In this document: piece after piece, positions 1 to 64,000 of the stretch
Numbering within the stretch: position 1 is the first letter of the stretch
Layout of the letters: every line of letters starts with the position of its first letter
Assembly: GCA_963666565.1 (NCBI GenBank)
Contig: OY762911.1
Coordinates: 32,001-96,000 of the forward strand
DNA: 64,000 nucleotides
Reading direction: 5' to 3'
DNA from: Thermoanaerobaculia bacterium
Lineage (GTDB): Bacteria > Acidobacteriota > Thermoanaerobaculia > Multivoradales > Multivoraceae
Notes under the pieces: generated by a model
Databases searched by the model: none
Seen by the model: only the letters and a program-made list of their open reading frames with translations
Told to the model about the DNA's origin: nothing
Program-made: the position numbers and the translations under genes

Positions 1-103
1 CGTCGTCGCCGTCCTGGGCCAGGGCGGGCGCCAGCAGGGCCGACATGAGAGCGGCGAGCGACAGCGCCTGCCGCCATGACTTCGAGTGGCGTCGTTTCGT
101 CAT
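1..103 (-). CDS. N-terminus of a secreted protein (runs off the window edge)
   Basis: ATG at 103 reads MTKRRHSKSWRQALSLAALMSALLAPALAQDGDD: basic N-region, hydrophobic core and ALA cleavage site. Confidence 0.6.
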   Translation of the reverse strand, partial: MTKRRHSKSWRQALSLAALMSALLAPALAQDGDD

Positions 104-210
104 TTCGTCTCAGTTCGGAATGGACGCGGAGCATACCAATCGTCGTCGCCTCGCGGGCGGGCGCGGAATACACTCGGCGCTCTTCTTTCTGCACCTGTGG
201 AGATCCAGCG

Positions 211-999
211 ATGATCGACCTGAACCTGACCGGCCGCCGTGCGGTCGTGACCGGCGCCAGCCTCGGTATCGGCGCCGCCGCCGTTCGCTTGCTCGCCGAC
301 CACGGCGCCGAGGTCGCCTTCTGTGCCCGTAGCGAAGACGCCGTCAACGCCCTCGACGGCTACCAGCCGCCATCGGGCGACGGCAGCGCCCGCGGGCACA
401 CAGCCGACATGGCCGACCGCGACTCCATCGACGCCTTGTTCGAGACCGTGCTGGCGGACGGCGCGGTCGACATCCTGGTCAACAACGTCGGCGCCTCGCC
501 CTCCCGCAACTTCCTCTACATGAGCGACGACGACTGGGAGGAACTGTTCCGGCTCAACCTGCTGTCGGCCGTGCGCAGCACGCGGCACTGCCTGCCGGGG
601 ATGCGCAAGCAGAAGTGGGGCCGGGTCGTGATGATCGCGAGCGCCGCCGCGAAGTACCCCGGCGCCGCGCTGATCGACTACGGCGCCTCGAAGGCGGCGA
701 TGGTCGCCACCGGCAAGGCCCTGTCCGGCAAGTACGGACGCGACAACGTGCTGTTCAACTCCGTGCTGCCCGGCCTGATCCACACGGCGATGTGGGAGCG
801 GGCCGCGAAGGAGATCGCGAACGCCCGCGGCGGCGACTGGGAGGACGTGATCCGCAACAACGGCAAGAACGTCCCCGTCGGCCGCTACGGCACCTCGGAA
901 GAGGTCGCCAACATGATCGTCTTCCTGTGCTCGGAGGCCGCGTCGTATGTCAACGGCGCCGTGATCGACGTCGACGGCGGCCAGGGCCGGCACATCTGA
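211..999 (+). CDS. SDR family oxidoreductase
   Basis: VTGASLGIG, NNVG and YGASK motifs; GGAG upstream of ATG 211. Confidence 0.93.
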   Translation: MIDLNLTGRRAVVTGASLGIGAAAVRLLADHGAEVAFCARSEDAVNALDGYQPPSGDGSARGHTADMADRDSIDALFETVLADGAVDILVNNVGASPSRNFLYMSDDDWEELFRLNLLSAVRSTRHCLPGMRKQKWGRVVMIASAAAKYPGAALIDYGASKAAMVATGKALSGKYGRDNVLFNSVLPGLIHTAMWERAAKEIANARGGDWEDVIRNNGKNVPVGRYGTSEEVANMIVFLCSEAASYVNGAVIDVDGGQGRHI

Positions 1000-1117
1000 A
1001 GGTTGGCGGAGCCAGCCTACCGGCCAGCCCGAATCCCCCACCGCCTGCGGCGGCAGCCGGCGCATCCGGTGTGGGGCTTCCGCGGCCCGACATGGCCGTC
1101 GGTTTGGGGGCGCTTCT

Positions 1118-1510
1118 TCAGTTGCGCAGCACGGAGATGTCGGACGCCCCGGCGATCTGGGCGTCGGAGGTCACCAGCGTCAGATCCATCACCTTCGCCG
1201 TCGCGACGAGGAAGCGGTCTGCGGGATCCCGGTGAGGAAGATCGACCGTACGGCTCGCCAGCGCGATCTGGTGCGTTAACGGAGCCTCGCGGGTCGGCAT
1301 CTCTTCCATCGCCTTGTCGATCCAAACCTCGACGGGATGATCGAGTCCGAGCCGGTCTTTCTCGACCAGCAGGACCAACTCCCAGAGACTGATCGGCGAG
1401 AGCCAGAGGGCGTTTTCCGCGGAGCCGACAGCTGACGCGACCTGCTCCGACAGGCGCTCCGGCTCCAGTTGACTCCAAACCCAGATGTGCGTGTCGAGCA
1501 GAAGTCTCAA
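1118..1510 (-). CDS. vapC: PIN-domain (VapC-like) toxin
   Basis: LLLDTHIWVW...ISLWEL...HRDPADRFLVATA...LVTSD; TTG start overlaps the antitoxin stop (TTGA). Confidence 0.9.
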   Translation of the reverse strand: MRLLLDTHIWVWSQLEPERLSEQVASAVGSAENALWLSPISLWELVLLVEKDRLGLDHPVEVWIDKAMEEMPTREAPLTHQIALASRTVDLPHRDPADRFLVATAKVMDLTLVTSDAQIAGASDISVLRN

Positions 1511-1749
1511 GACCGCAGGACCTCCCACTCCTCCTCGTCCACGACCGGCGAGACGATGTCACCGAGAATGCGGCCCGTACCCCGCATTCCACCGAGCACC
1601 CGTCGAGGCCGAACGGCCGGCGATGGCGGCACGATCTCGGCCACCGGCTTGCCGAAGCGCGTGACGAGCACCGGTTCCCCGCTTCGGTGGACCTGTTTCA
1701 GCACCGCCAGACAGGTCGCCTTGAACTTTGAAACGGCAATCTCTTCCAT
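1507..1749 (-). CDS. Phd/YefM-family antitoxin
   Basis: MEEIAVSKFKATCLAVLKQVHRSGEPVLVTRFGKPVAEIVP; GGAGG RBS; coupled to the PIN toxin. Confidence 0.9.
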   Translation of the reverse strand: MEEIAVSKFKATCLAVLKQVHRSGEPVLVTRFGKPVAEIVPPSPAVRPRRVLGGMRGTGRILGDIVSPVVDEEEWEVLRS

Positions 1750-1777
1750 CGTTCCTCCTCCGATGCTTGAAGCGACA

Positions 1778-1819
1778 CTTGTACCATCTCCTGAGACCAT
1801 GGTCAATCATCATGGTCAA
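1778..1819 (-). promoter_or_regulatory. Putative TA promoter with palindromic operator
   Basis: TTGACC (1806-1801), 17 nt, TACAAG (1783-1778); perfect palindrome GACCATGGTC at 1795-1804 and a second CATGGTCA at 1811-1818. Confidence 0.5.
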
Positions 1820-1867
1820 CTTCGCTCTCCGTTTCCACGAAACTGGTTACAGGCGGCATCTTCCGCC

Positions 1868-2055
1868 GGGTGCGCGGGTCTTCTGACCCGCTGCCGCCGG
1901 AGGCGGCCGGAGAACAGCGCCGGCCGGAGACTGGCTCCGCTCTGGCGGCGGCCTTGGCTGGTGCGGTCGCCGGCCTTTGGCCGGCGGCCCTTTCCTCCGG
2001 GCTGCACCGCTCCGCGGCTTCGCCCGTGGGCGGGTCGGAAGACCCGCGCACCCAG
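1868..2055. repeat. Inverted pair of REP-like family A elements (REPIN-like)
   Basis: GGGTGCGCGGGTCTTCTGACCCGC at 1868-1891 and the inverse GCGGGTCGGAAGACCCGCGCACCCAG at 2030-2055. Confidence 0.75.
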
Positions 2056-2061
2056 CGGAGG

Positions 2062-3054
2062 CTACTGGTTCTCCGAGCCCTCGATCTCGGCGATCCCTGA
2101 CGCCGTCTCCTCAAGCAGCGCCTGGGCGCCGCGGCGGATCAGGTTGCCGACGCCGGGGGCCTGGAAGAAGCTGAAGCCCTCGCGGTCCCGCCAAGCCAGC
2201 GGACCGCCCAGCTTGAGGCCGGCGCCGAGCACGGCGTCGCGGATGCGGTCGACCATCGCCTCGTACTCCGGCTCGCCCTGGCGCTTGCCGGAGAAGCTGT
2301 AGAGGTCGGTCGAGGCGGCGAACACGACGTCGACGCCGGGCACGGCGGCGATCTCCTCGACCGCCTCGACACCCGCCGGCGACTCGATCATCGCCACGAT
2401 CAGGATGTTCTCGTTGGCGGTCGCCCGGTAGGCGCGGCCCCAGAGCGCGCCGTACTGGCCGCCGCCGAGGCTGCGCCGTCCCTCCGGCGGGAACTTGGCG
2501 AAGCGCACGGCCCACTCCATCTTCTCGGCGGTGCGCACCATCGGCACGACGATGCCGAGCGCTCCGAGGTCCACCGCCTTCTGGATGTCGCCCTCCGTCG
2601 CGTCCGGCACGCGGATGAAGGGAATGGCGGAGGCGTCCCGGCAGGCCCAGAGCATCCGGGCCACGTCCTGGTAGGTCAGCGGGCTGTGCTGCATCTCGAT
2701 CCACGTGAAATCGAAGCCGGCGTTGGCCGCGGCGCAGTAGCTGTCGGGATCGGGCGAGGAGATGCTGACGCCGACGATTCCCTCGCCGCTCATCAGCTTC
2801 TGCTTGGCCGTGTTGTACATCCGCGCGCCTTCGTCCTGACCGGCGGCCGGCGCGGCCGCCACGAGCGCGAGACTCAGACCCAGTGCGGCCGCGGCGGCGG
2901 GGCCGGCGGCTCTCGCGCGTCTCGTCTGGCCGGGCCGGTTCGTTCCGCGTCGCGCGGCCACGCCAACAGGCCGAACACCTCTCACGCGTCCTCCCGCTCC
3001 AGGCCGGTTTCTCGTGCGCCGGGCGGTCCCGGCGGCGCGTGGAATCGCTCTCAT
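2062..3054 (-). CDS. HpcH/HpaI aldolase/citrate lyase family protein with a signal-peptide-like segment
   Basis: GFDFTWIEMQHS, DLGALGIVVPMV, VAMIES, VPGVDVVF; ATG overlaps the upstream stop (ATGA), but the true start is uncertain. Confidence 0.85.
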   Translation of the reverse strand: MRAIPRAAGTARRTRNRPGAGGRVRGVRPVGVAARRGTNRPGQTRRARAAGPAAAAALGLSLALVAAAPAAGQDEGARMYNTAKQKLMSGEGIVGVSISSPDPDSYCAAANAGFDFTWIEMQHSPLTYQDVARMLWACRDASAIPFIRVPDATEGDIQKAVDLGALGIVVPMVRTAEKMEWAVRFAKFPPEGRRSLGGGQYGALWGRAYRATANENILIVAMIESPAGVEAVEEIAAVPGVDVVFAASTDLYSFSGKRQGEPEYEAMVDRIRDAVLGAGLKLGGPLAWRDREGFSFFQAPGVGNLIRRGAQALLEETASGIAEIEGSENQ

Positions 3055-3914
3055 GCGTCCTCCCTGGCTTCCGAAGGATCGGCCGTGCCCGCCGGCGTCT
3101 GCCCGGCCCGGCCGCCGCGCTGGCCGCGCAGCGCCAGGTCGACGCCGACGAGCCGCCGGTTGCCCTCGACCCGGCTGGAACTGCCGCGGATCTCGCGCAG
3201 CACCAGGTAGTCGGCGAAGGCGGCCTCGACGTTCGCGCTGTAGCCCATCGCGTCCTGCGCCTTGTTCACGGCGAGCTTGCCCAGCCGCAGCACCGCCGGA
3301 TCGTTCTCGGCGATCCGTTCGGCGTAGGCCATCGTCTCGCGTTCCAGTTCGTCCTCGGCGTAGACGCGGTTGACCAGGCCCAGTTCCCGCGCCTCGTCCG
3401 CGTCGATGAAGCGGCTCTCGAAGAGCAGCTCCTTCGCCTTGCGGGGATGGATGTCCCAGGGCACGGTGAAGGTCTCGAACAGGCTGGCGAGGAACCGCGC
3501 GCTCGGCGCCGCGAAGATCAGGTCCATCGACGCGGCGATCATCCAGCCGCCGAAGATGCAGTAGCCGTGCACCATCGCGATCGTGGGCTTCGGCAGGTTG
3601 CGCCACTTGACCGTGTTATCCAGGTTGTACCAGCGGAACGCCTCGTACCAGTCCATGCCGACCCACTGGGTCAGCCCCCGTGCCTCGATGTCCGCCTGCT
3701 GCTCCGGCGTGCCCAGGTCGTGCCCGGAGGAGAAGTGCCTGCCGTCGCCCTTCAGCACGACGACCCGGACGTCTTCGTCGGCCATCGCCCGATCGAGCTG
3801 CAGGTCGAGGTCGTCGAGCAGCTTCCAGCTCTGCGCGTTGTGGTACCGGGCCCGGTCCAGCGTCAGCACCGCGACCGGGCCGCGCCGTTCGTATCGAACC
3901 TCTTCTGCTGCCAT
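3051..3914 (-). CDS. Enoyl-CoA hydratase/isomerase
   Basis: FSSGHDL, PKPTIAMVHGYCIFGG, AEEARELG-like DADEARELGLVNRV. Confidence 0.92.
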   Translation of the reverse strand: MAAEEVRYERRGPVAVLTLDRARYHNAQSWKLLDDLDLQLDRAMADEDVRVVVLKGDGRHFSSGHDLGTPEQQADIEARGLTQWVGMDWYEAFRWYNLDNTVKWRNLPKPTIAMVHGYCIFGGWMIAASMDLIFAAPSARFLASLFETFTVPWDIHPRKAKELLFESRFIDADEARELGLVNRVYAEDELERETMAYAERIAENDPAVLRLGKLAVNKAQDAMGYSANVEAAFADYLVLREIRGSSSRVEGNRRLVGVDLALRGQRGGRAGQTPAGTADPSEAREDA

Positions 3915-3949
3915 ATCCTGTCCTCGAACCGTGATCTGGAGGGGAACCG

Positions 3950-5806
3950 ATGAAGCGTAGCGCAGAGTCCGCCGCCGTTCTGCTCGCCGCCTTCGCCCTC
4001 GGCTGCACAGCCGGCAGCGACGCTCCGGCGCCCGGCGAAGGCGCGCAGCCCCCCAACATCGTCCTCGTCGTGACCGACGACCAGGGCTACGGCGACTTCG
4101 GCTTCGCCGGCAACCCGGTCCTCCAGACGCCGCACCTCGACGCCCTGGCCGCCCAGAGCGCCACCGTCGAGCGCTTCTACGTGAGCCCGGTCTGCACTCC
4201 GACCCGCGCCTCTCTCATGACGGGCCGCTACAACTACCGCACCCGCGCCATCGACACCTACATCGGCCGCGCGATGATGGAGCCCGAGGAGGTGACGATC
4301 GCAGAGTTGCTGCGGGACGCCGGCTACGCCACCGGCATCTTCGGCAAGTGGCACCTGGGCGACAACTACCCGCTGCGCGCCATGGACCAGGGCTTCGAGG
4401 AAAGCCTGGTTCACCGGGGCGGCGGGATCGGCCAGCCCTCCGACCCGCCCGGCGGCGAGGGCAAGTACACGGACGCGGTGCTCTTCAGGAACGGAAAGCG
4501 GGTGGAGACGACCGGCTACTGCACGGACGTCTACTTCGACGCCGCGTTCGACTTCATGGAACAGGCGGCCAGCGAGGGGCGGCCGTTCTTCGCCTACGTC
4601 CCGACGAACGCGCCCCACGGTCCGTTCCACGACGTGCCGGAAGAGCTGCTGAAGCGCTATCGGCAAGCGGACCTGCGCGCGGCGCTCCCGGATCCCGGCC
4701 AGGCCAGCGAGCAGGCGCTCGACCGGCTGGCCCGCAGCTACGCGATGATCGGCAACATCGACGACAACGTCGGACGGCTGACCGCAAGGCTCGAGGAGCT
4801 GGGTCTCGCGGACAACACGCTCGTCGTCTTCCTGGTCGACAACGGACCGGACCGCGACCGCTACAACGCGGGGCTCCGCGGCCGCAAGGGAACCGTGTTC
4901 GAGGGCGGCGTCCGGTCGCCCCTGCTGGCGCGCTGGCCGGGGCGGCTGCCGGCGGACGCGCCGCCCGTCGACCGGATCGCGGCCCACATCGACATCGCGC
5001 CGACCCTGCTCGACGCCGCCGGCGTCGAACCGCCCGCCGGGTTGCATCTGGACGGCCGCAGCCTGCTCGGCCTGCTCTCCGGCGAGGACGACGCCGCGGA
5101 CTGGCCGGACCGGGCCATCTACCTGCAGTTCCACCGCGGCAACGAACCGATCCCGCTCCACTCCTTCGCCGCCGTCGGCCAGCGCTACAAGCTGGTCCAC
5201 CCGTCCCCGCGCGGCGAGGGGGACTGGAACGGCGAACTGGCCCTCGAGCTCTACGACCTCGAGACCGACCCGGGCGAGAGCCGCAACCTGATCGCCGGCA
5301 CCCGCGTGGCGCATTCCGCCGGGACCGCGACCGCCGCCGCGAGCCCGCCGGCGGACTCGCCGGACGAGATGTCCGAGGTCGCGGCCGGGATGCGGAACGC
5401 CTACCTGGCGTGGTTCGAGGACGTGAGCTCCACCCGGCCGGACAACTACGCGCCGCCACGGATCGTCGTCGGCACGGACCGCGAACCGGTCACCGTACTC
5501 ACCCGCCAGGACTGGCGGCGGATCACCGACGACCAGGGCTGGCGGCCGACCTCGCGCGGCCGTTGGCTGCTGAGAGCCCTGGACGACGCGACGTTCGACA
5601 TCGAGGTGCGGCTCGTCGCCGGCTCCAGCGGTCCGGTCCTCCTGGAAGTCGACGATCGGAAACTCAGCCAGGACCTGAACCCGGATCGGCAGACCGCGAC
5701 GTTTGAAGAGGTCCCGGTCCCCGCTGGCGACTTCGGGCTCAGCGCCGCGGCCGGCGAAGGCGAGGAACAGCGAGGAGCGCATCAGGTAGTGCTGCGGCAG
5801 CGCTAG
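3950..5806 (+). CDS. Arylsulfatase (Cys-type, probable lipoprotein)
   Basis: PNIVLVVTDDQG, CTPTRASLMTGR, GKWHLG; lipobox-like ALGC. Confidence 0.93.
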   Translation: MKRSAESAAVLLAAFALGCTAGSDAPAPGEGAQPPNIVLVVTDDQGYGDFGFAGNPVLQTPHLDALAAQSATVERFYVSPVCTPTRASLMTGRYNYRTRAIDTYIGRAMMEPEEVTIAELLRDAGYATGIFGKWHLGDNYPLRAMDQGFEESLVHRGGGIGQPSDPPGGEGKYTDAVLFRNGKRVETTGYCTDVYFDAAFDFMEQAASEGRPFFAYVPTNAPHGPFHDVPEELLKRYRQADLRAALPDPGQASEQALDRLARSYAMIGNIDDNVGRLTARLEELGLADNTLVVFLVDNGPDRDRYNAGLRGRKGTVFEGGVRSPLLARWPGRLPADAPPVDRIAAHIDIAPTLLDAAGVEPPAGLHLDGRSLLGLLSGEDDAADWPDRAIYLQFHRGNEPIPLHSFAAVGQRYKLVHPSPRGEGDWNGELALELYDLETDPGESRNLIAGTRVAHSAGTATAAASPPADSPDEMSEVAAGMRNAYLAWFEDVSSTRPDNYAPPRIVVGTDREPVTVLTRQDWRRITDDQGWRPTSRGRWLLRALDDATFDIEVRLVAGSSGPVLLEVDDRKLSQDLNPDRQTATFEEVPVPAGDFGLSAAAGEGEEQRGAHQVVLRQR

Positions 5807-5839
5807 CGCCAGCCGCGGCTCTGCTAACCTCCGCGGCCA

Positions 5840-6217
5840 ATGCTGCGCCGGACCGGTTCGCCACTCGCCATCGTCAACGCTCTCGCGCTGACGCTCGCCA
5901 CCCTGCTCGCTGGAGCCTGGGACTCGAGCGGCCACGGCCACGGCCTGGCCGCGGCGAACGCCGCCTACTGCGCGGTAGATCACGAGGCCGAGGCCAGCGG
6001 CGCCGCCAGCCGGGCCGCGGTCAGTCAGGCCGCGGCGACGCACGATCATTCCTGCGTCGCCTGCAATCTGGGACGTTCCAAGATCGTCGAGGAGCGCAAG
6101 ACCTCGATCGCCGGACTCCTGGACCTCCCCTCGGCCGCGACGGGCTCGGAGGACGGGGGCTGCCCCACCAGCGGCGAGCGCTGGCGGCACACCGCTCGCG
6201 GGCCGCCCCTGGGCTGA
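5840..6217 (+). CDS. DUF2946/CruR-like leader protein, copy 1
   Basis: Hydrophobic N-terminus, HGH, HDHSCVAC, C-terminal ARGPPLG; directly upstream of a TonB receptor; paralog at 12132. Confidence 0.8.
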   Translation: MLRRTGSPLAIVNALALTLATLLAGAWDSSGHGHGLAAANAAYCAVDHEAEASGAASRAAVSQAAATHDHSCVACNLGRSKIVEERKTSIAGLLDLPSAATGSEDGGCPTSGERWRHTARGPPLG

Positions 6218-6449
6218 GTCGATCCGACTCCGCCCGCGCTGCACAGCGCGACGCGTCGGAGTCGTGAAAAGAAAGGTGAGCGCCCCTCGTCGGGGTGACC
6301 GCGACGACCCGTAGCGGTCAGCTCAAGCTGACGCATCCCGGTCGTCCAACGGCGCCGCCGGCGATTCGGTGCGATCCCACCGCCGCGGAATCCGCGGCCT
6401 GCGCTACGGCACTCTTCGACTCGGACTGAACGACCCAGGAACCACAACC
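6214..6449 (+). promoter_or_regulatory. Structured intergenic leader RNA, copy 1
   Basis: Hairpins 6225-6264 and 6317-6332; 6214-6222 is complementary to 6416-6424; same elements in copy 2. Confidence 0.55.
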
Positions 6450-9044
6450 ATGATCGCCAACCGCACAAAGGCCTCGAACTCCTATCCGCGGCGCCGGCAC
6501 CACCGGCGCCAGGCGGCGACGGGCGCCGTTCTCTGCGCCCTCGCCCTTCTTCTCATTCCAGCGACGGCCGGCGCCCAGGAAACCGGCTCCGTCGCCGGGT
6601 CCGTCGAAACGCACGGCGAGAGAATCGTGCTCGCCGTGGCGCGCATCCCCGCGCTCGGCATCAGCGCCGCGGTGTCCACGGACGGCACGTTCCGCTTCGA
6701 CGAAGTGCCGGCCGGCACGTATCTCGTCGTCGTCGACATTCCCGCCTTCGGCACGGCCAGCGAGACGGTCACCGTGGCGGGCGGCGACGAGGTGGATCTC
6801 CAGCTCGAAATGCGTCACGGAACGCACTTCGACGAGGTCGTGGTCACCGCGACCGGCGACCTGCGCCGCGCCTCCGAACTGGCGAATCCCGTCTCCGTGC
6901 TGTCCGGCACGGACCTCCAGTTGCGCCTCGGCGCCACGCTGGGCGAAACGCTGGAGAACGAACCCGGCGTGTACTCGACGGCGTTCACCCCCGGCGCCGG
7001 CCGGCCGATCATCCGCGGCCTGACGGGCGCACGTGTGCGCGTCATGGAAGGCGGACTCGACACCGGCGACGCCTCCACCGTCAGTGCGGACCACGCGGTG
7101 ACCTTCGAACCGGCGCACGCCGAGCAGATCGAGGTTCTGCGCGGCCCCGCCACGCTCCGCTTCGGGTCGGAGGCCATCGGCGGCGCCGTCAACATCGTCG
7201 ACGGCCGGATTCCGACCGAGAAGCCCGTCAGCGCGCTGAAGGGCACGATCGACCTTCGCGGCGGCACCAACGCCGACGAGCGGATGGGCGCCATCCATCT
7301 CGACGGCGGCGGCGGCGAATGGGCTTGGCACCTGGGCGCCGTCAGCCGGGAGACCGATCCGTACGAGATCCCCGGCTACGCCCGCGTCGAGGAGGAGCAC
7401 GACGATCACGACGAGGACCATGACGAAGACCACGACGAGGATCACGACGAGGACGAGGATCACGACGAGGACGAGGACCACGACGACGAGGACCATGACG
7501 AAGATCACGACGAGGATGACCACGACGAACACGAAGAAGAGAACACCTTCGGGATGGTCCCGAACACGGATCTGAAGACGGAGAGCGGCCGGTTCGGCTT
7601 CACCCGCTTCTTCGGCGATCGCGGCTCGATCGGCGTTTCGGTCAGCGGCTTCGACACGAACTACGGGATCCCGCCTGGCGGGCACGCTCATCACGAGCAC
7701 GACGATCACGACGACGAGGACCACGACGAGGACCACGACGACGAGGACCACGACGACGAAGATCACGACGACGAAGACCACGACGACGAAGACCACGACG
7801 ACGAAGACCACGACGACGAAGACCACGACGACGAAGACCACGACGACGAAGATCACGACGACCACGAGGAAGAGGAAGTCCCGATCCGCATCGACATGCA
7901 GCAGCGCCGCGTCGACCTGCGCGCCGAGGCCCTGCCGGCGTCCGGCGCCTTTCAGAAGATCGAGGTCCGGATGGCGGGAACCGACTACGAGCACGTCGAG
8001 CTCGAAGGTCCCAACGTCGGCACGACCTTCTTCAACGAGTACTTCGAGACCCGGCTCGAGATGTTCCAGCGCGAGCGCGGCCGCAGTCGCGGCTCCGTCG
8101 GTCTCCAGTACTCGGACCGCAACCTGGAGGCCTTCGGCGAGGAGGCCTTCGTTCCTCCGACGCAGTCCGAGGGATTGGCGGTCTTCACCTCCCAGGAAGT
8201 CGAGGCCGGCGCCGTTCGCTGGCAGTTCGGGGCCCGCTTCGAGCAACTCGATCAGAACCCGGCGACTACCAGGGATACCTCGCACGACGGGGTCTCCGCC
8301 TCCGCCGGCCTCGTCTGGGACGCGGCCGACGACTGGGTGCTCGGCGTGTCGCTGGCTCGTTCGGTCCGCCTTCCGTCAGCGGAAGAGCTCTTCTCGGACG
8401 GCGTGCATGTCGCCACGCAGAGCTACGAGGTCGGCGACCCGAACCTCGACAACGAGGTCGGCACCGGCATCGACGTGTCGCTGCGCAAGACGGAGGGACC
8501 GCTGACCGGCGAACTGACGATCTTCCGCCAGAGCTTCAGCGACTTCATCTACCAGGCCTTCACCGGCGAAGAGGAGGACGGTTTCTCGGTGCTCCAGCAC
8601 AGCCAGGCCGACGCCACCACCGAAGGCGCCGAACTCCGGCTCCGGCTCGAGCTGCTCGACCGCAACGACCATCACCTGCACCTCCAGGCGATCGCCGACA
8701 CCGTCGACGCCGAGCTGGACGCGGGTGGCAACCTGCCGCGGATTCCGCCAATGAGCTTCGGCGCCGGCCTCCACTACCACGGCCACCATTGGCGCGCCGC
8801 GGTGGAGGGTCGCTGGTTCGACGACCAGAACGACGTCGCGGAACTGGAGACCCCGACCGAGGGCTACACTCTGGTGAACGCCCACGTCGGGCGGCGCTTC
8901 ATCGTCGGCAACCAGATCCTCGACGTGCTCCTGCGGGGCCGCAACCTGACGGACGAGGAGGCGCGCGTGCATACCTCGTTCCTGAAGAACTTCGCGGCCC
9001 TGCCCGGCAGGGACATCACCCTGTCGGCCCGGTTCTGGTTCTGA
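6450..9044 (+). CDS. TonB-dependent receptor, ZnuD-like, with His/Asp-rich loops
   Basis: Signal peptide, carboxypeptidase-regulatory-like N-domain, EVVVTAT, TLGETL...PG, RPIIRG, IEVLRGPATLRFG, LPRIPP, C-terminal ARFWF. Confidence 0.93.
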   Translation: MIANRTKASNSYPRRRHHRRQAATGAVLCALALLLIPATAGAQETGSVAGSVETHGERIVLAVARIPALGISAAVSTDGTFRFDEVPAGTYLVVVDIPAFGTASETVTVAGGDEVDLQLEMRHGTHFDEVVVTATGDLRRASELANPVSVLSGTDLQLRLGATLGETLENEPGVYSTAFTPGAGRPIIRGLTGARVRVMEGGLDTGDASTVSADHAVTFEPAHAEQIEVLRGPATLRFGSEAIGGAVNIVDGRIPTEKPVSALKGTIDLRGGTNADERMGAIHLDGGGGEWAWHLGAVSRETDPYEIPGYARVEEEHDDHDEDHDEDHDEDHDEDEDHDEDEDHDDEDHDEDHDEDDHDEHEEENTFGMVPNTDLKTESGRFGFTRFFGDRGSIGVSVSGFDTNYGIPPGGHAHHEHDDHDDEDHDEDHDDEDHDDEDHDDEDHDDEDHDDEDHDDEDHDDEDHDDEDHDDHEEEEVPIRIDMQQRRVDLRAEALPASGAFQKIEVRMAGTDYEHVELEGPNVGTTFFNEYFETRLEMFQRERGRSRGSVGLQYSDRNLEAFGEEAFVPPTQSEGLAVFTSQEVEAGAVRWQFGARFEQLDQNPATTRDTSHDGVSASAGLVWDAADDWVLGVSLARSVRLPSAEELFSDGVHVATQSYEVGDPNLDNEVGTGIDVSLRKTEGPLTGELTIFRQSFSDFIYQAFTGEEEDGFSVLQHSQADATTEGAELRLRLELLDRNDHHLHLQAIADTVDAELDAGGNLPRIPPMSFGAGLHYHGHHWRAAVEGRWFDDQNDVAELETPTEGYTLVNAHVGRRFIVGNQILDVLLRGRNLTDEEARVHTSFLKNFAALPGRDITLSARFWF
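7398..7535 (+). repeat. In-frame His/Asp/Glu tandem repeat, loop 1
   Basis: Degenerate CACGACGAGGAC-type units encoding HDED. Confidence 0.85.
7698..7868 (+). repeat. In-frame 15-bp tandem repeat encoding (HDDED)n, loop 2
   Basis: GACCACGACGACGAA/G repeated about 10 times. Confidence 0.9.
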
Positions 9045-9066
9045 GTCGGGCAAGGAACTCAACGCC

Positions 9067-10323
9067 TTGCTCCCCTGCCGGGAAAAGACCACGCAGCGCT
9101 CCCTGACGTCCCGTTTCCGCGAGGCGTCTCTTCCCGCGGCGCTCTTCCTGTCTGTCTGCCTGATTGCCTGCGGGTCCGGCGTGCCCGTCGATCCGGGATC
9201 CGTCGAAGGCGCGACGCCCGCGGCGTCCTACGCGGAGACCTTCAGCGTCGTCGAACGGGACGGCTACCGCGTTGTCGACATCGAAGCGTCCGTCGTCGCC
9301 TGGGGCGGATCGGCGGGCGGACCGCCGCAACGCGTCCGCCTGGTGCTGGTCCCAAAGGGCGGAACGCCGCCAGCGCTGACGGGAGAACTGGCAGGCGCCT
9401 CGTTGATCCGAACGCCCGTCGAGCGGATCGCCGTCAACGATCAACCGCATGAGGCCATGCTGCGCGCACTCGGAGTGGAGAGCCGGATCGTCGCGGTCGG
9501 CGGGCGCGACAGCTACGACGACGGCCTGCGCCGCAAGGCCCGGTCACGTGAGATCCAGCAGATCGGCTACGCGTGGCACATGCCGCCTACGCTCGATGCG
9601 CTGGTGGCGTCGCGGCCCGAAGTGCTGATCGCGCGCATGGCCGACCTCACGCACACGCAGCACATGGAGCGCGTCGAGTCGCTCGGCATCGCGGTCGTGC
9701 CGACCTTCATCGATGCGGAGCCGCACTACATGGGGCGTGTCGAGTGGATCCGTCTGATGGGTCTGCTGACCGGTACGGAGGCGGAAGCCGATGAGTTCGT
9801 CCAGATGGTCGCGCAAGAGGTCGACCGCCTGAAGGCCATTGCGAACGGGCATCCCCGACGATCGGTTCTCTGGGCCTGGTACCGGAGCGCGGGCAATCGC
9901 TGGGCCGTCACGCAGCGCAACGCCGATGCGGCCCTCATTCGCGACGCCAACGCGGAGCTTGTCATGGGCGCCGAGGACGATCCGGAGCTCGACGCGTTCT
10001 CCGATCTCTCCACGGAACGGCTGCTGCGGGACGGTACGGATGCCGACTGCTGGATGATCCGCGACCCGCTCTCCGGAGTGTTCGACGATCAGGCCGTGCT
10101 TTCTCGCTTCAAGGCCTATCGGGACGATTGCGTGTTCTGGGAGTCCGGCAAGCGCCATCCCACCGCCGATTCGTGGGAGCTGTGGGAGATGGGCACCATC
10201 CGGCCGGACTGGCAACTGGCCGACATCATGAAGATGATGCATCCGGCACTGCGTGACGGCGAGTGGCGTTACCTCGCGCCGGAGACGTGGGAAGCGGACC
10301 ATGCCCTCGCGGGTCGGCACTAG
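9067..10323 (+). CDS. ABC transporter substrate-binding lipoprotein (Fe-siderophore/cobalamin class)
   Basis: LIAC lipobox, IRTPVERIAV, EPHYMGRVEWI, RPDWQLADI; start uncertain. Confidence 0.85.
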   Translation: MLPCREKTTQRSLTSRFREASLPAALFLSVCLIACGSGVPVDPGSVEGATPAASYAETFSVVERDGYRVVDIEASVVAWGGSAGGPPQRVRLVLVPKGGTPPALTGELAGASLIRTPVERIAVNDQPHEAMLRALGVESRIVAVGGRDSYDDGLRRKARSREIQQIGYAWHMPPTLDALVASRPEVLIARMADLTHTQHMERVESLGIAVVPTFIDAEPHYMGRVEWIRLMGLLTGTEAEADEFVQMVAQEVDRLKAIANGHPRRSVLWAWYRSAGNRWAVTQRNADAALIRDANAELVMGAEDDPELDAFSDLSTERLLRDGTDADCWMIRDPLSGVFDDQAVLSRFKAYRDDCVFWESGKRHPTADSWELWEMGTIRPDWQLADIMKMMHPALRDGEWRYLAPETWEADHALAGRH

Positions 10324-11332
10324 CGTCGTCGTTCTGGTCGGCGCGCTCGCCGCGCTCTCGCTGCTCACCCTCACCTATGGGCAGATCGCGCTGCCACTGG
10401 CCGACACGGTCGGCGCGCTCACCGGAACGCTGTCGACCGACCTTGCGCGCCAGATCGTCCTCGACATTCGCCTTCCGCGAGTCGCCGCCGCGATCATCGC
10501 CGGCGCCGCGCTCGGCATGGCGGGAGTGCTGATGCAGGCCCTCTTCCGGAACCCGGTGGCCGACGGCTGGTCTCTCGGCCTGCTCGCGGGCGGCCAGCTC
10601 GGGGTCGCACTCACGGTGACCGCGGCGGCTTTTGCGGGTCCCGCGGCCGTGTCCTTCCTGACCTTCTTCGAGGGCCCCAGCATCACGCTGGCGGCCGCCG
10701 CCGGCGTAGCGGTTGCGGCATTCGCCATGCTCGCGCTCGGCCGCCGCGTCGGCGCCATCACGCTGCTCGTCATCGGCCTGATGCTCGGCTTCACCTCCCA
10801 GGGCCTCACCAGCGTTCTTCTTCACTTCGCCGCCCGCGCCGGCGGCCGGATCTATGGCGGATGGCAGGATGCGAGCTTCGCCGGCGTCGCCCCTTCGGCG
10901 CTGGCGTGGCTCTCGCTGCCGATCCTCGTCGGCGCCTGCGTCGCCGTCGCGACGGCCAAGCCGCTCAGTTCGCTGCTTCTCGGCGAGGCCTACGCGCGCA
11001 GCCTCGGGGTCAAGGTGACGTCGCTCCGACATGCCGTCCTCGCGGCTACCGTACTCCTGGTGGCGCCGGTCGTGGCCTTCTGCGGTCCGGTCAGCTTCGT
11101 CGGCCTCATCGCACCGCACTTCGCGCGCGCACTGGCCGGGACGGCGCGAATCCTCCCGCTCCTGCCGCTTGCCGCGCTTGGCGGTGCGCTGCTTGCCCTT
11201 GCCGGCGACGCCATCGTTCATGCGCCGTGGGAACAGCACTTCCTGCACCTGAACGCGATCCTCGCCATCGTCGGCGCCCCGGTCGTGATTCTCATCCTGA
11301 TCCTCTCACCGGCCGTGAGACAGTGGCGCTGA
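10301..11332 (+). CDS. FecCD/BtuC-family ABC permease
   Basis: IRLPR, MQALFRNPVAD, LLLGEAYARSLGV, GPVSFVGLIAPH. Confidence 0.92.
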   Translation: MPSRVGTSVVVLVGALAALSLLTLTYGQIALPLADTVGALTGTLSTDLARQIVLDIRLPRVAAAIIAGAALGMAGVLMQALFRNPVADGWSLGLLAGGQLGVALTVTAAAFAGPAAVSFLTFFEGPSITLAAAAGVAVAAFAMLALGRRVGAITLLVIGLMLGFTSQGLTSVLLHFAARAGGRIYGGWQDASFAGVAPSALAWLSLPILVGACVAVATAKPLSSLLLGEAYARSLGVKVTSLRHAVLAATVLLVAPVVAFCGPVSFVGLIAPHFARALAGTARILPLLPLAALGGALLALAGDAIVHAPWEQHFLHLNAILAIVGAPVVILILILSPAVRQWR

Positions 11333-12117
11333 TGCTGGATCTGCGATCCCTCGCCGTGGGCTACCGCAACACACGGAACATCGTTCTTTCCGGCATCGAC
11401 CTGGCGGCCGCGCCTGGCGACTTCATCTGCATCCTCGGCCGCAACGGGTCCGGGAAGTCGACGCTCATGCGCACGATCGCGGCGCTGCAAACCTCGCTCG
11501 ACGGCGCCGTGCTGCTCGACGGCGAGGACGTCGCCTCCATGCGTCCGGCGACCCGCGCGCGCCGGATCGCGGTCGTGCTGACGGAGCGGCAGTTCAATCC
11601 GGGCCTGCGCGTCGAGGACGTCGTCGCACTCGCCCGGCAGCCCTTCACGGGTTGGCAGGGTGGACTGGCGGACGACGACCGGGCGGCGGTCGCCGACGCC
11701 GTCGCGACAGCCGGCGTCGGGCCGTTCCTGCGCCGTTTCTTCAGCGATCTCAGCGACGGCGAGCGACAGCGCGTGATGATCGCGCGGGCGCTCGCACAAA
11801 CCCCGCGCCTCATGGTCCTCGACGAGATCACGGCCTTCCTCGACCTTCCAAGCCGGGTCGAGATCACGGCCCTCCTGCGCTCCCAGGCGAAGCAGAAAGG
11901 GCAGGTCATCCTGCTCTCAAGCCACGACCTCGACCTTTCGCTTCAGCTCGCCGACAGCGTCTGGCTGCTCGACGGCACCGGCGGCTTTTCGGTCGGCACG
12001 CCGGCGGCCCTGAGCGAGAGTGGCGGGCTCGGCCGTGCCTTCGACACGGAGGCGATCCGGTTCTCGCCCTCCCACGGGCGGTTCGAGATCCGGATGTCCC
12101 CATCCGCGAATCCATGA
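11332..12117 (+). CDS. ABC transporter ATP-binding protein (FepC/BtuD-like)
   Basis: GRNGSGKST, LSDGERQRVMIARALAQ, LDE, SHD; TGATG coupling to the permease. Confidence 0.93.
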   Translation: MLDLRSLAVGYRNTRNIVLSGIDLAAAPGDFICILGRNGSGKSTLMRTIAALQTSLDGAVLLDGEDVASMRPATRARRIAVVLTERQFNPGLRVEDVVALARQPFTGWQGGLADDDRAAVADAVATAGVGPFLRRFFSDLSDGERQRVMIARALAQTPRLMVLDEITAFLDLPSRVEITALLRSQAKQKGQVILLSSHDLDLSLQLADSVWLLDGTGGFSVGTPAALSESGGLGRAFDTEAIRFSPSHGRFEIRMSPSANP

Positions 12118-12131
12118 TAAAAGGCCCCTCC

Positions 12132-12506
12132 GTGCCGCACCGATCCCACTCGCCGCTCGTCATCGTCAACGCACTCGCGCTGACGGTCGCGACGCTCGTC
12201 GCCGCCTGGGACGCGGGCTGCCACGACCATGACGAGCCGGCGGCAAGGGACGCCCGGTACGCGATCAACCAGGAAGCCGCGGCCTCCGGGGCCGCGAACC
12301 CCGCCAGCCTCGCCAGCGCCGAGGCGCCGCACGAACACTCCTGCGTCGCGTGCAGGATCGGATGCTCGAAGTCGGCCGAGATCGCCAGGAACTCCGCTTC
12401 CAGGCCGCTCGACCTCGCTTCGGCCGCGGCAAGGCCCGAGAACGACGGCAGCGCCCGACGCGGCGCGCCCAGGCTGCAGGCTGCTCGCGGTCCGCCGCTG
12501 GGCTGA
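12132..12506 (+). CDS. DUF2946/CruR-like leader protein, copy 2
   Basis: SPLVIVNALALT, HDH, HEHSCVAC, ARGPPLG-stop; GTG start chosen by alignment to copy 1 (ATG 12114 is an alternative). Confidence 0.8.
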   Translation: MPHRSHSPLVIVNALALTVATLVAAWDAGCHDHDEPAARDARYAINQEAAASGAANPASLASAEAPHEHSCVACRIGCSKSAEIARNSASRPLDLASAAARPENDGSARRGAPRLQAARGPPLG

Positions 12507-12801
12507 GTCGAACAGCGGCGCCGACCCGCGCGGCAACGCGCGGCGTCGGAGCCTCCAGAAAGCAAACCAGGCGTCGCCCGCCCCACTTCGGGGCGATGGC
12601 GACGACGCCATCGCGGTCAGCCGTTGCTGACCCGAACGGAGTCGCAGCATCGCGCGACCGACGAGTTCGGCACGCCGCAAGCGCTGCGAATCCTCAGCCA
12701 GCGCCACACAAGCTCCCTTGACCCGGAGGGCCTTCGATCCGAAGGGCCTTCGACTCGGAGGGACCCTCGACTCGGACCGAACCATGCAGGAACTCAAGAC
12801 A
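12503..12801 (+). promoter_or_regulatory. Structured intergenic leader RNA, copy 2
   Basis: Hairpins 12521-12549 (GCAA loop) and 12615-12632; 12503-12512 is complementary to 12749-12758 and 12767-12775. Confidence 0.55.
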
Positions 12802-15348
12802 ATGCTCGCTACCTTCACCAAGCTCTCGAACTCCAATCCACGGCGCCGGCCCCGCTGGCGCCAAGCAGCGACGGGCGCCGCTCTCTGCGCCCTTGCCCTC
12901 ATCCTCCCCCCGCCGCCGGCCAACGGTCAGGCGACGGGATCCGTCGCCGGAACGGTCACGAGCCCCGGCGAAGCCGGCATCTCGCTCGCCGTCGCCCGTC
13001 TCTCCGAGTTGTCCCTCAGCGCCCCGGTGGCCGCGGACGGGACGTTTCGGTTCGACGCCGTGCCTCCCGGCACGTATCTCCTGGTCGTCGACATTCCGTC
13101 GGTCGGCCTGACCAGCCAGCCGGTCACCGTCTCGGCCGGCCAGCAGACGACCCTCGAACTGGAACACGATCACTTCACCCACTTCGACGAGATCGTCGTC
13201 ACCGGCTCCGGCGATCTCCGGAACGAGTCCGAGCTGCCGAACGCGATCTCCGTGCTGGGCGGCGCCGACCTGCAACTGCGCCTGGGGGCGACGCTGGGCG
13301 AGACCCTGGCGGGGGAACCGGGCCTGTCCTCCACCGCGTTCGTTCCGGGAGCGGCGCGGCCGGTCATCCGCGGCCTTTCGAGCGCGCGCGTTCGTGTGCT
13401 CAACGGCGGCATGGGAACCGGCGACGTTTCCGTGGAGAGCGCCGACCACGCCGTGACGACCGACCCGATCCTGGCGGAGCAGGTCGAAGTGCTGAGAGGT
13501 CCGGCCACGCTCCGCTACGGCTCGGGCGCCATCGGCGGCGCCGTGAACGTCGTCGACGGTCGCATTCCAGCGAACCGGGCGGCAAGGACCGTTGGCGGCA
13601 GGATCGACCTGGTCGGCGGTTCGGTGGCCGACGAGGAGACGGGCGCGGTCCAACTCAACGGAGGCGGCGGCGAATGGGCCTGGCACATCGGGGCCGTCAG
13701 CCGGAAGACCGATCCGTACGAGATCCCCGGCTACGCCCGCCTCGAGGAGGAGCACGACGACCACGACGACCACGGCCACGAGGACGAGGACCACGAAAAC
13801 GACGACCACGACGACCACGAAGAGGAGAACAGCTTCGGCATCGTCCCGAACACGGACCTGAGGACCGAAAGCGGCCGGGTCGGCGTCACGCGCTTCTTCG
13901 GCAACCGCGGTTTCCTGGGCGTCTCGTTCAGCGGTTTCAGCACCGACTACGGCATTCCGCCAGGCGCACACAGCCACGCAGGGCACGATCACGGCGGAGA
14001 CGGCCACGACGAGGACGGGGATCACCACGACGAGGACGGGGATCACCACGACGAGGACGAGGACCATCACGACGAGGATGACGACCACCACGGCGACGAC
14101 GAGGACCACCACGACGAGGATGACGACCACCACGACGAGGATGACGACCACCACGACGAAGAGGAAGAGCACCATGACGACGGCGACATTCGCCTCGACA
14201 TGAAGCAGCAGCGCTTCGACCTCAGAGCCAGCGTCAACCTGCTCGCACCCGCCTTCGAGAGGCTCGAACTGCAAACGTCCGGAACGGACTACGAGCACGT
14301 CGAGTTCGAAAGCGGCCACACCGGCGTCCTCTACACGAACGACCTCTTCGAGACCCGGGTCGAGATGTTCCAACGCGAGCGGGGCGCCAGCCGGGGCAGC
14401 GTCGGCTTGCAGTACGTGGACCGCGATCTCGCCGCGGTCGGCGCCGAGGCCTTCATCCCCCCGACCCGCTCGAACACCTGGGCGGCTTTCACCTCCCAGG
14501 AGATTCAGAGGGGATCGGTTCGCTGGCAGTTCGGCGCCCGCTTCGAACAGGCCGAGCACGACCCGGCAAACGGACCGGCCTGGTCCGGCGACGGCGTTTC
14601 CGCCTCGACCGGCATCGTCTGGACGGCCGGAGACGCGTGGAACCTCGGCGTGTCGGCCTCGCGCTCAGTTCGCCTTCCCAGTCCGGGCGAGCTGTTCTCC
14701 CACGGTGCTCACATACCCACCCGGACCTTCGACATCGGCGATCCCGACCTGGACGCGGAAGTCGGCGCCGGCCTGGACATCACGCTTCGCAGGGAGGAGG
14801 GCGCCGTCCAGGGCAAGTTGACCCTGTTCCGGCAGGACTTCCAGGACTTCATCTACCACGCGTTCACCGGCACGGAGCTCTCTGGCTTCCCGGTCACCGT
14901 CTACAGTCAGGCCGACGCGACGATGACCGGCGCGGAGCTCCACGCGCGGATAGAGCTCGCGGAGTGGAACGGGCACGACCTGCACATGGAGATCGTGGGC
15001 GACACGGTCGACGCGGAACTGGACGAAGGCGGCAATCTGCCGAGAATTCCGCCGCTGAGCCTGGGCGCCGGCGTCCACTACCACGGCCACGACTGGCGGG
15101 CAGCGGTCGAGTGGCGGTGGGTCGACGACCAGAACGATGTCGCCGAGCAGGAGACGCCGACCGACGGCTACGCCATGCTGAACGCGCACATCGGCCGGCG
15201 CTTTACGGCGAACGACCAGATCTTCGACCTGCTCCTGCGGGGGCGGAACCTGACCGACGAGGAAGCCCGGGTGCACACGTCCCTGCTCAAGACGTTCGCG
15301 CCCCTGCCCGGGAGGGACATCACGCTGTCGGCGCGGTTCTGGTTCTGA
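12802..15348 (+). CDS. TonB-dependent receptor, ZnuD-like, paralog 2
   Basis: Colinear with 6450-9044; VEVLRGPATLRYG, His/Asp loops, ARFWF end; start chosen by alignment. Confidence 0.93.
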   Translation: MLATFTKLSNSNPRRRPRWRQAATGAALCALALILPPPPANGQATGSVAGTVTSPGEAGISLAVARLSELSLSAPVAADGTFRFDAVPPGTYLLVVDIPSVGLTSQPVTVSAGQQTTLELEHDHFTHFDEIVVTGSGDLRNESELPNAISVLGGADLQLRLGATLGETLAGEPGLSSTAFVPGAARPVIRGLSSARVRVLNGGMGTGDVSVESADHAVTTDPILAEQVEVLRGPATLRYGSGAIGGAVNVVDGRIPANRAARTVGGRIDLVGGSVADEETGAVQLNGGGGEWAWHIGAVSRKTDPYEIPGYARLEEEHDDHDDHGHEDEDHENDDHDDHEEENSFGIVPNTDLRTESGRVGVTRFFGNRGFLGVSFSGFSTDYGIPPGAHSHAGHDHGGDGHDEDGDHHDEDGDHHDEDEDHHDEDDDHHGDDEDHHDEDDDHHDEDDDHHDEEEEHHDDGDIRLDMKQQRFDLRASVNLLAPAFERLELQTSGTDYEHVEFESGHTGVLYTNDLFETRVEMFQRERGASRGSVGLQYVDRDLAAVGAEAFIPPTRSNTWAAFTSQEIQRGSVRWQFGARFEQAEHDPANGPAWSGDGVSASTGIVWTAGDAWNLGVSASRSVRLPSPGELFSHGAHIPTRTFDIGDPDLDAEVGAGLDITLRREEGAVQGKLTLFRQDFQDFIYHAFTGTELSGFPVTVYSQADATMTGAELHARIELAEWNGHDLHMEIVGDTVDAELDEGGNLPRIPPLSLGAGVHYHGHDWRAAVEWRWVDDQNDVAEQETPTDGYAMLNAHIGRRFTANDQIFDLLLRGRNLTDEEARVHTSLLKTFAPLPGRDITLSARFWF
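13984..14180 (+). repeat. In-frame His/Asp repeat (HHDEDDD-type, about 21-bp units)
   Basis: CACCACGACGAGGATGACGAC-like units. Confidence 0.85.
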
Positions 15349-15404
15349 CGGGTATACTCCGCGGCTCGACAGCGGTCGGCACCGCGGCCACGGCCCGAAT
15401 CCGC

Positions 15405-15481
15405 GTCCCCATCGTCTAGCCAGGTCAGGACTCCAGCCTTTCAAGCTGGCAACACGGGTTCGAATCCCGTTGGGGACGCCA
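15405..15481 (+). tRNA. tRNA-Glu (anticodon TTC)
   Basis: Acceptor GTCCCCA/TGGGGAC, anticodon arm CCAGC-CTTTCAA-GCTGG, T arm ACGGG-TTCGAAT-CCCGT, encoded CCA; TATACT at 15353-15358 upstream. Confidence 0.96.
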
Positions 15482-15492
15482 TCGCGCCGGAT

Positions 15493-15961
15493 GGCGCGAT
15501 GGCGGCCACAACGGGTTCGGTCGACGCTGCTCGCCTACGGCTCGCCGCTCTGGAACGTATCCCGTTGGGGACGAAGCCCTGCCGGTCGGCGCGATGGCGG
15601 CCACAACGGGTTCGGTCGACGCTGCTCGCCTACGGCTCGCCGCTCTGGAACGTATCCCGTTGGGGACGAAGCCCTGCCGGTCGGCGCGATGGCGGCCACA
15701 ACGGGTTCGGTCGACGCTGCTCGCCTGCGGCTCGCCGCTCTGGAACGAATCCCGTTCAACGCGAAACGTCAACACGCCGGATCGGCGCGATGGCGGCCAC
15801 AACGGGTTCGGTCGACGCTGCTCGCCTCCGGCTCGCCGCTCTGGAACGAATCCCGAGCGAGACGTCAACCCGCCGACTGGCGCGATGGCGGCCACAACGG
15901 GTTCGGTCGACGCTGCTCGCCTCCGGCTCGCCGCTCTGGAACGTATCCCGTTGGGGACGCC
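15493..15961 (+). repeat. Five tandem tRNA-3'-end-derived repeats (period 95-101 bp)
   Basis: Core GGCGCGATGGCGGCCACAACGGGTTCGGTCGACGCTGCTCGCCTnCGGCTCGCCGCTCTGGAACGwATCCCG starts at 15493, 15588, 15683, 15784 and 15879. Confidence 0.93.
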
Positions 15962-15988
15962 GGGCGGGCGGTTGGTACCCTGAACGGG

Positions 15989-17962
15989 ATGAAGGTGATC
16001 GCGAACTCGGGGGTTCGGCGTCGGGCTGGGCGGCGAGCCCTCGTTGCGTGGGCCGGCGTGCTGGTGCTGGGGTCGACGCTGGCGGCGCAGGAGGGCGAGT
16101 GGCCGTACTTCGGCGGTGACCGCACCTTCAAGCGCTACTCGCCGCTCGACCGGATCGACGCCTCGAACGTCGGCGATCTGCGCATCGTGTGGCGGCGGCC
16201 GGGTCTGGAACCGGAGCTCAGGGAGGAGTTCCCCGAGTTGCGGCCGGGCAACAACCTGCGATCGACGCCGATCATGGTCGAAGGTCGCCTCTTCCTGACC
16301 AACCTCGTCGGCCTGCTGCGCGCCGTCGACCCGGCGAGCGGCGAGACCCTGTGGGCTCAGGCGCCGTTCGAGCCGACGATCGAGGAGGCACGCGGCTTGA
16401 GCCCACGAGGCGTCGACCTCTGGACCGGCGGCGAGCGGCAACGACTGTTCCTCGCACGCGGCAACTACCTGTACTCGGTCGACGCCTCGAGCGGCGAGCT
16501 CGACGGCGACTTCGGCGACCAGGGACGCGTCAGCCTCCGCCTCCCGGGACCGCTTGCCGGCGATTTCACCTGGACCGCCGGGCCGATCGTCGTGGGCGAC
16601 GTCGTCGTGACGGCCGGATACACCGGAGGCGCCGGCGACGGCGGCAGCAAGAGAGAAGCGACGCCGGAGGACGTGCGCGGCTACGACGTCCGCACGGGCC
16701 GCCGGCTGTGGACGTTCCACGTCGTGCCGCGGCCGGGCGAGCCGGGCAACGAGACCTGGGGCGACGGCTCGTGGGAGTACTCGGGCGACCTCGGGTCGTG
16801 GTGCTGCCTGTCGGCCGACGAGGAACTCGGCCACGTCTACGTCCAGCTCTCGGCCCCGACCGCGGCGTACTACGGCGGCCACCGGCCCGGCGACAACCTG
16901 TATTCCAACTCGCTCGTGGCGCTGGACGCCGGGACGGGCGAGCGAGTCTGGCACTTTCAGATGGTGCGCCACGACGTCTGGGAGTGGGACACGGTCGGTC
17001 CGGCGACCCTCGGCGAGATCACGGTCGACGGGAGGCGGATCGACGCCGTCATGCAGCCCTCGAAGACCGGCTTCCTCTACGTCTTCGATCGCCGTACCGG
17101 GGAGCCGGTGTGGCCGATCGAGGAGAGGGCCGTGCCCGGCTCACGGGTCCCCGGGGAGCAACTGTCGCCGACCCAGCCGTTCCCGACGAAGCCGCCGCCC
17201 TTCGACCGGCAGGGATTCGTGGAGGACGACCTGATCGACTTCACGCCGGAGCTCCGGGCACGCGCCCTGGAACTCGTCAAGCCCTTCCGTCTCGGGCCGA
17301 TGTTCACGCCGCCCGGCCTGATGGACGACGAGCAGGGGAAGATCGGCACCCTGACGAACCCGGGATGGTGGGGAACGGGGAACTGGCATACCGGCGCCTT
17401 CGATCCCGAGACCGGCGTGTACTACGCCGTGTCCCACACCTGGCCGAGCGTGTACTCCCTGACACAGCCGGAAGGCAGCGACGCGACACTCGGCTACGTG
17501 GTCGGCTACGACGGTCCCGACGTACCGACCCTCGACGGACTCCCGATCGTGAAGCCACCCTACGGGCGAATCACCGCAATCGACATGCATCGCGGCGAGC
17601 ACGTGTGGATGGCGGCCAACGGCGACGGGCCTCGAGACCATCCCCTGCTCGAAGGCCTCGACGCGCCGCCCCTGGGAGTCGCCGGGCGGCCGGCGCCGCT
17701 GGTGACGAAGACGCTGCTGTTCATCGGTGAAGGCAGCGACGCCATCCCCGGCATCGAGGGGGAAGAAGGCCGCTACTGGGGCAGGAAGTTCCGCGCCTAC
17801 GACAAGGCCACGGGCGAGGTCGTGTGGGAAACGGAGCTGCCGTCCGGCACCACCGGCGCGCCGATTACCTACATGCACGAGGGTCGCCAGTTCATCGTCG
17901 TCGCGATCGGCGGCAACGAGTCCCCGGCGGAATTCGTGGCGTTTGGCCTGCCGCTGGACTGA
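15989..17962 (+). CDS. PQQ-dependent dehydrogenase (glucose/quinate-like beta-propeller), secreted
   Basis: Signal peptide, RYSPLDRID, RGYDVRTG, WHFQMVRHDVWEWD, PTQPFPTKPPPF, KPPYGRITAID. Confidence 0.9.
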   Translation: MKVIANSGVRRRAGRRALVAWAGVLVLGSTLAAQEGEWPYFGGDRTFKRYSPLDRIDASNVGDLRIVWRRPGLEPELREEFPELRPGNNLRSTPIMVEGRLFLTNLVGLLRAVDPASGETLWAQAPFEPTIEEARGLSPRGVDLWTGGERQRLFLARGNYLYSVDASSGELDGDFGDQGRVSLRLPGPLAGDFTWTAGPIVVGDVVVTAGYTGGAGDGGSKREATPEDVRGYDVRTGRRLWTFHVVPRPGEPGNETWGDGSWEYSGDLGSWCCLSADEELGHVYVQLSAPTAAYYGGHRPGDNLYSNSLVALDAGTGERVWHFQMVRHDVWEWDTVGPATLGEITVDGRRIDAVMQPSKTGFLYVFDRRTGEPVWPIEERAVPGSRVPGEQLSPTQPFPTKPPPFDRQGFVEDDLIDFTPELRARALELVKPFRLGPMFTPPGLMDDEQGKIGTLTNPGWWGTGNWHTGAFDPETGVYYAVSHTWPSVYSLTQPEGSDATLGYVVGYDGPDVPTLDGLPIVKPPYGRITAIDMHRGEHVWMAANGDGPRDHPLLEGLDAPPLGVAGRPAPLVTKTLLFIGEGSDAIPGIEGEEGRYWGRKFRAYDKATGEVVWETELPSGTTGAPITYMHEGRQFIVVAIGGNESPAEFVAFGLPLD

Positions 17963-18003
17963 GCCCGCCCGCTCCGCCGACCACCTCACCCAGGAGTCCA
18001 CCC

Positions 18004-18441
18004 ATGAAGAGAAGAGTCCTCATCGTCCTCTGTGCAACGGTCCTCGGGAGTTCCATGATGGCGGCAAGCGACGAGACCGTTCGGCCGGCGAAGATCGGCA
18101 AGCCGGAACTCGGCGGCAAGATCTTCGAGCGCCCGGACACGGTCGAACAGACCCACGCCGACGGGCACGTGACGCAGACGGCCACGTCCCTGGTATCGAG
18201 CGACAGGAGCTTTTCGTCCGGCATGTACAGGTCCGGGAAGACGCGGATCGAGATCGACCAGCCGTACGGCGTCGACGAGTTCATGTACTTCCTCGAAGGC
18301 GGCGTCACGCTGACGTCCTCCGACGGAACGGAACTCACGATCGACGCCGGGGAGGCGGTAACGATCCCCAAGGAGTGGACCGGAGTCTTCGAGACGGACG
18401 GCTACACGAAGATCTGGGTCATCTACTCCCCGCGTGAGTAG
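18004..18441 (+). CDS. Secreted cupin (DUF861/EutQ-like)
   Basis: DEFMYFLEGGVTL, GEAVTIPKEWTG, YTKIWVIY; AGGAG RBS. Confidence 0.82.
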   Translation: MKRRVLIVLCATVLGSSMMAASDETVRPAKIGKPELGGKIFERPDTVEQTHADGHVTQTATSLVSSDRSFSSGMYRSGKTRIEIDQPYGVDEFMYFLEGGVTLTSSDGTELTIDAGEAVTIPKEWTGVFETDGYTKIWVIYSPRE

Positions 18442-18565
18442 GCGGTCCCCGTACACCGAAGCTCTGGGGAACAAGTCGCGCCGACGGCGAGATACTGCCG
18501 GCCCTCTACCCGGCAGGCGATGAGGTTCGAGTGAGCGAGTCGCGCCGTTCCCGGCGAGCGCCGGT

Positions 18566-19078
18566 TCAGGCCGCGGCGGTCTCGATCAGGTCGCCCTTGC
18601 GCTGCAGGACGGTAACGCCCTGCTCCAGGGCCGCGCGCTTGAGGTCGTCGTGGACGTGGAAGGCCGCCAGCACGAAGCGGTGTTCGCGATCCGCGTACTC
18701 GGGAAACAGGCGCCGGAAGTTGGGCGCCTTGACCTCCAGCAGCCGCCGCAGATCCTTCTCGTGCGCCTTGTACTTGACCTCCACGACGAACACCGTCCGT
18801 CCGTTGACAAACAGCAGGTCGAACTCGTCCTCCAGCCCGGCGTGGCTGCGGGTGCGGTTCTTTTCGACGAAGTCGAAGCGCACCCCGCCGAGAACCGGGT
18901 CGCCCTTCAGGCTGTTGTAGTAGAACTCCTCGGCCACCGCGCCCTGGTTGTTGCCGACGCCGCCGTACATCTCCGCGAGCCGGTCCAGTTTGGCGTCGGT
19001 CTTCGCCATCTGGGCGTCGGTTCGCTCCTGCGCCGCGGCGATGCGGACTACAAGAGCCTTCAGTTCGTCGTCGGTCAT
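18566..19078 (-). CDS. Coiled-coil plus PD-(D/E)XK-like protein (DUF3782-like)
   Basis: QERTDAQMAKTDAKL heptads, GAVAEEFYY, EFDLL...VVEVK. Confidence 0.75.
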   Translation of the reverse strand: MTDDELKALVVRIAAAQERTDAQMAKTDAKLDRLAEMYGGVGNNQGAVAEEFYYNSLKGDPVLGGVRFDFVEKNRTRSHAGLEDEFDLLFVNGRTVFVVEVKYKAHEKDLRRLLEVKAPNFRRLFPEYADREHRFVLAAFHVHDDLKRAALEQGVTVLQRKGDLIETAAA

Positions 19079-19289
19079 GGCCAGCCGTCCAATCTCCGCG
19101 AGCCAGTGTATCCGAGGCAGGCTCACTGCGGCGGCAAAATGCCGAACGGTCCGTCGTTCGACGACGGCCTCGTTGGACGCGGCGCTCCAGGCGCCGCCCG
19201 TTCCCCGTCGACCGCGCCATCGCGGCGCCGCCGCTCCGGCGCCGCGGCCCATCGACCCTCCAGGGCGACGAGAAGCGACCGGGCCGTAC

Positions 19290-20048
19290 TCAGTTCCACC
19301 AGGGCTTGTCGTTGTAGGCGCGCACGTCCAGCTCGAAGGTCCAGGTGGATCGGTGCTGTCGCACGAGATGGACGTAGGTCTCCGCCACCTGCTCGGGCAG
19401 GATGAGGCCGTCGGCCGCTCCCTTCGTGCTGCGGAGGGCTTCGAAGCGCTCCGGGCCGAGCATCTTGCCCAGCGTGTCCGGTGCGTCGACCGTTCCGTCC
19501 ACGAGCACGTGAGCCACGTGGATTCCCTTCGGAGCGAACTCGGCGTTCAGCGTCTGGCAGAGCAGGCGGCGGCCCCCCATCGCGGCCGCATGGGAGTGCT
19601 GCCCCGCGTTGCCGCGCGCCGCGGCCGTGGCCGAGGTGACGATCAGGGTTCCCTGGCCGTGCTCGACCATCCGGGGACAGAGCGCGGAGGCCGTGCGGAA
19701 CAGCCCGAACGTCGCCATGCGCCAGCCGAGCTCGAAGGCCTTGTAGCTGGTGTCGGCGAGCGCCCGATCGCCGATCTGGGCGCCGAGGTTGTATATGAAC
19801 ACCTCGATCGGGCCGATCTCCTCCTCCACGTGGGCGATCCGATCCTCGATGGCGTTCTCCTCGACGGCGTTCAGGAGGAAGCCGGAGGCTTCCCCTCCCT
19901 CGTCGCGAATGCCGGCGACCAGGGCGTTCAGCCCGTCTTCGTCGCTCCGGCGACAGAGAACCGCGTGGTACCCCTCGCGAGCGAACCTCCGGCCCGCGGT
20001 ACCGCCGATCCCGGCGCCGGCGCCCATGACAAAGCAGACTGGTTTCAT
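19290..20048 (-). CDS. SDR family oxidoreductase
   Basis: VMGAGAGIG, YNLGA, GIHVAHVLVDG; ATGA coupling. Confidence 0.9.
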   Translation of the reverse strand: MKPVCFVMGAGAGIGGTAGRRFAREGYHAVLCRRSDEDGLNALVAGIRDEGGEASGFLLNAVEENAIEDRIAHVEEEIGPIEVFIYNLGAQIGDRALADTSYKAFELGWRMATFGLFRTASALCPRMVEHGQGTLIVTSATAAARGNAGQHSHAAAMGGRRLLCQTLNAEFAPKGIHVAHVLVDGTVDAPDTLGKMLGPERFEALRSTKGAADGLILPEQVAETYVHLVRQHRSTWTFELDVRAYNDKPWWN

Positions 20049-20791
20049 TGTCGTTCTCCCTGGTCGTTCCCGGACGGGGTCCTCTTCAGCCACAGGTCCT
20101 TGAACTCGACCCGCATCCCCGCGTCGTGGATCTGCAGGCCGATGGCACCCTTGTCCAGGCGTTCTTCGTTCGCGTTGTCGGTGAACTCGGAGGCGAGCTT
20201 GCCGTTGATGAAGAACCGGTAGTGCCGTCCTTTGGCGACGACGCGGACCCGGTTCCAGCCATGACGTGTGATGTCGCTCTCGCTCACGGCGTCCTCGATC
20301 TCGCTGGTGTGCGTCGTTCCGTCCGGATCGATCACCAGGCTCGTGCCGCGAAAACAGGCGTACTCTTCCCGCGCGACGAAGTGGAAGTCCCACGCGCCGA
20401 GAACGTGCGGCCCGATGCCCAAGTGGCCGAGATCCGCGTGGTAGCCCACGAACGGCCGCTTGCCGCTCGGATCCTCCACGGCGTGGATCTGGATTCCGCT
20501 GTTGCCGTTGCCGGGAAAGCGGTAGCTCGCTTCCAGTTCGAAATCCGTCAGCTCGACGTCGTCGTAGACGAGGTAGACGAGACGATCCACGCTGCCCTGT
20601 CCGACGATGACGCCGTCTTCGACGGACCAGTCCGAGATGGAGTCGGCCGGCACCGCGTGCCAGCCGTCCAGCGTCCTGCCATCGAACATGGAGACGAGTC
20701 CGTCGTCCTCCTGCTCCTGCGCCGTTGCGGTCCACGCGGTCCCGGGCGCCAGGACGAGTACGGCAATGACGGACTTCCACATCTTCTTCAC
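20045..20791 (-). CDS. DUF1080 (3-keto-disaccharide hydrolase-like) secreted protein
   Basis: FDGRTLDGW, WSVEDGVIVG, DFEL, NSGI, WN, GAIGLQIH, VEFKDL. Confidence 0.88.
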   Translation of the reverse strand: MKKMWKSVIAVLVLAPGTAWTATAQEQEDDGLVSMFDGRTLDGWHAVPADSISDWSVEDGVIVGQGSVDRLVYLVYDDVELTDFELEASYRFPGNGNSGIQIHAVEDPSGKRPFVGYHADLGHLGIGPHVLGAWDFHFVAREEYACFRGTSLVIDPDGTTHTSEIEDAVSESDITRHGWNRVRVVAKGRHYRFFINGKLASEFTDNANEERLDKGAIGLQIHDAGMRVEFKDLWLKRTPSGNDQGERQ

Positions 20792-20836
20792 CTGGGTGCG
20801 CCGGCGGTCCCGCCGGCATCCGGCGCGAAAGCGCCA
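20792..20836. repeat. REP-like family B
   Basis: CTGGGTGCGCCGGCGGTCCCGCCGGCATCCGGCGCGAAAGCGCCA. Confidence 0.7.
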
Positions 20837-20857
20837 GCCTCTGGAACTTCTACCACG

Positions 20858-23800
20858 CTAGCTCCTCGTGCCCAGGGTCGTGACGTACTTGAAGAGGTCC
20901 AGAAGCTGAGCCTGCGACAACAACGACGTCAAGCCGGTGGGCATCGGGCTTCCCGTCTCTCGGACTTCCTCGATGTCTTCGGCCTTGATCGTGACGAGTT
21001 CCCCCGTGGCGAGGTCCTGGATCACCAGATCGCCGGTCGTCGCGCTCTCCTGCGTCCAGCGCTTGTACCCCTGGTAGATCGTGAAGTCCCGGGTCACGAT
21101 CTCCAGTGCGGTGAATCCTTCCTTGATCTCGCGATTCGGCCACAGCGTCTCTTCGACGATGCGTTCGGCGGAGAGCGTCGTGCCGACCGCGGTCAGGCTC
21201 GGCCCGACGACGCCTCCCCGCTCGCCGACCCGGTGGCACGCGTCGCAGCCGAAGTCGACGAAAAGCGTGGCGCCCCGCGCTGCATCGCCCCGTGCGGCGG
21301 CGTTCTCGGCAAGGCTCTTCACCAAGTCCGCATCGTAGTCCAGCTCCAGCGATGCCCCTCCGCTTGCGGTGTTGAGAGCGGCCAGAAGGACGCTGTCCGA
21401 ACGGCCGCTCGCGTAGAAGGAACGGAGCAGCGACTTCGCTGCGTCGTGCCCGAGTTCGCCAGCCTCGATCGCCGCGGTCAAGGCCGGCACGCCACCTTCG
21501 CGGTTGAGAAACGCGACGAGTGCCCGAACGGCCGTGGCCCCGTCCAGATCGGGTTCTCCGAACAGGCCGACCGCCAGCTTCGCCGCCGATCTCGAGTCGA
21601 GGGTAACGAGCGCTTCGATCGCGGAGACGCGCAGCGCGGGTGCGTGCGGTGCCTCGGCATGTTCCGCGAGCAACTCTCTCGCGCCGTTGGCCCCGAGCTC
21701 CGCGACGGCGCCGAAAGCGGCGGTCCGCGCGAACTCGGGAAGCGACTCGTCCCCGGCCATCGCGAGCAGACTCTCCCACGTGTCCTCGGCCCGCCAGACC
21801 CCGGCCAGGACGGCGGCATTGGCGCGGAGCCGGTGATTCGGGTGCTCCAGCATCTTCGCCAAGCCCCAAGGCTTGTCGTACGGATCGAGACGTCCGGAAC
21901 GGGTCGCCGTGGCGGCGGCGGCCAGGATCCGCGCGTGCGCATCGGCGTCGTACCTGCCGGCGCTCACGTAGCGATCCGGCATGAGGACGAACTCTTCGAT
22001 CTCTTCCTTCCCACCTTGCCCCAGCAGATTCTCGATCGCGCCCAGCCGCGTGTCATCGTCGAGGTGGTACGACAGGGCGATCCGGCGAAGGTCGGCGATT
22101 CGGTCCCTTCCCCCGGCGCGGTTCAGCACCTCGGCGAGATGGTCCGGCTTGTCGAACCGGAGGTCTCCGCGTTCGTGCGCCGCTTCCCAGTGCGGCTTGA
22201 GGTGCTGGATCGCCTGCGAGAAGACGTACTCCATCGAGTCGTCCATGGGGCGGTCCGCCGCGTGCGCGACCACGGTGACGGACTCCGGTTGGGGAATCGC
22301 GGCTGCCGCGGCGACGGCCTCCATCCGCACCTGCGCGTCGTCGTCTTCCACCCGCCTGGCGAGGAGCGCCAGCGGATCCTCCAGGCGGTCGTGCCACCGG
22401 CCCACGATGCGCGACGCGAAGGCACGTCCGCCCGGCGCCTTCGCTTCCAGCAACTTCGCCAGGACCGCCGGCGCCGGAACCTCGATCGTGGCGTAGGCGC
22501 CGACCGCCTCGTAGAGGTGGCGCTCGTACTCCGCGCCCTCTGGATCCAGGCTCCCGACCCACGTTCCGAGGGCGGCCGCGACCTTCTCCGTTTCGCGGCG
22601 CGTGAGTTCGCGCTTCGCCTGATAGCGCGTCCAGTGCTCCGGCGCTTCGAGGGCGGCTACGACCTCCTGAAGCGGCGCGTCCAGGAGCTTCGGAGGCTTC
22701 ACAAGCGGCGCCGAGGAAGCGGCGATCCGCCAGATCCGACCGTGCGCCTTGTCGCGCGTGGGATCGCGGTACTCGTCGTCCTGGTGGCAGATGATCGGGT
22801 TGTACCAGTCGACCACGTAGACGGCGCCGTCGGGCCCGACCTTCACGTCGATCGGACGGAAGTTCCGGTGACTCGAATGGATGAGCGGCTCTTCCCACTT
22901 CAGAGCTGCCCCTGAACCGTCGGCTACAACGGAGAACCGCTTCACCCGATTCGCCTGGTAGTCGCCGATCGCGAATTGGCCCCGGTACTCCGGCGGCAGA
23001 TGACGACCGTCGAGAAAGGCGATGCCGGCGTAGCCGCCGGGCTCGCCGATCGTGTCGAGGCGGCGCCGGTGAGTGGTCGGGATCTGGCCAAGGGACAGAT
23101 GCGTTACGCCGCCCGCGCCGTCGACGCTGAAGATCTGCCCCCATTCGCCGAACGCGACGCCCCAGGGATTGCCGGGGCCCATGAAGTCGTACAGAAGGGG
23201 ATGCATCTGCAACAGACGCGGCCGCAGCCGGAAGAACCCGGACTGGTACAGGTCGGCGGACCCCCAGGGAGTTTCGACACGCGACTCGATGCCGTCTCCC
23301 TGGCCCATGTACAGCTCGCCGCCCGGACTCCAGACGAAGGAGTTGATCGTCTGGTGGGCATCTCCCGTTCCGAATCCGCCCAGCAGGACGCGCCGCGCAT
23401 CCGCCCTCCCGTCGCCATCCGTGTCTTCCAGGAACAGCAGCTCGTGACCCTGTCCGACGTAGACGCCGCCGTCGCCCAGTTCCATTGCCATCGGCATGTT
23501 CAGTCCGTCGGCGAAGACGGTCGAACTCTCCGCGACGCCGTCGCGGTCGGCGTCTTCCAGCACGACGATCTTGTCGTTCGGCGCGTCGCCGGGGAACACA
23601 TGCGGATAGGCCGTCGTGACCGTCACGTACGCGCGGCCGGCCGTGTCCCAGCGAATCGCAAGCGGATTCGTGAGGCCGTCCGCCTCCGACGCGAAGAGAT
23701 TGACCTTCATGCCGTCCGGCACGGTGAACGAAGCAAGCTCCGCCTCGATGTCCGCTGCAGGATGACCGAAGAGCTCTTCGGGCTCGGGGCGTTGATGCCC

Positions 23801-24727
23801 CGGATCCGGACCGCCATTCGCCACTGTCCAGACCCGCTCTTCCGTCTTCTCGATCATGCCGACGAGCTGCTGCCACTCCTCGCGAAAGGAGAGATAGCCG
23901 TGGCTCGACCTGGTAAAGCGCCGCGTCGAGTCGTCGCCGTGGAGCAGCTTCCAGTTGGCGGGTCGCCAGTAGTCGAACCACAGGCGTTGCTTCTCGACGA
24001 CCGCAGCACGAAGCGTGGCCAACCGGTCCCAGGCAGGGACCTCGAAGCCGAGCTCCTGCGCGATCGTCTCGGAGACCCGCCGCAGCGACTCTTCCTTGAG
24101 GTGCATGCCGTTTTCGGTCAAGTCCGGCTCAGCGTCCGAAAAGAGGTCGACGAAGAGGAGGCCTCGCTGCGCGGCGATCCTCTTCGTTGCCCGGACGTAC
24201 CGTGCAAGAGACCGATTGTGGTGCTCCAGGTTAGGCAGAAACTCGCTCGCCGGCTTCTCGAAGGGCGTGGGAGACACGAGCACGACCTGGTCGGCGTGCT
24301 TCAGAAATCCGTCGACCAGGGCGTTGTACGCCGACTTGAACGACTCGAGCCCTTCGCTTCCCGACATCGATTCGAGCTTGCCGAACTGCGCGACGACAAC
24401 CGTGGCGCCGACGCGTTCGAGCTGAGCGTCCCAGTCGCCGAAGCCGTCTTCGCGCCAGCGTTCCAGCGAGGAGCCCTGCCGGAAGACGGTGTCCGCTTCC
24501 CAGGAGAGATCGCGGAACACGGGACGAACCCCGGCGAAGGCGTCCGTCAGGACGGTCTCCAGGTAGCCCGCCCGCTGCAGACGCACCATGTCGGCGCCGC
24601 CCGCGACCACGACCACTTCGCCTTCGCCCAGGTCCAGCGGAGGCGGCGCCTGCGTGCAGCTCGCCAGGAGGATTCCCGACAGGATCAAGGTCGCCGGGAA
24701 CCGTGGGCGGGAGAGTCTTCTCGTCAT
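20858..24727 (-). CDS. PVC-type heme-binding CxxCH protein (SGNH-like, beta-propeller, HEAT-like and cytochrome c domains)
   Basis: LASC lipobox, FRPIDVKVGPDGAVYVVDWYN, HGRIWRI, CDACH, GPSLT, SPMPTGL. Confidence 0.88.
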   Translation of the reverse strand: MTRRLSRPRFPATLILSGILLASCTQAPPPLDLGEGEVVVVAGGADMVRLQRAGYLETVLTDAFAGVRPVFRDLSWEADTVFRQGSSLERWREDGFGDWDAQLERVGATVVVAQFGKLESMSGSEGLESFKSAYNALVDGFLKHADQVVLVSPTPFEKPASEFLPNLEHHNRSLARYVRATKRIAAQRGLLFVDLFSDAEPDLTENGMHLKEESLRRVSETIAQELGFEVPAWDRLATLRAAVVEKQRLWFDYWRPANWKLLHGDDSTRRFTRSSHGYLSFREEWQQLVGMIEKTEERVWTVANGGPDPGHQRPEPEELFGHPAADIEAELASFTVPDGMKVNLFASEADGLTNPLAIRWDTAGRAYVTVTTAYPHVFPGDAPNDKIVVLEDADRDGVAESSTVFADGLNMPMAMELGDGGVYVGQGHELLFLEDTDGDGRADARRVLLGGFGTGDAHQTINSFVWSPGGELYMGQGDGIESRVETPWGSADLYQSGFFRLRPRLLQMHPLLYDFMGPGNPWGVAFGEWGQIFSVDGAGGVTHLSLGQIPTTHRRRLDTIGEPGGYAGIAFLDGRHLPPEYRGQFAIGDYQANRVKRFSVVADGSGAALKWEEPLIHSSHRNFRPIDVKVGPDGAVYVVDWYNPIICHQDDEYRDPTRDKAHGRIWRIAASSAPLVKPPKLLDAPLQEVVAALEAPEHWTRYQAKRELTRRETEKVAAALGTWVGSLDPEGAEYERHLYEAVGAYATIEVPAPAVLAKLLEAKAPGGRAFASRIVGRWHDRLEDPLALLARRVEDDDAQVRMEAVAAAAAIPQPESVTVVAHAADRPMDDSMEYVFSQAIQHLKPHWEAAHERGDLRFDKPDHLAEVLNRAGGRDRIADLRRIALSYHLDDDTRLGAIENLLGQGGKEEIEEFVLMPDRYVSAGRYDADAHARILAAAATATRSGRLDPYDKPWGLAKMLEHPNHRLRANAAVLAGVWRAEDTWESLLAMAGDESLPEFARTAAFGAVAELGANGARELLAEHAEAPHAPALRVSAIEALVTLDSRSAAKLAVGLFGEPDLDGATAVRALVAFLNREGGVPALTAAIEAGELGHDAAKSLLRSFYASGRSDSVLLAALNTASGGASLELDYDADLVKSLAENAAARGDAARGATLFVDFGCDACHRVGERGGVVGPSLTAVGTTLSAERIVEETLWPNREIKEGFTALEIVTRDFTIYQGYKRWTQESATTGDLVIQDLATGELVTIKAEDIEEVRETGSPMPTGLTSLLSQAQLLDLFKYVTTLGTRS

Positions 24728-24741
24728 GCGACCTGCTTTGT

Positions 24742-25032
24742 CTACCCGAGTTCCCCAGTCGCGTATCTGTGCAGGATGCTGGAGATGAGAGTCTGGTACG
24801 GAACTCCCTCGCGGGCCGCCAGGCGCTTGATCTCGACGAGGTCGTGGCTCGGTAGGCGGATGTTGATTCGCTTGTCCTTACGGAGCGTCTCGCGAGCGGC
24901 AGACTCGAGAAGCCGGGCATCCCGACGAGAGCCCGAGGCTCTTCGCAGACTTCCTTCCTCGTACGCTCTCAGGATCTCGCGCTCTTCCGGGTCGAGTCCT
25001 TCTGAATCGAGTTTCGTCGTCCCCTGGGTCAT
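24742..25032 (-). CDS. CopG/BrnA-like antitoxin
   Basis: KDKRINIRL...AAREGVPYQTLISSILHRY. Confidence 0.85.
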   Translation of the reverse strand: MTQGTTKLDSEGLDPEEREILRAYEEGSLRRASGSRRDARLLESAARETLRKDKRINIRLPSHDLVEIKRLAAREGVPYQTLISSILHRYATGELG

Positions 25033-25313
25033 TCCTCGCTCCTCTCCCTCAGGTACTTCTTCGTCGCTTTCCGGCTTGGGATGATCGTCTTCAGGAAGAA
25101 GTCGCCTCCTTCGGTCTGGACGTAGGGAACCAGGGAGGCGTACCTGCTCACCTCGATCACGGCGATCCGCTGGTGAGACCGTTCTGGACTCGGATGGTCG
25201 AGGACATCAACCAGAGCACCCGATTCGATCAGCGTTGCAACCTCCTCGAAGCTGACCCCGCGCTCGGCGATCAGGCGTCTGTTCTTCGCAGGATCCCATA
25301 GGCAACGGCTCAT
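25029..25313 (-). CDS. BrnT-like toxin
   Basis: WDPAKNRRLIAERGVSFEEV...FLKTIIPSRKATKKY; ATGA coupling to the antitoxin. Confidence 0.85.
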   Translation of the reverse strand: MSRCLWDPAKNRRLIAERGVSFEEVATLIESGALVDVLDHPSPERSHQRIAVIEVSRYASLVPYVQTEGGDFFLKTIIPSRKATKKYLRERSEE

Positions 25314-25364
25314 ACCAATCGGCGCTCATTGTCGCCCATTGTGTGCCGATCGTCAACTCGCCCG

Positions 25365-26621
25365 TCAACCGAGCGGGAAGAGTCGGCGTCGCACCACGAG
25401 ACGTCCGGGCTTGCGGAACTCGTGGCCGTAGGGCGGTAGCGAAGAGGCTCGATCGAGTTCGACGCCGGGCCACCGCTTGAGCAGGGTCCGCAGCGCGGAG
25501 CGGGTTTCGGCGCGGGCGAGTTGGGCGCCCAGGCAGAAGTGGTTGCCGAGGCCGAAGGCCAGGTGCTTGCGGACGTTGGTCCGGCCCGGCTTGAAGCGCT
25601 CGGGGTCTTCGAACACCACCGGGTCCCGGTTGGCGCCGCCGACCATGCACTGCACGGTCTCGCCGGCGGCGATCTCCGCGCCGCCCATGCGGACCGCCGT
25701 CGTCGTGTGCCGGGTGAGCGTCTGCACCGCCGGGTCGTAGCGCAGCGACTCCTCCATCACGTCCTCGACCGCGGCCAGGAAGGCCGCTTCCCCCTCGTTT
25801 CGGGAATCGAGCACGGCCTCCACGAGCCCCGGCTCGTTCAGCAGGTAGTGGAGAGCGTTGCCGATCATCGACTCCGTCGTCTCGATGCCGCCGAAGAGGA
25901 CGATCAGGAGATTCGCCAGCGTCTCGGAGCGGGGGAGCGTTCCGCTTGGCCCGGAGAGGACTTCGATCAGCGTGCCGCCATCCGCCCCACCGGCCGGCTG
26001 GTGCCCGTCCAGCTTCTCCGCCAGGTACTCGCGCATCGCGGCCGCGGCCTCCTGGCCGGCGCGATGAAGCTCGGCGTCTCCCTCGAAGTTCGCCAGCGAC
26101 CGGGCGAACACCTCGTACCAGGCGCGCACCCGCGGCAGGTCGCCGGACGGCAGGCCGACCACGATCCCCATCGTCTCCAGGGCGATCGGCGCGGCGTAGT
26201 CCGCCATCAGGTCGACCTCGACCGCCCCACCGGCGGCCGCCCGTTCGGCGGCCTCGAGGAGTTCCGCGCAGAGCCGGTCGACCCGCGGCTGCCAGACCTC
26301 CCGCGACGCCTTGCCGGCGAAGGGAGCGAGGCACGCCTGCTTGTGACGCTTCTGTTCCTCGCCCTCGACCGACAGCATCTGGCGGCCGAAGGTGGCCTGG
26401 ATGAGGGACTTCGGCGAGTCGTTGGTGAAGATCTCGGGATTGCGGAGCACGGACACCGCGTCGTCATAACCGGCGACCACCCACATGCCCAGGTTCGGCG
26501 CCCACACCGCGGCGCCCTCCGACCGCAGCTCCGCCAGGTGCGGATAGGGATCGACCGCCAGGTCCTCGAGCCGGAGCGAAGCGGCGACGGCGGACACTGG
26601 CGCTCGGCTCTGCCCGGTCAC
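25365..26621 (-). CDS. Cytochrome P450
   Basis: GGIETT I-helix, ESLR (ExxR), ANRDP, HLAFGLGNHFCLG; GTG start overlaps the upstream stop. Confidence 0.93.
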   Translation of the reverse strand: MTGQSRAPVSAVAASLRLEDLAVDPYPHLAELRSEGAAVWAPNLGMWVVAGYDDAVSVLRNPEIFTNDSPKSLIQATFGRQMLSVEGEEQKRHKQACLAPFAGKASREVWQPRVDRLCAELLEAAERAAAGGAVEVDLMADYAAPIALETMGIVVGLPSGDLPRVRAWYEVFARSLANFEGDAELHRAGQEAAAAMREYLAEKLDGHQPAGGADGGTLIEVLSGPSGTLPRSETLANLLIVLFGGIETTESMIGNALHYLLNEPGLVEAVLDSRNEGEAAFLAAVEDVMEESLRYDPAVQTLTRHTTTAVRMGGAEIAAGETVQCMVGGANRDPVVFEDPERFKPGRTNVRKHLAFGLGNHFCLGAQLARAETRSALRTLLKRWPGVELDRASSLPPYGHEFRKPGRLVVRRRLFPLG

Positions 26622-29059
26622 GGCTGCGGGAGGCTGTAGCCGGAGGGTGGCTCCGCTCCGAGCAGGTGCCTGACGAAGTAGTCCCAGCGCCGGCGAATGA
26701 AGTACGGCTCCTGGGTATAGAAGTGATCGCGATTCGGCAGGAGCAGCAGGTCGAAGTCCCGGTTGGCGTCGATCAGCGCGTCGATCAGGGTGACCGTCGA
26801 GGCCGGCAGGCTGTTCTCGTCGTGCTCGCCGTAGACGATCAGCAGCTTGCCCTGGAGTCTCGACGCGAGCGCCGCGTGCGGGGTGAGATTGACCGGCCGG
26901 GCGGCGGCGTCCGGCGCGAACCGGCCGCCGTCCTCGTACTCCGGCCAGCCCGTCCACTTGACGAACGGCGGATAGAGGTAGCGGTAGTCGTACGGCCCCG
27001 CGGACGACACGGCGACCTTGTAGACGTCCGGGTAGCGGAGCATGGCGAGCGCCGAGGAGTAGCCGCCCCAGGAGTGGCCGGTGATGCCGATCCGCTCCAT
27101 GTCGAGCCACGCGAAACGCTCGCCGAGCTGCTCGAGCGCGGCGACGTGATCCTCGAGCGCGAACTCGTCGTGCTTCTTCCACATGACGTCGTGGAACGCC
27201 TTGGAGCGCCAGGGCGTGCCCCTCGCGTCGATCGTGACGACGGCGAACCCGAGGGCGGTGAAGGTCGAGATGTCGCCCTGCCCTCCGATCCGTTCGACCC
27301 CCGCCGCACTGGCGAAGCTGCGTGGGACGACGTTGGTTTGCGGCCCGCCGTAGATGTGCTCGATCACCGGGTACTTCCGGTCTTCCTCGAAGCTCTTCGG
27401 CCGCCAGAGCACGCCGTACAGGTCCGTCTCGCCGTCCGCCGCCTTGACCGAGAAGGGCAGCGGCGGCTTGTAGCCTCGGGCGAAGAGCTCGCCGGCGTCG
27501 GCCCGCTCCAGGGTTGCTACGACCGAGCCGTCGCTCCGGCGAAGCCGCGACACGGGAGGACTGTCGAGGGTCGACGAGTTCGAGACGAAGTAGCGTCCGC
27601 TCGGCGCGAACGTCGAGGCGGCGCCGATCAGGGCCGGGGCGGCGACGGTGACCGCGTGATCGGCCGGCTCGGGGGTCAGGAGCTCGACCTCGGCGTCGCC
27701 CTCGAGCGGCACCCGGTAGACATGCCGCCAGTACGGGTTCCGCCCCGGCTCGCGCCCGCCGGCCGTGAAGTAGACAAAGCCGCCGCCTTCGCTCTCGACG
27801 ACGGCCACGATGTCGTGGACCACCCATTCGCCGCGCGTGAGTTGCCGGACATCGCCGCCGCCTTCCAGGTCCACCACGTAGAGATGTCCCCAGCCGTCCC
27901 GCTGCGAGAAGGTGATCGCCTGCCCGCCGCCCGCCAGCACGCGGACGTTGGCGCCCATCGACCGGTAGAGGCTGTGATTCAGGTCGAGGAAAGAGCCCGC
28001 CTCCTCCTCGAAGACGGTCGCGGTGCGCCCGGAGGCGAGCTCGTACCGGACCAGATCGAAGCGGCTCGCGTCGGGAGCGAGGCAGAGGAAGAAGATCCGG
28101 CGCGAGTCGGGCGTCCAGATCGCCTGCGGCGGCGTGGCGCCCAGCTCTCCGAAACAGTCGTCGGGAAGCGGCACTTGGCGGCTCGCACCGCTGGCGACAT
28201 CGAAGACGAACATCGGGAACCGCGGGATCTCCCGGTCGCCGATCAGGGCGACCCGTTTCTCCAGCGTCCGCGGCCGGGCGCTGCCGTCGGCCGGCAGCAG
28301 GTCCAGGTAGGGGTACGCGCCGACCTTCCTCTCGTCCGTCCGGGAAATGAGCAGCTTCGCCGAGTCAGGCGACCACGAGGCGCCGGTCAACGGTCCTTCG
28401 AGGCCCTGCCGCAGAAGCTGGAGCTTCGCGCTCCAGCCCGGCAGCGCGCCGTAGCCGAAGTGCTCCTTGCCGTCCTGCGAGAGCCGCCGCTCGGCGCCGT
28501 CGTCCAGGTCGCGCAGCCAGACGTCGTGGCTTCGGGCGAAGGCGGCAACGGACCGGTCCGGCGCCGGGAGTTGAAGCGGATCGGTGACGAAGCCCGGCAG
28601 GGCCTCGCAGGTGTAGGTTTCCAGGTCGCAGCGGGCGGCCGAGGTCGCGGTCCGGACCACCGCGCCGCCCGCGCCACCGTCGAGTGCGAAGTCGAGGGAA
28701 ACGACGCCGAGGTCCAGCGGATCGTGCGCGATGTCGGTCGCCTCCGACAGCGCCTCGGCCAGGCGCTCCTGGTCGAATGCCGGGCGCTTCCCGCCCGTGG
28801 CGCCGTCGACGATCACGATCTCGGTGCCCCGGTCCGTGTCGCGCTCGTACCAGAACTCGTCGCGGTCGCCGATCCAGTGGGGGACGACTTCGACGTTCCT
28901 GACCGTGCCCTGGACGTTCCGGGAGAGCAGGCTGGCGGCTTGGTCGTAGGCGGCTCGGGTCACCCGATCCGGAGCGTGGGGCTCCTGTGCCGCGGCTGCG
29001 GGCGGAGCGGCCAGAAGAGGCAGCGCCCACATCAAGGTCGCCGCTGCGCGGCGTGTCAT
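26618..29059 (-). CDS. S9B dipeptidyl peptidase IV-like, secreted
   Basis: Signal peptide, YGGPQ, IDARG, GHSWGG, GEHDEN, H in PNRDH. Confidence 0.92.
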   Translation of the reverse strand: MTRRAAATLMWALPLLAAPPAAAAQEPHAPDRVTRAAYDQAASLLSRNVQGTVRNVEVVPHWIGDRDEFWYERDTDRGTEIVIVDGATGGKRPAFDQERLAEALSEATDIAHDPLDLGVVSLDFALDGGAGGAVVRTATSAARCDLETYTCEALPGFVTDPLQLPAPDRSVAAFARSHDVWLRDLDDGAERRLSQDGKEHFGYGALPGWSAKLQLLRQGLEGPLTGASWSPDSAKLLISRTDERKVGAYPYLDLLPADGSARPRTLEKRVALIGDREIPRFPMFVFDVASGASRQVPLPDDCFGELGATPPQAIWTPDSRRIFFLCLAPDASRFDLVRYELASGRTATVFEEEAGSFLDLNHSLYRSMGANVRVLAGGGQAITFSQRDGWGHLYVVDLEGGGDVRQLTRGEWVVHDIVAVVESEGGGFVYFTAGGREPGRNPYWRHVYRVPLEGDAEVELLTPEPADHAVTVAAPALIGAASTFAPSGRYFVSNSSTLDSPPVSRLRRSDGSVVATLERADAGELFARGYKPPLPFSVKAADGETDLYGVLWRPKSFEEDRKYPVIEHIYGGPQTNVVPRSFASAAGVERIGGQGDISTFTALGFAVVTIDARGTPWRSKAFHDVMWKKHDEFALEDHVAALEQLGERFAWLDMERIGITGHSWGGYSSALAMLRYPDVYKVAVSSAGPYDYRYLYPPFVKWTGWPEYEDGGRFAPDAAARPVNLTPHAALASRLQGKLLIVYGEHDENSLPASTVTLIDALIDANRDFDLLLLPNRDHFYTQEPYFIRRRWDYFVRHLLGAEPPSGYSLPQP

Positions 29060-29190
29060 TTCCGGAAGCCGGCGGGAACCCGGGTGGCGCGATCCCGCGC
29101 CACCCGTGACCCGGTCCGTGCGCCCGTCAGCGGGCGCACGGACGACACGCCGACGCACCCAGTGTGTGACGCTCAACTTGCCGGCCACGA

Positions 29191-30651
29191 TCAGCCGCTA
29201 CGGCGCATCGCGAAGACGCCATTCAGGTAGTGCGTGGCGCGGCCGTTGCCGTCGTCTCCCCAGAACGCCACGTCCCAGCCGCGGTTGCCGCCCATCGCCG
29301 GGTCGCGCGGCAGGAACCGGTCGCTTCCGAGCGGAATCAGCTCCGACTTGAGCACGCCGCCGCCCAGCGACCGCGCCATCAGCCGGTCGCCGTCGGCGAA
29401 GAACGAGAAGCGACTGCCCACCGCCTCGAACTGCCCGACGTAGCGCTCGAGGTCGACCTTCACCGGCGTCACGGAGTCCGGCGTGGGGGTTTCCGGCTTG
29501 TCGATGCCGAAGACCTCCGGGAAGAGGGTGTCGAAGACCCGGTCGGCGAGCGGGTAACCCTGGCTCGGCACGTTCGAGATCGTCGCCGCGGCGACGCCCT
29601 TGCTCGGGCACCAGAGCAGCAGGGACGAGCCGCCGCTGTTCGTGCCGCTGTGGCCGTAGATCACCTCACCGCCCCAGCGCTTCCAGTAGGGCCCGGGGCA
29701 CCACTTCTGGGCGATGACCCGGGCCGGCATGTCGATCTCGGGCGTGTGCATCGCCTCGACGGCCTCCCCGGAGAGCACCTGCCGGCCCTCGGCCGACTGT
29801 CCACCGCGCAGGAACAGGGCCGCGAACCGCACCAGGTCGCCGGCGCTGCAGCACAGGGTCGCACCCGCCGGCGCCATGCTGCGCGGCAGACCCCAGAACG
29901 GCACCCGCCGGCCTTCGGGAGTGGCCGGCGTCTGCGAGTAGCCGAGGGCCACCGGATGGTAGAGCAGGTCCTCCGGGAAGTTCGCGGAGTGCTCGAGCCC
30001 GAGCGGCTCGAGGATCCGTTCGGCGAGCAGGGTCTCCCAGTTCTTCCCCATCACCCGCTGGGCCGCGAGCCCGGCTACGCAGGTGCCCGCGTTCGAGTAG
30101 CCATACGCCGTGCCGGGCTCGAAGATCCCGGGAATCCCGGCAAGTGAAGCGACGTACCGGCCGAGGGCGTCGTCGCCGCGCCCATGATCCGTGTACGGTC
30201 CGTTGTCGAGTCCCGACGACATCGAGAGCAGTTGACGGAGCGTCATGTCCACCGGCGGCTGGTCGCTCGTCAGTGGCGCGCCGTCGAGGTAGCTCCCGAC
30301 GGGTTCGTCGAGGTCGAGCGTTCCCTCATCGACCAGCGCCAACACCACGGCGGCGTTGAAGACCTTCGTCGTCGATCCGATCTGGAACAGCGTGTCGGGC
30401 GCGACCGCCAGGTCGCGTTCACGGACCGCGAGGCCGGTCGCGACCTCGTGGACCGCCTCGCCGTCGAACACCGCGAGCTGGGCGCCGACGATGCCGAGGC
30501 TGCGAGCGGACTCGTCGAGGAGCTGCTGGAGGACGGCCGGGTCGACCGCGACCTCCGGCGCGGCCGCGACCAGTCCGAAACCCCGCGCCTGCGAGACGAT
30601 CGGCATTGCCGCGACGGCCGCGCCGGCTTTCAGGAAAGAGCGTCGGTTCAT
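29191..30651 (-). CDS. Serine hydrolase (beta-lactamase/class C-like), Tat-exported
   Basis: NRRSFLK, FQIGSTTK, YGYSN, GHSG. Confidence 0.9.
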   Translation of the reverse strand: MNRRSFLKAGAAVAAMPIVSQARGFGLVAAAPEVAVDPAVLQQLLDESARSLGIVGAQLAVFDGEAVHEVATGLAVRERDLAVAPDTLFQIGSTTKVFNAAVVLALVDEGTLDLDEPVGSYLDGAPLTSDQPPVDMTLRQLLSMSSGLDNGPYTDHGRGDDALGRYVASLAGIPGIFEPGTAYGYSNAGTCVAGLAAQRVMGKNWETLLAERILEPLGLEHSANFPEDLLYHPVALGYSQTPATPEGRRVPFWGLPRSMAPAGATLCCSAGDLVRFAALFLRGGQSAEGRQVLSGEAVEAMHTPEIDMPARVIAQKWCPGPYWKRWGGEVIYGHSGTNSGGSSLLLWCPSKGVAAATISNVPSQGYPLADRVFDTLFPEVFGIDKPETPTPDSVTPVKVDLERYVGQFEAVGSRFSFFADGDRLMARSLGGGVLKSELIPLGSDRFLPRDPAMGGNRGWDVAFWGDDGNGRATHYLNGVFAMRRSG

Positions 30652-30655
30652 CGGG

Positions 30656-31405
30656 TCAACCCCTGCCCATGAAAGGCATCTGGTTCGCCATCACCGTCAG
30701 GAAAGGCACGTTCGCGTCGAGCAAAAGCGCCGCCATGTAGCGCACCGCGTCGACGACGGCGCGCACGTCGATCGTGGGTTCCGGCTTCGTGGAGCCGTCG
30801 GGCTGGGCCGCGCCCTCGGACATCCGGGCGGTCATTCGCGTCAGGGCGTTGCCGATGTCGATCTGTCCGCAGGCGATGTTGAATCTCCGGCCGTCCAGCG
30901 AGGTCGACCGCGTGAGCCCGGTGATCGCGTGCTTCGTCGCGGTGTAGGGGGCGGAGTTGGGGCGCGGCACGTGTGCCGAGATGGAACCGTTGTTGATGAT
31001 GCGTCCGCCCTGGGGGTCCTGTTCCTTCATCAGCCTGACGGCCCGTTGCGTGCAGAGAAAGGCGCCGGTCAGGTTGACCCCGACCACCCGGTTCCACTGT
31101 TCGAGCGTCAGGTCTTCGATCGGCACGGGCGGCGCGCCGGTGCCGGCGTTGTTGAACAGCAGGTCCAGTCGGCCGAACGCGCTCGCCAGGCGGTCGAACA
31201 CCGCCTGGACGCCCTCCACGGTGCCGATGTCCGCGGCTACTGTCGAGACCGTCCCGGGATCACGCGCGCCGCTCTTCGTTTCGACCAGCCGATCTTCACG
31301 GCGGCCCGCGATGAGCACGTGGTAGCCGTCCTCGACCAATCCGTGCGTGACGGCCCGCCCGATTCCGCTGCCGCCGCCGGTGACGATCGCGACTTTCTCC
31401 GCCAA
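30656..31405 (-). CDS. SDR family oxidoreductase
   Basis: [21 protein letters not shown]. Confidence 0.93.
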
Positions 31406-31541
31406 GCCCGTGCTCCCCGTTCCGCGAACGCAGCATACTACGCTCGGTCAGAGGAGAGGACGACGGTCAGGCGTCGCCCGTTGTAGGCTGGCTCGACGCC
31501 GCCTCGCCCGAACTGGTCATCGACCTTTAGAAACGAAAACA

Positions 31542-32202
31542 ATGTTACCCCCCCCCCCCCCCGGAAAACTCCAAATCCCAAAAGTCTGCCGCCATTCTCG
31601 GCGGTCTGGTGGGCGCGCTCGTCAATGAGGACCTTGTCGGCCTGATCTGTCTCGACCGCCGAGGCTGCATCGTCGAAGCGAACGAGCGCGGGCGGGAGGT
31701 ACTGCGCCAGGAGGGCGGATTGCGAGCCTCCCTGGCCAACGACGCCAGAGGGCGACTCACTTCCCACCTGCCCGAGGAAGCCGAGGCCATCGAGCGTCTG
31801 CTCGAAGCCGCGCTCGGCCGGCACGCCCGCGGGAGACCGGGCGCATCGCTGGTCCTCGGCGAGTCGGACAACCGGCCGAGCCTGGCGCTTCACTGCCACG
31901 CGGTAATCGGCGGTCCGCACGGTGCCTCCGGCGTTGGCGCCATCATGGCGATCGTCCCGGTCCGGCTTCCGGTGAGCGCCGTGGCAGTCCGCCGGGCGCT
32001 CGGACTGACGCCCGCCGAGAGCCGCGTCGCGGCGGCGCTGGCCGAGGGGAAGACCGTGGCCGAGATCGCCCGTGCCGCGAAGGTCCGGCGCGACACGGTC
32101 CACTGGCACCTGAAGCAGTGCTACAGCAGAACGGACTGCCGAACGCAGGCGGAGTTCGTGAGCCTGGTTCTCTCCGTCCTTCGGCTGCCAATCCGGGTCT
32201 AG
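31542..32202 (+). CDS. PAS-like plus LuxR-type HTH regulator; ATG 31542 is out of frame through a C15 tract (in-frame GTG at 31609)
   Basis: GLTPAESRVAAALAEGKTVAEIA...TVHWHLKQCYSRTDCRTQAEFV. Confidence 0.8.
31548..31562 (+). repeat. Poly-C homopolymer (C15)
   Basis: ATGTTA-C15-GGAAAAC. Confidence 0.95.
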
Positions 32203-32410
32203 GCTGCTTGGCGAGACCCCCGTGAGTCCACGGTAACGGGCCGACTCGGAAGATCAGGCACAGATCTTCCGAGCCCTACCGATTTCGGTAGTGACACGCG
32301 GCATCTCATACCACTAGCGTGTCTTGGTCACCGGCTGATGAGTCGTTGGGGGCGGTTCCGACATCCCCGTTGGCTCCGCATCCCCGCTCACCGAGAAGAG
32401 GAGGACGTGT

Positions 32411-32947
32411 GTGAAGGCACTGACGCCACTTGCCGAGACGATGGTCACGGAGCAGGGCAGAGGTCTCGTCGCCCTGGTGCTGTGCCCCATTCTGCTAGCG
32501 GGATGCGCCGGCGCCGGGCTGCAGAGCAGCGGGCTCGCGGGGCCATCGTGGCAGCAGCGGGAGGCGCTCCACCTCCAGGAGGGAACCAACCATCCGCGTA
32601 GGGCTCAGCCTCCCGAAGAGCGCCGCTGGCAACGGCAAGTCGAGGATGCAGTCGTCAGTAGACCCGTGCTCCTCGCGCCAGCTGCGAGTAACTACTACTA
32701 CTGCAGAGTGCAGTACTACTGCACTGACGGCTTCGATGTCACCGAAGGTTGGGGGTCGGCGTGGCAGCCCGCCGCGGACTATCAGCACAACGCGGTCTGC
32801 GAAGCTGCCCAGCAACGAGCCGTTGACGCCGGGGAGAGAAACTGCAGCGACGGCAGCGTCACGTTCGGCGGGACAGGGCCGCACGCCCGAGAGCTGCCGC
32901 TAGCTGAGGACTGTGACTGCGGCCTGGTAGACGAGCCGCCCCAGTAA
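32411..32947 (+). CDS. Cys-rich putative lipoprotein
   Basis: GAGGAGG RBS, LLAGC lipobox, six Cys in the C-terminal half. Confidence 0.6.
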   Translation: MKALTPLAETMVTEQGRGLVALVLCPILLAGCAGAGLQSSGLAGPSWQQREALHLQEGTNHPRRAQPPEERRWQRQVEDAVVSRPVLLAPAASNYYYCRVQYYCTDGFDVTEGWGSAWQPAADYQHNAVCEAAQQRAVDAGERNCSDGSVTFGGTGPHARELPLAEDCDCGLVDEPPQ

Positions 32948-34150
32948 GTGGAGCCAGCATGAAACTCAGTAGAGGTCTCTTGAAACGGTCCGATCACCTG
33001 CGTTGATCAAAGGACAGGAGAGATAGCCATGCCACCCCGCACACGCGCCGCAGACGCCCTCGCTGCCGACTTCGAGGATGTGCATAAAGAGATAACCGAC
33101 GCACGCACGGATCTGGCTGCGGTTAGTGGCAGGGTGGAGGATGTGAGCGAAAGCGTGGCCGACGTGAGGCTGAATGTCGAGCGCGTCCGCACCGAGAACG
33201 CCGAAGCGCGCGCAGCGCTCGCCCTTGCCCTGGAGCAGGGGCGTTCCGAGACCGCACTTGCCATCGAGCGCTCCCGGTCTGAGACCGCCGTCGCCCTCGA
33301 GCAGGGACGCAGCGAGACTACCTCGATGGAGAACCGGTTGATTCGCTGGATAGTCGGCACAGTTCTCGTCGGTCTCGGCCTTCTCTTCTCGGTGCTGTTC
33401 GGCGTCCTCGCCGCAAACCGCGCCGAGGCACAGGAGCCTCCCCAGGCCTTCACGCCAGACCCCGTCGGATCGTGCGAGGGGAAGGAGCCCGGAGCCTCCT
33501 GCTGGATGGAGATAGAGGATAGCCCGGGCTGCTACATGTGGAATCCGAATCTCGCCACGGGCGAGACAGTGACTTGGTCCGGTGAGTGTTCCGGCGGGCT
33601 GGCGCAAGGTACGGGCTCACAGCAGTGGAGCCACCCGGACAACGAAGGTAACCCGCTCCTGAGCGGCGGCGAAGGAGAGCTTCGGGACGGCAAGGCCCAT
33701 GGCCCGTGGAGCCGGTACTTCAGCGACGGCGGCATGGCCGAGGGCAGCTACGAGCATGGCAGGCCAGCTGGTCCTTGGACCAATGTCCTTCCCGACGGGA
33801 CCATCTTCGAGGGCGAGTGGGTCAATGGCCAACGGCGAGGCAAATGGACGCTCACCTACGGCGATGACGTAGGTGGCGGCTTCTACGCTGCTGGCAAGCA
33901 GCACGGACGGTGGAGACTACTGTTTGCCGCGAGCGACGACGAGACCGTCAGGGTTACGGCGGAAGGGACCTTCGTGGCCGGCAATCGCAACGGACTCTGG
34001 GTCACGCGATTCGACTCGGGCACCGTCCTGGAAAGGACCTACCGGAGTGGCGTCCTGAACGGCCCTTCAACCTCCCCCTCTCTGCCAACGTACGTGACAC
34101 AGCGGGCATCCCGTTGAATAGTGGAGGGCACACGTTGGCAAGGAGGATCG

Positions 34151-34636
34151 ATGGCGAGACGAGAGCAGAGACGTTGGGGTGGCCCGGAGCTCCCGGCCCC
34201 GGGGGGTGAGGAGCGGAGCGACGAGGCCCCCGGGGCCGGCGCGTCGCCCGCGGGGGGTGTTCCCGACCCGGAGGTCGTGGCGAAGCCGACCAGACGGCAG
34301 TTCACGGCGGAGTACCGTCTGCGGATTCTGGAGGAGGCGGACCGATGCACGGATCGCGGCGAAGTGGGCCGGCTGCTTCGGCGAGAGGGTCTGTACAGCT
34401 CGCACTTGGCCAACTGGCGCAAGGCGCGGCGCGAGGGCGCGCTTTCCGGTCTGCGGCGGAAGAAGCGGGGCCGCAAGCCGACCGAGGCCAACCCTCTGGC
34501 GCCGAAGGTGAAGCGGCTGGAGGCCAAGGTGAAGCGGCTGGAGAGGGAGCTCGCCGCCGCCCACACGATCCTGGACGTGCAGGGAAAAGTTGCAGGGCTG
34601 CTGGGATTCAGCCTCGAAGACGGGAAGGACTGCTGA
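34151..34636 (+). CDS. IS3 transposase OrfA
   Basis: RRQFTAEYRLRIL, LLRREGLYSSHLANWR; AGGAGG RBS; GGGAAAA slippery site near 34582. Confidence 0.9.
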   Translation: MARREQRRWGGPELPAPGGEERSDEAPGAGASPAGGVPDPEVVAKPTRRQFTAEYRLRILEEADRCTDRGEVGRLLRREGLYSSHLANWRKARREGALSGLRRKKRGRKPTEANPLAPKVKRLEAKVKRLERELAAAHTILDVQGKVAGLLGFSLEDGKDC

Positions 34637-35634
34637 TGGCGGCCCGGTCCCTGGCAAGCAAGGTCGGCGTCGCGCCGGCGTGCCGGGCGCTGGGCGTGTC
34701 GCGATCGACGTTCTACCGTAGGGCGAGGCCCGCTCCCGGGCGCCAGCTGCCCCGACCCGCGCCCGCCCGGGCGCTGAGCGAGATCGAGCGGGAGCGGGTC
34801 CAGGCGACGCTCGCGTCTCCCCGGTTCGTGGATCGCTCGCCGGCGGAGGTGGTGGCGACGCTGCTGGACGAGGGCCGGTACCTGTGCTCGGAACGCACCA
34901 TGTACCGCATCCTGGGCGCGAACGGGGAGGTGAAGGACCGTCGCAACCAGCGGGTCCACCCGCCCTACGCCAAGCCGGAGTTGGTCGCCACCGCGCCCAA
35001 CCAGGTGTGGTCGTGGGACATCACCAGGCTGCTCGGCCCGCGGCCCTGGAGCTACTACTACCTCTACGTCCTGCTCGACCTTTTCAGCCGCTACGCGGTC
35101 GGCTGGATGGTTGCCGACCGCGAGAATGCCGCGCTCGCCCAGAGGCTCATCGAGGAGACCTGCCTCAAGCACGGCGTGAAACCCTCGGTGCTCACCCTGC
35201 ACTCCGACCGGGGCGCGCCCATGACCAGCCAGGGTACCGCCCAACTGCTCGCCCGCCTCGGCGTGAACCGATCCCTGGGCCGACCTCGCGTCAGCGACGA
35301 CAACCCCTTCTCCGAAGCCCAGTTCAAGACCCTGAAGTACCACCCCGGCTTTCCCGACCGCTTCCCCGACCAGGACGCGGCGACCGGCTACTGCAGGTCC
35401 TTCTTCCCCTGGTACAACACCGAGCACCGGCATGCCGGCATCGCCATGCTGACTCCGGAGACCGTCCACTACGGCCGGGCGCAAGCCGCGATCGAACAGC
35501 GCCAGCGAGCGCTGAGCGCCGCCTGGAGACGCCACCCGGAACGATTCGTCGGCGGCGAGCCGATGCACCAACCCCTGCCTCAGGCCGTCTGGATCAACAA
35601 GCCGAGCCCCGAAGCATCGGAGATGGCTCAGTAA
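34636..35634 (+). CDS. IS3 transposase OrfB (DDE integrase core)
   Basis: PNQVWSWDIT, LHSDRG, DNPFSEAQFKTLK, WYNTEHRH. Confidence 0.93.
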   Translation: MAARSLASKVGVAPACRALGVSRSTFYRRARPAPGRQLPRPAPARALSEIERERVQATLASPRFVDRSPAEVVATLLDEGRYLCSERTMYRILGANGEVKDRRNQRVHPPYAKPELVATAPNQVWSWDITRLLGPRPWSYYYLYVLLDLFSRYAVGWMVADRENAALAQRLIEETCLKHGVKPSVLTLHSDRGAPMTSQGTAQLLARLGVNRSLGRPRVSDDNPFSEAQFKTLKYHPGFPDRFPDQDAATGYCRSFFPWYNTEHRHAGIAMLTPETVHYGRAQAAIEQRQRALSAAWRRHPERFVGGEPMHQPLPQAVWINKPSPEASEMAQ

Positions 35635-36416
35635 ATCCGAGAAGCCCCTGTGTCAAACTCGTTGACAGGTTCCGTCCCGCTACGCCAACGGCAGCGAGAA
35701 CGAAGGCCCCTACGAGAACGGCAGGAAGCACGGACGCTGGATCGAGCGCGACCCGGATGGCGACGTGTCCGAAGGTTCCTACGCCGCGGGGAAACGCGAC
35801 GAACTGTGGGTCACGCGATTCGACTCAGGCGGTGCGTACGAACGGACTTTCCGAGACGGCGTTCTGGACGACTCAAGCATCCACTACACCGGCGGCGATG
35901 ACGATGAAACAGGACAATGTTCCGGAAGCGAACGTCGGCGTACCGCCATCGGGACCTACGTAAAGCCGCCCCCTGGCTATGGATCGCTTCCCGGTGACCC
36001 GCCTGCCGCGTCCCGCGCCTGCCACGAGGCATGGAACGAAGAGACTCTTCGGAATGCCGAGTGCAGAGATGGCAAAGGGAACGCGTTCTTTGTTGGCGCA
36101 GGGGGCCTCTTTCCTCCCTCCCAATGCCATCTGCACATCTACGGTCCGACGGGAACGAAACCGCACCTGTACACAATTGACAACGTCTGTGGTGCAATGG
36201 CATGCGAAACCCGCAAGGTCTGGAACGACATTGACGAGGTGTACGAAGACGAAGCCACATGTAAACTCGAGTGGGCTTGTTTAAGCGGCCATCAGTGAGG
36301 ACGGTCGCTGATCATGTGGTGCGGTGATCCGGTCTGCCGCAACGGGACCGACCAAGGACCCGACGGCCGCCGCCCATCCGACTGCTCCAGTCGAGGCACG
36401 AGAAAAGGAAACCAAC

Positions 36417-37487
36417 ATGCTGTCGCGAATCACTCTCCTGGTTGCCATGGGCTTCACCGTCCTTTCGCTCGCTTCGCGTGAACTTTCTGCGCGGTGTGTT
36501 CTCACGTCGCCCGACAACGGGCCGCTCGATGCATCCGAGGAACCGCATGCGTTCTTCTTGGAATCAGAAAGAACATCACGGCTCTATCGGGAGATCATAG
36601 CAGCCGACACGCTGGAGGTATTCAATATCTCCGGCAACGTGCGATTCGCCGGCTCTGTACTCAAGGCTGATCATGTGGTCTTTACCGAGAACAGCGTGCT
36701 TGAGTTGCTGGACACAGACGCACCCTTCTGGGCGATCGTAGCTGACACGCTGACCTTTCGCGGGAACGGAATCCAGATCATCCGAAGCGCGGACTATAGT
36801 ATTGAACAGAGTGAAGCCGGATCCGGAGGAACCAACGGTCTCGCCTACTATGGTCGCAACGGTAACGGAGATGGTAGGGCCGGCGGAAGCGGGGGGAACG
36901 GTTCTCCCGGAGCGCGTGGCAATGCCAAAGAACTGCCATGTCTCTTTGTACTGGCCGGCAGGCTGGAAGTGATCCGTGTCGAGGAACCGGTCGTTCTTCG
37001 GCTCCCCGGCATCGACGGAGGCCGCGGTGGGAATGGAGGCCCAGGAGGAGACGGTGGCCGAGGCGAAGACGGCGCCAATGCGAGCGGCTCTCCTCTTTGC
37101 AGGCGGGAGCCGCGGGACGGCGGAGCCGGCGGTGATGCTGGCGATGGTGGACGAGCGGGAGATGGCGGCGCCGGTGGGCGGGGTGGGGATGTGATCTTTG
37201 TTGGCGACCTCGCAGATGGGCGGGAATTCATGAGCTTCACGATTCTCAACGAGGGCGGGGCAGGAGGTTCGCCTGGGTTGGCGGGAAGCCCTGGTAAGTC
37301 CGGCCAAGGTGGCGATCGGGGCCACCGAAACGGAAGACCTTGTTTCCGTTCGTCGAGCCACGGCGCGGCAGGCGCTTCTGGAAAGGCAGGATCGCAGGGA
37401 CAGGCCGGCGAAACTGGCGTGCGCGGCACCGAGCAGATCGTTGTAATCGAGGATCTTTCGTTCTTGTTTTCGAGAACGTCGCGGTAA
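36417..37487 (+). CDS. Secreted Gly-rich (GGx/Gxx repeat) protein
   Basis: AAGGA RBS, signal peptide, GGRGGNGGPGGDGGRG tracts. Confidence 0.75.
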   Translation: MLSRITLLVAMGFTVLSLASRELSARCVLTSPDNGPLDASEEPHAFFLESERTSRLYREIIAADTLEVFNISGNVRFAGSVLKADHVVFTENSVLELLDTDAPFWAIVADTLTFRGNGIQIIRSADYSIEQSEAGSGGTNGLAYYGRNGNGDGRAGGSGGNGSPGARGNAKELPCLFVLAGRLEVIRVEEPVVLRLPGIDGGRGGNGGPGGDGGRGEDGANASGSPLCRREPRDGGAGGDAGDGGRAGDGGAGGRGGDVIFVGDLADGREFMSFTILNEGGAGGSPGLAGSPGKSGQGGDRGHRNGRPCFRSSSHGAAGASGKAGSQGQAGETGVRGTEQIVVIEDLSFLFSRTSR

Positions 37488-37497
37488 GGATAGTGCC

Positions 37498-38033
37498 GTG
37501 CATCTCGCGGTTGACCTCCGCGAGGCGGCAAGTTCGAGGCACGTCGACTCGTGGCGTGCCTCTCTATATGGACACACACTCGACGGACCGGCCATCACCG
37601 CCGCGACCCTGGATGAGGCTGGACTCGTACGTGCTACCGCCGACCGGGATGAACCGGTCCGTCCGGTAGCAACCGCGGCCTATCTGTGGCCTTGCGGGAA
37701 GAACGCGACTTGGGTGCGATGTGGTCCCATGGGTGTTCTGGACGCCACACTGTTCGGCCAAGGCGGATTGCATCAGGCGTCGGGTGTCGGAGTCGGATTT
37801 CAGTTGGCGTTAATCTCCACCGAATCAAGGCGCCATGATCGCTCGTTCGGCCTTGGCCTAGCCTACATGCGAGACTCAACCACGAACGCCTCCGAGATGA
37901 CTTCATGGCCGGGGAAATGGCACCAGACGGAGCAACAGAAGTGAAATACGCCGACACGCATTCCGACGCGATTCTGCTAGTCGTCACCTATTCCTTTGGA
38001 TGGAAGCGCTACGAAAGAGAGGCGGAACGATGA
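37498..38033 (+). pseudogene. Frameshifted hypothetical gene
   Basis: After ...GLAYMRDSTT near 37884 another frame continues ERLRDDFMAGE...ILLVVTYSFGW to TGA 38033. Confidence 0.4.
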
Positions 38034-38114
38034 GCCGGACCCGCAGATACTCCGGCAGAACGGAGCCATCGTCCGAGGGGCGTACGAGAAGTCGCTCTTC
38101 CGAGTTGGTAGTGG

Positions 38115-38237
38115 ATGCAGGTCGTAGCGACCGGAGCGCGAAAGGCGTTGCCAGTCCTTGAGGAAGCTCTGCGTGAAGTCCACGCGCCGGGGTGGGCGCG
38201 TCCGTTTACTGGCGGCCCGCTTCTTCAAGCTCAGCAA
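38115..38237 (-). pseudogene. yafQ: Truncated YafQ-family toxin (N-terminal about 40 aa)
   Basis: KKRAASKRTRPPRRVDFTQSFLKDWQRLSRSGRYD, then similarity stops. Confidence 0.7.
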
Positions 38238-38568
38238 ACACCTCGTTCGCGCTGGCGAATCGAGCCGTCCCGCGCCTCATCGTTTCCTCCGACTCGGCCA
38301 TGGCCTTGCGGGTCTCGGCGTTTGGCACCTTGAGTTCGAATGGGAAGGCCTGGTCGAGCTCGTCAAAGAAGGCCTCGAACTCGACTCCGCCCTGCTCGGC
38401 CGCTTCGACGCGGGCCTGCTCGATCAGGTCGTGGTCGGCGTCGTCCATCGCCGCGTCGGCGCGCCTGGACGGCAAGGCCTCGTTCACCGGTTCCGGGACC
38501 TGCTTGCGCTTGCGACGGGCGGCAGCTTCCAGGACCCTGTCCAAGCGGTCGTCCACGACCGCCGTCAC
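38206..38568 (-). CDS. Chimeric antitoxin with a DinJ/RelB-like C-terminus
   Basis: PFELKVPNAETRKAMAE...ARFASANEVFAELE preceded by a non-DinJ segment; GTGA overlap. Confidence 0.55.
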   Translation of the reverse strand: MTAVVDDRLDRVLEAAARRKRKQVPEPVNEALPSRRADAAMDDADHDLIEQARVEAAEQGGVEFEAFFDELDQAFPFELKVPNAETRKAMAESEETMRRGTARFASANEVFAELEEAGRQ

Positions 38569-39173
38569 GAGAACACACGCGGCTCGAAGCCCGCCGCGTT
38601 CACGATCGTGGCGCTGTTGCCGGTGGCCCGGATGACGAACAATCCCTGGCGCTCGGCGTAGGTCACGACGTCCGGGTCGCTTCGCAGGAAGGCGACCGCT
38701 CCGTAGATCGTGTGTCCCCTGTACTCCGGACACCAGTCCAGGAAACGGGCGAGCTTGCCCAGAAAGCGGGTCACGCCTTCCGAGCGGAGCGTCGTCTTGA
38801 CCTCGACGACCACGACCTCCTCGCCGTTCACGGCCAGGATGTCGACCTCGAAGTGCTCGCCGTTTCGTGTCCTGACGGTTCTCTCCGTGGTCCCTTCCAC
38901 CGCGATGCCGCGTTCCTTCAGGAGGGGCACGAGGTCGCCTTCCACCAGGCTCTCCATCAGCCTGCCCCACTGCGTCGTGAACAGATCCTCGGCCTTCTTC
39001 AACCGCCGGTCGGTTTCCCGCATCTGCCGGTCGGTCTTCTGCATCTGGCGGTCCGTCTCCGCCTGGGAGGCGCGCAGCTCGGCGATCTGCCGAGACGTTA
39101 GCTCCAGCGTGGCCCAGACCTGCTCCGGAAGCGAGGCGGGGGCTTCTCCTTGTCCATGTACTCCGTTTGTCAT
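38565..39173 (-). CDS. Coiled-coil plus PD-(D/E)XK-like protein (DUF3782-like)
   Basis: ETDRQMQ-KTDRQMR-ETDRRLK heptads, WGRLMESLV, EVDIL...VVEVKTTL. Confidence 0.8.
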   Translation of the reverse strand: MTNGVHGQGEAPASLPEQVWATLELTSRQIAELRASQAETDRQMQKTDRQMRETDRRLKKAEDLFTTQWGRLMESLVEGDLVPLLKERGIAVEGTTERTVRTRNGEHFEVDILAVNGEEVVVVEVKTTLRSEGVTRFLGKLARFLDWCPEYRGHTIYGAVAFLRSDPDVVTYAERQGLFVIRATGNSATIVNAAGFEPRVFS

Positions 39174-39248
39174 GACCGTCCTTTCTCCCCTCCGGTCACG
39201 CCGAAAGCTATCAGCGGGGCCGCCCTCTTCGGGCTGGCATCCAAGCCC

Positions 39249-40904
39249 ATGGATTCCGCCGCGTGCCCGCCCGACCGCTCGGGCGCCGGTATCCTCCATG
39301 GCGAAGTGCCGGCACGACGCGAAGGCCCAGCGGCTCGTGAGTCCTCCGGCTTCTGGCGAAGACTCCCGGTCTTCCGCGACCACCCGCCCGGCCTGGGCGT
39401 CTGCTTCCTGGTCGAGATGTGGGAGCGCTTCTCGTACTACGGGATGCGGGCGCTGCTCATCTTCTACCTGACCCAGCACTTTCTCTTCAGCGACAGCCGG
39501 GCCTTCGTGCTCTACGGCGCCTACGCGTCGATGGTCTACCTGCTGCCGGTGCTCGGCGGGGCGGTGGCGGACCGCTGGCTCGGCCCGCGCAAGGGAGTCA
39601 CCTTCGGCGCCCTGCTCCTGGTCGCCGGTCACTTCCTGATGACGATCGAGGGGCCGGCGGCCGAAGAGATCTCCTCCGCCGGAGGGGTGGTCGTCGAACG
39701 CAGCGAGTTCCATCTGAGCCTGTTCTATCTGGCGCTGGCTCTGATCGCGACCGGCGTCGGATTCCTCAAGACGAACGCGTCCACGGTCGTCGGCGCTCTC
39801 TACGAGAAAGGCGATCCGCGCCGGGATTCCGGCTTCACCGTCTTCTACATGGGGATCAACCTGGGCGCGGCGGTCGCTCCCCTGCTCTGCGGCTGGCTGG
39901 GCCAGACCTGGGGCTGGCGCTACGGCTTCGGTCTCGCCGGCGTCGGCATGCTGGCCGGACTGCTGCTCTACCTGAGGGGCCAGAAGTACCTCCGCGGCCA
40001 CGCGGATCCGCCGCGGCCAGAGGCGCTGAAGGAGCGTGTGCTCCCCGGACTCCCCCGCGAAACCGCCATCTACGTTGCGAGCCTGGGCCTGGTCGGCGGC
40101 GTCTGGTGGGTGCTCCAGCACCCGCCGGTCGTCGGCGGCCTGCTGTCGGCCACCGGCGCGGCGCTGGGCCTCTTCGTCCTCTGGTACGCGCTGCGACGGT
40201 GCGACCGGACGGAGCGCGATCAGCTTCTGGCCTGCGCGGTCCTGGTGGCCTTCACCATCGGCTTCTGGGCCTTCTACGAGCAGATGGGCAGCTCGCTCAA
40301 CCTCTTCGCCGACCGCATGGTCGACCGCGAGTTCGCAGGCTTCGAGATTCCGGCCTCCACGCTGCAATCCCTGCCGGCGATCTACGTCATCGCGCTGGCG
40401 CCGCTGTTCAGTTGGCTGTGGATCGCGCTCGGCCGGCGCGGCCGGGAGCCTTCGACACCCGTCAAGTTCGTTCTCGCGATCGTCCAGATCGGCCTCGCCT
40501 TACTGGTGCTGGTTCTCGGCAGCGCGCTGCGGCCGGACGACGGCAAGGTGGCGCTGATCTGGTTCGCCCTCACCTTCCTGCTGATGGTGACCGGCGAGCT
40601 CTACCTGGCGCCGGTCGGCATGTCGATGGTGACCCGACTCTCGCCGAAGAAGATCGTCTCAACGATGATGGGGTCGTTCATGCTCGCCTATGCCGCCTCG
40701 AGCTACATCTCGGGGTTGATCGCCCGGCTGACGAGTGCCACGACGGTCGGCGGAGAGGTCGCCGACTTCGAGGCGGCGCTCTCGACGTACGGCGATGTCT
40801 ACACCAGGATCGGGCTGCTGGCGCTGCTCGTCGCGGCCGTGCTCGGCGCACTGACGCCGCTGCTCGTGCGCTGGATGCACGCGCCGAGGTTGCGGTCGGC
40901 GTAA
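39249..40904 (+). CDS. POT/PTR2 proton-dependent oligopeptide transporter
   Basis: HPPGL, EMWERFSYYGMR, GFTVFYMGINLG. Confidence 0.94.
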   Translation: MDSAACPPDRSGAGILHGEVPARREGPAARESSGFWRRLPVFRDHPPGLGVCFLVEMWERFSYYGMRALLIFYLTQHFLFSDSRAFVLYGAYASMVYLLPVLGGAVADRWLGPRKGVTFGALLLVAGHFLMTIEGPAAEEISSAGGVVVERSEFHLSLFYLALALIATGVGFLKTNASTVVGALYEKGDPRRDSGFTVFYMGINLGAAVAPLLCGWLGQTWGWRYGFGLAGVGMLAGLLLYLRGQKYLRGHADPPRPEALKERVLPGLPRETAIYVASLGLVGGVWWVLQHPPVVGGLLSATGAALGLFVLWYALRRCDRTERDQLLACAVLVAFTIGFWAFYEQMGSSLNLFADRMVDREFAGFEIPASTLQSLPAIYVIALAPLFSWLWIALGRRGREPSTPVKFVLAIVQIGLALLVLVLGSALRPDDGKVALIWFALTFLLMVTGELYLAPVGMSMVTRLSPKKIVSTMMGSFMLAYAASSYISGLIARLTSATTVGGEVADFEAALSTYGDVYTRIGLLALLVAAVLGALTPLLVRWMHAPRLRSA

Positions 40905-40931
40905 GCTTGCGGATGAGTGACAGTCCAAGGT

Positions 40932-41004
40932 GGAGCCGGCCTTCGGCCGGCGCGTCTTTCTGGCCGCCTGCGGCGGATGCGGGTCGGAAGACCCGCGCAC
41001 CCAG
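40932..41004. repeat. REP-like family A composite
   Basis: GGAGCCGGCCTTCGGCCGGCGC...GCGGGTCGGAAGACCCGCGCACCCAG. Confidence 0.72.
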
Positions 41005-41025
41005 TCGGCTACGCCTGGAGAGAAC

Positions 41026-42810
41026 ATGAACAACAGAACGGTCTTCAGTCTCTGCCTCGCCGGTTGGCTCGTGGTGGCCGCGCCTGCCGCGTTCGCCGGC
41101 GCGGCCGACGAAGCGACGGTCGACCTCAGCCCGGCCAACTGGAGCGACCGCGAGGCGCTCGAGGAGCTGAACGCCTTCTTCGAGACGGACAAGCCGCTCG
41201 CCGAAGGCGAGAACGGCGTGATCAGCGGCACCACCGGACCGGCGGCGGTCAGGGCCGGCCTCGAAGCCCTTCGCCAGGGCGGCACCGCCGCCGACGCGGT
41301 GATCGCCACCGCTCTCACCCAGATCTCCCTCGCCGGCGGCGCCTGGGTCAGCTACGCCGGGATCTTTAACCTCGTCTACTACGAGGCGGAGAGCGGCGAG
41401 GTGTTCAACGTGAACGGCGCCTACGACACGGTCCGCGGCGAGACCGAGCCGATGACGATCCCGAGGTCGACGACGGCCGGCGGCAAGCACGAGCCGAGCG
41501 GCCGCACCGCCCTGGTGCCGGGGTTCTTCGGCGGCCTCGGCGCCACGCACGAGCGCTTCGGGAAGCTGCCGTGGGCCAGCCTCTTCGAACCGGCGATCCA
41601 CTACGCGGAGAACGGCGTCCTGCTCGGCGCCATCCACACGAGCATGATCGAGATGCGCAAGGAGGCGCTGTCCCGCCTGCCCGCTACGCGCAGCATCTTC
41701 ACCGACGATGACGGCGCCTTTCTCGGCGAAGGGGATCTGCTCCGGCAGCCGGAACTCGCCTCGACTCTCCGCGCCGTCGCCGACCAGGGGATCGACTACG
41801 TCTACCGCGGCCCCTGGGCCGAACGGCTGGTCGAGGCGGTCCAGCGCGACGGCGGCAAGCTCTCGATGGAGGACATGCGGAGCTACGAGGCCCTGGTCGC
41901 CGAGCCGGTGCACTCCACCTACAACGGCTTCGACGTCTACGGCCACGGCCTGCCGGCGCAGGGCGGCGTCCACGTCGCCGAGGTGCTCAACGTCTCCGAG
42001 GCGGCCGGGCTGCGCGACATGGGTCACTACGCGAAGTCGCCGGAGGCCTTCTTCTGGGTGAACCAGATGACCAACCTGATGAGCCTCGTCTTCCTGCCCG
42101 AACCGATGCGCCGCACGCTGTACGGCGACCTCGACGCCACCCTGGCGGGCCGGACCAGCAAGGAGAACGCCGCGGGGCTCTGGAAGAGGATGCAATCGGG
42201 CATTCCGCCTCTGGTCAAGGTACCCGCGCCGGTCGATCCGAAGCACTCGGACGCCATCGTCGCCATCGACTCGCACGGCAACGTCGCCGCGGTCGTCCAC
42301 ACGATCAACACCTCGGCCTGGGGCGACACGGCGATCTTCGTCGACGGCATTTCGATCCCCGACTCGGCGTCCTTCCAGCAGGCGCTGATCGCCGAGACCG
42401 GCCCCGGCAAGCGGCTGCCGGACCCGACCGAGCCGATGATCGTCCTGCGCGACGGCAAGCCGGTGGCCGCCCTCGCCTCCATCGGCGCCGGCCTGCACCA
42501 GAAGACGATCAGCGTGCTCCTGAACCTCCTCGACTGGGAGATGGACATCAAGGAAGCGATCGACGCTCCCTCGCCGCACCTGCCGGCTTTCGGCCCCATG
42601 GGCTCGCCCAGCACACAGGTCATCGAGGGCGACTTCTCCCCCGAATTGCTCGAGGCCGCGCGCGGTCTCGGGCTCCAGATCAAGGTGGTTCCGGCCGGCC
42701 TCGAGTCGCGGGCGCCGCGCGGCTACGTCGTCGGGGCGACGATCGGTGAGGACGGCAAGCGACAGGCCGCCGCGACGACCCTGCTCAGCGGCCTGGCGCT
42801 GTCGCACTGA
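41026..42810 (+). CDS. Gamma-glutamyltransferase-family Ntn hydrolase, secreted, atypical active site
   Basis: GGTAADA, VPG, HERFGKLPW, QPELASTL; HSDAIVAID at the usual Thr nucleophile position. Confidence 0.88.
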   Translation: MNNRTVFSLCLAGWLVVAAPAAFAGAADEATVDLSPANWSDREALEELNAFFETDKPLAEGENGVISGTTGPAAVRAGLEALRQGGTAADAVIATALTQISLAGGAWVSYAGIFNLVYYEAESGEVFNVNGAYDTVRGETEPMTIPRSTTAGGKHEPSGRTALVPGFFGGLGATHERFGKLPWASLFEPAIHYAENGVLLGAIHTSMIEMRKEALSRLPATRSIFTDDDGAFLGEGDLLRQPELASTLRAVADQGIDYVYRGPWAERLVEAVQRDGGKLSMEDMRSYEALVAEPVHSTYNGFDVYGHGLPAQGGVHVAEVLNVSEAAGLRDMGHYAKSPEAFFWVNQMTNLMSLVFLPEPMRRTLYGDLDATLAGRTSKENAAGLWKRMQSGIPPLVKVPAPVDPKHSDAIVAIDSHGNVAAVVHTINTSAWGDTAIFVDGISIPDSASFQQALIAETGPGKRLPDPTEPMIVLRDGKPVAALASIGAGLHQKTISVLLNLLDWEMDIKEAIDAPSPHLPAFGPMGSPSTQVIEGDFSPELLEAARGLGLQIKVVPAGLESRAPRGYVVGATIGEDGKRQAAATTLLSGLALSH

Positions 42811-42847
42811 GCCAGCACCGTCAACAGCCGGAATCAGGAGAGGACTG

Positions 42848-43951
42848 ATGGAGATCTCCGAGCGGGCGACCGCTCTTCACCGCGAATCGATCGTGATCGA
42901 CGGTCACTGCGACATCCTGATTCCCGTCAGCGACGGCAAGGTGAAGCTCGACGAGAGGGTCGAACTCCCCGAGTCCGAGGGTTGGCAACCGCCGCTCGGG
43001 CTCGACATCGGCCCCTTCGCCCAGTTCGGGATGTCGGCCCACACCGTCTGGTTCGGCTGCATGGGCCAGTACGACCTGCCGCGCTGGCGGGAAGGCGGCG
43101 TCACCTCGCAGCTCTGCGCGGTCTACCTCGACGACGAGCAGCTCAACAGCCCGCTCCACCGCGGGCTCGAGATGACCTGGAACCTGCACAACGAGGTCGA
43201 GCGGCTCGACGACCTGGTGCTCGCCACCTCAGTGGCCGAGATCCGCCAGGCCAAGAGGGACGGACGCGTCGCGCTCGTCTTCTCCTTCGAGGGCTGTGAG
43301 GCGCTGGGCGCGGATCCGCGCTTCCTCGATCTGTACTACAAGCTCGGCCTGCGGGTGGCCAGCCTGACCCACACCCGCCGCAACATCTACGCCGACGGCT
43401 GCTGGGCCGCCGACGACCAGGGCGGGCTGACGGCCGCCGGCAAGGCCCTCATCGACCGCATGGTGGAACTGAACATCGTCGTCGACCTGGTGCACATCGG
43501 CGAGCGCGGCTACTGGGAGATCCTCGACCGGGTCGACCGTCCGGTCATCCTCTCCCACACGACGCCGACCATGTTTCCCAACAGCGATCCGGAGTCCCGT
43601 CTCGGCGGAGGCACCCTTCCGCGAACCCGCCTCGAACTGCCGCGCGACCGGAAGATGCTGGAGGCGCTCGCCGAGAACGGCGGCGTGCTGGGGCTGATCC
43701 ACATCACCCACCGCAACCTGTCCGAGGTCGTCGACGACATCGAGACCGCGCTCGACGTGATGGGCCCGGACCACATCGGCATGGGCAGCGACCACTACGG
43801 CCTCGATCTCGCTCCGGAGAGCCTGGAACACATCGGCAAGGTCCCCGCCATCACCGAGGAACTGCTCCGCCGGGGCCACAGCGACGAGACGATTCGGAAG
43901 TTCCTCGGCGAGAACTACCTCCGCGTCTTCGAAGAAGTCTGGGGCGGCTAG
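42848..43951 (+). CDS. Membrane dipeptidase (M19 family)
   Basis: IDGHCD, SFEG, VDLVH, LSH, DHIGMGSD, LGENYLRV. Confidence 0.9.
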   Translation: MEISERATALHRESIVIDGHCDILIPVSDGKVKLDERVELPESEGWQPPLGLDIGPFAQFGMSAHTVWFGCMGQYDLPRWREGGVTSQLCAVYLDDEQLNSPLHRGLEMTWNLHNEVERLDDLVLATSVAEIRQAKRDGRVALVFSFEGCEALGADPRFLDLYYKLGLRVASLTHTRRNIYADGCWAADDQGGLTAAGKALIDRMVELNIVVDLVHIGERGYWEILDRVDRPVILSHTTPTMFPNSDPESRLGGGTLPRTRLELPRDRKMLEALAENGGVLGLIHITHRNLSEVVDDIETALDVMGPDHIGMGSDHYGLDLAPESLEHIGKVPAITEELLRRGHSDETIRKFLGENYLRVFEEVWGG

Positions 43952-43999
43952 GAAGCTGCGCCGCGGCCTCGTGAGCGACGCCTGATCACAGGAGAACCG

Positions 44000-45076
44000 A
44001 TGTCTCGATTGCACCTCTTCCGTCCCCGCCTGCGCGTGTTCCTGCGCGTGCTTCCCATCGCGTGCACCCTTGTCGCCCTGGCCGCCGCACCCGCTTCGGC
44101 CTCCGAACGCCTCGAATTCCTGGGCGACGATCCCAATCTGAAGCACCTCGGTTCCGAGATCGAACGCCTCGCCGAGGCCAGCCTCGGGACGGTGGGAGTC
44201 GCCGCGATCCACCTCGAGTCCGGTCGCGGCGTACTGCTCAACGCCGACGAGCGCTTCCCGATGGCGAGCACCTACAAGGTGCCGATCGCCGTCGAGATCC
44301 TTGCGCAGGTCGACCAGGGCAAACGGTCGCTCGACGACCTCATCACGATGCAGACCAGCGATCACGTCGTCACCTACGGCGTCCTCAGCGACTTCTTCGA
44401 CACGCCGGGCTCTCGCCTGACCATCCAGAACGTCCTCGGCCTGATGCTGCGGATCAGCGACAACATCGCCACCGACCTGCTGTTTCGCGAGGCCGGCGGC
44501 GCCGAGGCCATCACCGCGCGGATGAAGGCGTCCGGCGCCGAGGGAATCCGCGTCGACCGGACCACCCGGGCGCTGATCGCGAACTGGCTCGGCCGGGACG
44601 ACGCCACCGTCGCCAGGCCGATGCCGCCGGCCGAGTACAACCGTCTCATCCTGGAAGCGAACTCGAGTCAACTGGATGAACGCCGACTGGCCGAGCTGAA
44701 CGAAGCGTTCAACTCCGATCCACGCGACACCGCGACGCCCAGGGCAATGGCCGCCCTACTTCGCAAGATCTGGAAGCGGGAGATCCTCAGCGAGAAGAGC
44801 TCGGCCCTGCTGATCGACATCATGGCCCGCTGCCAGACCGGCGAGAACCGGATTCCGGGAGCGCTGCCGCCGGGCACCCCGGTCGCCCACAAGACCGGCA
44901 CGATCGGCGAGACCACCAACGACGTGGGCGTCATCACCCTGCCGGGCGACGCGGGTCGCGTGATCTCGGTCGTCTTCGTCAAGGAATCCAGGCTGCCATC
45001 AAACGAGGCGATGGAACCGGTGATCGCCGAGATCGCGCGGGCCTCGCACGACTACTTCGTGTTCAACCGCGACTAG
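44000..45076 (+). CDS. Class A beta-lactamase-like serine hydrolase
   Basis: FPMASTYK, ISDN, DPRDT, HKTG; omega loop expanded and lacks Glu166. Confidence 0.88.
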   Translation: MSRLHLFRPRLRVFLRVLPIACTLVALAAAPASASERLEFLGDDPNLKHLGSEIERLAEASLGTVGVAAIHLESGRGVLLNADERFPMASTYKVPIAVEILAQVDQGKRSLDDLITMQTSDHVVTYGVLSDFFDTPGSRLTIQNVLGLMLRISDNIATDLLFREAGGAEAITARMKASGAEGIRVDRTTRALIANWLGRDDATVARPMPPAEYNRLILEANSSQLDERRLAELNEAFNSDPRDTATPRAMAALLRKIWKREILSEKSSALLIDIMARCQTGENRIPGALPPGTPVAHKTGTIGETTNDVGVITLPGDAGRVISVVFVKESRLPSNEAMEPVIAEIARASHDYFVFNRD

Positions 45077-45108
45077 GAGTCGAGGTCGCTGACGGAGGCG
45101 ATTCGACC

Positions 45109-45876
45109 ATGCGCTTGAATCAGAAGATCTGCCTCGTCACCGGCGGCGCGTCGGGAATCGGCAGCGCCACCTGCGAGGCGCTTGCCGCCCGGGGCGCCCA
45201 CGTCGTCGTCACGGACGTCGACGAAGCCGCGGGAAGCGACGTCGCGGACGCGGTCGGCGGCGAGTTCGCACGCCTCGACGTCAGCGACCGGGACGCCTGG
45301 ACGCGCGTTGTTTCCGGGATCGTCAGGGACCACGGCGGGCTCGATCTGGTCCATCTCAACGCCGGCGTAACGACTTATCCCGCGGCCGGGGGCGACTTTC
45401 CTGTCTTCGACATCGCCGCACTGCCGGCGGACGCCTACCGCCGGGCCATGGGAGCCAACGTCGACGGAGTCGTCTTCGGTCTGAGTGCGACGGTAGAGGC
45501 GCTCGAGAACCGGGGCGGCGGGGCGATCGTCGTCACGGCCTCTGTTGCCGGGCTCATCACGTGGGAGGTGGACCCCGTCTACACACTGACCAAGCACGCC
45601 GTGGTCGGCCTGGTGCGCGCTCTCGCACCGTCTCTCGTTGAGCGTGGAATCACGCTCAACGCGATCTGCCCGGCCGCCGTCGCGACGAGGATCTTCGGCC
45701 CCGAGGCCGAGGACTTCGTGCGGGAGGCCCGCCTTCGCCTCATGCCGCCCTCCCAGATCGCGGATGCCGTCGTCCTGGCAGCGGCAAGCAGCGAAACCGG
45801 CCAGTGCTGGGTCTGCTACGACGGCAAGGACCCGAAGCTCTACGTGCCGGCCCCGCTTCCGGGGCTGGACGACTAG
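45109..45876 (+). CDS. SDR family oxidoreductase
   Basis: VTGGASGIG, LNAG, YTLTKHA. Confidence 0.92.
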   Translation: MRLNQKICLVTGGASGIGSATCEALAARGAHVVVTDVDEAAGSDVADAVGGEFARLDVSDRDAWTRVVSGIVRDHGGLDLVHLNAGVTTYPAAGGDFPVFDIAALPADAYRRAMGANVDGVVFGLSATVEALENRGGGAIVVTASVAGLITWEVDPVYTLTKHAVVGLVRALAPSLVERGITLNAICPAAVATRIFGPEAEDFVREARLRLMPPSQIADAVVLAAASSETGQCWVCYDGKDPKLYVPAPLPGLDD

Positions 45877-45889
45877 CCGCCGTCGGACG

Positions 45890-47533
45890 CTACTCCTCTG
45901 CCTCGCCGCCGGCCCCCGCCGGGAACAACACGTTGGCGGCGCCCGGGAAGCGGGCGCCCAGTTCCCGCATGATCTGCCGGGCTTCCTCCTCGGTCACTCT
46001 GCACAGGTCCGATGCCCAGAATCCGGTGACCGCAGCGTAGCCGAAGCCGGCGCGCCGGATGTCGGCGACACCCTGGCGGAACGCTTCCTCGTTCCAGTCC
46101 TGGCGCGCCCCGTCGAGCATCCGCGTCGACCTGAGTGCATGGTCGAGTGCGTCCTGGGGCAGCTCGCCGGGAACGCCCACGTACATCCTGAACATCGCGG
46201 CGTAGACGACGCCGCGGACGTAGGAGACCTTCCACGTCCACTCCTCCGAAGGCGGCGAAACCTCGAAGTCCGGACGAGCGTGCAGCATCCAGTTCTCGAT
46301 GAACGGCGGAATGAGGGAGACGTCGGGAGCACTGTCGGGAAGGCTCCACTGATTCGACGCGACCACTACGGAGACGTCCAGGTCGGGCCACCCCCAACCG
46401 TCGGTACGCCAGCCGAACATGTGACCGCCGGCGTGACTGAAGGACATGGTCGGCTGACCATGGTCGCGCAGCAGCCAGACCAGACCCAGATCGAGCCCCG
46501 GTCCCAGCTCGCCGTGCCGGGGAGTCAGCATCTGCTCGGCGGTTTCGGCCTCGAGGACCTGGTAGTCGTTGTAACGCCCGCCGGCGAGCATGGCCATGAG
46601 CAGGCGCAGGTGGTCGGCCGGCTTCGCCAGCACGCCGCCGGCGGGATAGTGGCTGAAGTAGAGCGGGATCGTGGGGATCAGGGCCCCGCCCATCCGTGCA
46701 TGGCCGGTGCTCATCTGCTCCCAGATCTCGGGGCGCACGTAGTCCCGGTGCTGCGCGGGCGGATACTGGGACGACTCCATGCCCAGTGGATCCATGACGT
46801 GCTTCTGGACGTAGTCCGCAAACGAAAGCCCTTCCGGATTGACCGTCTCCACGATCAGGCCGAGCGTGGCCAGACCCGGGTTCGAGTAGTTGTAGCGCTC
46901 GCCGACCCGCGCGACCCAGAATGGGGTCACGCCGCCGCCGACGGGGCTCACATCGGAGTCGAAGCTCTCCTGGAGTGCTTGCGCGAGGGGCATCGGCTTG
47001 TCCCAGACGCCCATGGCGCCGCCGCTGGAGATCCCCGAGCGATGGGTCAGCAGGTCGTGCACGGTGATGTCGCGCTCACCCAGCGGGTTGGACACCTCGA
47101 AGGGCAGGTGCTCGTTGATCGCATCGTCGAGCGAGAGGATCCCGAGATCCACAAGCTGCATGACGGCGGTGGCGGTGTACGTCTTGCCCAGCGAACCGGA
47201 GTGGTAGACGGTCTCCGGAGTCATCGGCTTCTCGCTTGCGGCATCCGCGTAGCCGAAACCGGCCTCCCAGATGAGCCTTCCCTTGTAGCCCAGGGCGAGA
47301 TTGAGCCCGGGGGTGCCCTGGGCTCGCACGACGTGCGGCACGAAGTCGCGCAGGGCGTCGATCAACTGCAACTCGAAGGGGCGCTCCGTGTGCACCGTCT
47401 CGGCGATCGGGACCGACCGTTCGGCCTGAGCCTCCGCGGCCACGGTCAGACTCGAACCCAGGAGGACCGACGCCAGGAAGACCTCACGGACGCGTGGTCC
47501 GGCGACGATCCGGATAGAGCGGTGAACGTCCAT
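45890..47533 (-). CDS. Serine hydrolase (beta-lactamase family), secreted
   Basis: GSLGK, LLTHRSG, YNYSN, HAG. Confidence 0.88.
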   Translation of the reverse strand: MDVHRSIRIVAGPRVREVFLASVLLGSSLTVAAEAQAERSVPIAETVHTERPFELQLIDALRDFVPHVVRAQGTPGLNLALGYKGRLIWEAGFGYADAASEKPMTPETVYHSGSLGKTYTATAVMQLVDLGILSLDDAINEHLPFEVSNPLGERDITVHDLLTHRSGISSGGAMGVWDKPMPLAQALQESFDSDVSPVGGGVTPFWVARVGERYNYSNPGLATLGLIVETVNPEGLSFADYVQKHVMDPLGMESSQYPPAQHRDYVRPEIWEQMSTGHARMGGALIPTIPLYFSHYPAGGVLAKPADHLRLLMAMLAGGRYNDYQVLEAETAEQMLTPRHGELGPGLDLGLVWLLRDHGQPTMSFSHAGGHMFGWRTDGWGWPDLDVSVVVASNQWSLPDSAPDVSLIPPFIENWMLHARPDFEVSPPSEEWTWKVSYVRGVVYAAMFRMYVGVPGELPQDALDHALRSTRMLDGARQDWNEEAFRQGVADIRRAGFGYAAVTGFWASDLCRVTEEEARQIMRELGARFPGAANVLFPAGAGGEAEE

Positions 47534-47535
47534 TC

Positions 47536-48789
47536 TCAGGCTCCTTCCCTGGAAGGGAGAATTCGGACGCCGCGATGGCCGGCAACGTCGACGTAGCCCG
47601 CCCTGTCCACCCGGCCGTTCAGGTTCTGGCTCGTGCAGCCGTGATCGACGTAGTCCACGACCTCCCGGCCCTCGGGTGACTCCGGATCGACCGCGCGCAC
47701 CGCGCCTTCCGGATTCAGCCGGCACGGCACGAAGCCGAACTCGGAGGGCGTCCCCTCCGCGAGCTTGACGTAACCCAGCGCGGTCATCCGGGCCTCGGGA
47801 TGAAGCGGCATCAGCGGCCAGCCCCTGCGCGGCGCCACGCCGTAGTAGTCCGCATCGTCGTCGAGGACCGGCATGGCGGCCACCATCTCCTCCGGCCAGC
47901 GGTCCAGCCGGACGTCGAAGACGAAGTGGCCGAGTCCGTAGAACACCGGCCGGTCGCGGTACCACTCCATGCCGCGCAACACGTGCTGGTGATGGCCGAC
48001 CACGATGTCGACGCCCTGGTCGATGCACAGGCGGGCGGTGCGCAGCTCGTGGTCGGTCAGGTGGTGGGCCTTGAAGTGGTCGCCCCAGTGGAAGCTGGCC
48101 ACCACCAGGTCCGCCTGCTCGCGGGCGGCCGCGATGTCGGCCTCCAGGTTCTCGTGGTCCGTCCTGTCGGGCACGGTCGAGACCCGCGGGTCGGCTCCCG
48201 GCGTGTAGTAGTCGTCGACCAGGTCCTGGTAGAAGTTGTGAGCCCTGAGCGGCGCCAGTCCGGCCAGGCTGCCCCGCGCCTCGTAGCCGCGGGGGAAGAC
48301 CGAGGCGTAGGCGAGGTAGGCGACCTTCACGCTGCCGGCATCGAGGATCGCGGGAGCGCGGGCCTCTTCGAGGCTGCCGCCGGCACCGCAGGTCTTGACG
48401 CCCTGCTCGTTCAGGCGCTGCCGGTTCTCGAGCATCGCCTCGCGCCCCCCGTCGAGGATGTGGTTGTTGGCCAACGACAGCACGTCGAAGCCGACCCGGC
48501 TCAGGACGTCGAGATTGCGCGCGGGCGGGACGAGGGCCGCCCCGGCGCTGGGCACCGATCGGGGATTGTCGGAGTACGGCCCCTCCAGGTTGCCGAACAG
48601 CACGTCCGGCGCGGCGAGCAGATCGCGCACCGGCGCGTAGGCCTCGTCCGGATCGTCGCGGTCGGTGAGCAGGTCGCCGACGAAGCCGAGGAGTACGTCG
48701 CCGTCGGCAGCACGGATTGCAGAAGGGCCGCCGACCAGGGCGACGACGCCGGCCGCGGCGCCCGATCTGAGGAGTTGTCGTCGGTTCAC
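47536..48789 (-). CDS. CapA/PGA_cap-family metallophosphoesterase-fold protein, Tat-exported
   Basis: NRRQLL, VGD, GNLE, LANNH, HWG, GHHQH, YGLGHF. Confidence 0.9.
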   Translation of the reverse strand: MNRRQLLRSGAAAGVVALVGGPSAIRAADGDVLLGFVGDLLTDRDDPDEAYAPVRDLLAAPDVLFGNLEGPYSDNPRSVPSAGAALVPPARNLDVLSRVGFDVLSLANNHILDGGREAMLENRQRLNEQGVKTCGAGGSLEEARAPAILDAGSVKVAYLAYASVFPRGYEARGSLAGLAPLRAHNFYQDLVDDYYTPGADPRVSTVPDRTDHENLEADIAAAREQADLVVASFHWGDHFKAHHLTDHELRTARLCIDQGVDIVVGHHQHVLRGMEWYRDRPVFYGLGHFVFDVRLDRWPEEMVAAMPVLDDDADYYGVAPRRGWPLMPLHPEARMTALGYVKLAEGTPSEFGFVPCRLNPEGAVRAVDPESPEGREVVDYVDHGCTSQNLNGRVDRAGYVDVAGHRGVRILPSREGA

Positions 48790-48914
48790 GTTCGCACCTC
48801 CAGCGGTCCGTGGTCGATCCACTCGCCGCCGCCCGGCCCGCCGTAGACGTCGCCGAAGTCGGCGGTCTCCCGGAAGAAGACCGGGAAGGGAATGCGGCCG
48901 TAGGGCTCGATCAT
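48786..48914 (-). CDS. 42-aa hypothetical peptide coupled to the CapA gene
   Basis: MIEPYGRIPFPVFFRETADFGDVYGGPGGGEWIDHGPLEVRT; GC-biased third positions; GTGA overlap. Confidence 0.4.
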   Translation of the reverse strand: MIEPYGRIPFPVFFRETADFGDVYGGPGGGEWIDHGPLEVRT

Positions 48915-48957
48915 GGCGTTTCGCGCCGGATGCCGGCGGGGACGCCGGCGCACCCAG
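48914..48957. repeat. REP-like family B
   Basis: TGGCGTTTCGCGCCGGATGCCGGCGGGGACGCCGGCGCACCCAG. Confidence 0.7.
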
Positions 48958-49006
48958 GTTCTGCCGCGCAAGCTCATGGGGTGCAGATGTTACGTTCGTT
49001 GGCCGC

Positions 49007-49885
49007 ATGAAGTCCTCCCCCGCGGCGCGGCTGCGCGCCCTCATCGACGCTCCCGGGCTCCGGGTGATGCCCTGCTGCTTCGACGCGCTCTCCGCCCGGC
49101 TCATCGAGCAGGCGGGATTCGAGCTGACCTTCATGAGCGGGTTCGCCGTCTCCGCCAGCCGCCTGGGCATGCCGGACACGGGTCTTATCTCCTTCGGCGA
49201 GATGATCGACCAGGGCCGCAACATCTGCGCGGCCACCCGGCTGCCGGTGATCGGCGACGGCGACACCGGCTACGGCAACGCCCTGAACGTCAAACGCACG
49301 GTCAGAAGCTACGCCGCCGCCGGCTTCGCGGGCGTGATGATCGAGGACCAGGAGGCGCCCAAGCGGTGCGGACACACGCGGGGCAAGCGGGTCGTCTCCC
49401 GCGCCGAGGCCCTGTCGCGGATCCGCGCCGCGGTCGACGCGCGCGAGGAAGGCGCGGACATCCTGGTCATGGCCCGCACCGACGCTCGCGCCACCGACGG
49501 ACTCGACAAGGCCATCGCCCGTTGCCGGGCCTTCGCCGACCTCGGCGCGGACATCCTCTTCCTCGAAGGTCCGCGGTCCGAGAGCGAGATGGTCGCGTTC
49601 TGCGAGGCGGTCCCCGGCCCGAAGATGGCGAATCTGGTCGAGGGAGGCGACACGCCGCTCCTGCCACCCAAGCGGCTCGAAGAGATCGGCTACAGGATCG
49701 CGGCCTACCCGCTGACGCTTCTCTCCGCCACCACCGCGGCGATGCTCGAAGCACTTGAGGCGCTGGCGAGAGGAGACCAGCCCGTGAACGCCGTGGACTT
49801 CGAGCGTCTTCGCGCCATCGTCGGATTCGAGGACTACGACGCCGAGGCCGAGCGCTATCGCGTGGCGGATGAGGGAGACCGATGA
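49007..49885 (+). CDS. Isocitrate lyase/PEP mutase family enzyme (PrpB-like)
   Basis: DALSARL, DGDTGYG, IEDQ, KRCGH, ARTDA. Confidence 0.92.
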   Translation: MKSSPAARLRALIDAPGLRVMPCCFDALSARLIEQAGFELTFMSGFAVSASRLGMPDTGLISFGEMIDQGRNICAATRLPVIGDGDTGYGNALNVKRTVRSYAAAGFAGVMIEDQEAPKRCGHTRGKRVVSRAEALSRIRAAVDAREEGADILVMARTDARATDGLDKAIARCRAFADLGADILFLEGPRSESEMVAFCEAVPGPKMANLVEGGDTPLLPPKRLEEIGYRIAAYPLTLLSATTAAMLEALEALARGDQPVNAVDFERLRAIVGFEDYDAEAERYRVADEGDR

Positions 49886-49892
49886 CCGGCCG

Positions 49893-51131
49893 CTATCCGT
49901 CGGCCGCAATCGTCTGTCGCTGAATGAAGCGGTCGAGCAGGGGAACCGCGAACGAGTAGCGGCCGTGGCGGTTCCTGAACACCAGCCCCTGCGCGGCGAG
50001 ATTCGAGAGCATCTGGTTGACGTGACTGGCGCTGAACGGCTTCGAGAGGGCCGCGGATCCCTGGACGATGCCCCGCACGCTGAACTCGCCATCGCTATGG
50101 TCGAGGTGGGCGACCACCCACAACAGTTCCCGTTGGCGATCCGTCAGTCGAGACCAGCGGCCCGAGAAGAAATCGGCGTCCAGTTTCTGCTCGATCTCCG
50201 CCACCGGCACCGACGCGGTCTCGCCCCGGTCCGCTCGCTGCGTGAACACGTCGTACACCTCGCGGCAAATGAACTGAATGAAGTAGGGATAGCCTCCCGA
50301 CATCCGGACGATCGTGCGCACCGAGTCGTCGGTGAGCCGGAGGGGACAGCGGGCGTCGGAGACGGGCCTGAGGATTGCCTCTTCGCTTTCCGCTTCGCTC
50401 AGGCGGTCCAGGAAACGGACCCGGAACATTCGCTCGGCATACGTTCGCGAGGCGACCAGCTTCGGGAAGAGCGTCGGAAGTCCGACCAGCACCAGCATCA
50501 GCGGCAAACCCTGCCGCTGCAGCGACTGAAAGCAGTCCAGCAGCAGGGCCACCGGAAACTCCTCGTGCCGCGGCTGATCCGACAGATTCTGGGCCTCGTC
50601 GTAGGCGAAGACGATACCCCTCGGCTTCGACGGCGCGGCGGAAACGGCTCTCCAGGTCGCTCGCAGCACCGTCTTCAGCCGGTCGACAGACAAACCCGGA
50701 CTCTCCCGATAGAGACGGCGGAGCGTCTGGTAGTCGAGACGCCGCTCGACCGTGACCTCCCGCCCGCCGAATCCGGGTTCCTGCCGGCGCTCGACCGTCG
50801 CCGCGAAGCCGGACGTGAAGGGAGCGAGGTCCGTGCACAGGCGCACCGCCAGGCGATCCTCCCGCAGGCTCGCGGACTCGGAAAGGTCGGCGCCCACCCA
50901 CAACCAGTCGGCCGCGCGGGCCAGCGGCCGGAGAGTCTCCAGCAGCACAGTCTTCCCTACTCCGCGAAGGCCGGTGACGATGAGGTTCTCGAAGACCGGG
51001 TCTTGTCCCAACAGCCGCTCGAACTCCTGCTGCTCCTCCGTCCGGCCGGCGAGCCACGGCGGCAGGTGACCGGCGCCCGGGCGAAACGGGTTCAGGAAGG
51101 AGTTTGCACTCGTCTGGCTTGATTTAGACAC
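49893..51131 (-). CDS. AAA-family ATP-binding protein with C-terminal wHTH
   Basis: NPFRPGAG, TGLRGVGKT, DEAQ, GGYPYFIQ. Confidence 0.88.
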   Translation of the reverse strand: MSKSSQTSANSFLNPFRPGAGHLPPWLAGRTEEQQEFERLLGQDPVFENLIVTGLRGVGKTVLLETLRPLARAADWLWVGADLSESASLREDRLAVRLCTDLAPFTSGFAATVERRQEPGFGGREVTVERRLDYQTLRRLYRESPGLSVDRLKTVLRATWRAVSAAPSKPRGIVFAYDEAQNLSDQPRHEEFPVALLLDCFQSLQRQGLPLMLVLVGLPTLFPKLVASRTYAERMFRVRFLDRLSEAESEEAILRPVSDARCPLRLTDDSVRTIVRMSGGYPYFIQFICREVYDVFTQRADRGETASVPVAEIEQKLDADFFSGRWSRLTDRQRELLWVVAHLDHSDGEFSVRGIVQGSAALSKPFSASHVNQMLSNLAAQGLVFRNRHGRYSFAVPLLDRFIQRQTIAADG

Positions 51132-51230
51132 GGGGATAATGTTAGTGAGGCGGCGATGGACGTGTCAATTCGGCGGGCGGCTCCGCTCCTCCAGCGGCGA
51201 CGAACGGGAGACCGCTCGCGTCTGTCACGC

Positions 51231-51572
51231 TCAGTTCGGCGCTGTTTCAATGCCGAGCGCCGTTGCGAGGGCCTCGTCCACCTCGGTCATTCTGGCGTGC
51301 GGCAGATCGCCCACGAAGCCGGTGAGCTTCGACTTGAGCATCAAGGTCAGGAAGTCGCAGCGGACCGAGCAGTCCGCTGGCAGGCCGTCGGCGGGTCCCA
51401 GTGCCACTTCGGTCGACAGGCCGAGGTACTGCCGGTAGATCGGAGCACAGACCACCGTGGAGACGTCCTCGTTCCCGGCGATGAAGGCGCGGGACACGAC
51501 GACATAGAAGCCTGGCTTGCCACCCCTCTCAGGCAGTCGTTCCCGGGTCCGGTAGATGGCGCCTCGCTTCAA
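51231..51572 (-). CDS. MazF/PemK-family toxin
   Basis: KRGAIY, YVVVSR, VVCAPI, DGLPADCSVRCD; TTGA overlap. Confidence 0.82.
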   Translation of the reverse strand: MKRGAIYRTRERLPERGGKPGFYVVVSRAFIAGNEDVSTVVCAPIYRQYLGLSTEVALGPADGLPADCSVRCDFLTLMLKSKLTGFVGDLPHARMTEVDEALATALGIETAPN

Positions 51573-51805
51573 GGCGGTGCCTGTTCGGCAACGAGGGCTG
51601 TCAGTTCGGCCGCCAGAGACTCCTTGTGCTCCTGGATGATCCGCCGCTCACGATCCTCCTCGCGCAGGCGTCGCTCACGCGCCACATGTCCGGCCAGCGC
51701 GGCTCTGACCAGAGCAGAACGACTGGAGTAACGGTCGGACGACGCCGTCAGCTCGTCCACGCGGTCCAGGGTCTCTTCGTCGATGGTCACTGCAATGGTC
51801 TTCAT
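51569..51805 (-). CDS. Ribbon-helix-helix (CopG) antitoxin
   Basis: MKTIAVTIDEETLDRVD...SRSALVRAAL. Confidence 0.85.
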   Translation of the reverse strand: MKTIAVTIDEETLDRVDELTASSDRYSSRSALVRAALAGHVARERRLREEDRERRIIQEHKESLAAELTALVAEQAPP

Positions 51806-51880
51806 ATTGGAGACAGTATTGGACGAGAAGCGATGGAGTCAATACCCGGGCACCCGTCCCTGCGAGTAGCATCCGCGTCC

Positions 51881-53232
51881 ATGTCTGACGCCCCCGGACT
51901 CCTTGCCCCCCGGTCGGGATTCTCGACAACCGTTCCAGGGGAGCAGCCGGCGACTTCCTCAAGGCCCACTTGAAGGACGGCACCGAGCTCTCGGTGGTGT
52001 CCGCCTACTTCACGATCAGCGCCTACGAGGCGCTGAGAGAGGAACTGGAACGCGTCGAGGGGATGCGGTTCCTCTACGGTGCACCGCAACACCTGCGGGC
52101 CTTGGCGCGGGACAAACGGCCGGCAAGGGCCTTCGGGCTGACGGAACGGGGTCTCGCGCCCAGTCGGCAACTCACGCAGCGCGCCGACGCCAAGCGCTGC
52201 GCCGCCTGGATCCGTCGCAAGGCCGAGATCCGCTCGGTCAAAGACGACCTGCTGCACGGCAAGCTCTTCCACGTCCAAGGCACCCGGGCGGACGCCCTGA
52301 TTGGCAGCTCGAACTTCACCCTTCCCGGGCTCGGTCTCCACGAACGGAAGAACGTCGAGTTGAATCTCGTGGTCGACAGTGACCGGGATCGCAACGACCT
52401 CCTCGCGTGGTTCGAGGAATGGTGGACCGACGACCAGCGAACCGAGGACGTGAAGGACCGCGTGCTGCGCGAGCTGGAACTTCTTCACCGCAACCACTCG
52501 CCCGCGTTCATCTACCTGAGCTTGACCCTCTTCCACATCTTCGGCGCGGAACTGGCCGACCTCGCCGGAACGGACGAGGATGTCGACCGACGCGGTCTGG
52601 GTCGGTCCGAGATCTGGCGCTCGCTCTTCGAGTTCCAGCGAGAGGCCGTGAAGATCGTCATCGATCGGGTGAAACGGCTGAACGGCTGCATCCTCGCGGA
52701 CAGCGTCGGCCTCGGGCTGCCCGGCAACCCGTTGCTGGCCGAGCCGATGTACCTGCTCCGCTACATCGAGAAGATGGGTACCGGGATCGTCGACATGATC
52801 CGGCGCTGCGCCGAGGCGGGTCTGCCCGAACCCGAGTTCGATGTCGGCGTGGGGTTCGCCGTACGGATATGGCGACCAGGCGGCGCAACGACTCGCGGAG
52901 CGAGTTCAACGGCCCGAGGCGCTACCCCGAAGTCTGGCCGGACTACCCGGAAGACCGGCGAAACTACCCAAGAAACGAGGCCGACCACCCAAGAGACTAC
53001 CCAGGAAACGGCCCCGACTACCCAAGAAACTACCCAAGAAACGGCCCCGACTACCCAAAAGACCGTACGGGACCAGATCCTGGACCACCTGAAGGCTGAG
53101 CCCGGGCTGACCCGGAAGGAGCTCGTCGACCTGACGCCGGACGGAGTGAAGTACCACCTGGACAACCTGAGAGCGGCCGGAGCCATCCGCCGCGTCGGCT
53201 CAACGAAAGCGGGCCGCTGGGAGGTCCTCTGA
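51881..53232 (+). pseudogene. Chimera: PLD-nuclease/SNF2-helicase N-terminus fused to a RecG-C-like/wHTH C-terminus; 5' frameshift
   Basis: SAYF, LHGK...GSSNFT, NVELN; ILADSVGLG breaks off before KT and joins PGNPLLAEPMYLLRYIEKMGTGI. Confidence 0.72.
52921..53063 (+). repeat. In-frame low-complexity repeats (TTQE/TAP)
   Basis: ACTACCCAAGAA units interleaved with ACGGCCCCG. Confidence 0.8.
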
Positions 53233-53258
53233 TCGGCGCGGGCCGGTCGACGCCGCCC

Positions 53259-54659
53259 TCAGTCCACCTCCCACTTTCCCGCCTCCTCCATCGCCTTCCG
53301 GTACGCCGACAGGCAGTACCAGAACAGGAGCGCGCCCGCCGGCTTGAAGATCGCCTGCATCGTGGCGAGCGAGTAGTGGACCTTGCCGTCGTCCTGGAAG
53401 AGGAAATCGGTGAAGGCGGCCAGCGTGCTGGTGCCGAAGGCCATGCCGATGAAGCTGGTCAGGAAGATGTAGAAGGCCGTGGCCTGGCCGCGCATCTGGT
53501 TGGGCGTGATCGGCTGGAACGCGGCCGCCATCACGCCGAGGTAGGCGCCCGAGAAGATCATCCCGGGGATCAGCACCAGCAGGGTGAGCGTCGCGCTGCC
53601 CACCAGCGGCGCCGCGACCGAGGGCGGCGTGGCGATCAGGGTCGTGGCCAGCAGGGTGCGCACGTAGGCGTCCTTGTAGCCGCGTGCCGCGAGGCGGTTG
53701 GCGATCCAGGGCGCGACCATGATGCCGACGACCCCGGTGACGATCAAGATCGTCCCGTAGCTCGTTCCGGCGTCCCCGCGGCTCAGGCCGTAGTTGCGGA
53801 CGAGGAACTCCGGGTACCACGCGGCGGAACCGTAGCCGGCCATCGCCAGCATGGACGAGCCGATGAAGAGCGGCAGGTAGACGCGCTTGCGCTCCCAGAT
53901 GAACCTGACGAACTCGGAAACCGGCAGACGCTCCCGTCCGCTCCGTGAAACCGCCATCTCCTTGCGCTGCGGCTCGACCATCGTGAGCAGCAGGAGCGCC
54001 AGCAGAACCCCGGGCAGGCCGACCGTCACCAGGGTCGCCTGCCAGGGTTGCAGCGTGCCGATGACCGGCAGGTCGATCGGACCGATGCGTGTGTAGTAGT
54101 CGATCAGCAGGCCGCCGATCACCAGGGCGAAGCCGCCGCCGACCCGCACGCCCGTCTTGTAGAAGGACATCGCGTAGCCGAAGTGGGCCGGGCGGTAGCT
54201 GTCGGTGATGATCGAGTAGGCGGGCGGAGCGAGCCCGGCCTCGCCGGCGCCGACCGCCATCCTCGAAGCGAAGAGTTGCGACACGCTGTTGGCCAGGCCG
54301 CCCGCCGCCGTCGCCAGGCTCCAGAAGGCGACGCTGGCGGCGACGATGACCCTGCGCGAGTAGTGGTCGGCGAGCCGGCCCAGGGGAAAGCTGGCGAAGC
54401 TGTACACCAGCGCGAACGCGGCGCCGGCAAGCAGGCTGTACTGGAAGTCGGTGATCCCGAACTGCTCCCGGATCGGGCCGACCAGGAGGGAGAGGATGTT
54501 GCGGTCGAGAAACGACAGCACGTAGGCGAGGAACAGGAGGACGACGCCGTAGTTGGCGGCGCCCAGGGACGGGTAGCCGGCGTCACGGTCCGCGACCGCG
54601 GCGGCGCCGGCGGAGCTTCCACCGCCGCTCCCGCCGGTCGTTCCCGTCTCGACGGTCAC
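53259..54659 (-). CDS. MFS transporter (spinster-like)
   Basis: LSFLDRNILSLL, GRLADHYSRR, GAGEAGLAP. Confidence 0.92.
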   Translation of the reverse strand: MTVETGTTGGSGGGSSAGAAAVADRDAGYPSLGAANYGVVLLFLAYVLSFLDRNILSLLVGPIREQFGITDFQYSLLAGAAFALVYSFASFPLGRLADHYSRRVIVAASVAFWSLATAAGGLANSVSQLFASRMAVGAGEAGLAPPAYSIITDSYRPAHFGYAMSFYKTGVRVGGGFALVIGGLLIDYYTRIGPIDLPVIGTLQPWQATLVTVGLPGVLLALLLLTMVEPQRKEMAVSRSGRERLPVSEFVRFIWERKRVYLPLFIGSSMLAMAGYGSAAWYPEFLVRNYGLSRGDAGTSYGTILIVTGVVGIMVAPWIANRLAARGYKDAYVRTLLATTLIATPPSVAAPLVGSATLTLLVLIPGMIFSGAYLGVMAAAFQPITPNQMRGQATAFYIFLTSFIGMAFGTSTLAAFTDFLFQDDGKVHYSLATMQAIFKPAGALLFWYCLSAYRKAMEEAGKWEVD

Positions 54660-54735
54660 CGGATCGGGCCGGCGCCCCTCGCCCCTCGCGCCGGTCGCCG
54701 AGGGCAGGAAAGCGCCAGGAGGCCGCCACAGTCGA

Positions 54736-56271
54736 TCAAGGCGCGAAACGCCCGACGATCGGGCGACCGGGGTTGACTCCCTCCACGGTCTCGCCGTCCC
54801 GCACGACGAACACGCCGTTCACCATCGTGTGGACGATGCCCTCCGAGAACGAGAGCCCGCCCTCGAACGTGGCGGTGTCGATCACCGTCTCCGGGTCGAA
54901 CACCACGATGTCCGCGTCGGCGCCGACCTGGATCCGCCCCTTGCTCCCCATCTGCTCGGACACCGTCGCCACCCGATCCGCCGGGAGCAAGGTCATCTTC
55001 AGCAGGGCCGTCATCAGGTCGAGCGTGCCCCGCTCGCGCACGTACCGCCCGAGAATCCGGGAGTAGGTGCCCGCCGTCCGCGGGTGCGCTCCCGGGGCGT
55101 ACGGCATGCCGTCGGAGGCGACGATCACCCAGTCGTTGGCCAGGGCCGTCTCGATCCACTCCTCCTTCATGACGTGGAGGATCACGGTTCCCCCGTCGCG
55201 GCGATACCGCTCGAAGGTCTCCTTCGTCAGCCTCTCTCCGGTCTCCTCCCACTGCAGGTCGCCGTAGTCGATCGCCAGGCGGTCCTGCCAGCCCTCGTCG
55301 AAGATGGACGACTCCAGACTGGTCGAGCCGGCGGTGTAGGGGTACGCCTCCGTCGTCACGTCGAGCCCCAGTCGGCGTGCGCCGCCGATCAGGTCGAGGA
55401 CGATGTCGATGTCGCCCAGCGACATGCTGTTGACGTGCACGATGTGCAGGGGCGCCCCGGTGGCGACCGCGTTGGCCAGGACTTCCTGCATCGCGTCGAT
55501 GCCCATGGAGCGCACGTGCGTGTGGATGGTGGCCCGCTTCTCGCCGGCGAACCGGAAGACCTCGAAGATCTCGCGGCGACTCGCGCCGGGGTAGTACTGG
55601 GTCGCCATCCCGATGCCCAAGCCGCCCTGCTCGAGGCCGCCCTGCAGATGCTCCAGCATGGCCGGGAAGCGCTCGGGCGGCAGTTCCGAGTAGTACGTCC
55701 TTTGCGCGGAATCGCGCATGGAGTCGAGCGGTTCGTCCTCGGCGCTAGCCACCCGGAAGGCCGCCGCGAGGTCCGCGCGCTCCTCCTCCGGGACGATCTC
55801 CAGGCCCCTCAGGGCGCCGTGGTTGACCGCGGCGCCGTAGTTCACGAGCGACCTGCCCCGCCTCGACTCCAGGAACGACTCGACGTCCGGCACGCCCCAT
55901 TCGAGCTCCAGCGCCGTGGTCACGCCGTCCCGCGCCTGGTACTCGTGCGCCCGCGGACCCTGGCCGTGGGCGTGGAGGTCGACGAAGCCCGGGGCCAGCA
56001 CCAGGCCGGCGGCGTCGATCAGGACGCCTCCGTCGGCGAGCGAGTCCGCGAGGGGCTCCTCCGTGACGGCGGCGATGACGTCGCCGCGGATGCCGACGTT
56101 CCTGACCTCGTCGAGTCTGCGCTCGGGGTCGATGACGCGGGCGGCCTGGAAGACGACGTCGAACTGCTGCGTACCGGCTTCGCCGCTGTCGTTGGTGGCG
56201 GGATTGCAGGCGAGGAGAAGTGCGGCGAGGAAGGGGGCCGCTATCGCTGACGATGCGTGGGTTTTGAGCAT
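54736..56271 (-). CDS. Amidohydrolase, D-aminoacylase/D-glutamate deacylase-like lipoprotein
   Basis: LLAC lipobox, PGFVDLHAH, TEAYPY, ASDG, HPR, KGRIQVGADADIVVFDP. Confidence 0.9.
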   Translation of the reverse strand: MLKTHASSAIAAPFLAALLLACNPATNDSGEAGTQQFDVVFQAARVIDPERRLDEVRNVGIRGDVIAAVTEEPLADSLADGGVLIDAAGLVLAPGFVDLHAHGQGPRAHEYQARDGVTTALELEWGVPDVESFLESRRGRSLVNYGAAVNHGALRGLEIVPEEERADLAAAFRVASAEDEPLDSMRDSAQRTYYSELPPERFPAMLEHLQGGLEQGGLGIGMATQYYPGASRREIFEVFRFAGEKRATIHTHVRSMGIDAMQEVLANAVATGAPLHIVHVNSMSLGDIDIVLDLIGGARRLGLDVTTEAYPYTAGSTSLESSIFDEGWQDRLAIDYGDLQWEETGERLTKETFERYRRDGGTVILHVMKEEWIETALANDWVIVASDGMPYAPGAHPRTAGTYSRILGRYVRERGTLDLMTALLKMTLLPADRVATVSEQMGSKGRIQVGADADIVVFDPETVIDTATFEGGLSFSEGIVHTMVNGVFVVRDGETVEGVNPGRPIVGRFAP

Positions 56272-56292
56272 GAAGCGTCTCCCTCTCGAAGC

Positions 56293-56390
56293 GGAGCCGG
56301 CCTGACGGCCGGCGCCCTCTCTTCCCCGGGTCAGAAGACCCGGGGTCACCTGCCTTCGGCGGCAGCGGGTCAGAAGACCCGCGCACCCAG
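56293..56390. repeat. REP-like family A composite (one full and one partial unit)
   Basis: GGAGCCGGCCTGACGGCCGGCGC, CGGGTCAGAAGACCCG (56327-56342), GCGGGTCAGAAGACCCGCGCACCCAG (56365-56390). Confidence 0.75.
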
Positions 56391-56468
56391 TCGAAATCCC
56401 GTCGATGGTATACACCACGACTGCGCCACAGCCACAGCCGACCGATCCCAACCTGGGAGCCACGAGCC

Positions 56469-57662
56469 ATGCCAAAGGCAACACCCGCGCGTACCCGCCT
56501 GTCACGCCGAACGCTGCTGGGGCAAGGCGCCGGGGCGGGCGCTCTCCTCGCCGCGTCGACGGTCGGCGCGCCGTACCTCGCCTTCGGCAGACACCGGCTG
56601 TTCGCCCAGAGCGAGGAGCGGTACTCTACGCGGGCGGTCGACCTCGTCGGCGACTCGCTGGTCATCGACATGCTGAGTCCGCTCACGCTGGCGTCGTCGA
56701 CCATGCGGGCCTGGTACGGCAACCCGGAGAACATCCCCGAATCCTTCTGGGACGATCTCGACCGTTCCGGGATCGACGCCGTTCTCGACGCGGTGGGGAC
56801 CGGCCCCTTCGGCGCCAGGGAGTCCGTCCTGGAGCGGGTGGCGGGAGTCAACGGCGTCGTCGCGCACAACGGACACCGGATGCTCCGCGTCTCTCGCGCC
56901 GCTGACCTCGACGAGGCGGCGCGAAGCGGCCGCGTCGGCATGATCTTCGGCGTGCAGAACGCCGATCACTTCCACTCCGTGGAGGACGTCGACTACTTCT
57001 ACGGGCTCGGCCAGCGCGTGTCGCAGTTGACCTACAACGCGCGCAACCTGATCGGTACCGGATCGACCGACCGGATCGACGGCGGCCTGTCGAACTGGGG
57101 GGTCGCGATCGTCGAGCGGATGAACGATGTCGGGATGGCCGTGGACGTGTCGCACTGCGGCGACCGCACGTCGCTCGACGCCTTCGAGGCCTCGAAGAAG
57201 CCCGTCCTGGTCACCCACTCGAACGTCCGGGCGCTCGCGGACGGTCACGTCCGCTGCAAGCCGGACGAGGTCATCGACGCGGTCAGGAAGGCCGGCAGCG
57301 TCTTCGGCGTGACGAACATTCGGATGTTCGTCAAGGCCGACGAGCCGACGACCGTCGAGCACTATCTCGACCACTTCGACTACCTGACGAAGCGGATCGG
57401 CGCCGAGCACGTCGGCATCGGCAGCGACATCGACCTCTACGGCTACGACGACATGCCGAAGGCGGACTACGAGCGGCTCAAGGCCGCCTACCAGCAGGGC
57501 AAGTACCGTTTCCGGGACCAGATCGACATCCCGGAGGTGGCGCACCCCCAACGGGTCTTCGACCTCACCGAGGGCCTGATCCGGCGGGGCTACACGGACC
57601 CCGACATTCGGGGCATCCTCGGCGGCAACTTCCGCCGGGTTCTGGAGGAGATCTGGGGATGA
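56469..57662 (+). CDS. Membrane dipeptidase (M19 family), Tat-exported
   Basis: SRRTLL, QLTYN, VDVSH, VTHSN, HVGIGSD, ILGGNFRRV. Confidence 0.9.
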   Translation: MPKATPARTRLSRRTLLGQGAGAGALLAASTVGAPYLAFGRHRLFAQSEERYSTRAVDLVGDSLVIDMLSPLTLASSTMRAWYGNPENIPESFWDDLDRSGIDAVLDAVGTGPFGARESVLERVAGVNGVVAHNGHRMLRVSRAADLDEAARSGRVGMIFGVQNADHFHSVEDVDYFYGLGQRVSQLTYNARNLIGTGSTDRIDGGLSNWGVAIVERMNDVGMAVDVSHCGDRTSLDAFEASKKPVLVTHSNVRALADGHVRCKPDEVIDAVRKAGSVFGVTNIRMFVKADEPTTVEHYLDHFDYLTKRIGAEHVGIGSDIDLYGYDDMPKADYERLKAAYQQGKYRFRDQIDIPEVAHPQRVFDLTEGLIRRGYTDPDIRGILGGNFRRVLEEIWG

Positions 57663-59299
57663 GACACCTTCAGCACAACGCTCCCACACTGGGTGCGCCG
57701 GCGTCCCCGCCGGCCGCCGCCGCAGGCGGCCAAAGAAACGCGCCGACCACAGGCCGGCGGCTCCTTGCGACGCAAGCGCTGCTCCTCGCCGCCCTCGCCC
57801 TCGCAGCCGCGTCCCTCTCCGCCCAAACCGTCGACGAGCGGCTCGACGGCTTCGACCCGTGGGTCGAATCGATCATGCAGGAGTGGAAGGTGCCCGGCCT
57901 CGGCGTGGCGATCGTCGAGGACGGCAAGACGGTGTTCGCCAAGGGCTACGGCTGGCGCAACGTGGAGGAGAAGCTGCCCGTGACTCCCGACACGCTGTTC
58001 GCGATCGGCTCGAACACGAAGTCGTTCACGGCCACCCTGCTGGCGATGCAGGTGGACGACGGCGCCCTCGCCTGGGACGATCCGATCCGGACGGTGCTTC
58101 CCGAGTTCCGGCTCCACGACCCGGCGGCGACGGACGAGATGACCGCCGTCGACCTGCTGAGCCACCGCTCGGGCCTGCCGCGTCACGACCTGTACTGGTA
58201 CGCCACGGGCCGGAACCGCTCGGAGCTGCTGGCGGGCCTTCACCACCTGGAGCCCTCCGCCTCCTTCCGGAGCAGGTACCAGTACCAGAACCTCATGTTC
58301 ATGACCGCCGGCATCGTCTCCGAGCGGATCGGCGGCAAGTCCTGGGAGGAACTCGTCCAGGACCGCGTCCTCACTCCGCTCGGCATCGAACGGGCCACCT
58401 TCTCGGTGATCCGGATGCAGGAGGACGACGACTTCTCCTACGGCTACGGCGCGGACGAGGAGATCGAGCGGGTGCCCTTCCGCAACATCGACGCGATCGG
58501 GCCGGCCGGATCGATCAACATGTCCGCCCGCGACCTCGCCGCCTACGTGCGATTCCACCTCGCCCACGGCAAGGTCGGCGACAAGCAGATCCTGGAGGAA
58601 GACTCGGCCAGGCTCATGCAGTTGCCCCAGATGGTGCTGACCGGCCCGCTCCAGCAGCGCCTGCAGAACGGCCCGGAGATCGGCGATCCCACCTACGGGC
58701 TCGGCCTCATGGTGAGCAGCTACCGGGGCCGCAAGCACGTCAGCCACGGCGGCGGCATCGACGGCTTCATCTCGGCGATGGAATGGCTGCCCGACGAGAA
58801 GATCGGCGTCATCGCACTCTCCAACACGTCGCAGACCGGAACGGTGCCGGCGCTCGTCGTGCGCAACGCGTTCGACCGCATGCTGGGGCTCGAGCCGATC
58901 GACTGGGCGGGCCGGGCCCGCAAGCGCGAAGCCGAAGCGAGGGAGAAGACCGAGGAAGCAAAGAAGAAGGACCTCGCCGCAGCGGTGCCGGACACGAGCC
59001 CCTCCCACCCGCTCGCGGACCACGCCGGCGAGTACGAGCACGAGGGCTACGGCAAGGCCTCCGTGCGCGCTGACGGGGACGGCCTGGTCCTTGAGGTCGC
59101 GGGCATCGAGTTCCCGCTCCGGCACTACCACTACGACGTGTGGATGGTCCCCTACGACCTGCCACCTGGTGCGGCCGCGTCAGGCCGCGGCGGCGCCAAG
59201 GTCCGCTTCGACTATGGCAACGACGGGAAGATCGACAGCGTGGCGGTGCCGCTCGAGCCGTCCGTCTCGCCCATCCGCTTCCAGCGCGTCGGCGACTGA
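57659..59299 (+). CDS. Serine hydrolase (beta-lactamase family) with DUF3471-like C-terminal domain
   Basis: IGSNTK, LLSHRSGL, YQYQN, HGGGIDG, GEYEHEGYG; ATGA overlap. Confidence 0.9.
   Translation: MRHLQHNAPTLGAPASPPAAAAGGQRNAPTTGRRLLATQALLLAALALAAASLSAQTVDERLDGFDPWVESIMQEWKVPGLGVAIVEDGKTVFAKGYGWRNVEEKLPVTPDTLFAIGSNTKSFTATLLAMQVDDGALAWDDPIRTVLPEFRLHDPAATDEMTAVDLLSHRSGLPRHDLYWYATGRNRSELLAGLHHLEPSASFRSRYQYQNLMFMTAGIVSERIGGKSWEELVQDRVLTPLGIERATFSVIRMQEDDDFSYGYGADEEIERVPFRNIDAIGPAGSINMSARDLAAYVRFHLAHGKVGDKQILEEDSARLMQLPQMVLTGPLQQRLQNGPEIGDPTYGLGLMVSSYRGRKHVSHGGGIDGFISAMEWLPDEKIGVIALSNTSQTGTVPALVVRNAFDRMLGLEPIDWAGRARKREAEAREKTEEAKKKDLAAAVPDTSPSHPLADHAGEYEHEGYGKASVRADGDGLVLEVAGIEFPLRHYHYDVWMVPYDLPPGAAASGRGGAKVRFDYGNDGKIDSVAVPLEPSVSPIRFQRVGD
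57689..57714. repeat. REP-like family B inside the 5' end of the ORF
   Basis: CTGGGTGCGCCGGCGTCCCCGCCGGC. Confidence 0.65.
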
Positions 59300-59391
59300 C
59301 GCCCGGGAACTTCGCTGCGCGGGGCGGCCGCGAGCCCCTTCGGCGCTCCCGAACCGTCGCCCAGGTCGCCGCCCACACGCAAGACGACGCC

Positions 59392-60579
59392 ATGCAAAGC
59401 CAGCCGCCAACCCGCTTCCACACCCTGCTTCTGCCGGCGATCATCGCGCAGTCGATGATCATCGGCGGCGGCTACGCGACGGGGCGGGAGGTCGTCGAGT
59501 ACGCCGGCCGCTTCGGGAACCGGGGCTGGCTGTCGGTCGCGATCATCGCCGTCTGTTTCTCGATCGTCATGGCGCTGGCCTTCGAGCTGGCGCGGCTGGC
59601 CGGAGCGTACGACTACAAGGCCTGGAGCCGGAACCTGGTCGGGCCGTTCTGGTGGCTCGTCGATCTCCTCTTCCTGAGCATGATGCTGCTGGTCATCGCG
59701 GTCATGACGGCGGCCATCGGCGAAGTCCTCCAGCAGACCCTGGCGTTCCCGAAGCCGCTCAGCCTGGTTCTGGCCCTGGCGTGCGTCGGCTTCCTCACCT
59801 GGCGCGGGTCCGGCTTCATCGAGCGGGCGAAGACCTGGGGCAGCGCCGCCCTGTACCTGGGGTACTGCGCCTTCTCCGTGCTGGTGCTGACGACGCCGGC
59901 CGGAGACGGCGGCGCGACATCGGTCGGGGACGCTGCCGCGACAGCGGTCGGCAACGCGGTCGCGCAGCCGCAGGTCGGCACCGAAGCAGGTCTGGCGGAG
60001 GTCGTCGTCGCCGCGATCCTGTACGTCGCCTACAACGTCGCCGTCGTGCCGGCCGTCCTCTTCTGCCTCCACCGCCAGACCCGGCGCAGCGAGACCTTCG
60101 CGTCCGGGATCCTCTCCGGTCTGGCGATGACGATTCCGTTCGCCCTGACCCTGGCCTGCCTCCTGCGGTTCCCCCACGCCGCCGTGATGGAGGCGGAGGT
60201 GCCCTGGCTGCGACTGATCGGCACCGCCGCCGACGGACGCGCCGGCGGCGCGGCCCTCTGGATCGCTCTCTTCGGGCTCGTCGCCGGCTGGACGCTGATC
60301 GAGACCGCCGTCGGCTCGATTCACGCGCTCCTCCATCGCGTCGAACGCAACCTGGGCGACCTGCCGCGCCGCTGGAGGCCCGCCTCCGGCGCGCTCACGC
60401 CGAGGCAGAAGGCGCTGACCGCCGTCCTCGTCCTCGCGGCCGCGGCCGGTCTCTCCACCATCGGCATCATCGACCTCGTCGCCAGGGGCTACGGCACCCT
60501 CGCCTGGGGCTTCATCGCCCTGATCGTGCTGCCGCTCTTCGTTGTCGTGCCGTACCGGGCGTTCAAGGCATCAGCCTGA
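59392..60579 (+). CDS. YkvI-family membrane protein
   Basis: IIGGGYATGREVVEY, TLIETAVG, IIDLVARGYG; about 10 hydrophobic segments. Confidence 0.85.
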   Translation: MQSQPPTRFHTLLLPAIIAQSMIIGGGYATGREVVEYAGRFGNRGWLSVAIIAVCFSIVMALAFELARLAGAYDYKAWSRNLVGPFWWLVDLLFLSMMLLVIAVMTAAIGEVLQQTLAFPKPLSLVLALACVGFLTWRGSGFIERAKTWGSAALYLGYCAFSVLVLTTPAGDGGATSVGDAAATAVGNAVAQPQVGTEAGLAEVVVAAILYVAYNVAVVPAVLFCLHRQTRRSETFASGILSGLAMTIPFALTLACLLRFPHAAVMEAEVPWLRLIGTAADGRAGGAALWIALFGLVAGWTLIETAVGSIHALLHRVERNLGDLPRRWRPASGALTPRQKALTAVLVLAAAAGLSTIGIIDLVARGYGTLAWGFIALIVLPLFVVVPYRAFKASA

Positions 60580-60621
60580 GCCCCATACTGGGTGCTGCGC
60601 CGGAACCACGGCCGGCCCACA

Positions 60622-60664
60622 CTGGATGCGCCGGCGTCCCCGCCGGCATCCGGCGCGTAGCGCC
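60622..60664. repeat. REP-like family B
   Basis: CTGGATGCGCCGGCGTCCCCGCCGGCATCCGGCGCGTAGCGCC between convergent genes. Confidence 0.7.
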
Positions 60665-60686
60665 GGCTTCTGGGCTTCCGCGCCGC

Positions 60687-61430
60687 CTAGCGGATGGACT
60701 GGACGAACACGCTGGTCGTTCTTTCGAGCCCCTCCCCAAGAGCGGCCATGACCGCCGCGTAGAACCCCGCGATGCCGAGTCCCTTCCACTTCGACACTCG
60801 AGCCACTACCCCGATGCCCAGCCCGAGCAGAATCAACGTCCAAAGGGAGACGGCAATGCTGGCGGCCCCTTCGAGCAGCGCCCCGACGGTCGTGTGAAGT
60901 GCAGGATTGGAGAAATCGAGTTCGAATCCCGAAGACGCCTCGGGTAGCTCAAGCGCCCGACGGCCCTTCGACAGCAAGTAGCTGAAGAGGTCGCCCAGGC
61001 GACCGACCACATAGACGTGGACCATCAGAGAGAACAGCGTCAGGAAAGGCAGTTTGGCTCCGAAGGCGAGTGACAGTCGCCAGACCAGTAGAGCCTCGAT
61101 CGGCAGCGCAATCAGTACGGCCGCGGCCATAGCCGTGCTGGGTCCGTAGAGGTTTACGGCTGGCTCCCCGCCTCCCATGATGGCGGCAAGCTCCCGTTGC
61201 CCAAGCACGGTCCTCAGGGCGAGGACCGCCAGGATCACCGCGAGGGCTGCAACCCATGGCCGGCGCTCGCGGATGATCTCGAAGCTGGTCCGCGGAAACG
61301 CGACGATCCCGACGAGGGCTTTCAGCCCGGCAAAGCCACCGATCACAGCCCCCGTGCCCGGAGTGGGCGCTTCGTCTGCCTCGGTCCCGGTCGAGGGACC
61401 TGCATTGCCTAGCTTCTGATCCTCGACCAT
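60687..61430 (-). CDS. Yip1-like membrane protein
   Basis: PRTSFEIIRERRPW; about five TM segments; LWTLILLGLGI. Confidence 0.7.
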   Translation of the reverse strand: MVEDQKLGNAGPSTGTEADEAPTPGTGAVIGGFAGLKALVGIVAFPRTSFEIIRERRPWVAALAVILAVLALRTVLGQRELAAIMGGGEPAVNLYGPSTAMAAAVLIALPIEALLVWRLSLAFGAKLPFLTLFSLMVHVYVVGRLGDLFSYLLSKGRRALELPEASSGFELDFSNPALHTTVGALLEGAASIAVSLWTLILLGLGIGVVARVSKWKGLGIAGFYAAVMAALGEGLERTTSVFVQSIR

Positions 61431-61444
61431 CGCGAGGTCCCAGA

Positions 61445-62413
61445 CTAGAACAGGTTCGCCCGCGGCGTGTACACCTCTTCGAGCCGCTTCTTCTCCTCGG
61501 CGGTCAGCTCGACGTCGAGCGACGACACTGCCTCATCGAGGTGGCTCGTCTTCGTGACGCCGATGATCGGCGACGCGACGACGGGATTGGCCAGGACCCA
61601 GGCCATCGCGACCTGGGCCCGGGACACGCCCTTGTCCCGCGCCACCTCGCCCAGCCGATCAACGATCGGCCGGTCCTTCGCCTCGTCGAAACGTCTCGCC
61701 ATCATCGGGTCGCTCTGCGACCGGCGCGTGGTCTCGTCCCAGTCGCGGGTCAGCAGCCCCCGGCCCAGCGGGCTCCACGGGATCGTCCCGATGCCCTGAT
61801 CGGCGCAGAGCGGGTGCATCTCGCGTTCCTCTTCGCGCTGGAGGAGGCTGTACTGGTTCTGCATGCTGACGAACTTCGTGAAGCCGCAGAGTTCACTGGT
61901 GTAGAGCGCCTTGCTGAACTGCCAGGCCCACATCGACGAGGCGCCGATGTAGCGGACCTTGCCGGACGTCACCGCGTCGTGCAGCGCGCCGAGCGTCTCG
62001 TCTATCGATGTCCGGTCGTCCCAGCGGTGAATCTGGTACAGGTCGATGTAATCGGTTCCCAGACGGCGCAGCGACGCATTGAGCTCGGTCATGATCGCCT
62101 TGCGCGAGAGCCCCCGCGCGTTGCGCCCGCGGCGAACCGGGAAGTAGACCTTGGTCGCAATGACCACCTCGTCGCGGTTCGCCATGTCCCGCAACGCCCT
62201 GCCCGTGATCTCCTCGCTCGAGCCGATCGAGTAGGCGTTCGCCGTGTCGAAGAAGTTGATGCCCAGATCGAGCGCCTTCTCGATGATCGGGCGGCTGGCG
62301 GCTTCGTCCAGGCTCCAGTCGTGAGCCCCCGGCGACTCTTCGCCGAAGCTCATGCATCCGAGACAGATCCGGGACACTTCGAGACCGGAACTGCCCAACT
62401 TCGTGTACTTCAT
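61445..62413 (-). CDS. Aldo/keto reductase
   Basis: LGCMSFG, FFDTANAYS, IATK, DLYQIHRWD, GKVRYIGAS, WSPL. Confidence 0.95.
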   Translation of the reverse strand: MKYTKLGSSGLEVSRICLGCMSFGEESPGAHDWSLDEAASRPIIEKALDLGINFFDTANAYSIGSSEEITGRALRDMANRDEVVIATKVYFPVRRGRNARGLSRKAIMTELNASLRRLGTDYIDLYQIHRWDDRTSIDETLGALHDAVTSGKVRYIGASSMWAWQFSKALYTSELCGFTKFVSMQNQYSLLQREEEREMHPLCADQGIGTIPWSPLGRGLLTRDWDETTRRSQSDPMMARRFDEAKDRPIVDRLGEVARDKGVSRAQVAMAWVLANPVVASPIIGVTKTSHLDEAVSSLDVELTAEEKKRLEEVYTPRANLF

Positions 62414-62456
62414 TCCAGGTTCCTCCAAAAGGCCCTCGTAGTCGAAGGCCGTATCT

Positions 62457-63257
62457 TCAGGCCTCCGGCTGACCGGAGTCCAGACTCGCCCTCACCAGCG
62501 GCGCCTCGACATCGAACTCCCTGGCGACGTCCAGGCAGAGGGACAGGTCCTTGACCGGCATCGCCGGCCAGGTCACGCGTCGCCGGGGCATCGGGAAGTT
62601 CTTCGAGACGAAGCTCCGACCCGTCGACACGTTCAGGATCTCCATGAACCGGTCCAGGTCCATGCCGTAGGCGCCGACGACCTCGCGCACCTCCCGGACG
62701 AGCGCCCAGGTGCCGAGCGCGATCGCGTTGTTGCCGATCTTCATCGCCTGACCGGCGCCAATGTCGCCGCAGTGCATCGTCGTGCCGAGCACGTCGAAGG
62801 CCTCACGGCACCGGTCGATCGTGGCCGCGTCGCCTCCGGCCATCAGCGTGAGCGTGCCCTCCCTGGCGCCGGCCACGAGCCCGCTGACCGGGCAGTCGAT
62901 CACGTCCACCCGTTGAGATGCCACCTCTCTCGCGAGTGCCTGGCAGTAGACCGGCGACATTGTGCTCATGACCACGACGATCGCGCCCTCACGCAGAGTG
63001 CTCAACGCTCCGTCTTCGCCGCACAGCACGCGGTCGGTCTGCTCTTCGTCCCAGACAATCGTCATCAGGATGTCGGCACGCTCGCCGGCTTCGCGCGGCG
63101 TCCCAAGCTCTTCGATCCCCTTCGCCGCAAGGCGTTCAATGGCCTCGCGGCTGCGGTTGATCGAGCTGACGACCCGAAAGCCGGCATCGAGCAGGCGTCC
63201 CGCCATCGGTTCGCCCATGGCGCCAAGTCCGATGAAACCGATCGTGGGTCGTGGCAT
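62457..63257 (-). CDS. 3-hydroxyisobutyrate/6-phosphogluconate dehydrogenase-family oxidoreductase
   Basis: IGFIGLGAMG, DCPVSG, GTLTLMAGG, KIGNN. Confidence 0.92.
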   Translation of the reverse strand: MPRPTIGFIGLGAMGEPMAGRLLDAGFRVVSSINRSREAIERLAAKGIEELGTPREAGERADILMTIVWDEEQTDRVLCGEDGALSTLREGAIVVVMSTMSPVYCQALAREVASQRVDVIDCPVSGLVAGAREGTLTLMAGGDAATIDRCREAFDVLGTTMHCGDIGAGQAMKIGNNAIALGTWALVREVREVVGAYGMDLDRFMEILNVSTGRSFVSKNFPMPRRRVTWPAMPVKDLSLCLDVAREFDVEAPLVRASLDSGQPEA

Positions 63258-63281
63258 GGTAAAGGCCCTCCCTTTTACTTA

Positions 63282-63300
63282 TTGGACGCTTTTCGTCTAA
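63282..63300. promoter_or_regulatory. Candidate TetR operator between divergent genes
   Basis: Imperfect palindrome TTGGACG-CTTTT-CGTCTAA in an AT-rich spacer. Confidence 0.5.
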
Positions 63301-63310
63301 AGTGTACATC

Positions 63311-63880
63311 GTGCCTCAAGCCGATGCCAGCGACTACGAGACCGCCGCGCAAGTGCTCGCCGAGTTCGCGAGCACGGGTTACGCGAAGACGTCGATGACC
63401 TCCCTGGCCGAAGCGGCTGGCGTCGCGCGGCAGACGATCTACAACCGTTTCGGGCGCAAGGAGGCAGTGCTCGAATGGGCGATAGGCGCCGTTGTCCGTT
63501 CGCTGCGGGCAGACGCGTTTGCCTGTCTCGCCGACCCGGACAGACCGACGGAGCAGGCCCTGCTCGACGCCTTCTGCTGCTGGCTGGGACCGGTCGTGAG
63601 GTTCGTTCGCGACGGTCGCTACGGCGAGGAGATCCTCGGGCTCGGCAACGCCGCGAGGCGACGCACGGGCTCGTACCCCCTCGACGCCTTCACTTCCGAG
63701 GTCACCGGCGCGCTGCTGACGCGACGAGTCCGCCAGCAACGTCGGGAGGCCGCCGACCTGGCGTTCGTCCTTGTCATGGCGGCCAAGGGGCTTCTCGCCG
63801 ACAGCGAGACCGAAGTCGACTTCCGAACCGGTATGGCGCGCGCCCTTCGCGGGGCCGGAATCAACAGTTCGTCCGACTGA
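63311..63880 (+). CDS. TetR/AcrR-family regulator
   Basis: GYAKTSMTSLAEAAGVARQTIYNRFGRKE; start 63302 or 63311. Confidence 0.9.
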   Translation: MPQADASDYETAAQVLAEFASTGYAKTSMTSLAEAAGVARQTIYNRFGRKEAVLEWAIGAVVRSLRADAFACLADPDRPTEQALLDAFCCWLGPVVRFVRDGRYGEEILGLGNAARRRTGSYPLDAFTSEVTGALLTRRVRQQRREAADLAFVLVMAAKGLLADSETEVDFRTGMARALRGAGINSSSD

Positions 63881-63915
63881 ATCAGCAATCAAACCCCTAA
63901 GGGAGATCCAGATAG

Positions 63916-64000
63916 ATGACAGACCGCACCGTACTCATCACCGGCTGCTCGAGCGGCTTCGGCAAGCTGGCAGTCCACACCTTCCGAGCCAACAGCTGGA
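63916..64000 (+). CDS. SDR family oxidoreductase (5' part only)
   Basis: MTDRTVLITGCSSGFG; GGGAG RBS. Confidence 0.85.
   Translation, partial: MTDRTVLITGCSSGFGKLAVHTFRANSW

Follow-up and report, generated by a model that had tools for sequence, protein, structure and literature searches.

CruR (Bp2923) from Bordetella pertussis is a DUF2946 protein with a CXXC motif and a RAPP motif, which takes part in the Rho-dependent copper control of a TonB transporter (PMC9426467). The C>G bubble and the rut site of this system begin inside the leader ORF. The spacing between the Cys motif and the arrest motif in the DUF2946 family is 45 residues, give or take one or two, and the DUF2946 genes are reported to occupy the first operon position (PMC9426467). 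In vitro, translation of CruR arrests when the Pro codons occupy the P and A sites, and RGPP, a robust arrest core that is not relieved by EF-P, is the functional equivalent of RAPP (PMC12992588). Small secretory ORFs with RGPP or RAPP are enriched upstream of TonB receptors (PMC12992588). The background that the first-pass annotation of the DNA discussed below had cited, namely the copper control by CruR and RGPP as a ribosome-arrest motif, is thus found in print (PMC9426467, PMC12992588).

CutF from Rhodobacter capsulatus, also a DUF2946 protein, is an exported small leader which controls the next gene in cis and in which the Cys motif and the C-terminal Pro motif lie ~45 residues apart; its motifs are CxxxC and of the PPP type, and high copper induces a detoxifying oxidase (PMC9973294; bioRxiv 10.1101/2025.02.05.636593). 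ApdA and ApdP, like the proteins described here, are small, look secretory and have an R-[AG]-P-P core towards the C-terminus, but they monitor Sec/YidC activity and have no metal module. The TonB-dependent receptor ZnuD from Neisseria meningitidis has four high-affinity zinc ligands (PDB code 4RDR; PMC4557270), and its extracellular loop 3 carries His/Asp/Glu clusters (PMC4557270). ZnuD is under the control of Zur and not of a leader peptide. To our knowledge, nascent-peptide metal control has been shown experimentally only for copper, in CruR and CutF.

The window, that is the whole stretch of 64,000 nt from a Thermoanaerobaculia bacterium that was analyzed (GCA_963666565.1 OY762911.1:32001-96000), has a GC content of 69%, at which long spurious ORFs are common. 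The region studied comprises positions 5840..15348, and all of its features described here lie on the + strand. It contains two paralogous ORFs of ~125 residues, each placed 232–295 nt upstream of a TonB-dependent receptor gene, which confirms the arrangement described in the first-pass annotation. ORF1 (5840..6217, 125 residues, TGA stop) starts 33 nt after the end of a same-strand sulfatase gene. It is followed by leader 1 (6218..6449, 232 nt), which contains conserved hairpins, a stretch rich in C and poor in G (about 6371-6487) and the ribosome-binding site AGGAA, and by receptor 1 (6450..9044, 864 residues).

Domain searches identify the next three genes as a periplasmic binding protein (Peripla_BP_2, 9067..10323, start codon uncertain), a FecCD-type ABC permease (10253..11332) and an ABC ATPase (11332..12117). 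The transporter between the two receptors is therefore of the FecCD/Peripla_BP_2 type, and the usual cargo of such transporters is chelates rather than free zinc. The stop codon of the ATPase overlaps the ATG at 12114 of ORF2 (ATGA). ORF2 (12114..12506) encodes 130 residues from this ATG or 124 residues from the GTG at 12132, has a layout like that of ORF1 and is internal to the gene string. Leader 2 (12507..12801, 295 nt) is homologous to leader 1, with a 16-nt repeat expansion at 12716-12776, and is C-rich from about 12749. Receptor 2 (12802..15348, 848 residues) starts at the ATG at 12802 according to the alignment of orthologues, and the first ATG, at 12784, was rejected as its start.

ORF1 is made of a hydrophobic N-terminus, a His/Cys/Asp module, a poorly conserved linker and ARGPP followed by two residues. 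The N-terminal hydrophobic stretch is conserved and comprises codons 8-30 (5861..5929, with AGA and then W27); it is predicted as a helix by AF2, the sole confident part of that model (block pLDDT 89 and 76), and is signal-peptide-like as judged by eye. The candidate metal-binding module, codons 32-75 (5933..6064; HxH ... CxxDH ... HDHSCxAC), is formed by near-invariant columns and contains H32, H34, C44, D47, H48, H68-D-H70, C72 and C75. The RGPP codons (CGC GGG CCG CCC, 6197..6208) are the predicted arrest site; the placement of the Pro codons in the P and A sites follows the CruR toeprint by analogy. Residues 72-75 form CxxC and residues 120-123 RGPP, exactly as the first-pass annotation had placed them.

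ORF2, with its RGPP codons at 12486-12497, shares 63 of 122 aligned residues with ORF1 (52% identity, E 6e-29). All the shared motifs named previously are found in this alignment: SPLAIVNALALT and SPLVIVNALALT, HGH and HDH, HDHSCVAC and HEHSCVAC, and ARGPPLG before the stop codon. Relative to ORF1, the window copy of ORF2 has gained C31, has A/N/Q in place of C44/D47/H48 and has HEH in place of HDH.

By sequence comparison, the leader ORFs are members of a conserved Acidobacteriota family with 59 homologues of about 125 residues. With these homologues, a GC3 of 0.87 versus a GC2 of 0.63 in both ORFs, and motifs invariant in 55 copies, both ORFs are confirmed as genuine genes, far beyond chance. 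Intact copies number 55, taken from 38 related loci and the window. RGPP lies exactly two codons before the stop in all of them and is never RAPP; Arg, Gly, Pro and Pro are each kept in 55/55, whereas the two residues that follow vary freely, with 17 different codons at the first tail position. The Gly codon uses all four synonyms (GGG 13, GGT 17, GGA 13, GGC 12), which points to selection on the peptide rather than on the RNA. C72 and C75 are kept in 55/55 intact copies and in 23/23 remote representatives, and in the latter the His and Cys positions of the ORF1 module are invariant as well. The gap from CxxC to RGPP is 44 residues in 48/55 copies and 43 in the other 7/55. Remote relatives are few, a profile search over 1.84 billion representatives giving only 36 matches at E ≤ 0.001.

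Paralogue classes 1 and 2 differ systematically at the candidate ligand positions, which fits the earlier suggestion that the duplicates may be tuned differently. The duplication is ancient and retained throughout the clade, and related genomes contain a third paralogue class elsewhere, neither of which was part of the first-pass annotation. The co-occurrence of the leader ORFs with metal receptors is conserved. One copy (L024) precedes an aminotransferase gene in place of a receptor gene.

DUF2946 (Pfam PF11162) is the top Pfam match of ORF1 (18.3 bits, E 0.0042, profile positions 3-117 of 117), below the gathering cut-off of 23.7 bits, and ORF2 has no DUF2946 match at E ≤ 1. The HMM comparison of both ORFs with DUF2946 that had been proposed as a check thus stands for ORF1 as the best match only, below the cut-off, and fails for ORF2. 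In the family, DUF2946 is the best Pfam match for 46/61 members (E ≤ 0.1; best E 1.1e-4), though again below the gathering score, and among 30 remote representatives 8 match it at E ≤ 0.01, the highest score being 22.8 bits. The two top clusters in the ESM Atlas carry the name DUF2946 (score 0.96; 182 and 181 of 256 features), and 22/30 matches are within the DUF2946 family set. The spacing of 43–44 residues between CxxC and RGPP is within one or two of the value given for the CruR family.

The leader ORFs thus resemble CruR in being small, with an export-like N-terminus, an invariant CxxC, Arg-x-Pro-Pro 2–3 residues before the stop and an inter-motif gap of 43–45 residues (45 in CruR), followed by a long leader and a TonB-dependent transporter. 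Unlike CruR, they have RGPP instead of RAPP, a tail of two residues instead of three, additional conserved HxH, CxxDH and HxH motifs, and Pfam scores below the cut-off. The downstream receptor is ZnuD-like, as opposed to the CrtA type, and the C>G stretch occupies the distal leader instead of the ORF. Neither ORF is clearly the first gene of the string, since ORF1 follows the sulfatase gene and ORF2 overlaps the ATPase stop, and two copies are found in series. Their host belongs to the Acidobacteriota, while the taxa listed for DUF2946 are mostly Proteobacteria, with none of the Acidobacteriota among them (PMC9426467).

The best reading of the locus, to which a probability of roughly 70% can be given from comparison of sequences, is that the leaders work as a metal switch of the CruR nascent-peptide type, in which Rho is the probable effector and zinc the foremost candidate for the signal. 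In the mechanism we infer, the ribosome would come to a halt two codons short of the stop, its P and A sites occupied by the two Pro codons of RGPP. During the stall, residues 32-75 (HxH ... CxxDH ... HxHxCxxC), which end 44 residues before RGPP, would be outside the exit tunnel. When the metal is present, the module would bind it, fold and pull on the nascent chain, thereby releasing the stall; when it is absent, the stalled ribosome would persist and the downstream receptor would be expressed. The release would turn expression off, most likely by Rho-dependent termination in the conserved 215–295-nt leader. The second leader would be an independent checkpoint within the same gene string. Counted against this reading are the sub-cut-off Pfam scores, the distal position of the C-rich stretch, the doubtful first position of the genes, the copy preceding the aminotransferase gene and the scant compensatory change in the leader RNA.

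On a bolder and less probable reading, put forward only tentatively, this would be the first case of a nascent peptide that senses zinc. A His/Cys module with eight ligands would fold on zinc just outside the tunnel, open the RGPP arrest and shut off the ZnuD-type receptors without a Zur-like repressor, and the two differently liganded copies in series would give a two-threshold response.

Both receptors contain CarboxypepD_reg, Plug and TonB barrel domains. Their best solved structure is ZnuD (PDB code 4RDR, E 1.1e-47) and their best NCBIfam model is that of ZnuD (NF038289; 350.8 and 363.5 bits, E 1.8e-104 and 2.5e-108), with neither receptor reaching its curated cut-off of 950 bits. In the alignment, the counterparts of the ZnuD zinc ligands D99, H100, E340 and H499 are D214, H215, E517 and H653 in receptor 1, and receptor 2 has the same four ligand residues. 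The four are kept in 25/25 type-1 and 15/15 type-2 complete receptors (40/40), and all four are missing in 3/3 class-3 receptors. Structure, family model and aligned ligands all bear out the earlier description of the receptors as ZnuD-like. The His/Asp-rich loops it mentioned correspond to two His/Asp/Glu-rich segments in each receptor, residues 311-367 and 410-479 of receptor 1 (7380-7550 and 7677-7886) and residues 312-345 and 399-464 of receptor 2 (13735-13836 and 13996-14193). The second of these aligns with the loop 3 region of ZnuD, with which the receptors share the four ligands and the His/Asp/Glu cluster. They differ from ZnuD in the added N-terminal CarboxypepD_reg domain and in the two low-complexity His/Asp/Glu segments of 23–80 residues, which are much longer.

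The zinc site of ZnuD in the receptors makes zinc the likeliest signal. That the same arrest switch responds instead to copper, as in CruR, or to another metal is somewhat unlikely. The only characterized relatives, CruR and CutF, sense copper, through CxxC, Cys/His sets bind Cu(I) well, and receptor 2 has a match to the TonB-copper type, albeit a weak one (4e-16). However, the receptors are far nearer to ZnuD than to OprC (E 1e-104 vs 4e-16; PDB match to OprC 6.4e-4) and keep the ZnuD ligands, and besides CxxC the leader family has five conserved His and one conserved Asp. Moreover, the third-class locus, which consists of a receptor plus ABC-2 genes, resembles the Zur-regulated znuK-znuGHI cluster of Caulobacter (PMC4176598). 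The FecCD/Peripla_BP_2 transporter, the class-3 receptors devoid of ZnuD ligands and the Cu(I)-compatible Cys/His ligands are counted against zinc.

Between the paralogue classes the leaders are conserved. Their length is 211–278 nt in most intact copies and 232 and 295 nt in the window, and some class-3 and divergent copies have leaders of 62–357 nt, as defined by first-ATG calls. The two leaders of the window fold more stably than their shuffles (z -3.5 and -3.3). The C/G ratio over 78 nt peaks at 2.38 and 2.31, compared to a 99th percentile of 1.92 for the window, and is about 0.9–1.4 in the 3' half of the ORF, the strong C-rich stretch lying in the distal leader and over the start of the receptor gene. 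As this stretch is distal and not in the ORF, unlike in CruR, a Rho mechanism would be wired differently. No terminator-like site is present in 5500-6600, and no run of T in either leader exceeds 2. A sigma-70 promoter scan found none, in the sequence or in its shuffles, and is uninformative at this GC content. The Rfam search of 3000-18000 at E ≤ 1 gave nothing but tRNA-Glu and, at the tRNA position, a single plastid-motif match far below threshold; with no riboswitch family found there, a riboswitch was rejected. RNAalifold of 35 leaders shows 17 pairs, of which 4 have compensatory change, confined to one hairpin (GTCAGC/GCTGAC), and the covariation term is only -0.43 kcal/mol.

A translational switch of the CutF type, in which the leader is exported, binding of metal on the periplasmic side of SecYEG makes the stall last longer and RNA melting by the stalled ribosome lets the receptor be translated, is unlikely. 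Several features would suit it: the hydrophobic N-terminus resembles an export signal, nearly all TonB-related RGPP/RAPP upstream ORFs are predicted to be secretory (PMC12992588), and a spacing of ~45 residues was argued to put the metal motif in the SecY vestibule (PMC9973294). The leaders are also highly structured, and a conserved TCGACTC box ~35 nt upstream of the ribosome-binding site is able to pair with the stop-codon region. However, CutF opens a stem-loop over the ribosome-binding site, and no such sequestration is predicted here. Across the 35 leaders the site is mostly unpaired (mean 0.62) and nearly unchanged when the footprint of the stalled ribosome is masked (0.64), leaving a hidden ribosome-binding site unsupported. 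The long-range helix between the stop region and TCGACTC pairs in 27–35 of 35 leaders but without compensatory change, and the helix between the tail codons and the ribosome-binding site keeps its central pairs in only 14/35; neither was counted as evidence. Induction by metal would, in addition, be of the wrong sign for an uptake receptor.

It is quite improbable that the ORFs encode stable proteins which are secreted and bind metal, for instance as zinc chaperones of the periplasm or as partners of the receptors, and in which RGPP is merely a C-terminal feature with no regulatory role. The signal-like N-terminus, the eight to ten conserved His/Cys/Asp residues and the conserved co-occurrence with metal receptors agree with such proteins. 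The AF2 model of ORF1, built on an alignment of 61 sequences, is nevertheless poor (mean pLDDT 56.4, pTM 0.21, residues 92-118 below 50). No element is more conserved than RGPP, which stands at a fixed distance of two codons from the stop and is followed by free residues, and a long conserved leader comes after the ORF. Proteomes are depleted of RGPP, except towards the C-terminal ends of small secretory leaders (PMC12992588), and CruR and CutF could not be detected as stable proteins (PMC9426467, PMC9973294). The role of a secreted protein and that of an arrest leader are not mutually exclusive.

Chance open frames over a non-coding leader RNA as the real element are highly improbable, for although long spurious ORFs abound in this GC-rich window and the leader RNA is conserved, the high GC3, the 59 protein homologues of constant length, the synonymous codons at invariant residues and the Rfam result for 3000-18000, with no family beyond the tRNA and the far-sub-threshold match, all speak against them.

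RGPP/RAPP leaders in front of TonB receptors are an already published class; what is new here is their link to receptors of the zinc type, together with the His-rich set of ligands and the layout with two checkpoints. These ORFs may already be in the DUF2946 list of Roy et al. (Table S1) or in the source data of Fujiwara et al. (Fig. 4E). The arrest-peptide census has TonB-dependent receptors among the enriched downstream genes, and the accessible part of its text gives neither the receptor type, the ligand sets nor these leader ORFs, and leaves the sensed signal unstated (PMC12992588). The literature searched that names both ZnuD and DUF2946 contained no cis link between them, and none was found that joins zinc, an arrest peptide and TonB-dependent receptors.

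With a known zinc site in the receptor and an enlarged His/Cys set that is invariant in distant relatives, the family is a clean test case for a second metal. If the zinc switch is true, zinc uptake would be regulated after transcription start in a phylum with few genetic tools, and the release of arrest by metal-driven co-translational folding would become directly testable in a reconstituted system. Natural internal controls exist within the family as well, in the form of three paralogue classes that differ in their ligands, a variant with Arg changed to Leu and a copy with a frameshift.

At a G+C content of about 69% in the window, open frames alone are weak evidence of genes. The two small leader ORFs, each placed upstream of a TonB-dependent receptor, are real genes. 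ORF1 (5840–6217) encodes 125 amino acids and shares 52% identity with ORF2 (ending at 12506) over 122 residues (E = 6e-29), and the G+C content of their three codon positions, 0.71/0.63/0.87 and 0.69/0.63/0.87, respectively, is that of genuine genes of the genome. The first-pass annotation had described two paralogous ORFs of about 125 residues, which is thus borne out, and the motifs that it named are all common to ORF1 and ORF2 in the pairwise alignment.

ORF2 has two possible starts: GTG 12132, which is common to most orthologues, and ATG 12114, which shares bases with the stop codon that ends the ABC ATPase gene upstream. The longer ORF2-type start is also found in two of the three other loci having ABC genes (L012 and L029). 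The alignment of the leaders shifts the start of receptor 2 to ATG 12802.

From 217 candidates, a homologue search yielded 59 proteins at E ≤ 0.01, almost all 123–129 residues long; the few that are named are “hypothetical proteins” of Holophagales or Acidobacteria MAGs, and none of the 59 carries a precomputed Pfam domain. A 61-sequence alignment is near-invariant at H32, G33, H34, C44, D47, H48, H68-D-H70, S71, C72, A74, C75, G112, E113 and A119-R-G-P-P123, while the final two residues of the peptide are not conserved. A genome scan gave 95 pattern matches and returned 38 loci from them, all in Acidobacteriota MAGs (Candidatus Multivorans, Thermoanaerobaculia, Holophagales and one Vicinamibacteraceae), and the family HMM, run over all six-frame ORFs of these loci and the window, gave 59 distinct ORFs, of which 55 are intact. 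The four set aside are two pieces of one frameshifted copy (L032), a broken copy (L038) and a copy with ALGPP (L035).

RGPP is present in all 55 intact copies and RAPP in none, with exactly two residues between RGPP and the stop codon; CxxC lies 44 residues before RGPP in 48 copies and 43 in the other seven. The Arg codon is always CGC, the Gly codon takes all four synonymous forms (GGG 13, GGT 17, GGA 13, GGC 12), Pro 1 is CCG in 49, CCA in 4 and CCC in 2 copies, and Pro 2 is CCC in 41, CCG in 10, CCT in 3 and CCA in 1. This codon usage argues that selection acts on the amino acids R-G-P-P. The first tail position is encoded by 17 different codons, and the stop codon is TGA in 53 copies. Conservation that ends right after RGPP is the pattern that would be expected if the ribosome halts there. 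Three natural variants, ARGPP changed to ALGPP (L035, 10001–10378), a class-2 copy split by a frameshift (L032, 13267–13642) and a copy on a short contig that continues in a broken frame (L038, 1243–1899), could serve as natural controls or could be assembly errors.

A profile search of 1.84 billion representatives returned no more than 36 proteins at E ≤ 0.001. An alignment of 23 remote representatives gives identities of 22–35% to the first of them; all of them share one His in the first HxH, C-x-x-x-H, H-x-H-x-C-x-x-C and R-G-P-P, and the two-residue tail after RGPP is found in 18 of the 23. The family is therefore a distinct subfamily reaching beyond its close relatives.

The HMM comparison with DUF2946 that the first-pass annotation proposed gave a divided answer. 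DUF2946 is the top Pfam match of ORF1 and spans the domain end to end (profile positions 3–117 of 117), but at E = 0.0042 and 18.3 bits it falls below the cut-off of 23.7 bits, and ORF2 has no DUF2946 match in Pfam at E ≤ 1. Across the family, DUF2946 is matched at E ≤ 0.1 by 46 of 61 members (best 1.1e-4) and at E ≤ 0.01 by 8 of 30 further representatives (best 22.8 bits). In a feature search of the ESM Atlas, the top two clusters bear the name DUF2946 (score 0.96, with 182 and 181 of 256 features), and the DUF2946 family set takes 22 of the 30 matches.

The background cited in the first-pass annotation, that CruR regulates a TonB receptor by copper and that RAPP and RGPP are arrest motifs, agrees with the published accounts (PMC9426467, PMC12992588). 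In CruR, the DUF2946 leader peptide of Bordetella pertussis, both motifs and their spacing affect how copper controls the TonB transporter encoded downstream, a control that acts via Rho-dependent termination (Roy et al., PMC9426467). The same authors found the DUF2946 family mostly in Proteobacteria, using the Pfam profile, a survey that would have missed a sub-threshold clade such as the present one. RGPP is an arrest core as strong as RAPP, and on CruR the ribosome arrests in vitro while its P and A sites hold Pro codons (Fujiwara et al., PMC12992588). Across Gram-negative phyla there is an enrichment of small secretory ORFs with a C-terminal RGPP or RAPP in front of TonB receptors (PMC12992588). 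This kind of leader is thus already known, and the present family forms a divergent RGPP branch within it. The first-pass observation is confirmed, and its interpretation of the locus as an RGPP-type, CruR-like arrest-peptide leader is supported. The family is coupled to ZnuD-type receptors, has an enlarged set of putative ligands and is used twice in series. In the literature covered, which took in text passages of the two census papers, no link of such leaders to ZnuD-type receptors was found.

By the mechanism proposed for such a leader, the ribosome would stall at RGPP with residues 32–75 just outside the tunnel, and metal binding to the His/Cys module would release the stall. A persistent stall would allow expression of the receptor and release would shut it off, a direction that would match what an uptake system requires and what CruR shows. 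Release of SecM arrest by metal-dependent folding of a small zinc-binding domain has a precedent in experiments.

The RNA between the leader stop codon and the receptor start measures 232 and 295 nt in the window and 211–278 nt in most other copies. Alignment of 35 of the 41 tabulated leaders, leaving out as redundant or too divergent both copies of L009, copy 1 of L015, both L034 copies and L037, shows conservation spanning both paralogue classes. It comprises a hairpin directly 3' of the stop codon, the hairpins GTCAGC/GCTGAC and CCGA/TCGG, and a nearly invariant CTTCGACTCGGACTGAAC...CCAGGAAC box upstream of the ATG. Clear compensatory change is seen in only one helix, GTCAGC/GCTGAC, where one pair is GC in 15, AU in 8 and GU in 8 sequences. 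The window leaders are more stable than their shuffles (z of -3.5 and -3.3) and contain no T-run terminator. In leader 2 of the window a 16-nt unit (CCTTCGACCCGGAGGG) is repeated 3.8 times at 12716–12776, an expansion of the conserved CTTCGACTCGGA box that is single in other leaders, with a similar insertion in leader 2 of L019; in leader 1 of L012 the loop of the GTCAGC/GCTGAC hairpin is extended by an inserted run of CTAG repeats (columns 151–167 of the 35-leader alignment).

The last ~80 nt of each leader and the first receptor codons are C-rich and G-poor, a signature looked for in Rho sites, and the C/G ratio over 78 nt peaks at 2.38 and 2.31; in the window at large it has a median of 1.04 and a 99th percentile of 1.92. 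In CruR the C-rich stretch lies inside the leader ORF, whereas here it lies outside, in the distal leader and the receptor start; if Rho is used, its wiring differs from that of CruR. Unmasking of the ribosome-binding site by the stalled ribosome, as in SecM or in CutF, the DUF2946 leader of Rhodobacter capsulatus, is disfavoured, because over the 35 leaders the site is predicted to be mostly open either way (mean unpaired 0.62, and 0.64 with the stalled-ribosome footprint masked).

Both receptors contain CarboxypepD_reg, Plug and barrel domains. The closest solved structure is the Neisseria zinc receptor ZnuD (E = 1.1e-47, next match 6.5e-9). ZnuD is also the best NCBIfam model (E = 1.8e-104 and 2.5e-108). 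With the 14-residue offset of the PDB chain applied, D214, H215, E517 and H653 of receptor 1 align with the ZnuD zinc-site residues. Among 43 complete receptors aligned, all four are kept in 25 of 25 after class-1 (ORF1-type) and 15 of 15 after class-2 (ORF2-type) leaders. The label “ZnuD-like” is thus well founded as a resemblance, but formal membership does not follow, the scores being about 350–364 bits against a cut-off of 950. Every type-1 and type-2 receptor has two His/Asp/Glu-rich segments of 23–80 residues, the second of which aligns with ZnuD loop 3. These loops are encoded by tandem repeats of 9–36 nt (7395–7540, 7699–7862, 13739–13820 and 14004–14180), and their varying length among orthologues suggests frequent expansion and contraction.

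Of the 55 intact leader peptides, 31 belong to class 1, 18 to class 2 and 6 to a third class. Position 31 is Gly in all class-1 copies and Cys in 17 of 18 class-2 copies; position 44 is Cys in 31 of 31 against 6 Cys, 11 Ser and 1 Tyr; position 47 is Asp in 30 of 31 against 13 of 18; position 48 is His in 30 of 31 against 9 of 18; and position 69 is Asp in 30 of 31 class-1 copies and Glu in all of class 2. Class 3 equals class 1 at positions 44, 47, 48 and 69, and has Asn instead of Gly at position 31 in five of six copies. These differences are systematic, fall on candidate ligands and are compatible with a different affinity or selectivity.

In most loci a sulfatase gene is followed by leader 1, receptor 1, leader 2, receptor 2 and sometimes a third receptor; a FecCD-type ABC transporter separates receptor 1 from leader 2 only in the window, L011, L012 and L029. 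As an exception, one locus (L024, 2497–4476) has a class-2-like ORF and a 240-nt leader, after which comes not a receptor but a class I/II aminotransferase whose N-terminus is Arg-rich. Class-3 leaders, with 54–61% identity to ORF1, occur in seven loci (L020, L027, L028, L030, L033, L035 and L036), several of which lie in MAGs that also supplied class-1 and class-2 loci. None of the three complete class-3 receptors checked has any of the four ZnuD-site residues or the His-rich loops. The one class-3 locus annotated (L028) encodes a leader, a different TonB receptor, ABC_tran, a large ABC-2-like permease and ABC_tran, and resembles the Zur-regulated znuK-znuGHI cluster of Caulobacter as tabulated in PMC4176598. 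A scan of 28 other ORFs of the window revealed no regulator of the Zur/Fur type.

The receptor ligands, the His/Asp-rich additions to the putative sensor and a class-3 locus that resembles a Zur-regulated cluster all favour zinc as the metal sensed; copper, the metal of CruR, is a possible alternative. As for what is imported, the FecCD-type ABC transporter hints at a chelate.

Elsewhere in the window, a 95-nt unit is repeated in 5.2 tandem copies with 88% matches at 15464–15959. It begins inside the 3' end of tRNA-Glu (15405–15481) and overlaps the long N-terminal extension of a PQQ-dependent dehydrogenase frame (15470–17962), whose Pfam domain starts at residue 211. An integrase-core (rve) gene at 34345–35634 adjoins the only clearly lower-G+C stretch of the window (36001–38000, 0.608), a possible mobile element. 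The minus strand carries a PIN-domain gene at 1118–1528. Two M19 membrane dipeptidases and one amidohydrolase, members of families that usually use zinc or other divalent metals, are encoded at 42746–43951, 54736–56505 and 56469–57662.

Follow-up and report, generated by a model that had tools for sequence, protein, structure and literature searches.

Two CruR-type receptor operons with a structured spacer RNA and a predicted long-range helix in a Thermoanaerobaculia bacterium

Operon setting and upstream reading frames

The window (the whole stretch of 64,000 nucleotides of DNA that was analysed) holds two operons in which a small upstream open reading frame (uORF) is followed by a long spacer and a TonB-dependent receptor gene. 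The coding features are as follows.

5840..6217, + strand: uORF of copy 1, encoding a 125-aa CruR-like (distant DUF2946) protein
6197..6208, + strand: R-G-P-P codons of copy 1, the presumed arrest motif, two codons ahead of the TGA stop
6437-6441 and 6450-6452, + strand: Shine-Dalgarno (SD) sequence AGGAA and receptor start ATG
6450..9044, + strand: TonB-dependent receptor 1, with CarboxypepD_reg, Plug and barrel domains and His/Asp-rich inserts
12114..12506, + strand: uORF of copy 2, 130 aa, C-terminus AARGPPLG and then the stop
12802..15348, + strand: TonB-dependent receptor 2

The copy 1 uORF protein has a hydrophobic N-terminal segment, an HxHSCVAC motif containing a CxxC, and a C-terminal TARGPPLG directly before the stop; the hydrophobic stretch LAIVNALALTLATLLAGAW near the N-terminus was seen by eye in the sequence. 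CxxC (C72 and C75, context H-x-H-S-C-V-A-C) and RGPP were invariant in 14 of 14 diverse aligned members; between the two motifs lie 44 residues in the protein of the window and 43 in those of L085-L087. Of the 81 genus loci, 80 have RGPP (LGPP in one of them) followed by two further residues and a stop, and 75 of the 81 use TGA as the stop. In other genera the arrest motif lay 1 to 5 residues before the stop in all 28 loci (RGPP in 21, RAPP in 7). A receptor gene followed the uORF in all 30 first loci, and the spacer before the TonB-dependent receptor measured 209-295 nt in the 54 aligned loci (232 nt in copy 1, 295 nt in copy 2). ZnuD was the best match for the receptors, including the best NCBIfam match of receptor 1, which scored under that model's cut-off.

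Matches to the DUF2946 profile (PF11162) stayed below its gathering score. P0001 reached 18.3 bits against a cut-off of 23.7, with a full-length alignment (profile positions 3-117), and P0002 had no match; at E <= 0.1, matches were obtained for 6 of the 14 members and 3 of 10 further members, all below the cut-off. A six-frame PF11162 search of the genome itself found nothing, and close homologues of the uORF protein carried no precomputed Pfam domain. Related loci were also sought in metagenomes, where no relative was found, and by a search seeded with three distant members, which returned only two loci, both already in the set.

Judged by these sequence features, the uORF belongs to a distant branch of the published DUF2946/CruR-CutF-type arrest-peptide class and is not new, and the spacers lie between the genes of two CruR-type operons; both begin with a small, putatively exported or anchored CxxC protein that ends in ARGPP-x-x-UGA, after which comes a ZnuD-like receptor. 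The preliminary description had proposed an undescribed cis-regulatory RNA. This was not upheld, since the uORF class is published and a stem between a uORF end and a downstream SD is the published CutF mechanism.

The CruR-BfrG(CrtA)-Bp2921 operon of Bordetella pertussis is alike in its small DUF2946-type CxxC uORF with R-x-P-P a few residues before the stop, in its gene order (uORF, long G+C-rich intergenic region, TonB-dependent transporter) and in the CxxC-to-motif spacing, 45 residues there and 44 here (45 ± 2 for CruR according to Roy et al. 2022, PMC9426467). It differs in having RAPP instead of RGPP, a 162-nt spacer instead of 232-295 nt, a proteobacterial host instead of an Acidobacteriota-type bacterium and a PepSY_TM protein as downstream partner, whereas the partners here are a periplasmic binding protein with FecCD permease and ABC ATPase, or a PQQ dehydrogenase, and the Pfam match here is sub-threshold. 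A survey across Gram-negative phyla (PMC12992588) describes small proteins with a signal sequence that carry RGPP or RAPP near the C-terminus and whose genes precede those of TonB-dependent receptors; in its account of these motifs it treats the peptides and not the intergenic RNA.

An RNA-library contig aligned to 5702-6309 and 6409-6900; in place of the 99 nt between, it has 91 letters of its own. Its 133 differing letters indicate that it came from a relative, and it is not proof of a single transcript.

Folding of the two spacers

The structural elements of the spacers are listed in order of position.

6210..6222, + strand: P1 5' strand, copy 1 (extension 6210-6212; core 6214-6222, including the stop 6215-6217)
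6225..6264, + strand: P2 stem-loop (outer stem 6225-6232/6257-6264; inner hairpin 6235-6240/6245-6250)
6281..6297, + strand: P3 weak hairpin, CCCC (6283-6286) with GGGG (6292-6295)
6303..6346, + strand: P4, GACGACC (6303-6309) with GGTCGTC (6340-6346)
6353..6373, + strand: P5 hairpin, 6353-6361 with 6366-6373; double-sided changes at 5 of 9 pairs
6382..6398, + strand: P6 hairpin, GCCGCGG-AAT-CCGCGGC; double-sided changes at 2 of 6 pairs
6416..6428, + strand: P1 3' strand, copy 1 (core 6416-6424; extension 6426-6428)
12503..12512, + strand: P1 5' strand, copy 2
12749..12775, + strand: P1 3' strand, copy 2, in two versions (12749-12758 and 12767-12775)

The complementarity reported earlier between the uORF stop and the region before the receptor ribosome-binding site (RBS), here called P1, was reproduced when the letters were read from their coordinates. 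In copy 1, CTGAGTCGA (6214-6222, stop TGA at 6215-6217) is complementary to TCGACUCGG (6416-6424); the 3' arm TCGACTCGG at 6416-6424 forms 9 bp, including one U-G, 26-34 nt ahead of the receptor ATG (6450), and the helix is lengthened by three pairs (6210-6212 with 6426-6428) past a G.A mismatch. In copy 2, CTGAGTCGAA (12503-12512) is complementary to TTCGACTCGG (12749-12758) and to TCGACTCGG (12767-12775), the receptor ATG being at 12802; the first version of the 3' strand (12749-12758) sits in an insertion of about 50 nt with its own hairpin. The competing pairings described for copy 1 were likewise present: 6225-6232 (CGACTCCG) pairs perfectly with 6257-6264 (CGGAGTCG), and 6216-6221 with 6225-6230.

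Contiguous helices were evaluated between a stop window (-9 to +15) and the 40 nt before the ATG, using 1000 dinucleotide shuffles of the 3' window. A stop-to-RBS helix as good was obtained by chance in 0.3% of cases for copy 1 and 0.7% for copy 2 (p 0.003 and 0.007). This statistic replaced RNAduplex energies with loops allowed, which gave p < 0.05 in only 5 of 24 loci and were dropped because G+C-rich windows yield strong chance duplexes. The whole-spacer folds were also compared with shuffled sequences (copy 1: z = -3.35, 1 of 200 shuffles as good; copy 2: z = -3.90, 0 of 100 as good), and P1 was contained in the minimum free energy (MFE) structure of both window spacers.

Both hairpins that had been described as kept with changed sequence were recovered: CGCGCT-GCAC-AGCGCG (6235-6250) versus CCGCGCG-GCAA-CGCGCGG (12526-12543), and GTCAGC-TCAA-GCTGAC (6317-6332) versus GGTCAGC-CGTT-GCTGACC (12615-12632). 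The idea of a conserved structured spacer RNA was borne out by the internal hairpins, which covary: across the 54 genus spacers 22 pair changes were double-sided, against 14.7 +/- 2.2 in shuffled alignments, and 0 of 500 shuffles reached this number. The hairpin within P4, GTCAGC (6317-6322) with GCTGAC (6327-6332), was the best supported, with double-sided changes at 4 of 7 pairs and 96.8% of cells paired. In P2 such changes affected 4 of 14 pairs; P3 had 0 of 5, and was seen in the consensus fold only, being missing from the MFE structure of copy 1 itself. When 5500-13500 was searched with Rfam covariance models at E <= 10, neither spacer had a match; two chance-level hits lay elsewhere.

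Other roles for the spacer were considered and rejected. An internal mimic of the P1 5' arm (GAGTCG in P4), which would capture the 3' arm while a ribosome is on the stop, appeared in the constrained consensus fold and is not conserved, as many loci have GGAATCG at that place. Recoding of UGA with a SECIS-like hairpin after the stop was discarded on account of TAA or TAG in 6 of the 81 genus loci and of spacer indels that are not multiples of three; the same non-triplet indels rule out that the spacer holds a small ORF or that the receptor starts further upstream, inside it.

Conservation in the genus and the order

P1 was present in the consensus folds of group 1, of group 2 and of all 54 sequences, with 89.2% of cells paired, and its arms were among the most conserved spacer blocks of the 54 loci, which as kin are not independent. 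The C-rich, G-poor block of the 3' strand was nearly invariant through the SD and better conserved than the surrounding coding sequence. Covariation of the helix itself, a point on which the preliminary description was not supported, was at shuffled level in the 54 genus spacers: three double-sided pair changes against 2.1 in shuffled alignments, a number reached by 176 of 500. The nine core pairs showed zero compensatory changes in the genus; a recurrent change of GAGTCGA to GAGCCGA or GAACCGA was never compensated, and 13 of 54 cells were unpaired at one pair. In single-sequence folds, at least 6 of the 9 core pairs appeared in the MFE structure of only 29 of 54 loci, and the mean pair probability was below 0.1 in 20 of 54, where P1 is thus predicted to be absent. 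Of 77 loci, 41 had a contiguous helix of 8 bp or more.

Two loci have a replaced downstream region. L051 kept the 5' arm although the downstream gene and the 3' arm are replaced, which counts against the P1 reading; L042, with the same replacement, has a 5' arm that differs by one base (CTGAGTCGG).

Counted from the A of the ATG at 6450, the P1 3' strand of copy 1 occupies -34 to -22 and the SD (AGGA) -13 to -10. Pairing of the uORF 3' end onto the SD, as in CutF, is absent in the window, where P1 ends 9 nt upstream of the SD. To represent a stalled ribosome, nt -24 to +4 around the stop were kept single-stranded. The mean cost of opening the RBS in the genus was already low (4.06 kcal/mol); holding the stop region open cut it by over 1 kcal/mol in 5 of the 54 loci (both window copies among them), raised it in 14 and left it unaffected in 35. 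The earlier suggestion that a stalled ribosome shifts the fold was accordingly retained in part: a ribosome arrested at RGPP would cover most of the P1 5' strand, but a shift that exposes the RBS is not conserved in the genus, as P1 lies off the SD and no more than 5 of the 54 loci show an eased RBS.

Among 26 loci from other genera of the order, a significant stop-to-RBS helix (p < 0.05) was found in six (L085, L089, L100, L107, L108 and L114) and not in the other 20, the sequences having been inspected by eye before the test and the start codons of L112 and L113 set after inspection. All six have the CutF-type feature, with the uORF 3' end on the SD. The arms are unrelated or diverged (for instance GCUGAAUCCUU/AAGGAUUCAGU, CGAUCUCCUG/CAGGAGAUCG, GCCUGAGUCCU/AGGACUCAGGU), and all lie on the SD. 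In favour of the preliminary description, the stop-region helix is kept in relatives of other genera with quite different sequences. With the stop region held open, the cost of opening the RBS dropped by over 1 kcal/mol in 15 of 25 of these loci, against 7 of 25 for a control window.

Mechanism and alternative explanations

The explanation that we consider probable on balance is that these are CruR-type operons with a P1-closed hairpin domain in which arrest keeps P1 open, as a long-range equivalent of CutF. The spacer RNA would fold into four to five hairpins closed by P1, whose predicted 5' strand consists of the last codon(s), UGA and the next 5 nt, and whose 3' strand would lie 22-34 nt before the receptor AUG. 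Arrest at RGPP, presumably in response to a metal, or termination at UGA would place a ribosome on the 5' strand, so that P1 could not form; when the uORF end is vacant, P1 would close in vivo. An arrested ribosome reaches to about +15/16 nt. Its P site is predicted at the first Pro codon (6203-6205) from the CruR toeprint, in which Pro-Pro occupies the P and A sites (PMC12992588).

By analogy, we read P1 as the long-range counterpart of the CutF anti-SD stem. In CutF-CutO of Rhodobacter capsulatus the 3' end of cutF, a DUF2946 uORF, acts as an anti-SD that pairs with the downstream RBS region in a stem that a stalled ribosome melts (Ozturk et al. 2023; bioRxiv 2025.02.05.636593). That stem-loop is short, local and SD-covering, whereas here the strands are about 200 nt apart around four to five hairpins, and in the window genus the 3' strand ends 9 nt before the SD. 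SecM-secA, MifM-yidC2 and VemP-secDF2 share a C-terminal arrest motif close to the uORF end and a ribosome that unwinds a structure limiting initiation at the next gene; unlike the present family, which is tied to metal uptake, they monitor protein export and use local structures.

In the other genera, arrest should turn receptor translation on, because there the P1 3' strand is the SD itself. In the window genus, where P1 ends upstream of a new SD, the effect on expression is probably weaker and indirect: once P1 closes, the C-rich stretch ahead of the RBS would no longer be single-stranded and available as a landing region, and the C-rich receptor leader would then remain untranslated and open to Rho. 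Our reading is that an ancestral CutF-type anti-SD stem was stretched over a hairpin domain of about 200 nt and displaced from the SD in the window genus.

Possible, though unlikely, is a pure CruR-type Rho attenuator, in which the arrested ribosome would only block Rho loading, the hairpins would be an RNA polymerase pause/termination zone and P1 would not be regulatory. Gene order and long spacer resemble cruR-bfrG of B. pertussis, where mapping placed Rho-dependent termination between the genes, where long uORF-to-gene distances were taken to exclude coupling and imply de novo initiation, and whose spacer is termed only 'probably highly structured', the account of this termination describing no long-range helix (PMC9426467). 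This genome has a rho gene scoring above the family cut-off; relative to the receptor ATG, a C>G bubble spans about -70 to +50 (C 0.37-0.48, G 0.12-0.33), with C above G in 48 to 54 of the 54 loci in every window of that range; and a scan of 5600-6600, covering promoters of the sigma-70 type only, found no internal promoter and no intrinsic terminator. The RBS of the genus is not sequestered, and P1 is weak in the 20 loci mentioned above. A helix without regulatory function fits poorly with arms that are among the most conserved spacer blocks, and with its recurrence in other genera, in other sequences and covering the SD. The attenuator and the P1 mechanism are not mutually exclusive.

It is improbable that P1 in the window genus is a vestige, its anti-SD stem idled by a new downstream SD and the hairpins now either acting in mRNA stability or processing or having no task at all. 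Decay would fit the likeness of the genus 3' arm UCGACUCGG to the outgroup SD arm AAGGACUCAG, from which it differs by CGA in place of GGA, the working SD lying 9 nt further on, and it would fit the uncompensated helix-breaking changes and the loci predicted to lack P1; the near-invariant 3' block through the SD, the UGA retained in 75 of 81 loci and the compensatory change that maintains the internal hairpins speak against it. Very improbable is that the blocks, conserved as sequence and not as pairs, are protein or small-RNA binding sites with incidental complementarity, for instance for binders of GGA motifs (CGGAC and CAGGAA lie 12 nt apart, which we presume could link the spacer to GGA-binding proteins), given the shuffle test of the helix in both copies, the same architecture with other sequences in relatives, and a candidate reading that names no partner.

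Within the preferred reading of a P1-closed domain, a more speculative and rather unlikely version is that the anti-SD helix was uncoupled from the SD and reused, so that P1 over the 200-nt domain hides the C-rich stretch before the RBS as a ribosome standby or Rho entry site. In the standby version, the uORF ribosome would be arrested, P1 open and the receptor translated; in the Rho version, P1 would be closed and the leader untranslated. If true, one long-range helix would unite both DUF2946 mechanisms, the translational one of CutF and the Rho-dependent one of CruR.

In bacteria, DUF2946 arrest peptides (CruR, CutF) have recently been recognised as a means of coupling metal sensing to expression, and the family is here extended to a clade without Pfam annotation. 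What is known is the arrest-peptide type of switch; what is unusual here is the closing long-range helix. Most cruR genes are followed by a long spacer, and for one such spacer a concrete RNA model is given, a multi-hairpin domain whose closing helix would link the uORF stop codon to the receptor ribosome-binding region. Since related lineages put the helix directly on the SD, this suggests that a CutF-type translational mechanism can act over 100-300 nt in Acidobacteriota receptor operons.

Two cassettes and their uORF family

Two copies of one cassette, each consisting of a small upstream gene (uORF), a spacer and a receptor gene, lie on the + strand within the window.

Features of the two cassettes and adjoining genes, in window coordinates
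3950-5806, + strand: sulfatase gene (PF00884), ending ~34 nt upstream of uORF 1
5840-6217, + strand: uORF copy 1, 125 aa, C-terminal ...TARGPPLG then TGA
between uORF 1 and receptor 1, + strand: spacer copy 1, 232 nt
6450-9044, + strand: receptor copy 1, TonB-dependent, with CarboxypepD_reg, Plug and barrel domains
9067-12117, directly after copy 1: Peripla_BP_2 periplasmic binding protein, FecCD permease and ABC ATPase
12114-12506, + strand: uORF copy 2, 130 aa, C-terminal ...AARGPPLG then TGA
between uORF 2 and receptor 2, + strand: spacer copy 2, 295 nt
12802-15348, + strand: receptor copy 2, TonB-dependent
15470-17962, after the copy 2 receptor: PQQ-dependent dehydrogenase, 830 aa (PF01011, E = 1.2e-161)

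The Pfam DUF2946 model gave at best sub-threshold matches to the window uORF proteins and their relatives, and the close homologues are unannotated 'hypothetical proteins' in MAGs named Holophagales or Acidobacteriota, which on sequence grounds places the window uORFs as a divergent, unannotated branch of the CruR/CutF (DUF2946) arrest-peptide family. Roy et al. 2022 (PMC9426467) describe CruR of B. pertussis as a DUF2946 uORF that carries CxxC and has RAPP at its C-terminus; 45 residues separate CxxC from the motif in CruR, versus 44 in the family alignment of the window proteins. H32, H34, H70, C72, C75 and R120-G-P-P123 were invariant among 14 diverse members. RGPP (LGPP at one locus) followed by two residues and the stop was found at 80/81 loci of the genus, and RGPP or RAPP 1–5 residues ahead of the stop at all 28 loci sampled from other genera (outgroup). 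PP and the stop are separated by exactly two codons at 80/81 genus loci, the identity of the two residues being free to vary, and the stop is TGA in 75/81.

The uORF was present in 38/41 genus genomes and 49/101 relatives, frequently as 2–5 paralogues; a profile search recovered it in 61/300 genomes of the order and 12/401 of the phylum. A third paralogue group (ARGPP-KG/QG/TG; loci L036, L043-L050, L052, L055, L056, L058 and L061, in other genomes of the genus) sits ahead of a different CarboxypepD_reg-type receptor (MH.LRPRNSLLL...), with spacers of 148–254 nt that retain the GAGTCGA...TCGACTC arms. The window genome is without this group, and its only spacer copies are the two in the window. 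One copy-2-type uORF (G037:C1:155793-156134) contains an in-frame TAA, matches over a shortened length and may be a pseudogene. At L042 and L051 an ABC-transporter ATPase gene follows the uORF and the 3' arm is absent, the 5' arm being kept in L051 and differing by one base in L042; at L037 a gene for a protein with a twin-arginine-like signal, in place of a receptor gene, follows the usual spacer and 3' block. The module seems exchangeable between downstream genes.

ZnuD, a zinc-piracy receptor, was the best model for both receptors (E = 1.8e-104 and 2.4e-108, both under the model's cut-off). Both carry long low-complexity His/Asp/Glu-rich inserts, e.g. HDDHDDHGHEDEDHENDDHDDHEEE, with repeated DHHDEDxDHH units. 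Such ZnuD-like receptors are compatible with either Cu or Zn as the sensed metal, and zinc, instead of or besides copper, may be what the CxxC uORF senses. The reported partner in cruR operons is PepSY_TM, whereas the copy 1 receptor is joined by a binding protein, FecCD permease and ATPase, making a complete outer-to-inner-membrane uptake route. PQQ-dependent dehydrogenases need calcium or lanthanides, so the copy 2 receptor may serve the metal supply of the dehydrogenase behind it.

Contigs ~90% alike to window 5700-6900 occurred in two DNA runs (labelled sponge metagenome and marine metagenome) and one metatranscriptome library, indicating that relatives of the organism are present there. 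One RNA-library contig from a relative matches both flanks of the spacer, with 91 letters of its own in place of 99 nt of the middle; a contig spanning both flanks is no proof of a single transcript.

Predicted structure of the spacer in the window and across the genus

The preliminary description had paired the uORF stop region with the sequence before the receptor RBS in both copies. Its coordinates and strings all agreed with the sequence, and the 9-bp helix (P1) is contained in the MFE of both copies. Three further pairs, 6210-6212 with 6426-6428, prolong it past a G.A mismatch. Fold z was -3.35 for copy 1 (1/200 shuffles equally good) and -3.90 for copy 2 (0/100), and an equally good contiguous helix linking the stop window to the 40 nt preceding the ATG arose in 0.3% and 0.7% of shuffles, respectively. 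The TGA lies inside P1, which may account for the preference for this stop codon.

Spacers with a clear start codon were aligned (30 copy 1 and 24 copy 2 orthologues), loci with Ns, truncated loci and uncertain starts being kept out. The consensus fold of these 54 comprised P1 and four to five hairpins. Covariation, which the preliminary description had proposed to test, was significant for the internal hairpins, where 22/55 pairs were changed on both sides (shuffles 14.7 +/- 2.2, reached by 0/500), but not for P1 alone (3/12 pairs; shuffles 2.1, reached by 176/500). The best-supported internal elements were the GGTCAGC hairpin (4/7 pairs, 96.8% paired) and hairpin P5 (5/9 pairs). In L012, a copy 1 orthologue, a (CTAG)n microsatellite of ~16 extra bases lies in the loop of the GATCAGC hairpin and leaves the stem unaffected.

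All three double-changed pairs of P1 fall in its extension and none among the nine core pairs; 89.2% of P1 cells were paired. One-sided changes that preserve pairing (C-G to U-G, U-G to U-A, G-C to G-U) were seen, as were uncompensated breaks, chiefly U-A to C.A in 13/54 sequences. P1 was within the MFE (at least 6/9 core pairs) at 29/54 loci, and its mean pair probability was at least 0.5 in 27/54 and <0.1 in 20/54. The longest contiguous stop-to-pre-RBS helix measured at least 8 bp in 41, 6–7 bp in 16 and at most 5 bp in 20 of 77 genus loci, a count that takes in the third paralogue group with its different receptor.

Opening of the ribosome-binding site in the genus and in other genera

The ensemble cost of opening -16..+6 was computed with the RNA free, with the stop region single-stranded ('stalled': 28 nt at the 5' end, -24..+4 relative to the stop, as far as an RGPP-arrested ribosome would reach) and with a control window single-stranded. 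Means over the 54 genus loci were 4.06, 4.40 and 3.92 kcal/mol. The stalled constraint lowered the cost by >1 kcal/mol in 5/54 loci and raised it in 14/54; the control lowered it in 4 and raised it in 1. From these costs, the RBS in the genus is predicted to be largely open regardless of P1. The check suggested in the preliminary description, folding with and without 6200-6225 held open, has a modest effect in the window, both copies being among the five lowered (6.68 to 3.88 and 7.26 to 4.23 kcal/mol), and this effect is not conserved.

Opening the RBS is expensive in the outgroup (mean ~10 kcal/mol); the stalled constraint lowered the cost by >1 kcal/mol in 15/25 loci and raised it in 1, and the control window lowered it in 7/25. 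At many of these loci the stop-flanking sequence is quite different and complementary to the Shine-Dalgarno sequence (SD) itself.

Paired strands at outgroup loci
L085: 5' strand GCUGAAUCCUU, 3' strand AAGGAUUCAGU (at -12..-2)
L089: 5' strand CGAUCUCCUG, 3' strand CAGGAGAUCG
L100: 5' strand GAUCCUUUU, 3' strand AAAAGGAUC
L107: 5' strand GCCUGAGUCCU, 3' strand AGGACUCAGGU
L108: 5' strand AGCUGAGUCC, 3' strand GGACUCAGCU
L114: 5' strand UCUCUCCU, 3' strand AGGAGAGA

The helix test gave p < 0.05 in 6/26 outgroup loci versus ~1.3 expected by chance (binomial probability of at least six ~0.002, hand calculation), for sequences inspected beforehand, with two start codons chosen after inspection and related loci non-independent. 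Four more had p 0.054–0.061 and 16 showed nothing. In the genus, the 3' strand of P1 occupies -34..-22 and the SD (AGGA) -13..-10, relative to the first base of the ATG (6450). The genus arm UCGACUCGG is similar to AAGGACUCAG, the 3' consensus of the outgroup, and the alignments suggest that the genus P1 is an ancestral anti-SD stem, with a newer SD now lying 9 nt downstream.

Proposed mechanism and published systems

The reading we somewhat favour takes the spacer as the expression platform of a switch of the CruR/CutF type. A putatively arrested, or terminating, ribosome would hold P1 open; this would directly expose the SD in the relatives, and in the genus would more likely modulate a single-stranded C-rich landing region ahead of the RBS, influencing ribosome loading and Rho exposure. 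Over the final 70 nt of the spacer and 50 nt into the receptor gene, C markedly exceeds G and G is scarce; C>G held in at least 48/54 loci for every window from -70 to +50. A rho gene is present in the genome, and a scan of the spacer for an intrinsic terminator and a sigma-70-like promoter found neither. Attenuation by Rho alone, with no role for P1, would suit this composition and is a possible, less probable account, set beside the lowered opening costs in the outgroup. That P1 is a vestigial helix is unlikely: its uncompensated breaks would fit, the TGA kept in 75/81 loci and the covarying internal hairpins less so. Conserved blocks acting as protein or sRNA binding sites are very improbable, given the shuffle frequencies of 0.3% and 0.7% and the recurrence of a stop-to-SD helix of different sequence outside the genus.

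The class of system, CruR/CutF arrest-peptide switches, is already published. According to Roy et al. (PMC9426467), cruR lies 162 nt upstream of the TonB-dependent transporter gene bfrG, and CruR controls BfrG by RAPP-dependent arrest together with termination by Rho between the two genes, an intergenic region called 'probably highly structured'. Ozturk et al. report that stalling on R. capsulatus cutF melts a stem-loop in which the 3' end of cutF, as anti-SD, pairs with the SD of cutO. An EMBO J 2025 survey (PMC12992588) places RAPP/RGPP small ORFs ahead of TonB-dependent receptors across Gram-negative phyla and, by toeprint, two Pro codons of CruR in the P and A sites; PMC12914433, which appeared later and deals with the BfrG/CrtA transporter family, adds no spacer structure. 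A literature search of the main texts of openly accessible papers found no spacer described as folding in this way. The novel points are the long-range anti-RBS stem around a covarying hairpin domain, the shift of this stem away from the SD within one genus, and a family range that now takes in an unannotated acidobacterial clade.

Follow-up and report, generated by a model that had tools for sequence, protein, structure and literature searches.

A tandem hairpin array built on the end of a tRNA-Glu gene and resembling the E. coli RtT repeats

Introduction

The closest described counterparts of the locus treated here are the RtT repeats of the tRNA-Tyr operon of Escherichia coli, the original descriptions of which are said to be those of Rossi et al. 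in 1981 and of Bosl and Kersten in 1991. In E. coli K-12, the tyrT-tyrV-rttR region contains a 178-nt repeat in 3.1 copies that starts inside the 3′ end of tyrV, and its units carry an inverted copy of the T arm and acceptor of tRNA-Tyr (19/22 positions, with a score of 29 against a shuffle maximum of 21). The RtT model RF00391, applied to E. coli as a positive control, matched four copies with 133–138 bits, and in its consensus the element is closed by a helix between the inverted copy and a direct copy of the tRNA end that lies at its terminus. In E. coli, conservation is higher in the copies than in the intervening spacers, and the copies have fold z-scores of −1.5 to −2.5. The copy located between tyrT and tyrV (1564–1695 of that region) differs from those behind tyrV at 21–23 of about 134 positions, while the three behind tyrV differ from one another at 2–5 positions only, a homogeneity within the array like that of the locus described below.

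In a passage of PMC3318445, rttR is given as one repeat unit of the tyrT operon. A section of a preprint (bioRxiv 10.1101/2024.07.17.603846) presents rttR as thought to be involved in processing and in the stringent response, and part of the rttR structure has covariation support according to an excerpt of PMC8250186. Citing papers likewise describe the E. coli rtT RNA as a processing product of the tRNA primary transcript. A limited literature search returned no account of such an array outside E. coli.

Here we describe an array of five tandem units, built on the 3′ end of the tRNA-Glu gene that precedes them, in the window, i.e., the whole stretch of 64 kb of DNA that was analysed. The array is real, tandem, conserved in its lineage and anchored on tRNA-Glu, and the best reading, by analogy, is that it represents a counterpart of the E. 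coli tRNA-Tyr RtT repeats in an Acidobacteriota-like bacterium.

The tRNA-Glu Gene and Its Neighbourhood

The sole tRNA called by ARAGORN in the 64-kb window is a tRNA-Glu(UUC) with an encoded CCA (Table 1). Its leader holds a −10-like TATACT (15353–15358), which on the strength of its sequence is a candidate promoter element; a sigma-70 scan around the tRNA and the array returned no full promoter site. One more match to the leader, at 59939–59959, falls within a coding frame and was dismissed as chance. Upstream of the tRNA, a TonB-dependent receptor gene has its end at 15348, and downstream the array stops 27 nt short of the ATG (15989) of a PQQ-dependent dehydrogenase gene, the start of which was placed by Pfam PQQ coverage together with a 95% identical homologue of 660 aa. 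The best match of the dehydrogenase, at 95% identity, is a protein from a MAG of the Holophagales, which lie within Acidobacteriota, and the next matches are at 76%.

The array is open in all frames. In the region from 15254 to 17962, all three plus-strand frames and the minus-strand frames are open over the tRNA and the array, and one open frame leads without a phase shift into the dehydrogenase gene. As a consequence, gene callers give false ORFs or false N-terminal extensions at this place.

Some other features of the window deserve mention in their own right. The TonB-dependent receptor genes at 6315–9044 and 12718–15348 each encode two long low-complexity stretches rich in His, Asp and Glu (of the type HDDEDHD, at 7395–7865 and 13738–14184), which arise from 12–36-nt tandem repeats (TRF) and, to judge by their residues, look like metal-binding loops. 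A PIN-domain protein, possibly a VapC-type toxin, is encoded on the minus strand at 1121–1558. The only transposase in the window is an rve-family (DDE) ORF at 34210–35631, which adjoins a stretch of lower G+C (35000–38000; 0.58–0.66) in which the ORFs have no Pfam match; this is possibly an insertion sequence or foreign DNA. At 49896–53229, an AAA_16 ATPase gene adjoins a gene for a protein with PLD-like and HATPase_c_4 domains, which itself contains a 33-nt tandem repeat in 3.1 copies (52963–53063); from its domains, the pair looks like a defence-type system. Genes for beta-lactamase-fold proteins, dipeptidases (M19), S9 peptidases, gamma-glutamyltranspeptidases and peptide transporters are unusually dense at 26621–31447, 43952–49269 and 56274–59296, and this density suggests a region that may serve peptide scavenging.

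Anatomy of the Array

The earlier note on this DNA had described five units with periods of 95, 95, 101 and 95 nt, and these were recovered by an alignment of the units; Tandem Repeats Finder reports a repeat at 15464–15959 (period 95, 5.2 copies, score 724). The units share a constant block of 72 nt, made up of a 27-nt left arm, a 38-nt core and the start of the right arm, and successive blocks are separated by spacers of 23–29 nt. The first unit begins 11 nt past the CCA, on the same strand as the tRNA (Table 1). Only two positions vary inside the block, and conservation is sharply divided between block and spacer: the blocks differ from one another at 0–2 of 72 positions and the spacers at 10–13 of 27–31 columns (Fisher P ~1e-6). 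Units 1 and 2 are identical across all 95 nt, and unit 3 has a 29-nt spacer following its shortened right arm.

Table 1. Features of the tRNA-Glu locus, with coordinates counted from the first base of the window
Feature	Coordinates	Strand	Details
Conserved leader of the tRNA gene	15352–15404	+	translation near-unchanged in 7/7 related ORFs reaching upstream
tRNA-Glu(UUC) gene, encoded CCA	15405–15481	+	ARAGORN; Rfam tRNA model, 63.3 bits; cloverleaf −28.3 kcal/mol
Predicted long hairpin, tRNA 3′ strand + CCA + trailer with left arm of unit 1	15466–15515	+	z = −5.5 and −6.8
Unit 1	15493–15573	+	left arm 15493–15519; core 15520–15557; triloop 15536–15538; right arm 15558–15573
Unit 2	15588–15668	+	left arm 15588–15614; core 15615–15652; right arm 15653–15668
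Unit 3	15683–15756	+	left arm 15683–15709; core 15710–15747; triloop G 15727; right arm shortened to AATCCCGTT
Unit 4	15784–15855	+	left arm 15784–15810; core 15811–15848; triloop C 15828; right arm shortened to AATCCCG
Unit 5	15879–15961	+	left arm 15879–15905; core 15906–15943; intact right arm 15944–15959, then CC

The left arm repeats, in inverted orientation, the 3′ strand of the T stem, the 3′ strand of the acceptor, the CCA and 8 bases of the trailer. The resemblance to the reverse complement of the tRNA 3′ end, which had been claimed before, extends over 26 of 29 positions with one gap, and none of 500 shuffles scored equally well. The core, said to be constant, occurs five times in the 64-kb window and always at the array locus (shuffles with a match: 0/100); its one variable base, which is A, A, G, C and C in units 1 to 5, lies in the middle of the apical triloop. 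It has no similarity to the tRNA or to the flanks of the tRNA. The right arm repeats, in direct orientation, the end of the T loop, the T stem and the acceptor strand up to the discriminator, and no CCA follows it in any of the copies. As had also been noticed, it is whole in units 1, 2 and 5, and in units 3 and 4 the sequence is replaced after ATCCCG.

One possible origin of the unit was considered and rejected, namely a coreless proto-unit in the leader or a duplication of the whole tRNA gene. The direct similarity on which this would depend was matched by 100 of 500 shuffles, the core is unrelated to the tRNA, and in direct orientation neither the tRNA body nor the leader resembles the unit significantly.

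Predicted Folding of the tRNA End and of the Units

At the junction of the tRNA and the array, the 3′ strand of the tRNA, the CCA and the trailer are predicted to pair with the left arm of unit 1 into a long hairpin. The earlier note had drawn a perfect 12-bp stem with a GGAT loop, which was found again (15477–15488 with 15493–15504, loop at 15489–15492), together with its imperfect extension to the T loop, and the complete hairpin is far stabler than its shuffles (Table 1). With this, every observation of the earlier note was confirmed. The free minimum-energy fold of 15405–15520 makes use of it, with −60.0 kcal/mol; when the cloverleaf is enforced, the energy is −55.3 kcal/mol, and the discriminator and CCA are still paired, in an 11-bp trailer hairpin. 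As far as these computed energies go, the tRNA-end hairpin is in competition with the cloverleaf. In the translations of the related loci described below, the codons of the stem of this hairpin are kept and the codon of the loop is variable.

A single unit is predicted to fold into a long bulged hairpin, in which the arms pair at the base, the two halves of the core pair above them and a TNC triloop forms the tip. The closing helix between the arms is present in the minimum-energy fold of three of the five units (1, 2 and 5) and absent in units 3 and 4. Taken singly, the units of the window are no stabler than shuffles (z = +1.2 to −0.9). No intrinsic terminator, i.e., a GC-rich hairpin followed by a U tract, was found in 15000–16400 (0 sites), the hairpins of the array being without a T run, and no Rfam family besides tRNA matched the locus. 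In particular, RF00391, which has a gathering score of 45 bits, gave no match in 14900–16500 at E-values up to 10.

Related Arrays Found through Spurious ORFs

Because the array is open in every frame, its translation was searched against protein collections. Nine spurious ORFs that cross related arrays were found in this way (P0123, P0125, P0126, P0127, P0130, P0132, P0135, P0136 and P0137); all come from metagenome records, and the related arrays are known through these translations alone. An exhaustive search gave 11 matches, six of which are related arrays (P0123, P0125, P0126, P0127, P0130 and P0132), the other five being four ORFs that run through array-less tRNA-Glu genes and one ankyrin false positive. 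A further search added P0135 and P0136: six of its seven matches are related arrays and the seventh is the query itself. P0137 was found as one more member through a 90% cluster.

In 7/7 related ORFs with visible upstream sequence, the array follows the same tRNA-Glu and the same leader with its TATACT. The number of left-arm motifs per ORF ranges from 1 to 7, counts that are lower bounds, as an ORF may stop within the array; left arms number 2 in P0132 and 7 in P0137, which share one 90% cluster. The downstream gene differs in at least one relative, since P0125 runs into a PF02668 dioxygenase-type domain. The unit lengths implied by the translations are 93, 95, 96, 97 and 99 nt, to which unit 3 of the window adds 101 nt. 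A coding role of the array was rejected: with lengths of 93–101 nt the units shift the frame both between and within arrays, no reading frame is conserved, and the array is therefore non-coding.

In another organism, a spurious ORF through a tRNA-Glu gene (P0134) shows the RIPLG motif, the in-frame reading of the tRNA 3′ end, for a second time 35 residues downstream and without a left-arm motif; it may represent a different kind of tRNA-end repeat.

Some of the translations allowed the DNA of the units to be rebuilt. Three identical consecutive units with a period of 95 or 97 nt are read in all three phases, and because this period is not a multiple of three, three such units fix every base. 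When the window array was used as a control, the three-frame reconstruction returned its own unit uniquely from the translation. P0137 yielded one unique 95-nt unit (95/95 codon constraints, 95 overlapping windows) and P0125 one unique 97-nt unit (97/97 codon constraints, 29 windows). For P0123, P0126, P0127, P0130, P0132 and P0135 no consistent solution was obtained, owing to units that are heterogeneous or in phase.

Compared with the two rebuilt units, the unit of the window agrees at 24/28 positions of the left arm in both cases, at 30/38 and 30/39 of the core, at 16/16 and 13/16 of the right arm, and at 8/14 and 13/14 of the spacer. Both rebuilt relatives have the extra A that a true inverted copy of the T loop would contain, and the left arm is therefore such a copy. 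A unit formed from a T arm that was split within the T loop by an insertion was rejected on this ground and because the T loop is itself palindromic. Altogether, units are 79–86% identical between arrays and identical or nearly so within each array. This near-identity within arrays combined with divergence between them, together with the variable copy number, is the pattern of a minisatellite, and it therefore speaks for concerted evolution; judged from these comparisons, the array turns over by unequal exchange.

Conservation of the Hairpin on the tRNA Strand

The hairpin had been predicted from the unit of the window alone, and all of its 19 pairs are kept in both rebuilt relatives, despite 9 and 10 substitutions. 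If substitutions are placed at random, 14.2–14.6 pairs are kept on average (P = 0.001), and with a null that preserves the substitution spectrum the figure is 15.7–15.8 (P = 0.006). At paired positions there is one compensatory exchange (G-C to C-G), and G.U arises three times; the remaining changes fall into bulges and loops. Most changes are common to the two relatives, so that the covariation amounts to about one lineage split. On the minus strand, 16/19 pairs survive in the relatives. The three G.U pairs work on the tRNA strand only, and by this reconstruction the stem of the array is preserved on that strand. The units of the rebuilt relatives are also stabler than those of the window, with −40.5 and −41.8 kcal/mol (z = −1.4 and −2.65).

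Two further relatives can be judged at the level of their peptides, by our own reading. The arm helix of the second unit of P0127 is consistent with compensation, and in the third visible unit of P0123 a change in the right arm meets a partner codon that cannot compensate, which leaves an A.C mismatch.

Discussion

The analogy with the tyrT repeats that the earlier note had touched upon holds and goes deeper than was claimed, as in the RtT units of E. coli, too, a direct copy of the tRNA end is paired with an inverted one. In both systems, tandem units start in or just past the tRNA 3′ end on the same strand and are closed by a direct copy of the T stem and acceptor that pairs with the inverted copy upstream of it; the element is conserved above its spacer in E. 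coli as in the window array, and the fold z-scores of the rebuilt relatives' units are similar to those of RtT. The two systems also differ. The window array belongs to a tRNA-Glu of an Acidobacteriota-like host, whereas RtT belongs to tRNA-Tyr in enterobacteria; its lineage has units of 93–101 nt instead of 178 nt, and the interior of the unit is one bulged hairpin instead of a multi-branch fold. Its copies carry no CCA, and its left arm copies the trailer as well, which gives the perfect 12-bp stem with the real CCA end. The array has neither sequence nor model similarity to RtT.

Other repeat systems share fewer of these properties. REP, BIME and REPIN sequences are also imperfect intergenic palindromes that form hairpins in transcripts and sometimes alternate in tandem clusters, but they are scattered over genomes as tens to hundreds of copies and linked to RAYT transposases, whereas the window array has no second site in 64 kb and no RAYT gene, and its arms are the end of the neighbouring tRNA. 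The earlier idea that the core might be an ordinary, independent REP found no support in the window, where the core has no copy beyond the locus. The att repeats of integrative elements likewise place a direct copy of the segment from T loop to acceptor downstream of a tRNA gene; here, however, the copies are 95 nt apart, each unit includes an inverted copy, and there is no island or recombinase between or near them. The leuZ 3′ETS is a functional trailer of a tRNA precursor, a single unstructured sponge segment. It resembles the present case in being RNA within a tRNA precursor that may act after processing, but it is not repeated in tandem and does not mimic the tRNA end. MIRU-type VNTRs are intergenic minisatellites with head-to-tail units of 50–100 nt and a copy number that varies among close relatives, as here, but the window units are built on the adjacent tRNA end and have a conserved hairpin fold.

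We favour the reading that the locus is an RtT-like array of tRNA-Glu trailer hairpins, specific to a lineage, co-transcribed with the tRNA, and expanding and shrinking by unequal recombination, with a rough probability of 0.55. Several results speak against it: the window units fold no better than shuffles, units 3 and 4 lack the closing helix, RF00391 gave no match, the right arms have no CCA behind them, the scans returned neither a promoter-like site nor a U-tract terminator, the covariation amounts to about one lineage split, and one change in P0123 leaves a mismatch. The competitor with the most substance, which we nevertheless regard as unlikely, is a neutral minisatellite in which a terminator-like hairpin was duplicated between direct copies of the tRNA end and multiplied by slippage, so that the RNA would be without function and the hairpin would persist through the youth of the array and the homogenisation of whole units. 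The copy number, which ranges over 1 to 7 and differs even among close relatives, the near-identity of units within arrays that have diverged from each other, the unremarkable fold energies of the window units and the decay of two of the five are all what it would lead one to expect. It has more difficulty with the 9–10 substitutions between lineages that spare 19 predicted pairs (P ~0.006), with a strand asymmetry, and with the persistence of the array in 9 other contigs, at least one of which has a different downstream gene. An assembly artefact can hardly be credited at all: units 1 and 2 are identical and their number is beyond short reads, so the number of identical units could still be mis-assembled, but the four distinct types of unit and spacer are unique anchors, the repeat as a whole is therefore no phantom, and similar arrays stand in 9 independent contigs.

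The earlier note had also thought of a MITE-like or integrase-amplified element. Such a mobile or recombinase-made origin, be it a foldback of MITE or REP type or the scars of serial integration with the arms as recognition sites, could appeal to the inverted arms of the unit, to direct repeats of the tRNA 3′ end such as integrases leave, and to the rve-family transposase ORF 19 kb away; it nonetheless came out as highly improbable. The 72-nt blocks are not framed by a target-site duplication, their flanking sequences being different, and the 64-kb window has no second copy of the arm or core outside 15455–15961. Among the 127 ORF translations of the window, Pfam searches matched none to a tyrosine recombinase, serine recombinase or Y1 transposase (RAYT) family, the direct repeats are just 95 nt apart, and 7/7 arrays with visible upstream sequence sit behind tRNA-Glu. 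A phage search with the array gave no match, and a plasmid search gave one to a Methylobacterium replicon (61 nt, 82%), which lies in an open protein frame with no tRNA nearby and was put down to chance. A scan of species-representative genomes with 22 bases of the core returned six single matches in unrelated genomes without similarity of the flanks, also taken as chance, but the pattern was over-strict, as the relatives differ inside it, and the scan is thus silent on absence. Still less probable is an array of protein-binding sites at the level of DNA, whether for a regulator of the downstream gene or of a centromere-like kind, the hairpin being incidental. The 72-nt blocks are highly conserved within the array, the core holds the heptamer GCTCGCC twice, 11 nt apart, and the array ends close ahead of the next gene, yet by our estimate chance alone would produce such a pair in 38 GC-rich bases in about 7% of cases, one heptamer copy is altered in both rebuilt relatives, the downstream gene varies among relatives, and the G.U-type changes point to pairing on one strand; the pair was accordingly dropped as a candidate protein site.

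By the comparison of arrays, the direct copies, including the real tRNA end, are substrates for unequal recombination or slippage. This alters the copy number, keeps the units of one array near-identical while arrays diverge, and holds the right arm closest to the tRNA end, which is under selection. Under the favoured reading of an RtT-like trailer array, the array would be transcribed with the tRNA as its 3′ trailer. The first hairpin would then tie up the discriminator, the CCA and the acceptor strand of the precursor, and the later ones would imitate the acceptor/T helix; they may act as modules of termination, insulation or processing, and small hairpin RNAs may be released, as with rtT RNA. 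That the first hairpin might hold the CCA end of the precursor is, on the folding models, an attractive part of the proposal. The suggestion made earlier of a cis-structured or small-RNA array has been strengthened by the hairpin conserved on the tRNA strand in the relatives and by the predicted competition of the tRNA-end hairpin with the cloverleaf.

A bolder proposal, and something of a long shot, is that trailer arrays that mimic tRNA ends form a convergent and overlooked class of bacterial RNA, of which RtT and the tRNA-Glu array would be independent inventions. The hairpins would be cut out by tRNA-processing enzymes and act as decoys, tunable by copy number, for a factor that reads the tRNA end, such as a synthetase, the Glu-tRNA reductase, a stringent-response factor or a tRNA-targeting toxin, and the first hairpin would gate the maturation of the tRNA through competition with the acceptor stem.

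These arrays, open in every frame, give rise to spurious ORFs when metagenomes are annotated, and such ORFs can be mined to find and rebuild non-coding repeats. The case also illustrates cleanly how concerted evolution can be anchored on the end of a gene under selection. For decades, RtT has stood alone as a single enterobacterial family with an unclear role. A second family of unrelated sequence that has the same architecture, at another tRNA and in a distant phylum, suggests a recurring solution over an accident, and the tRNA-Glu array offers independent material on what the role of such a trailer may be, whether termination, processing, decoy or small RNA.
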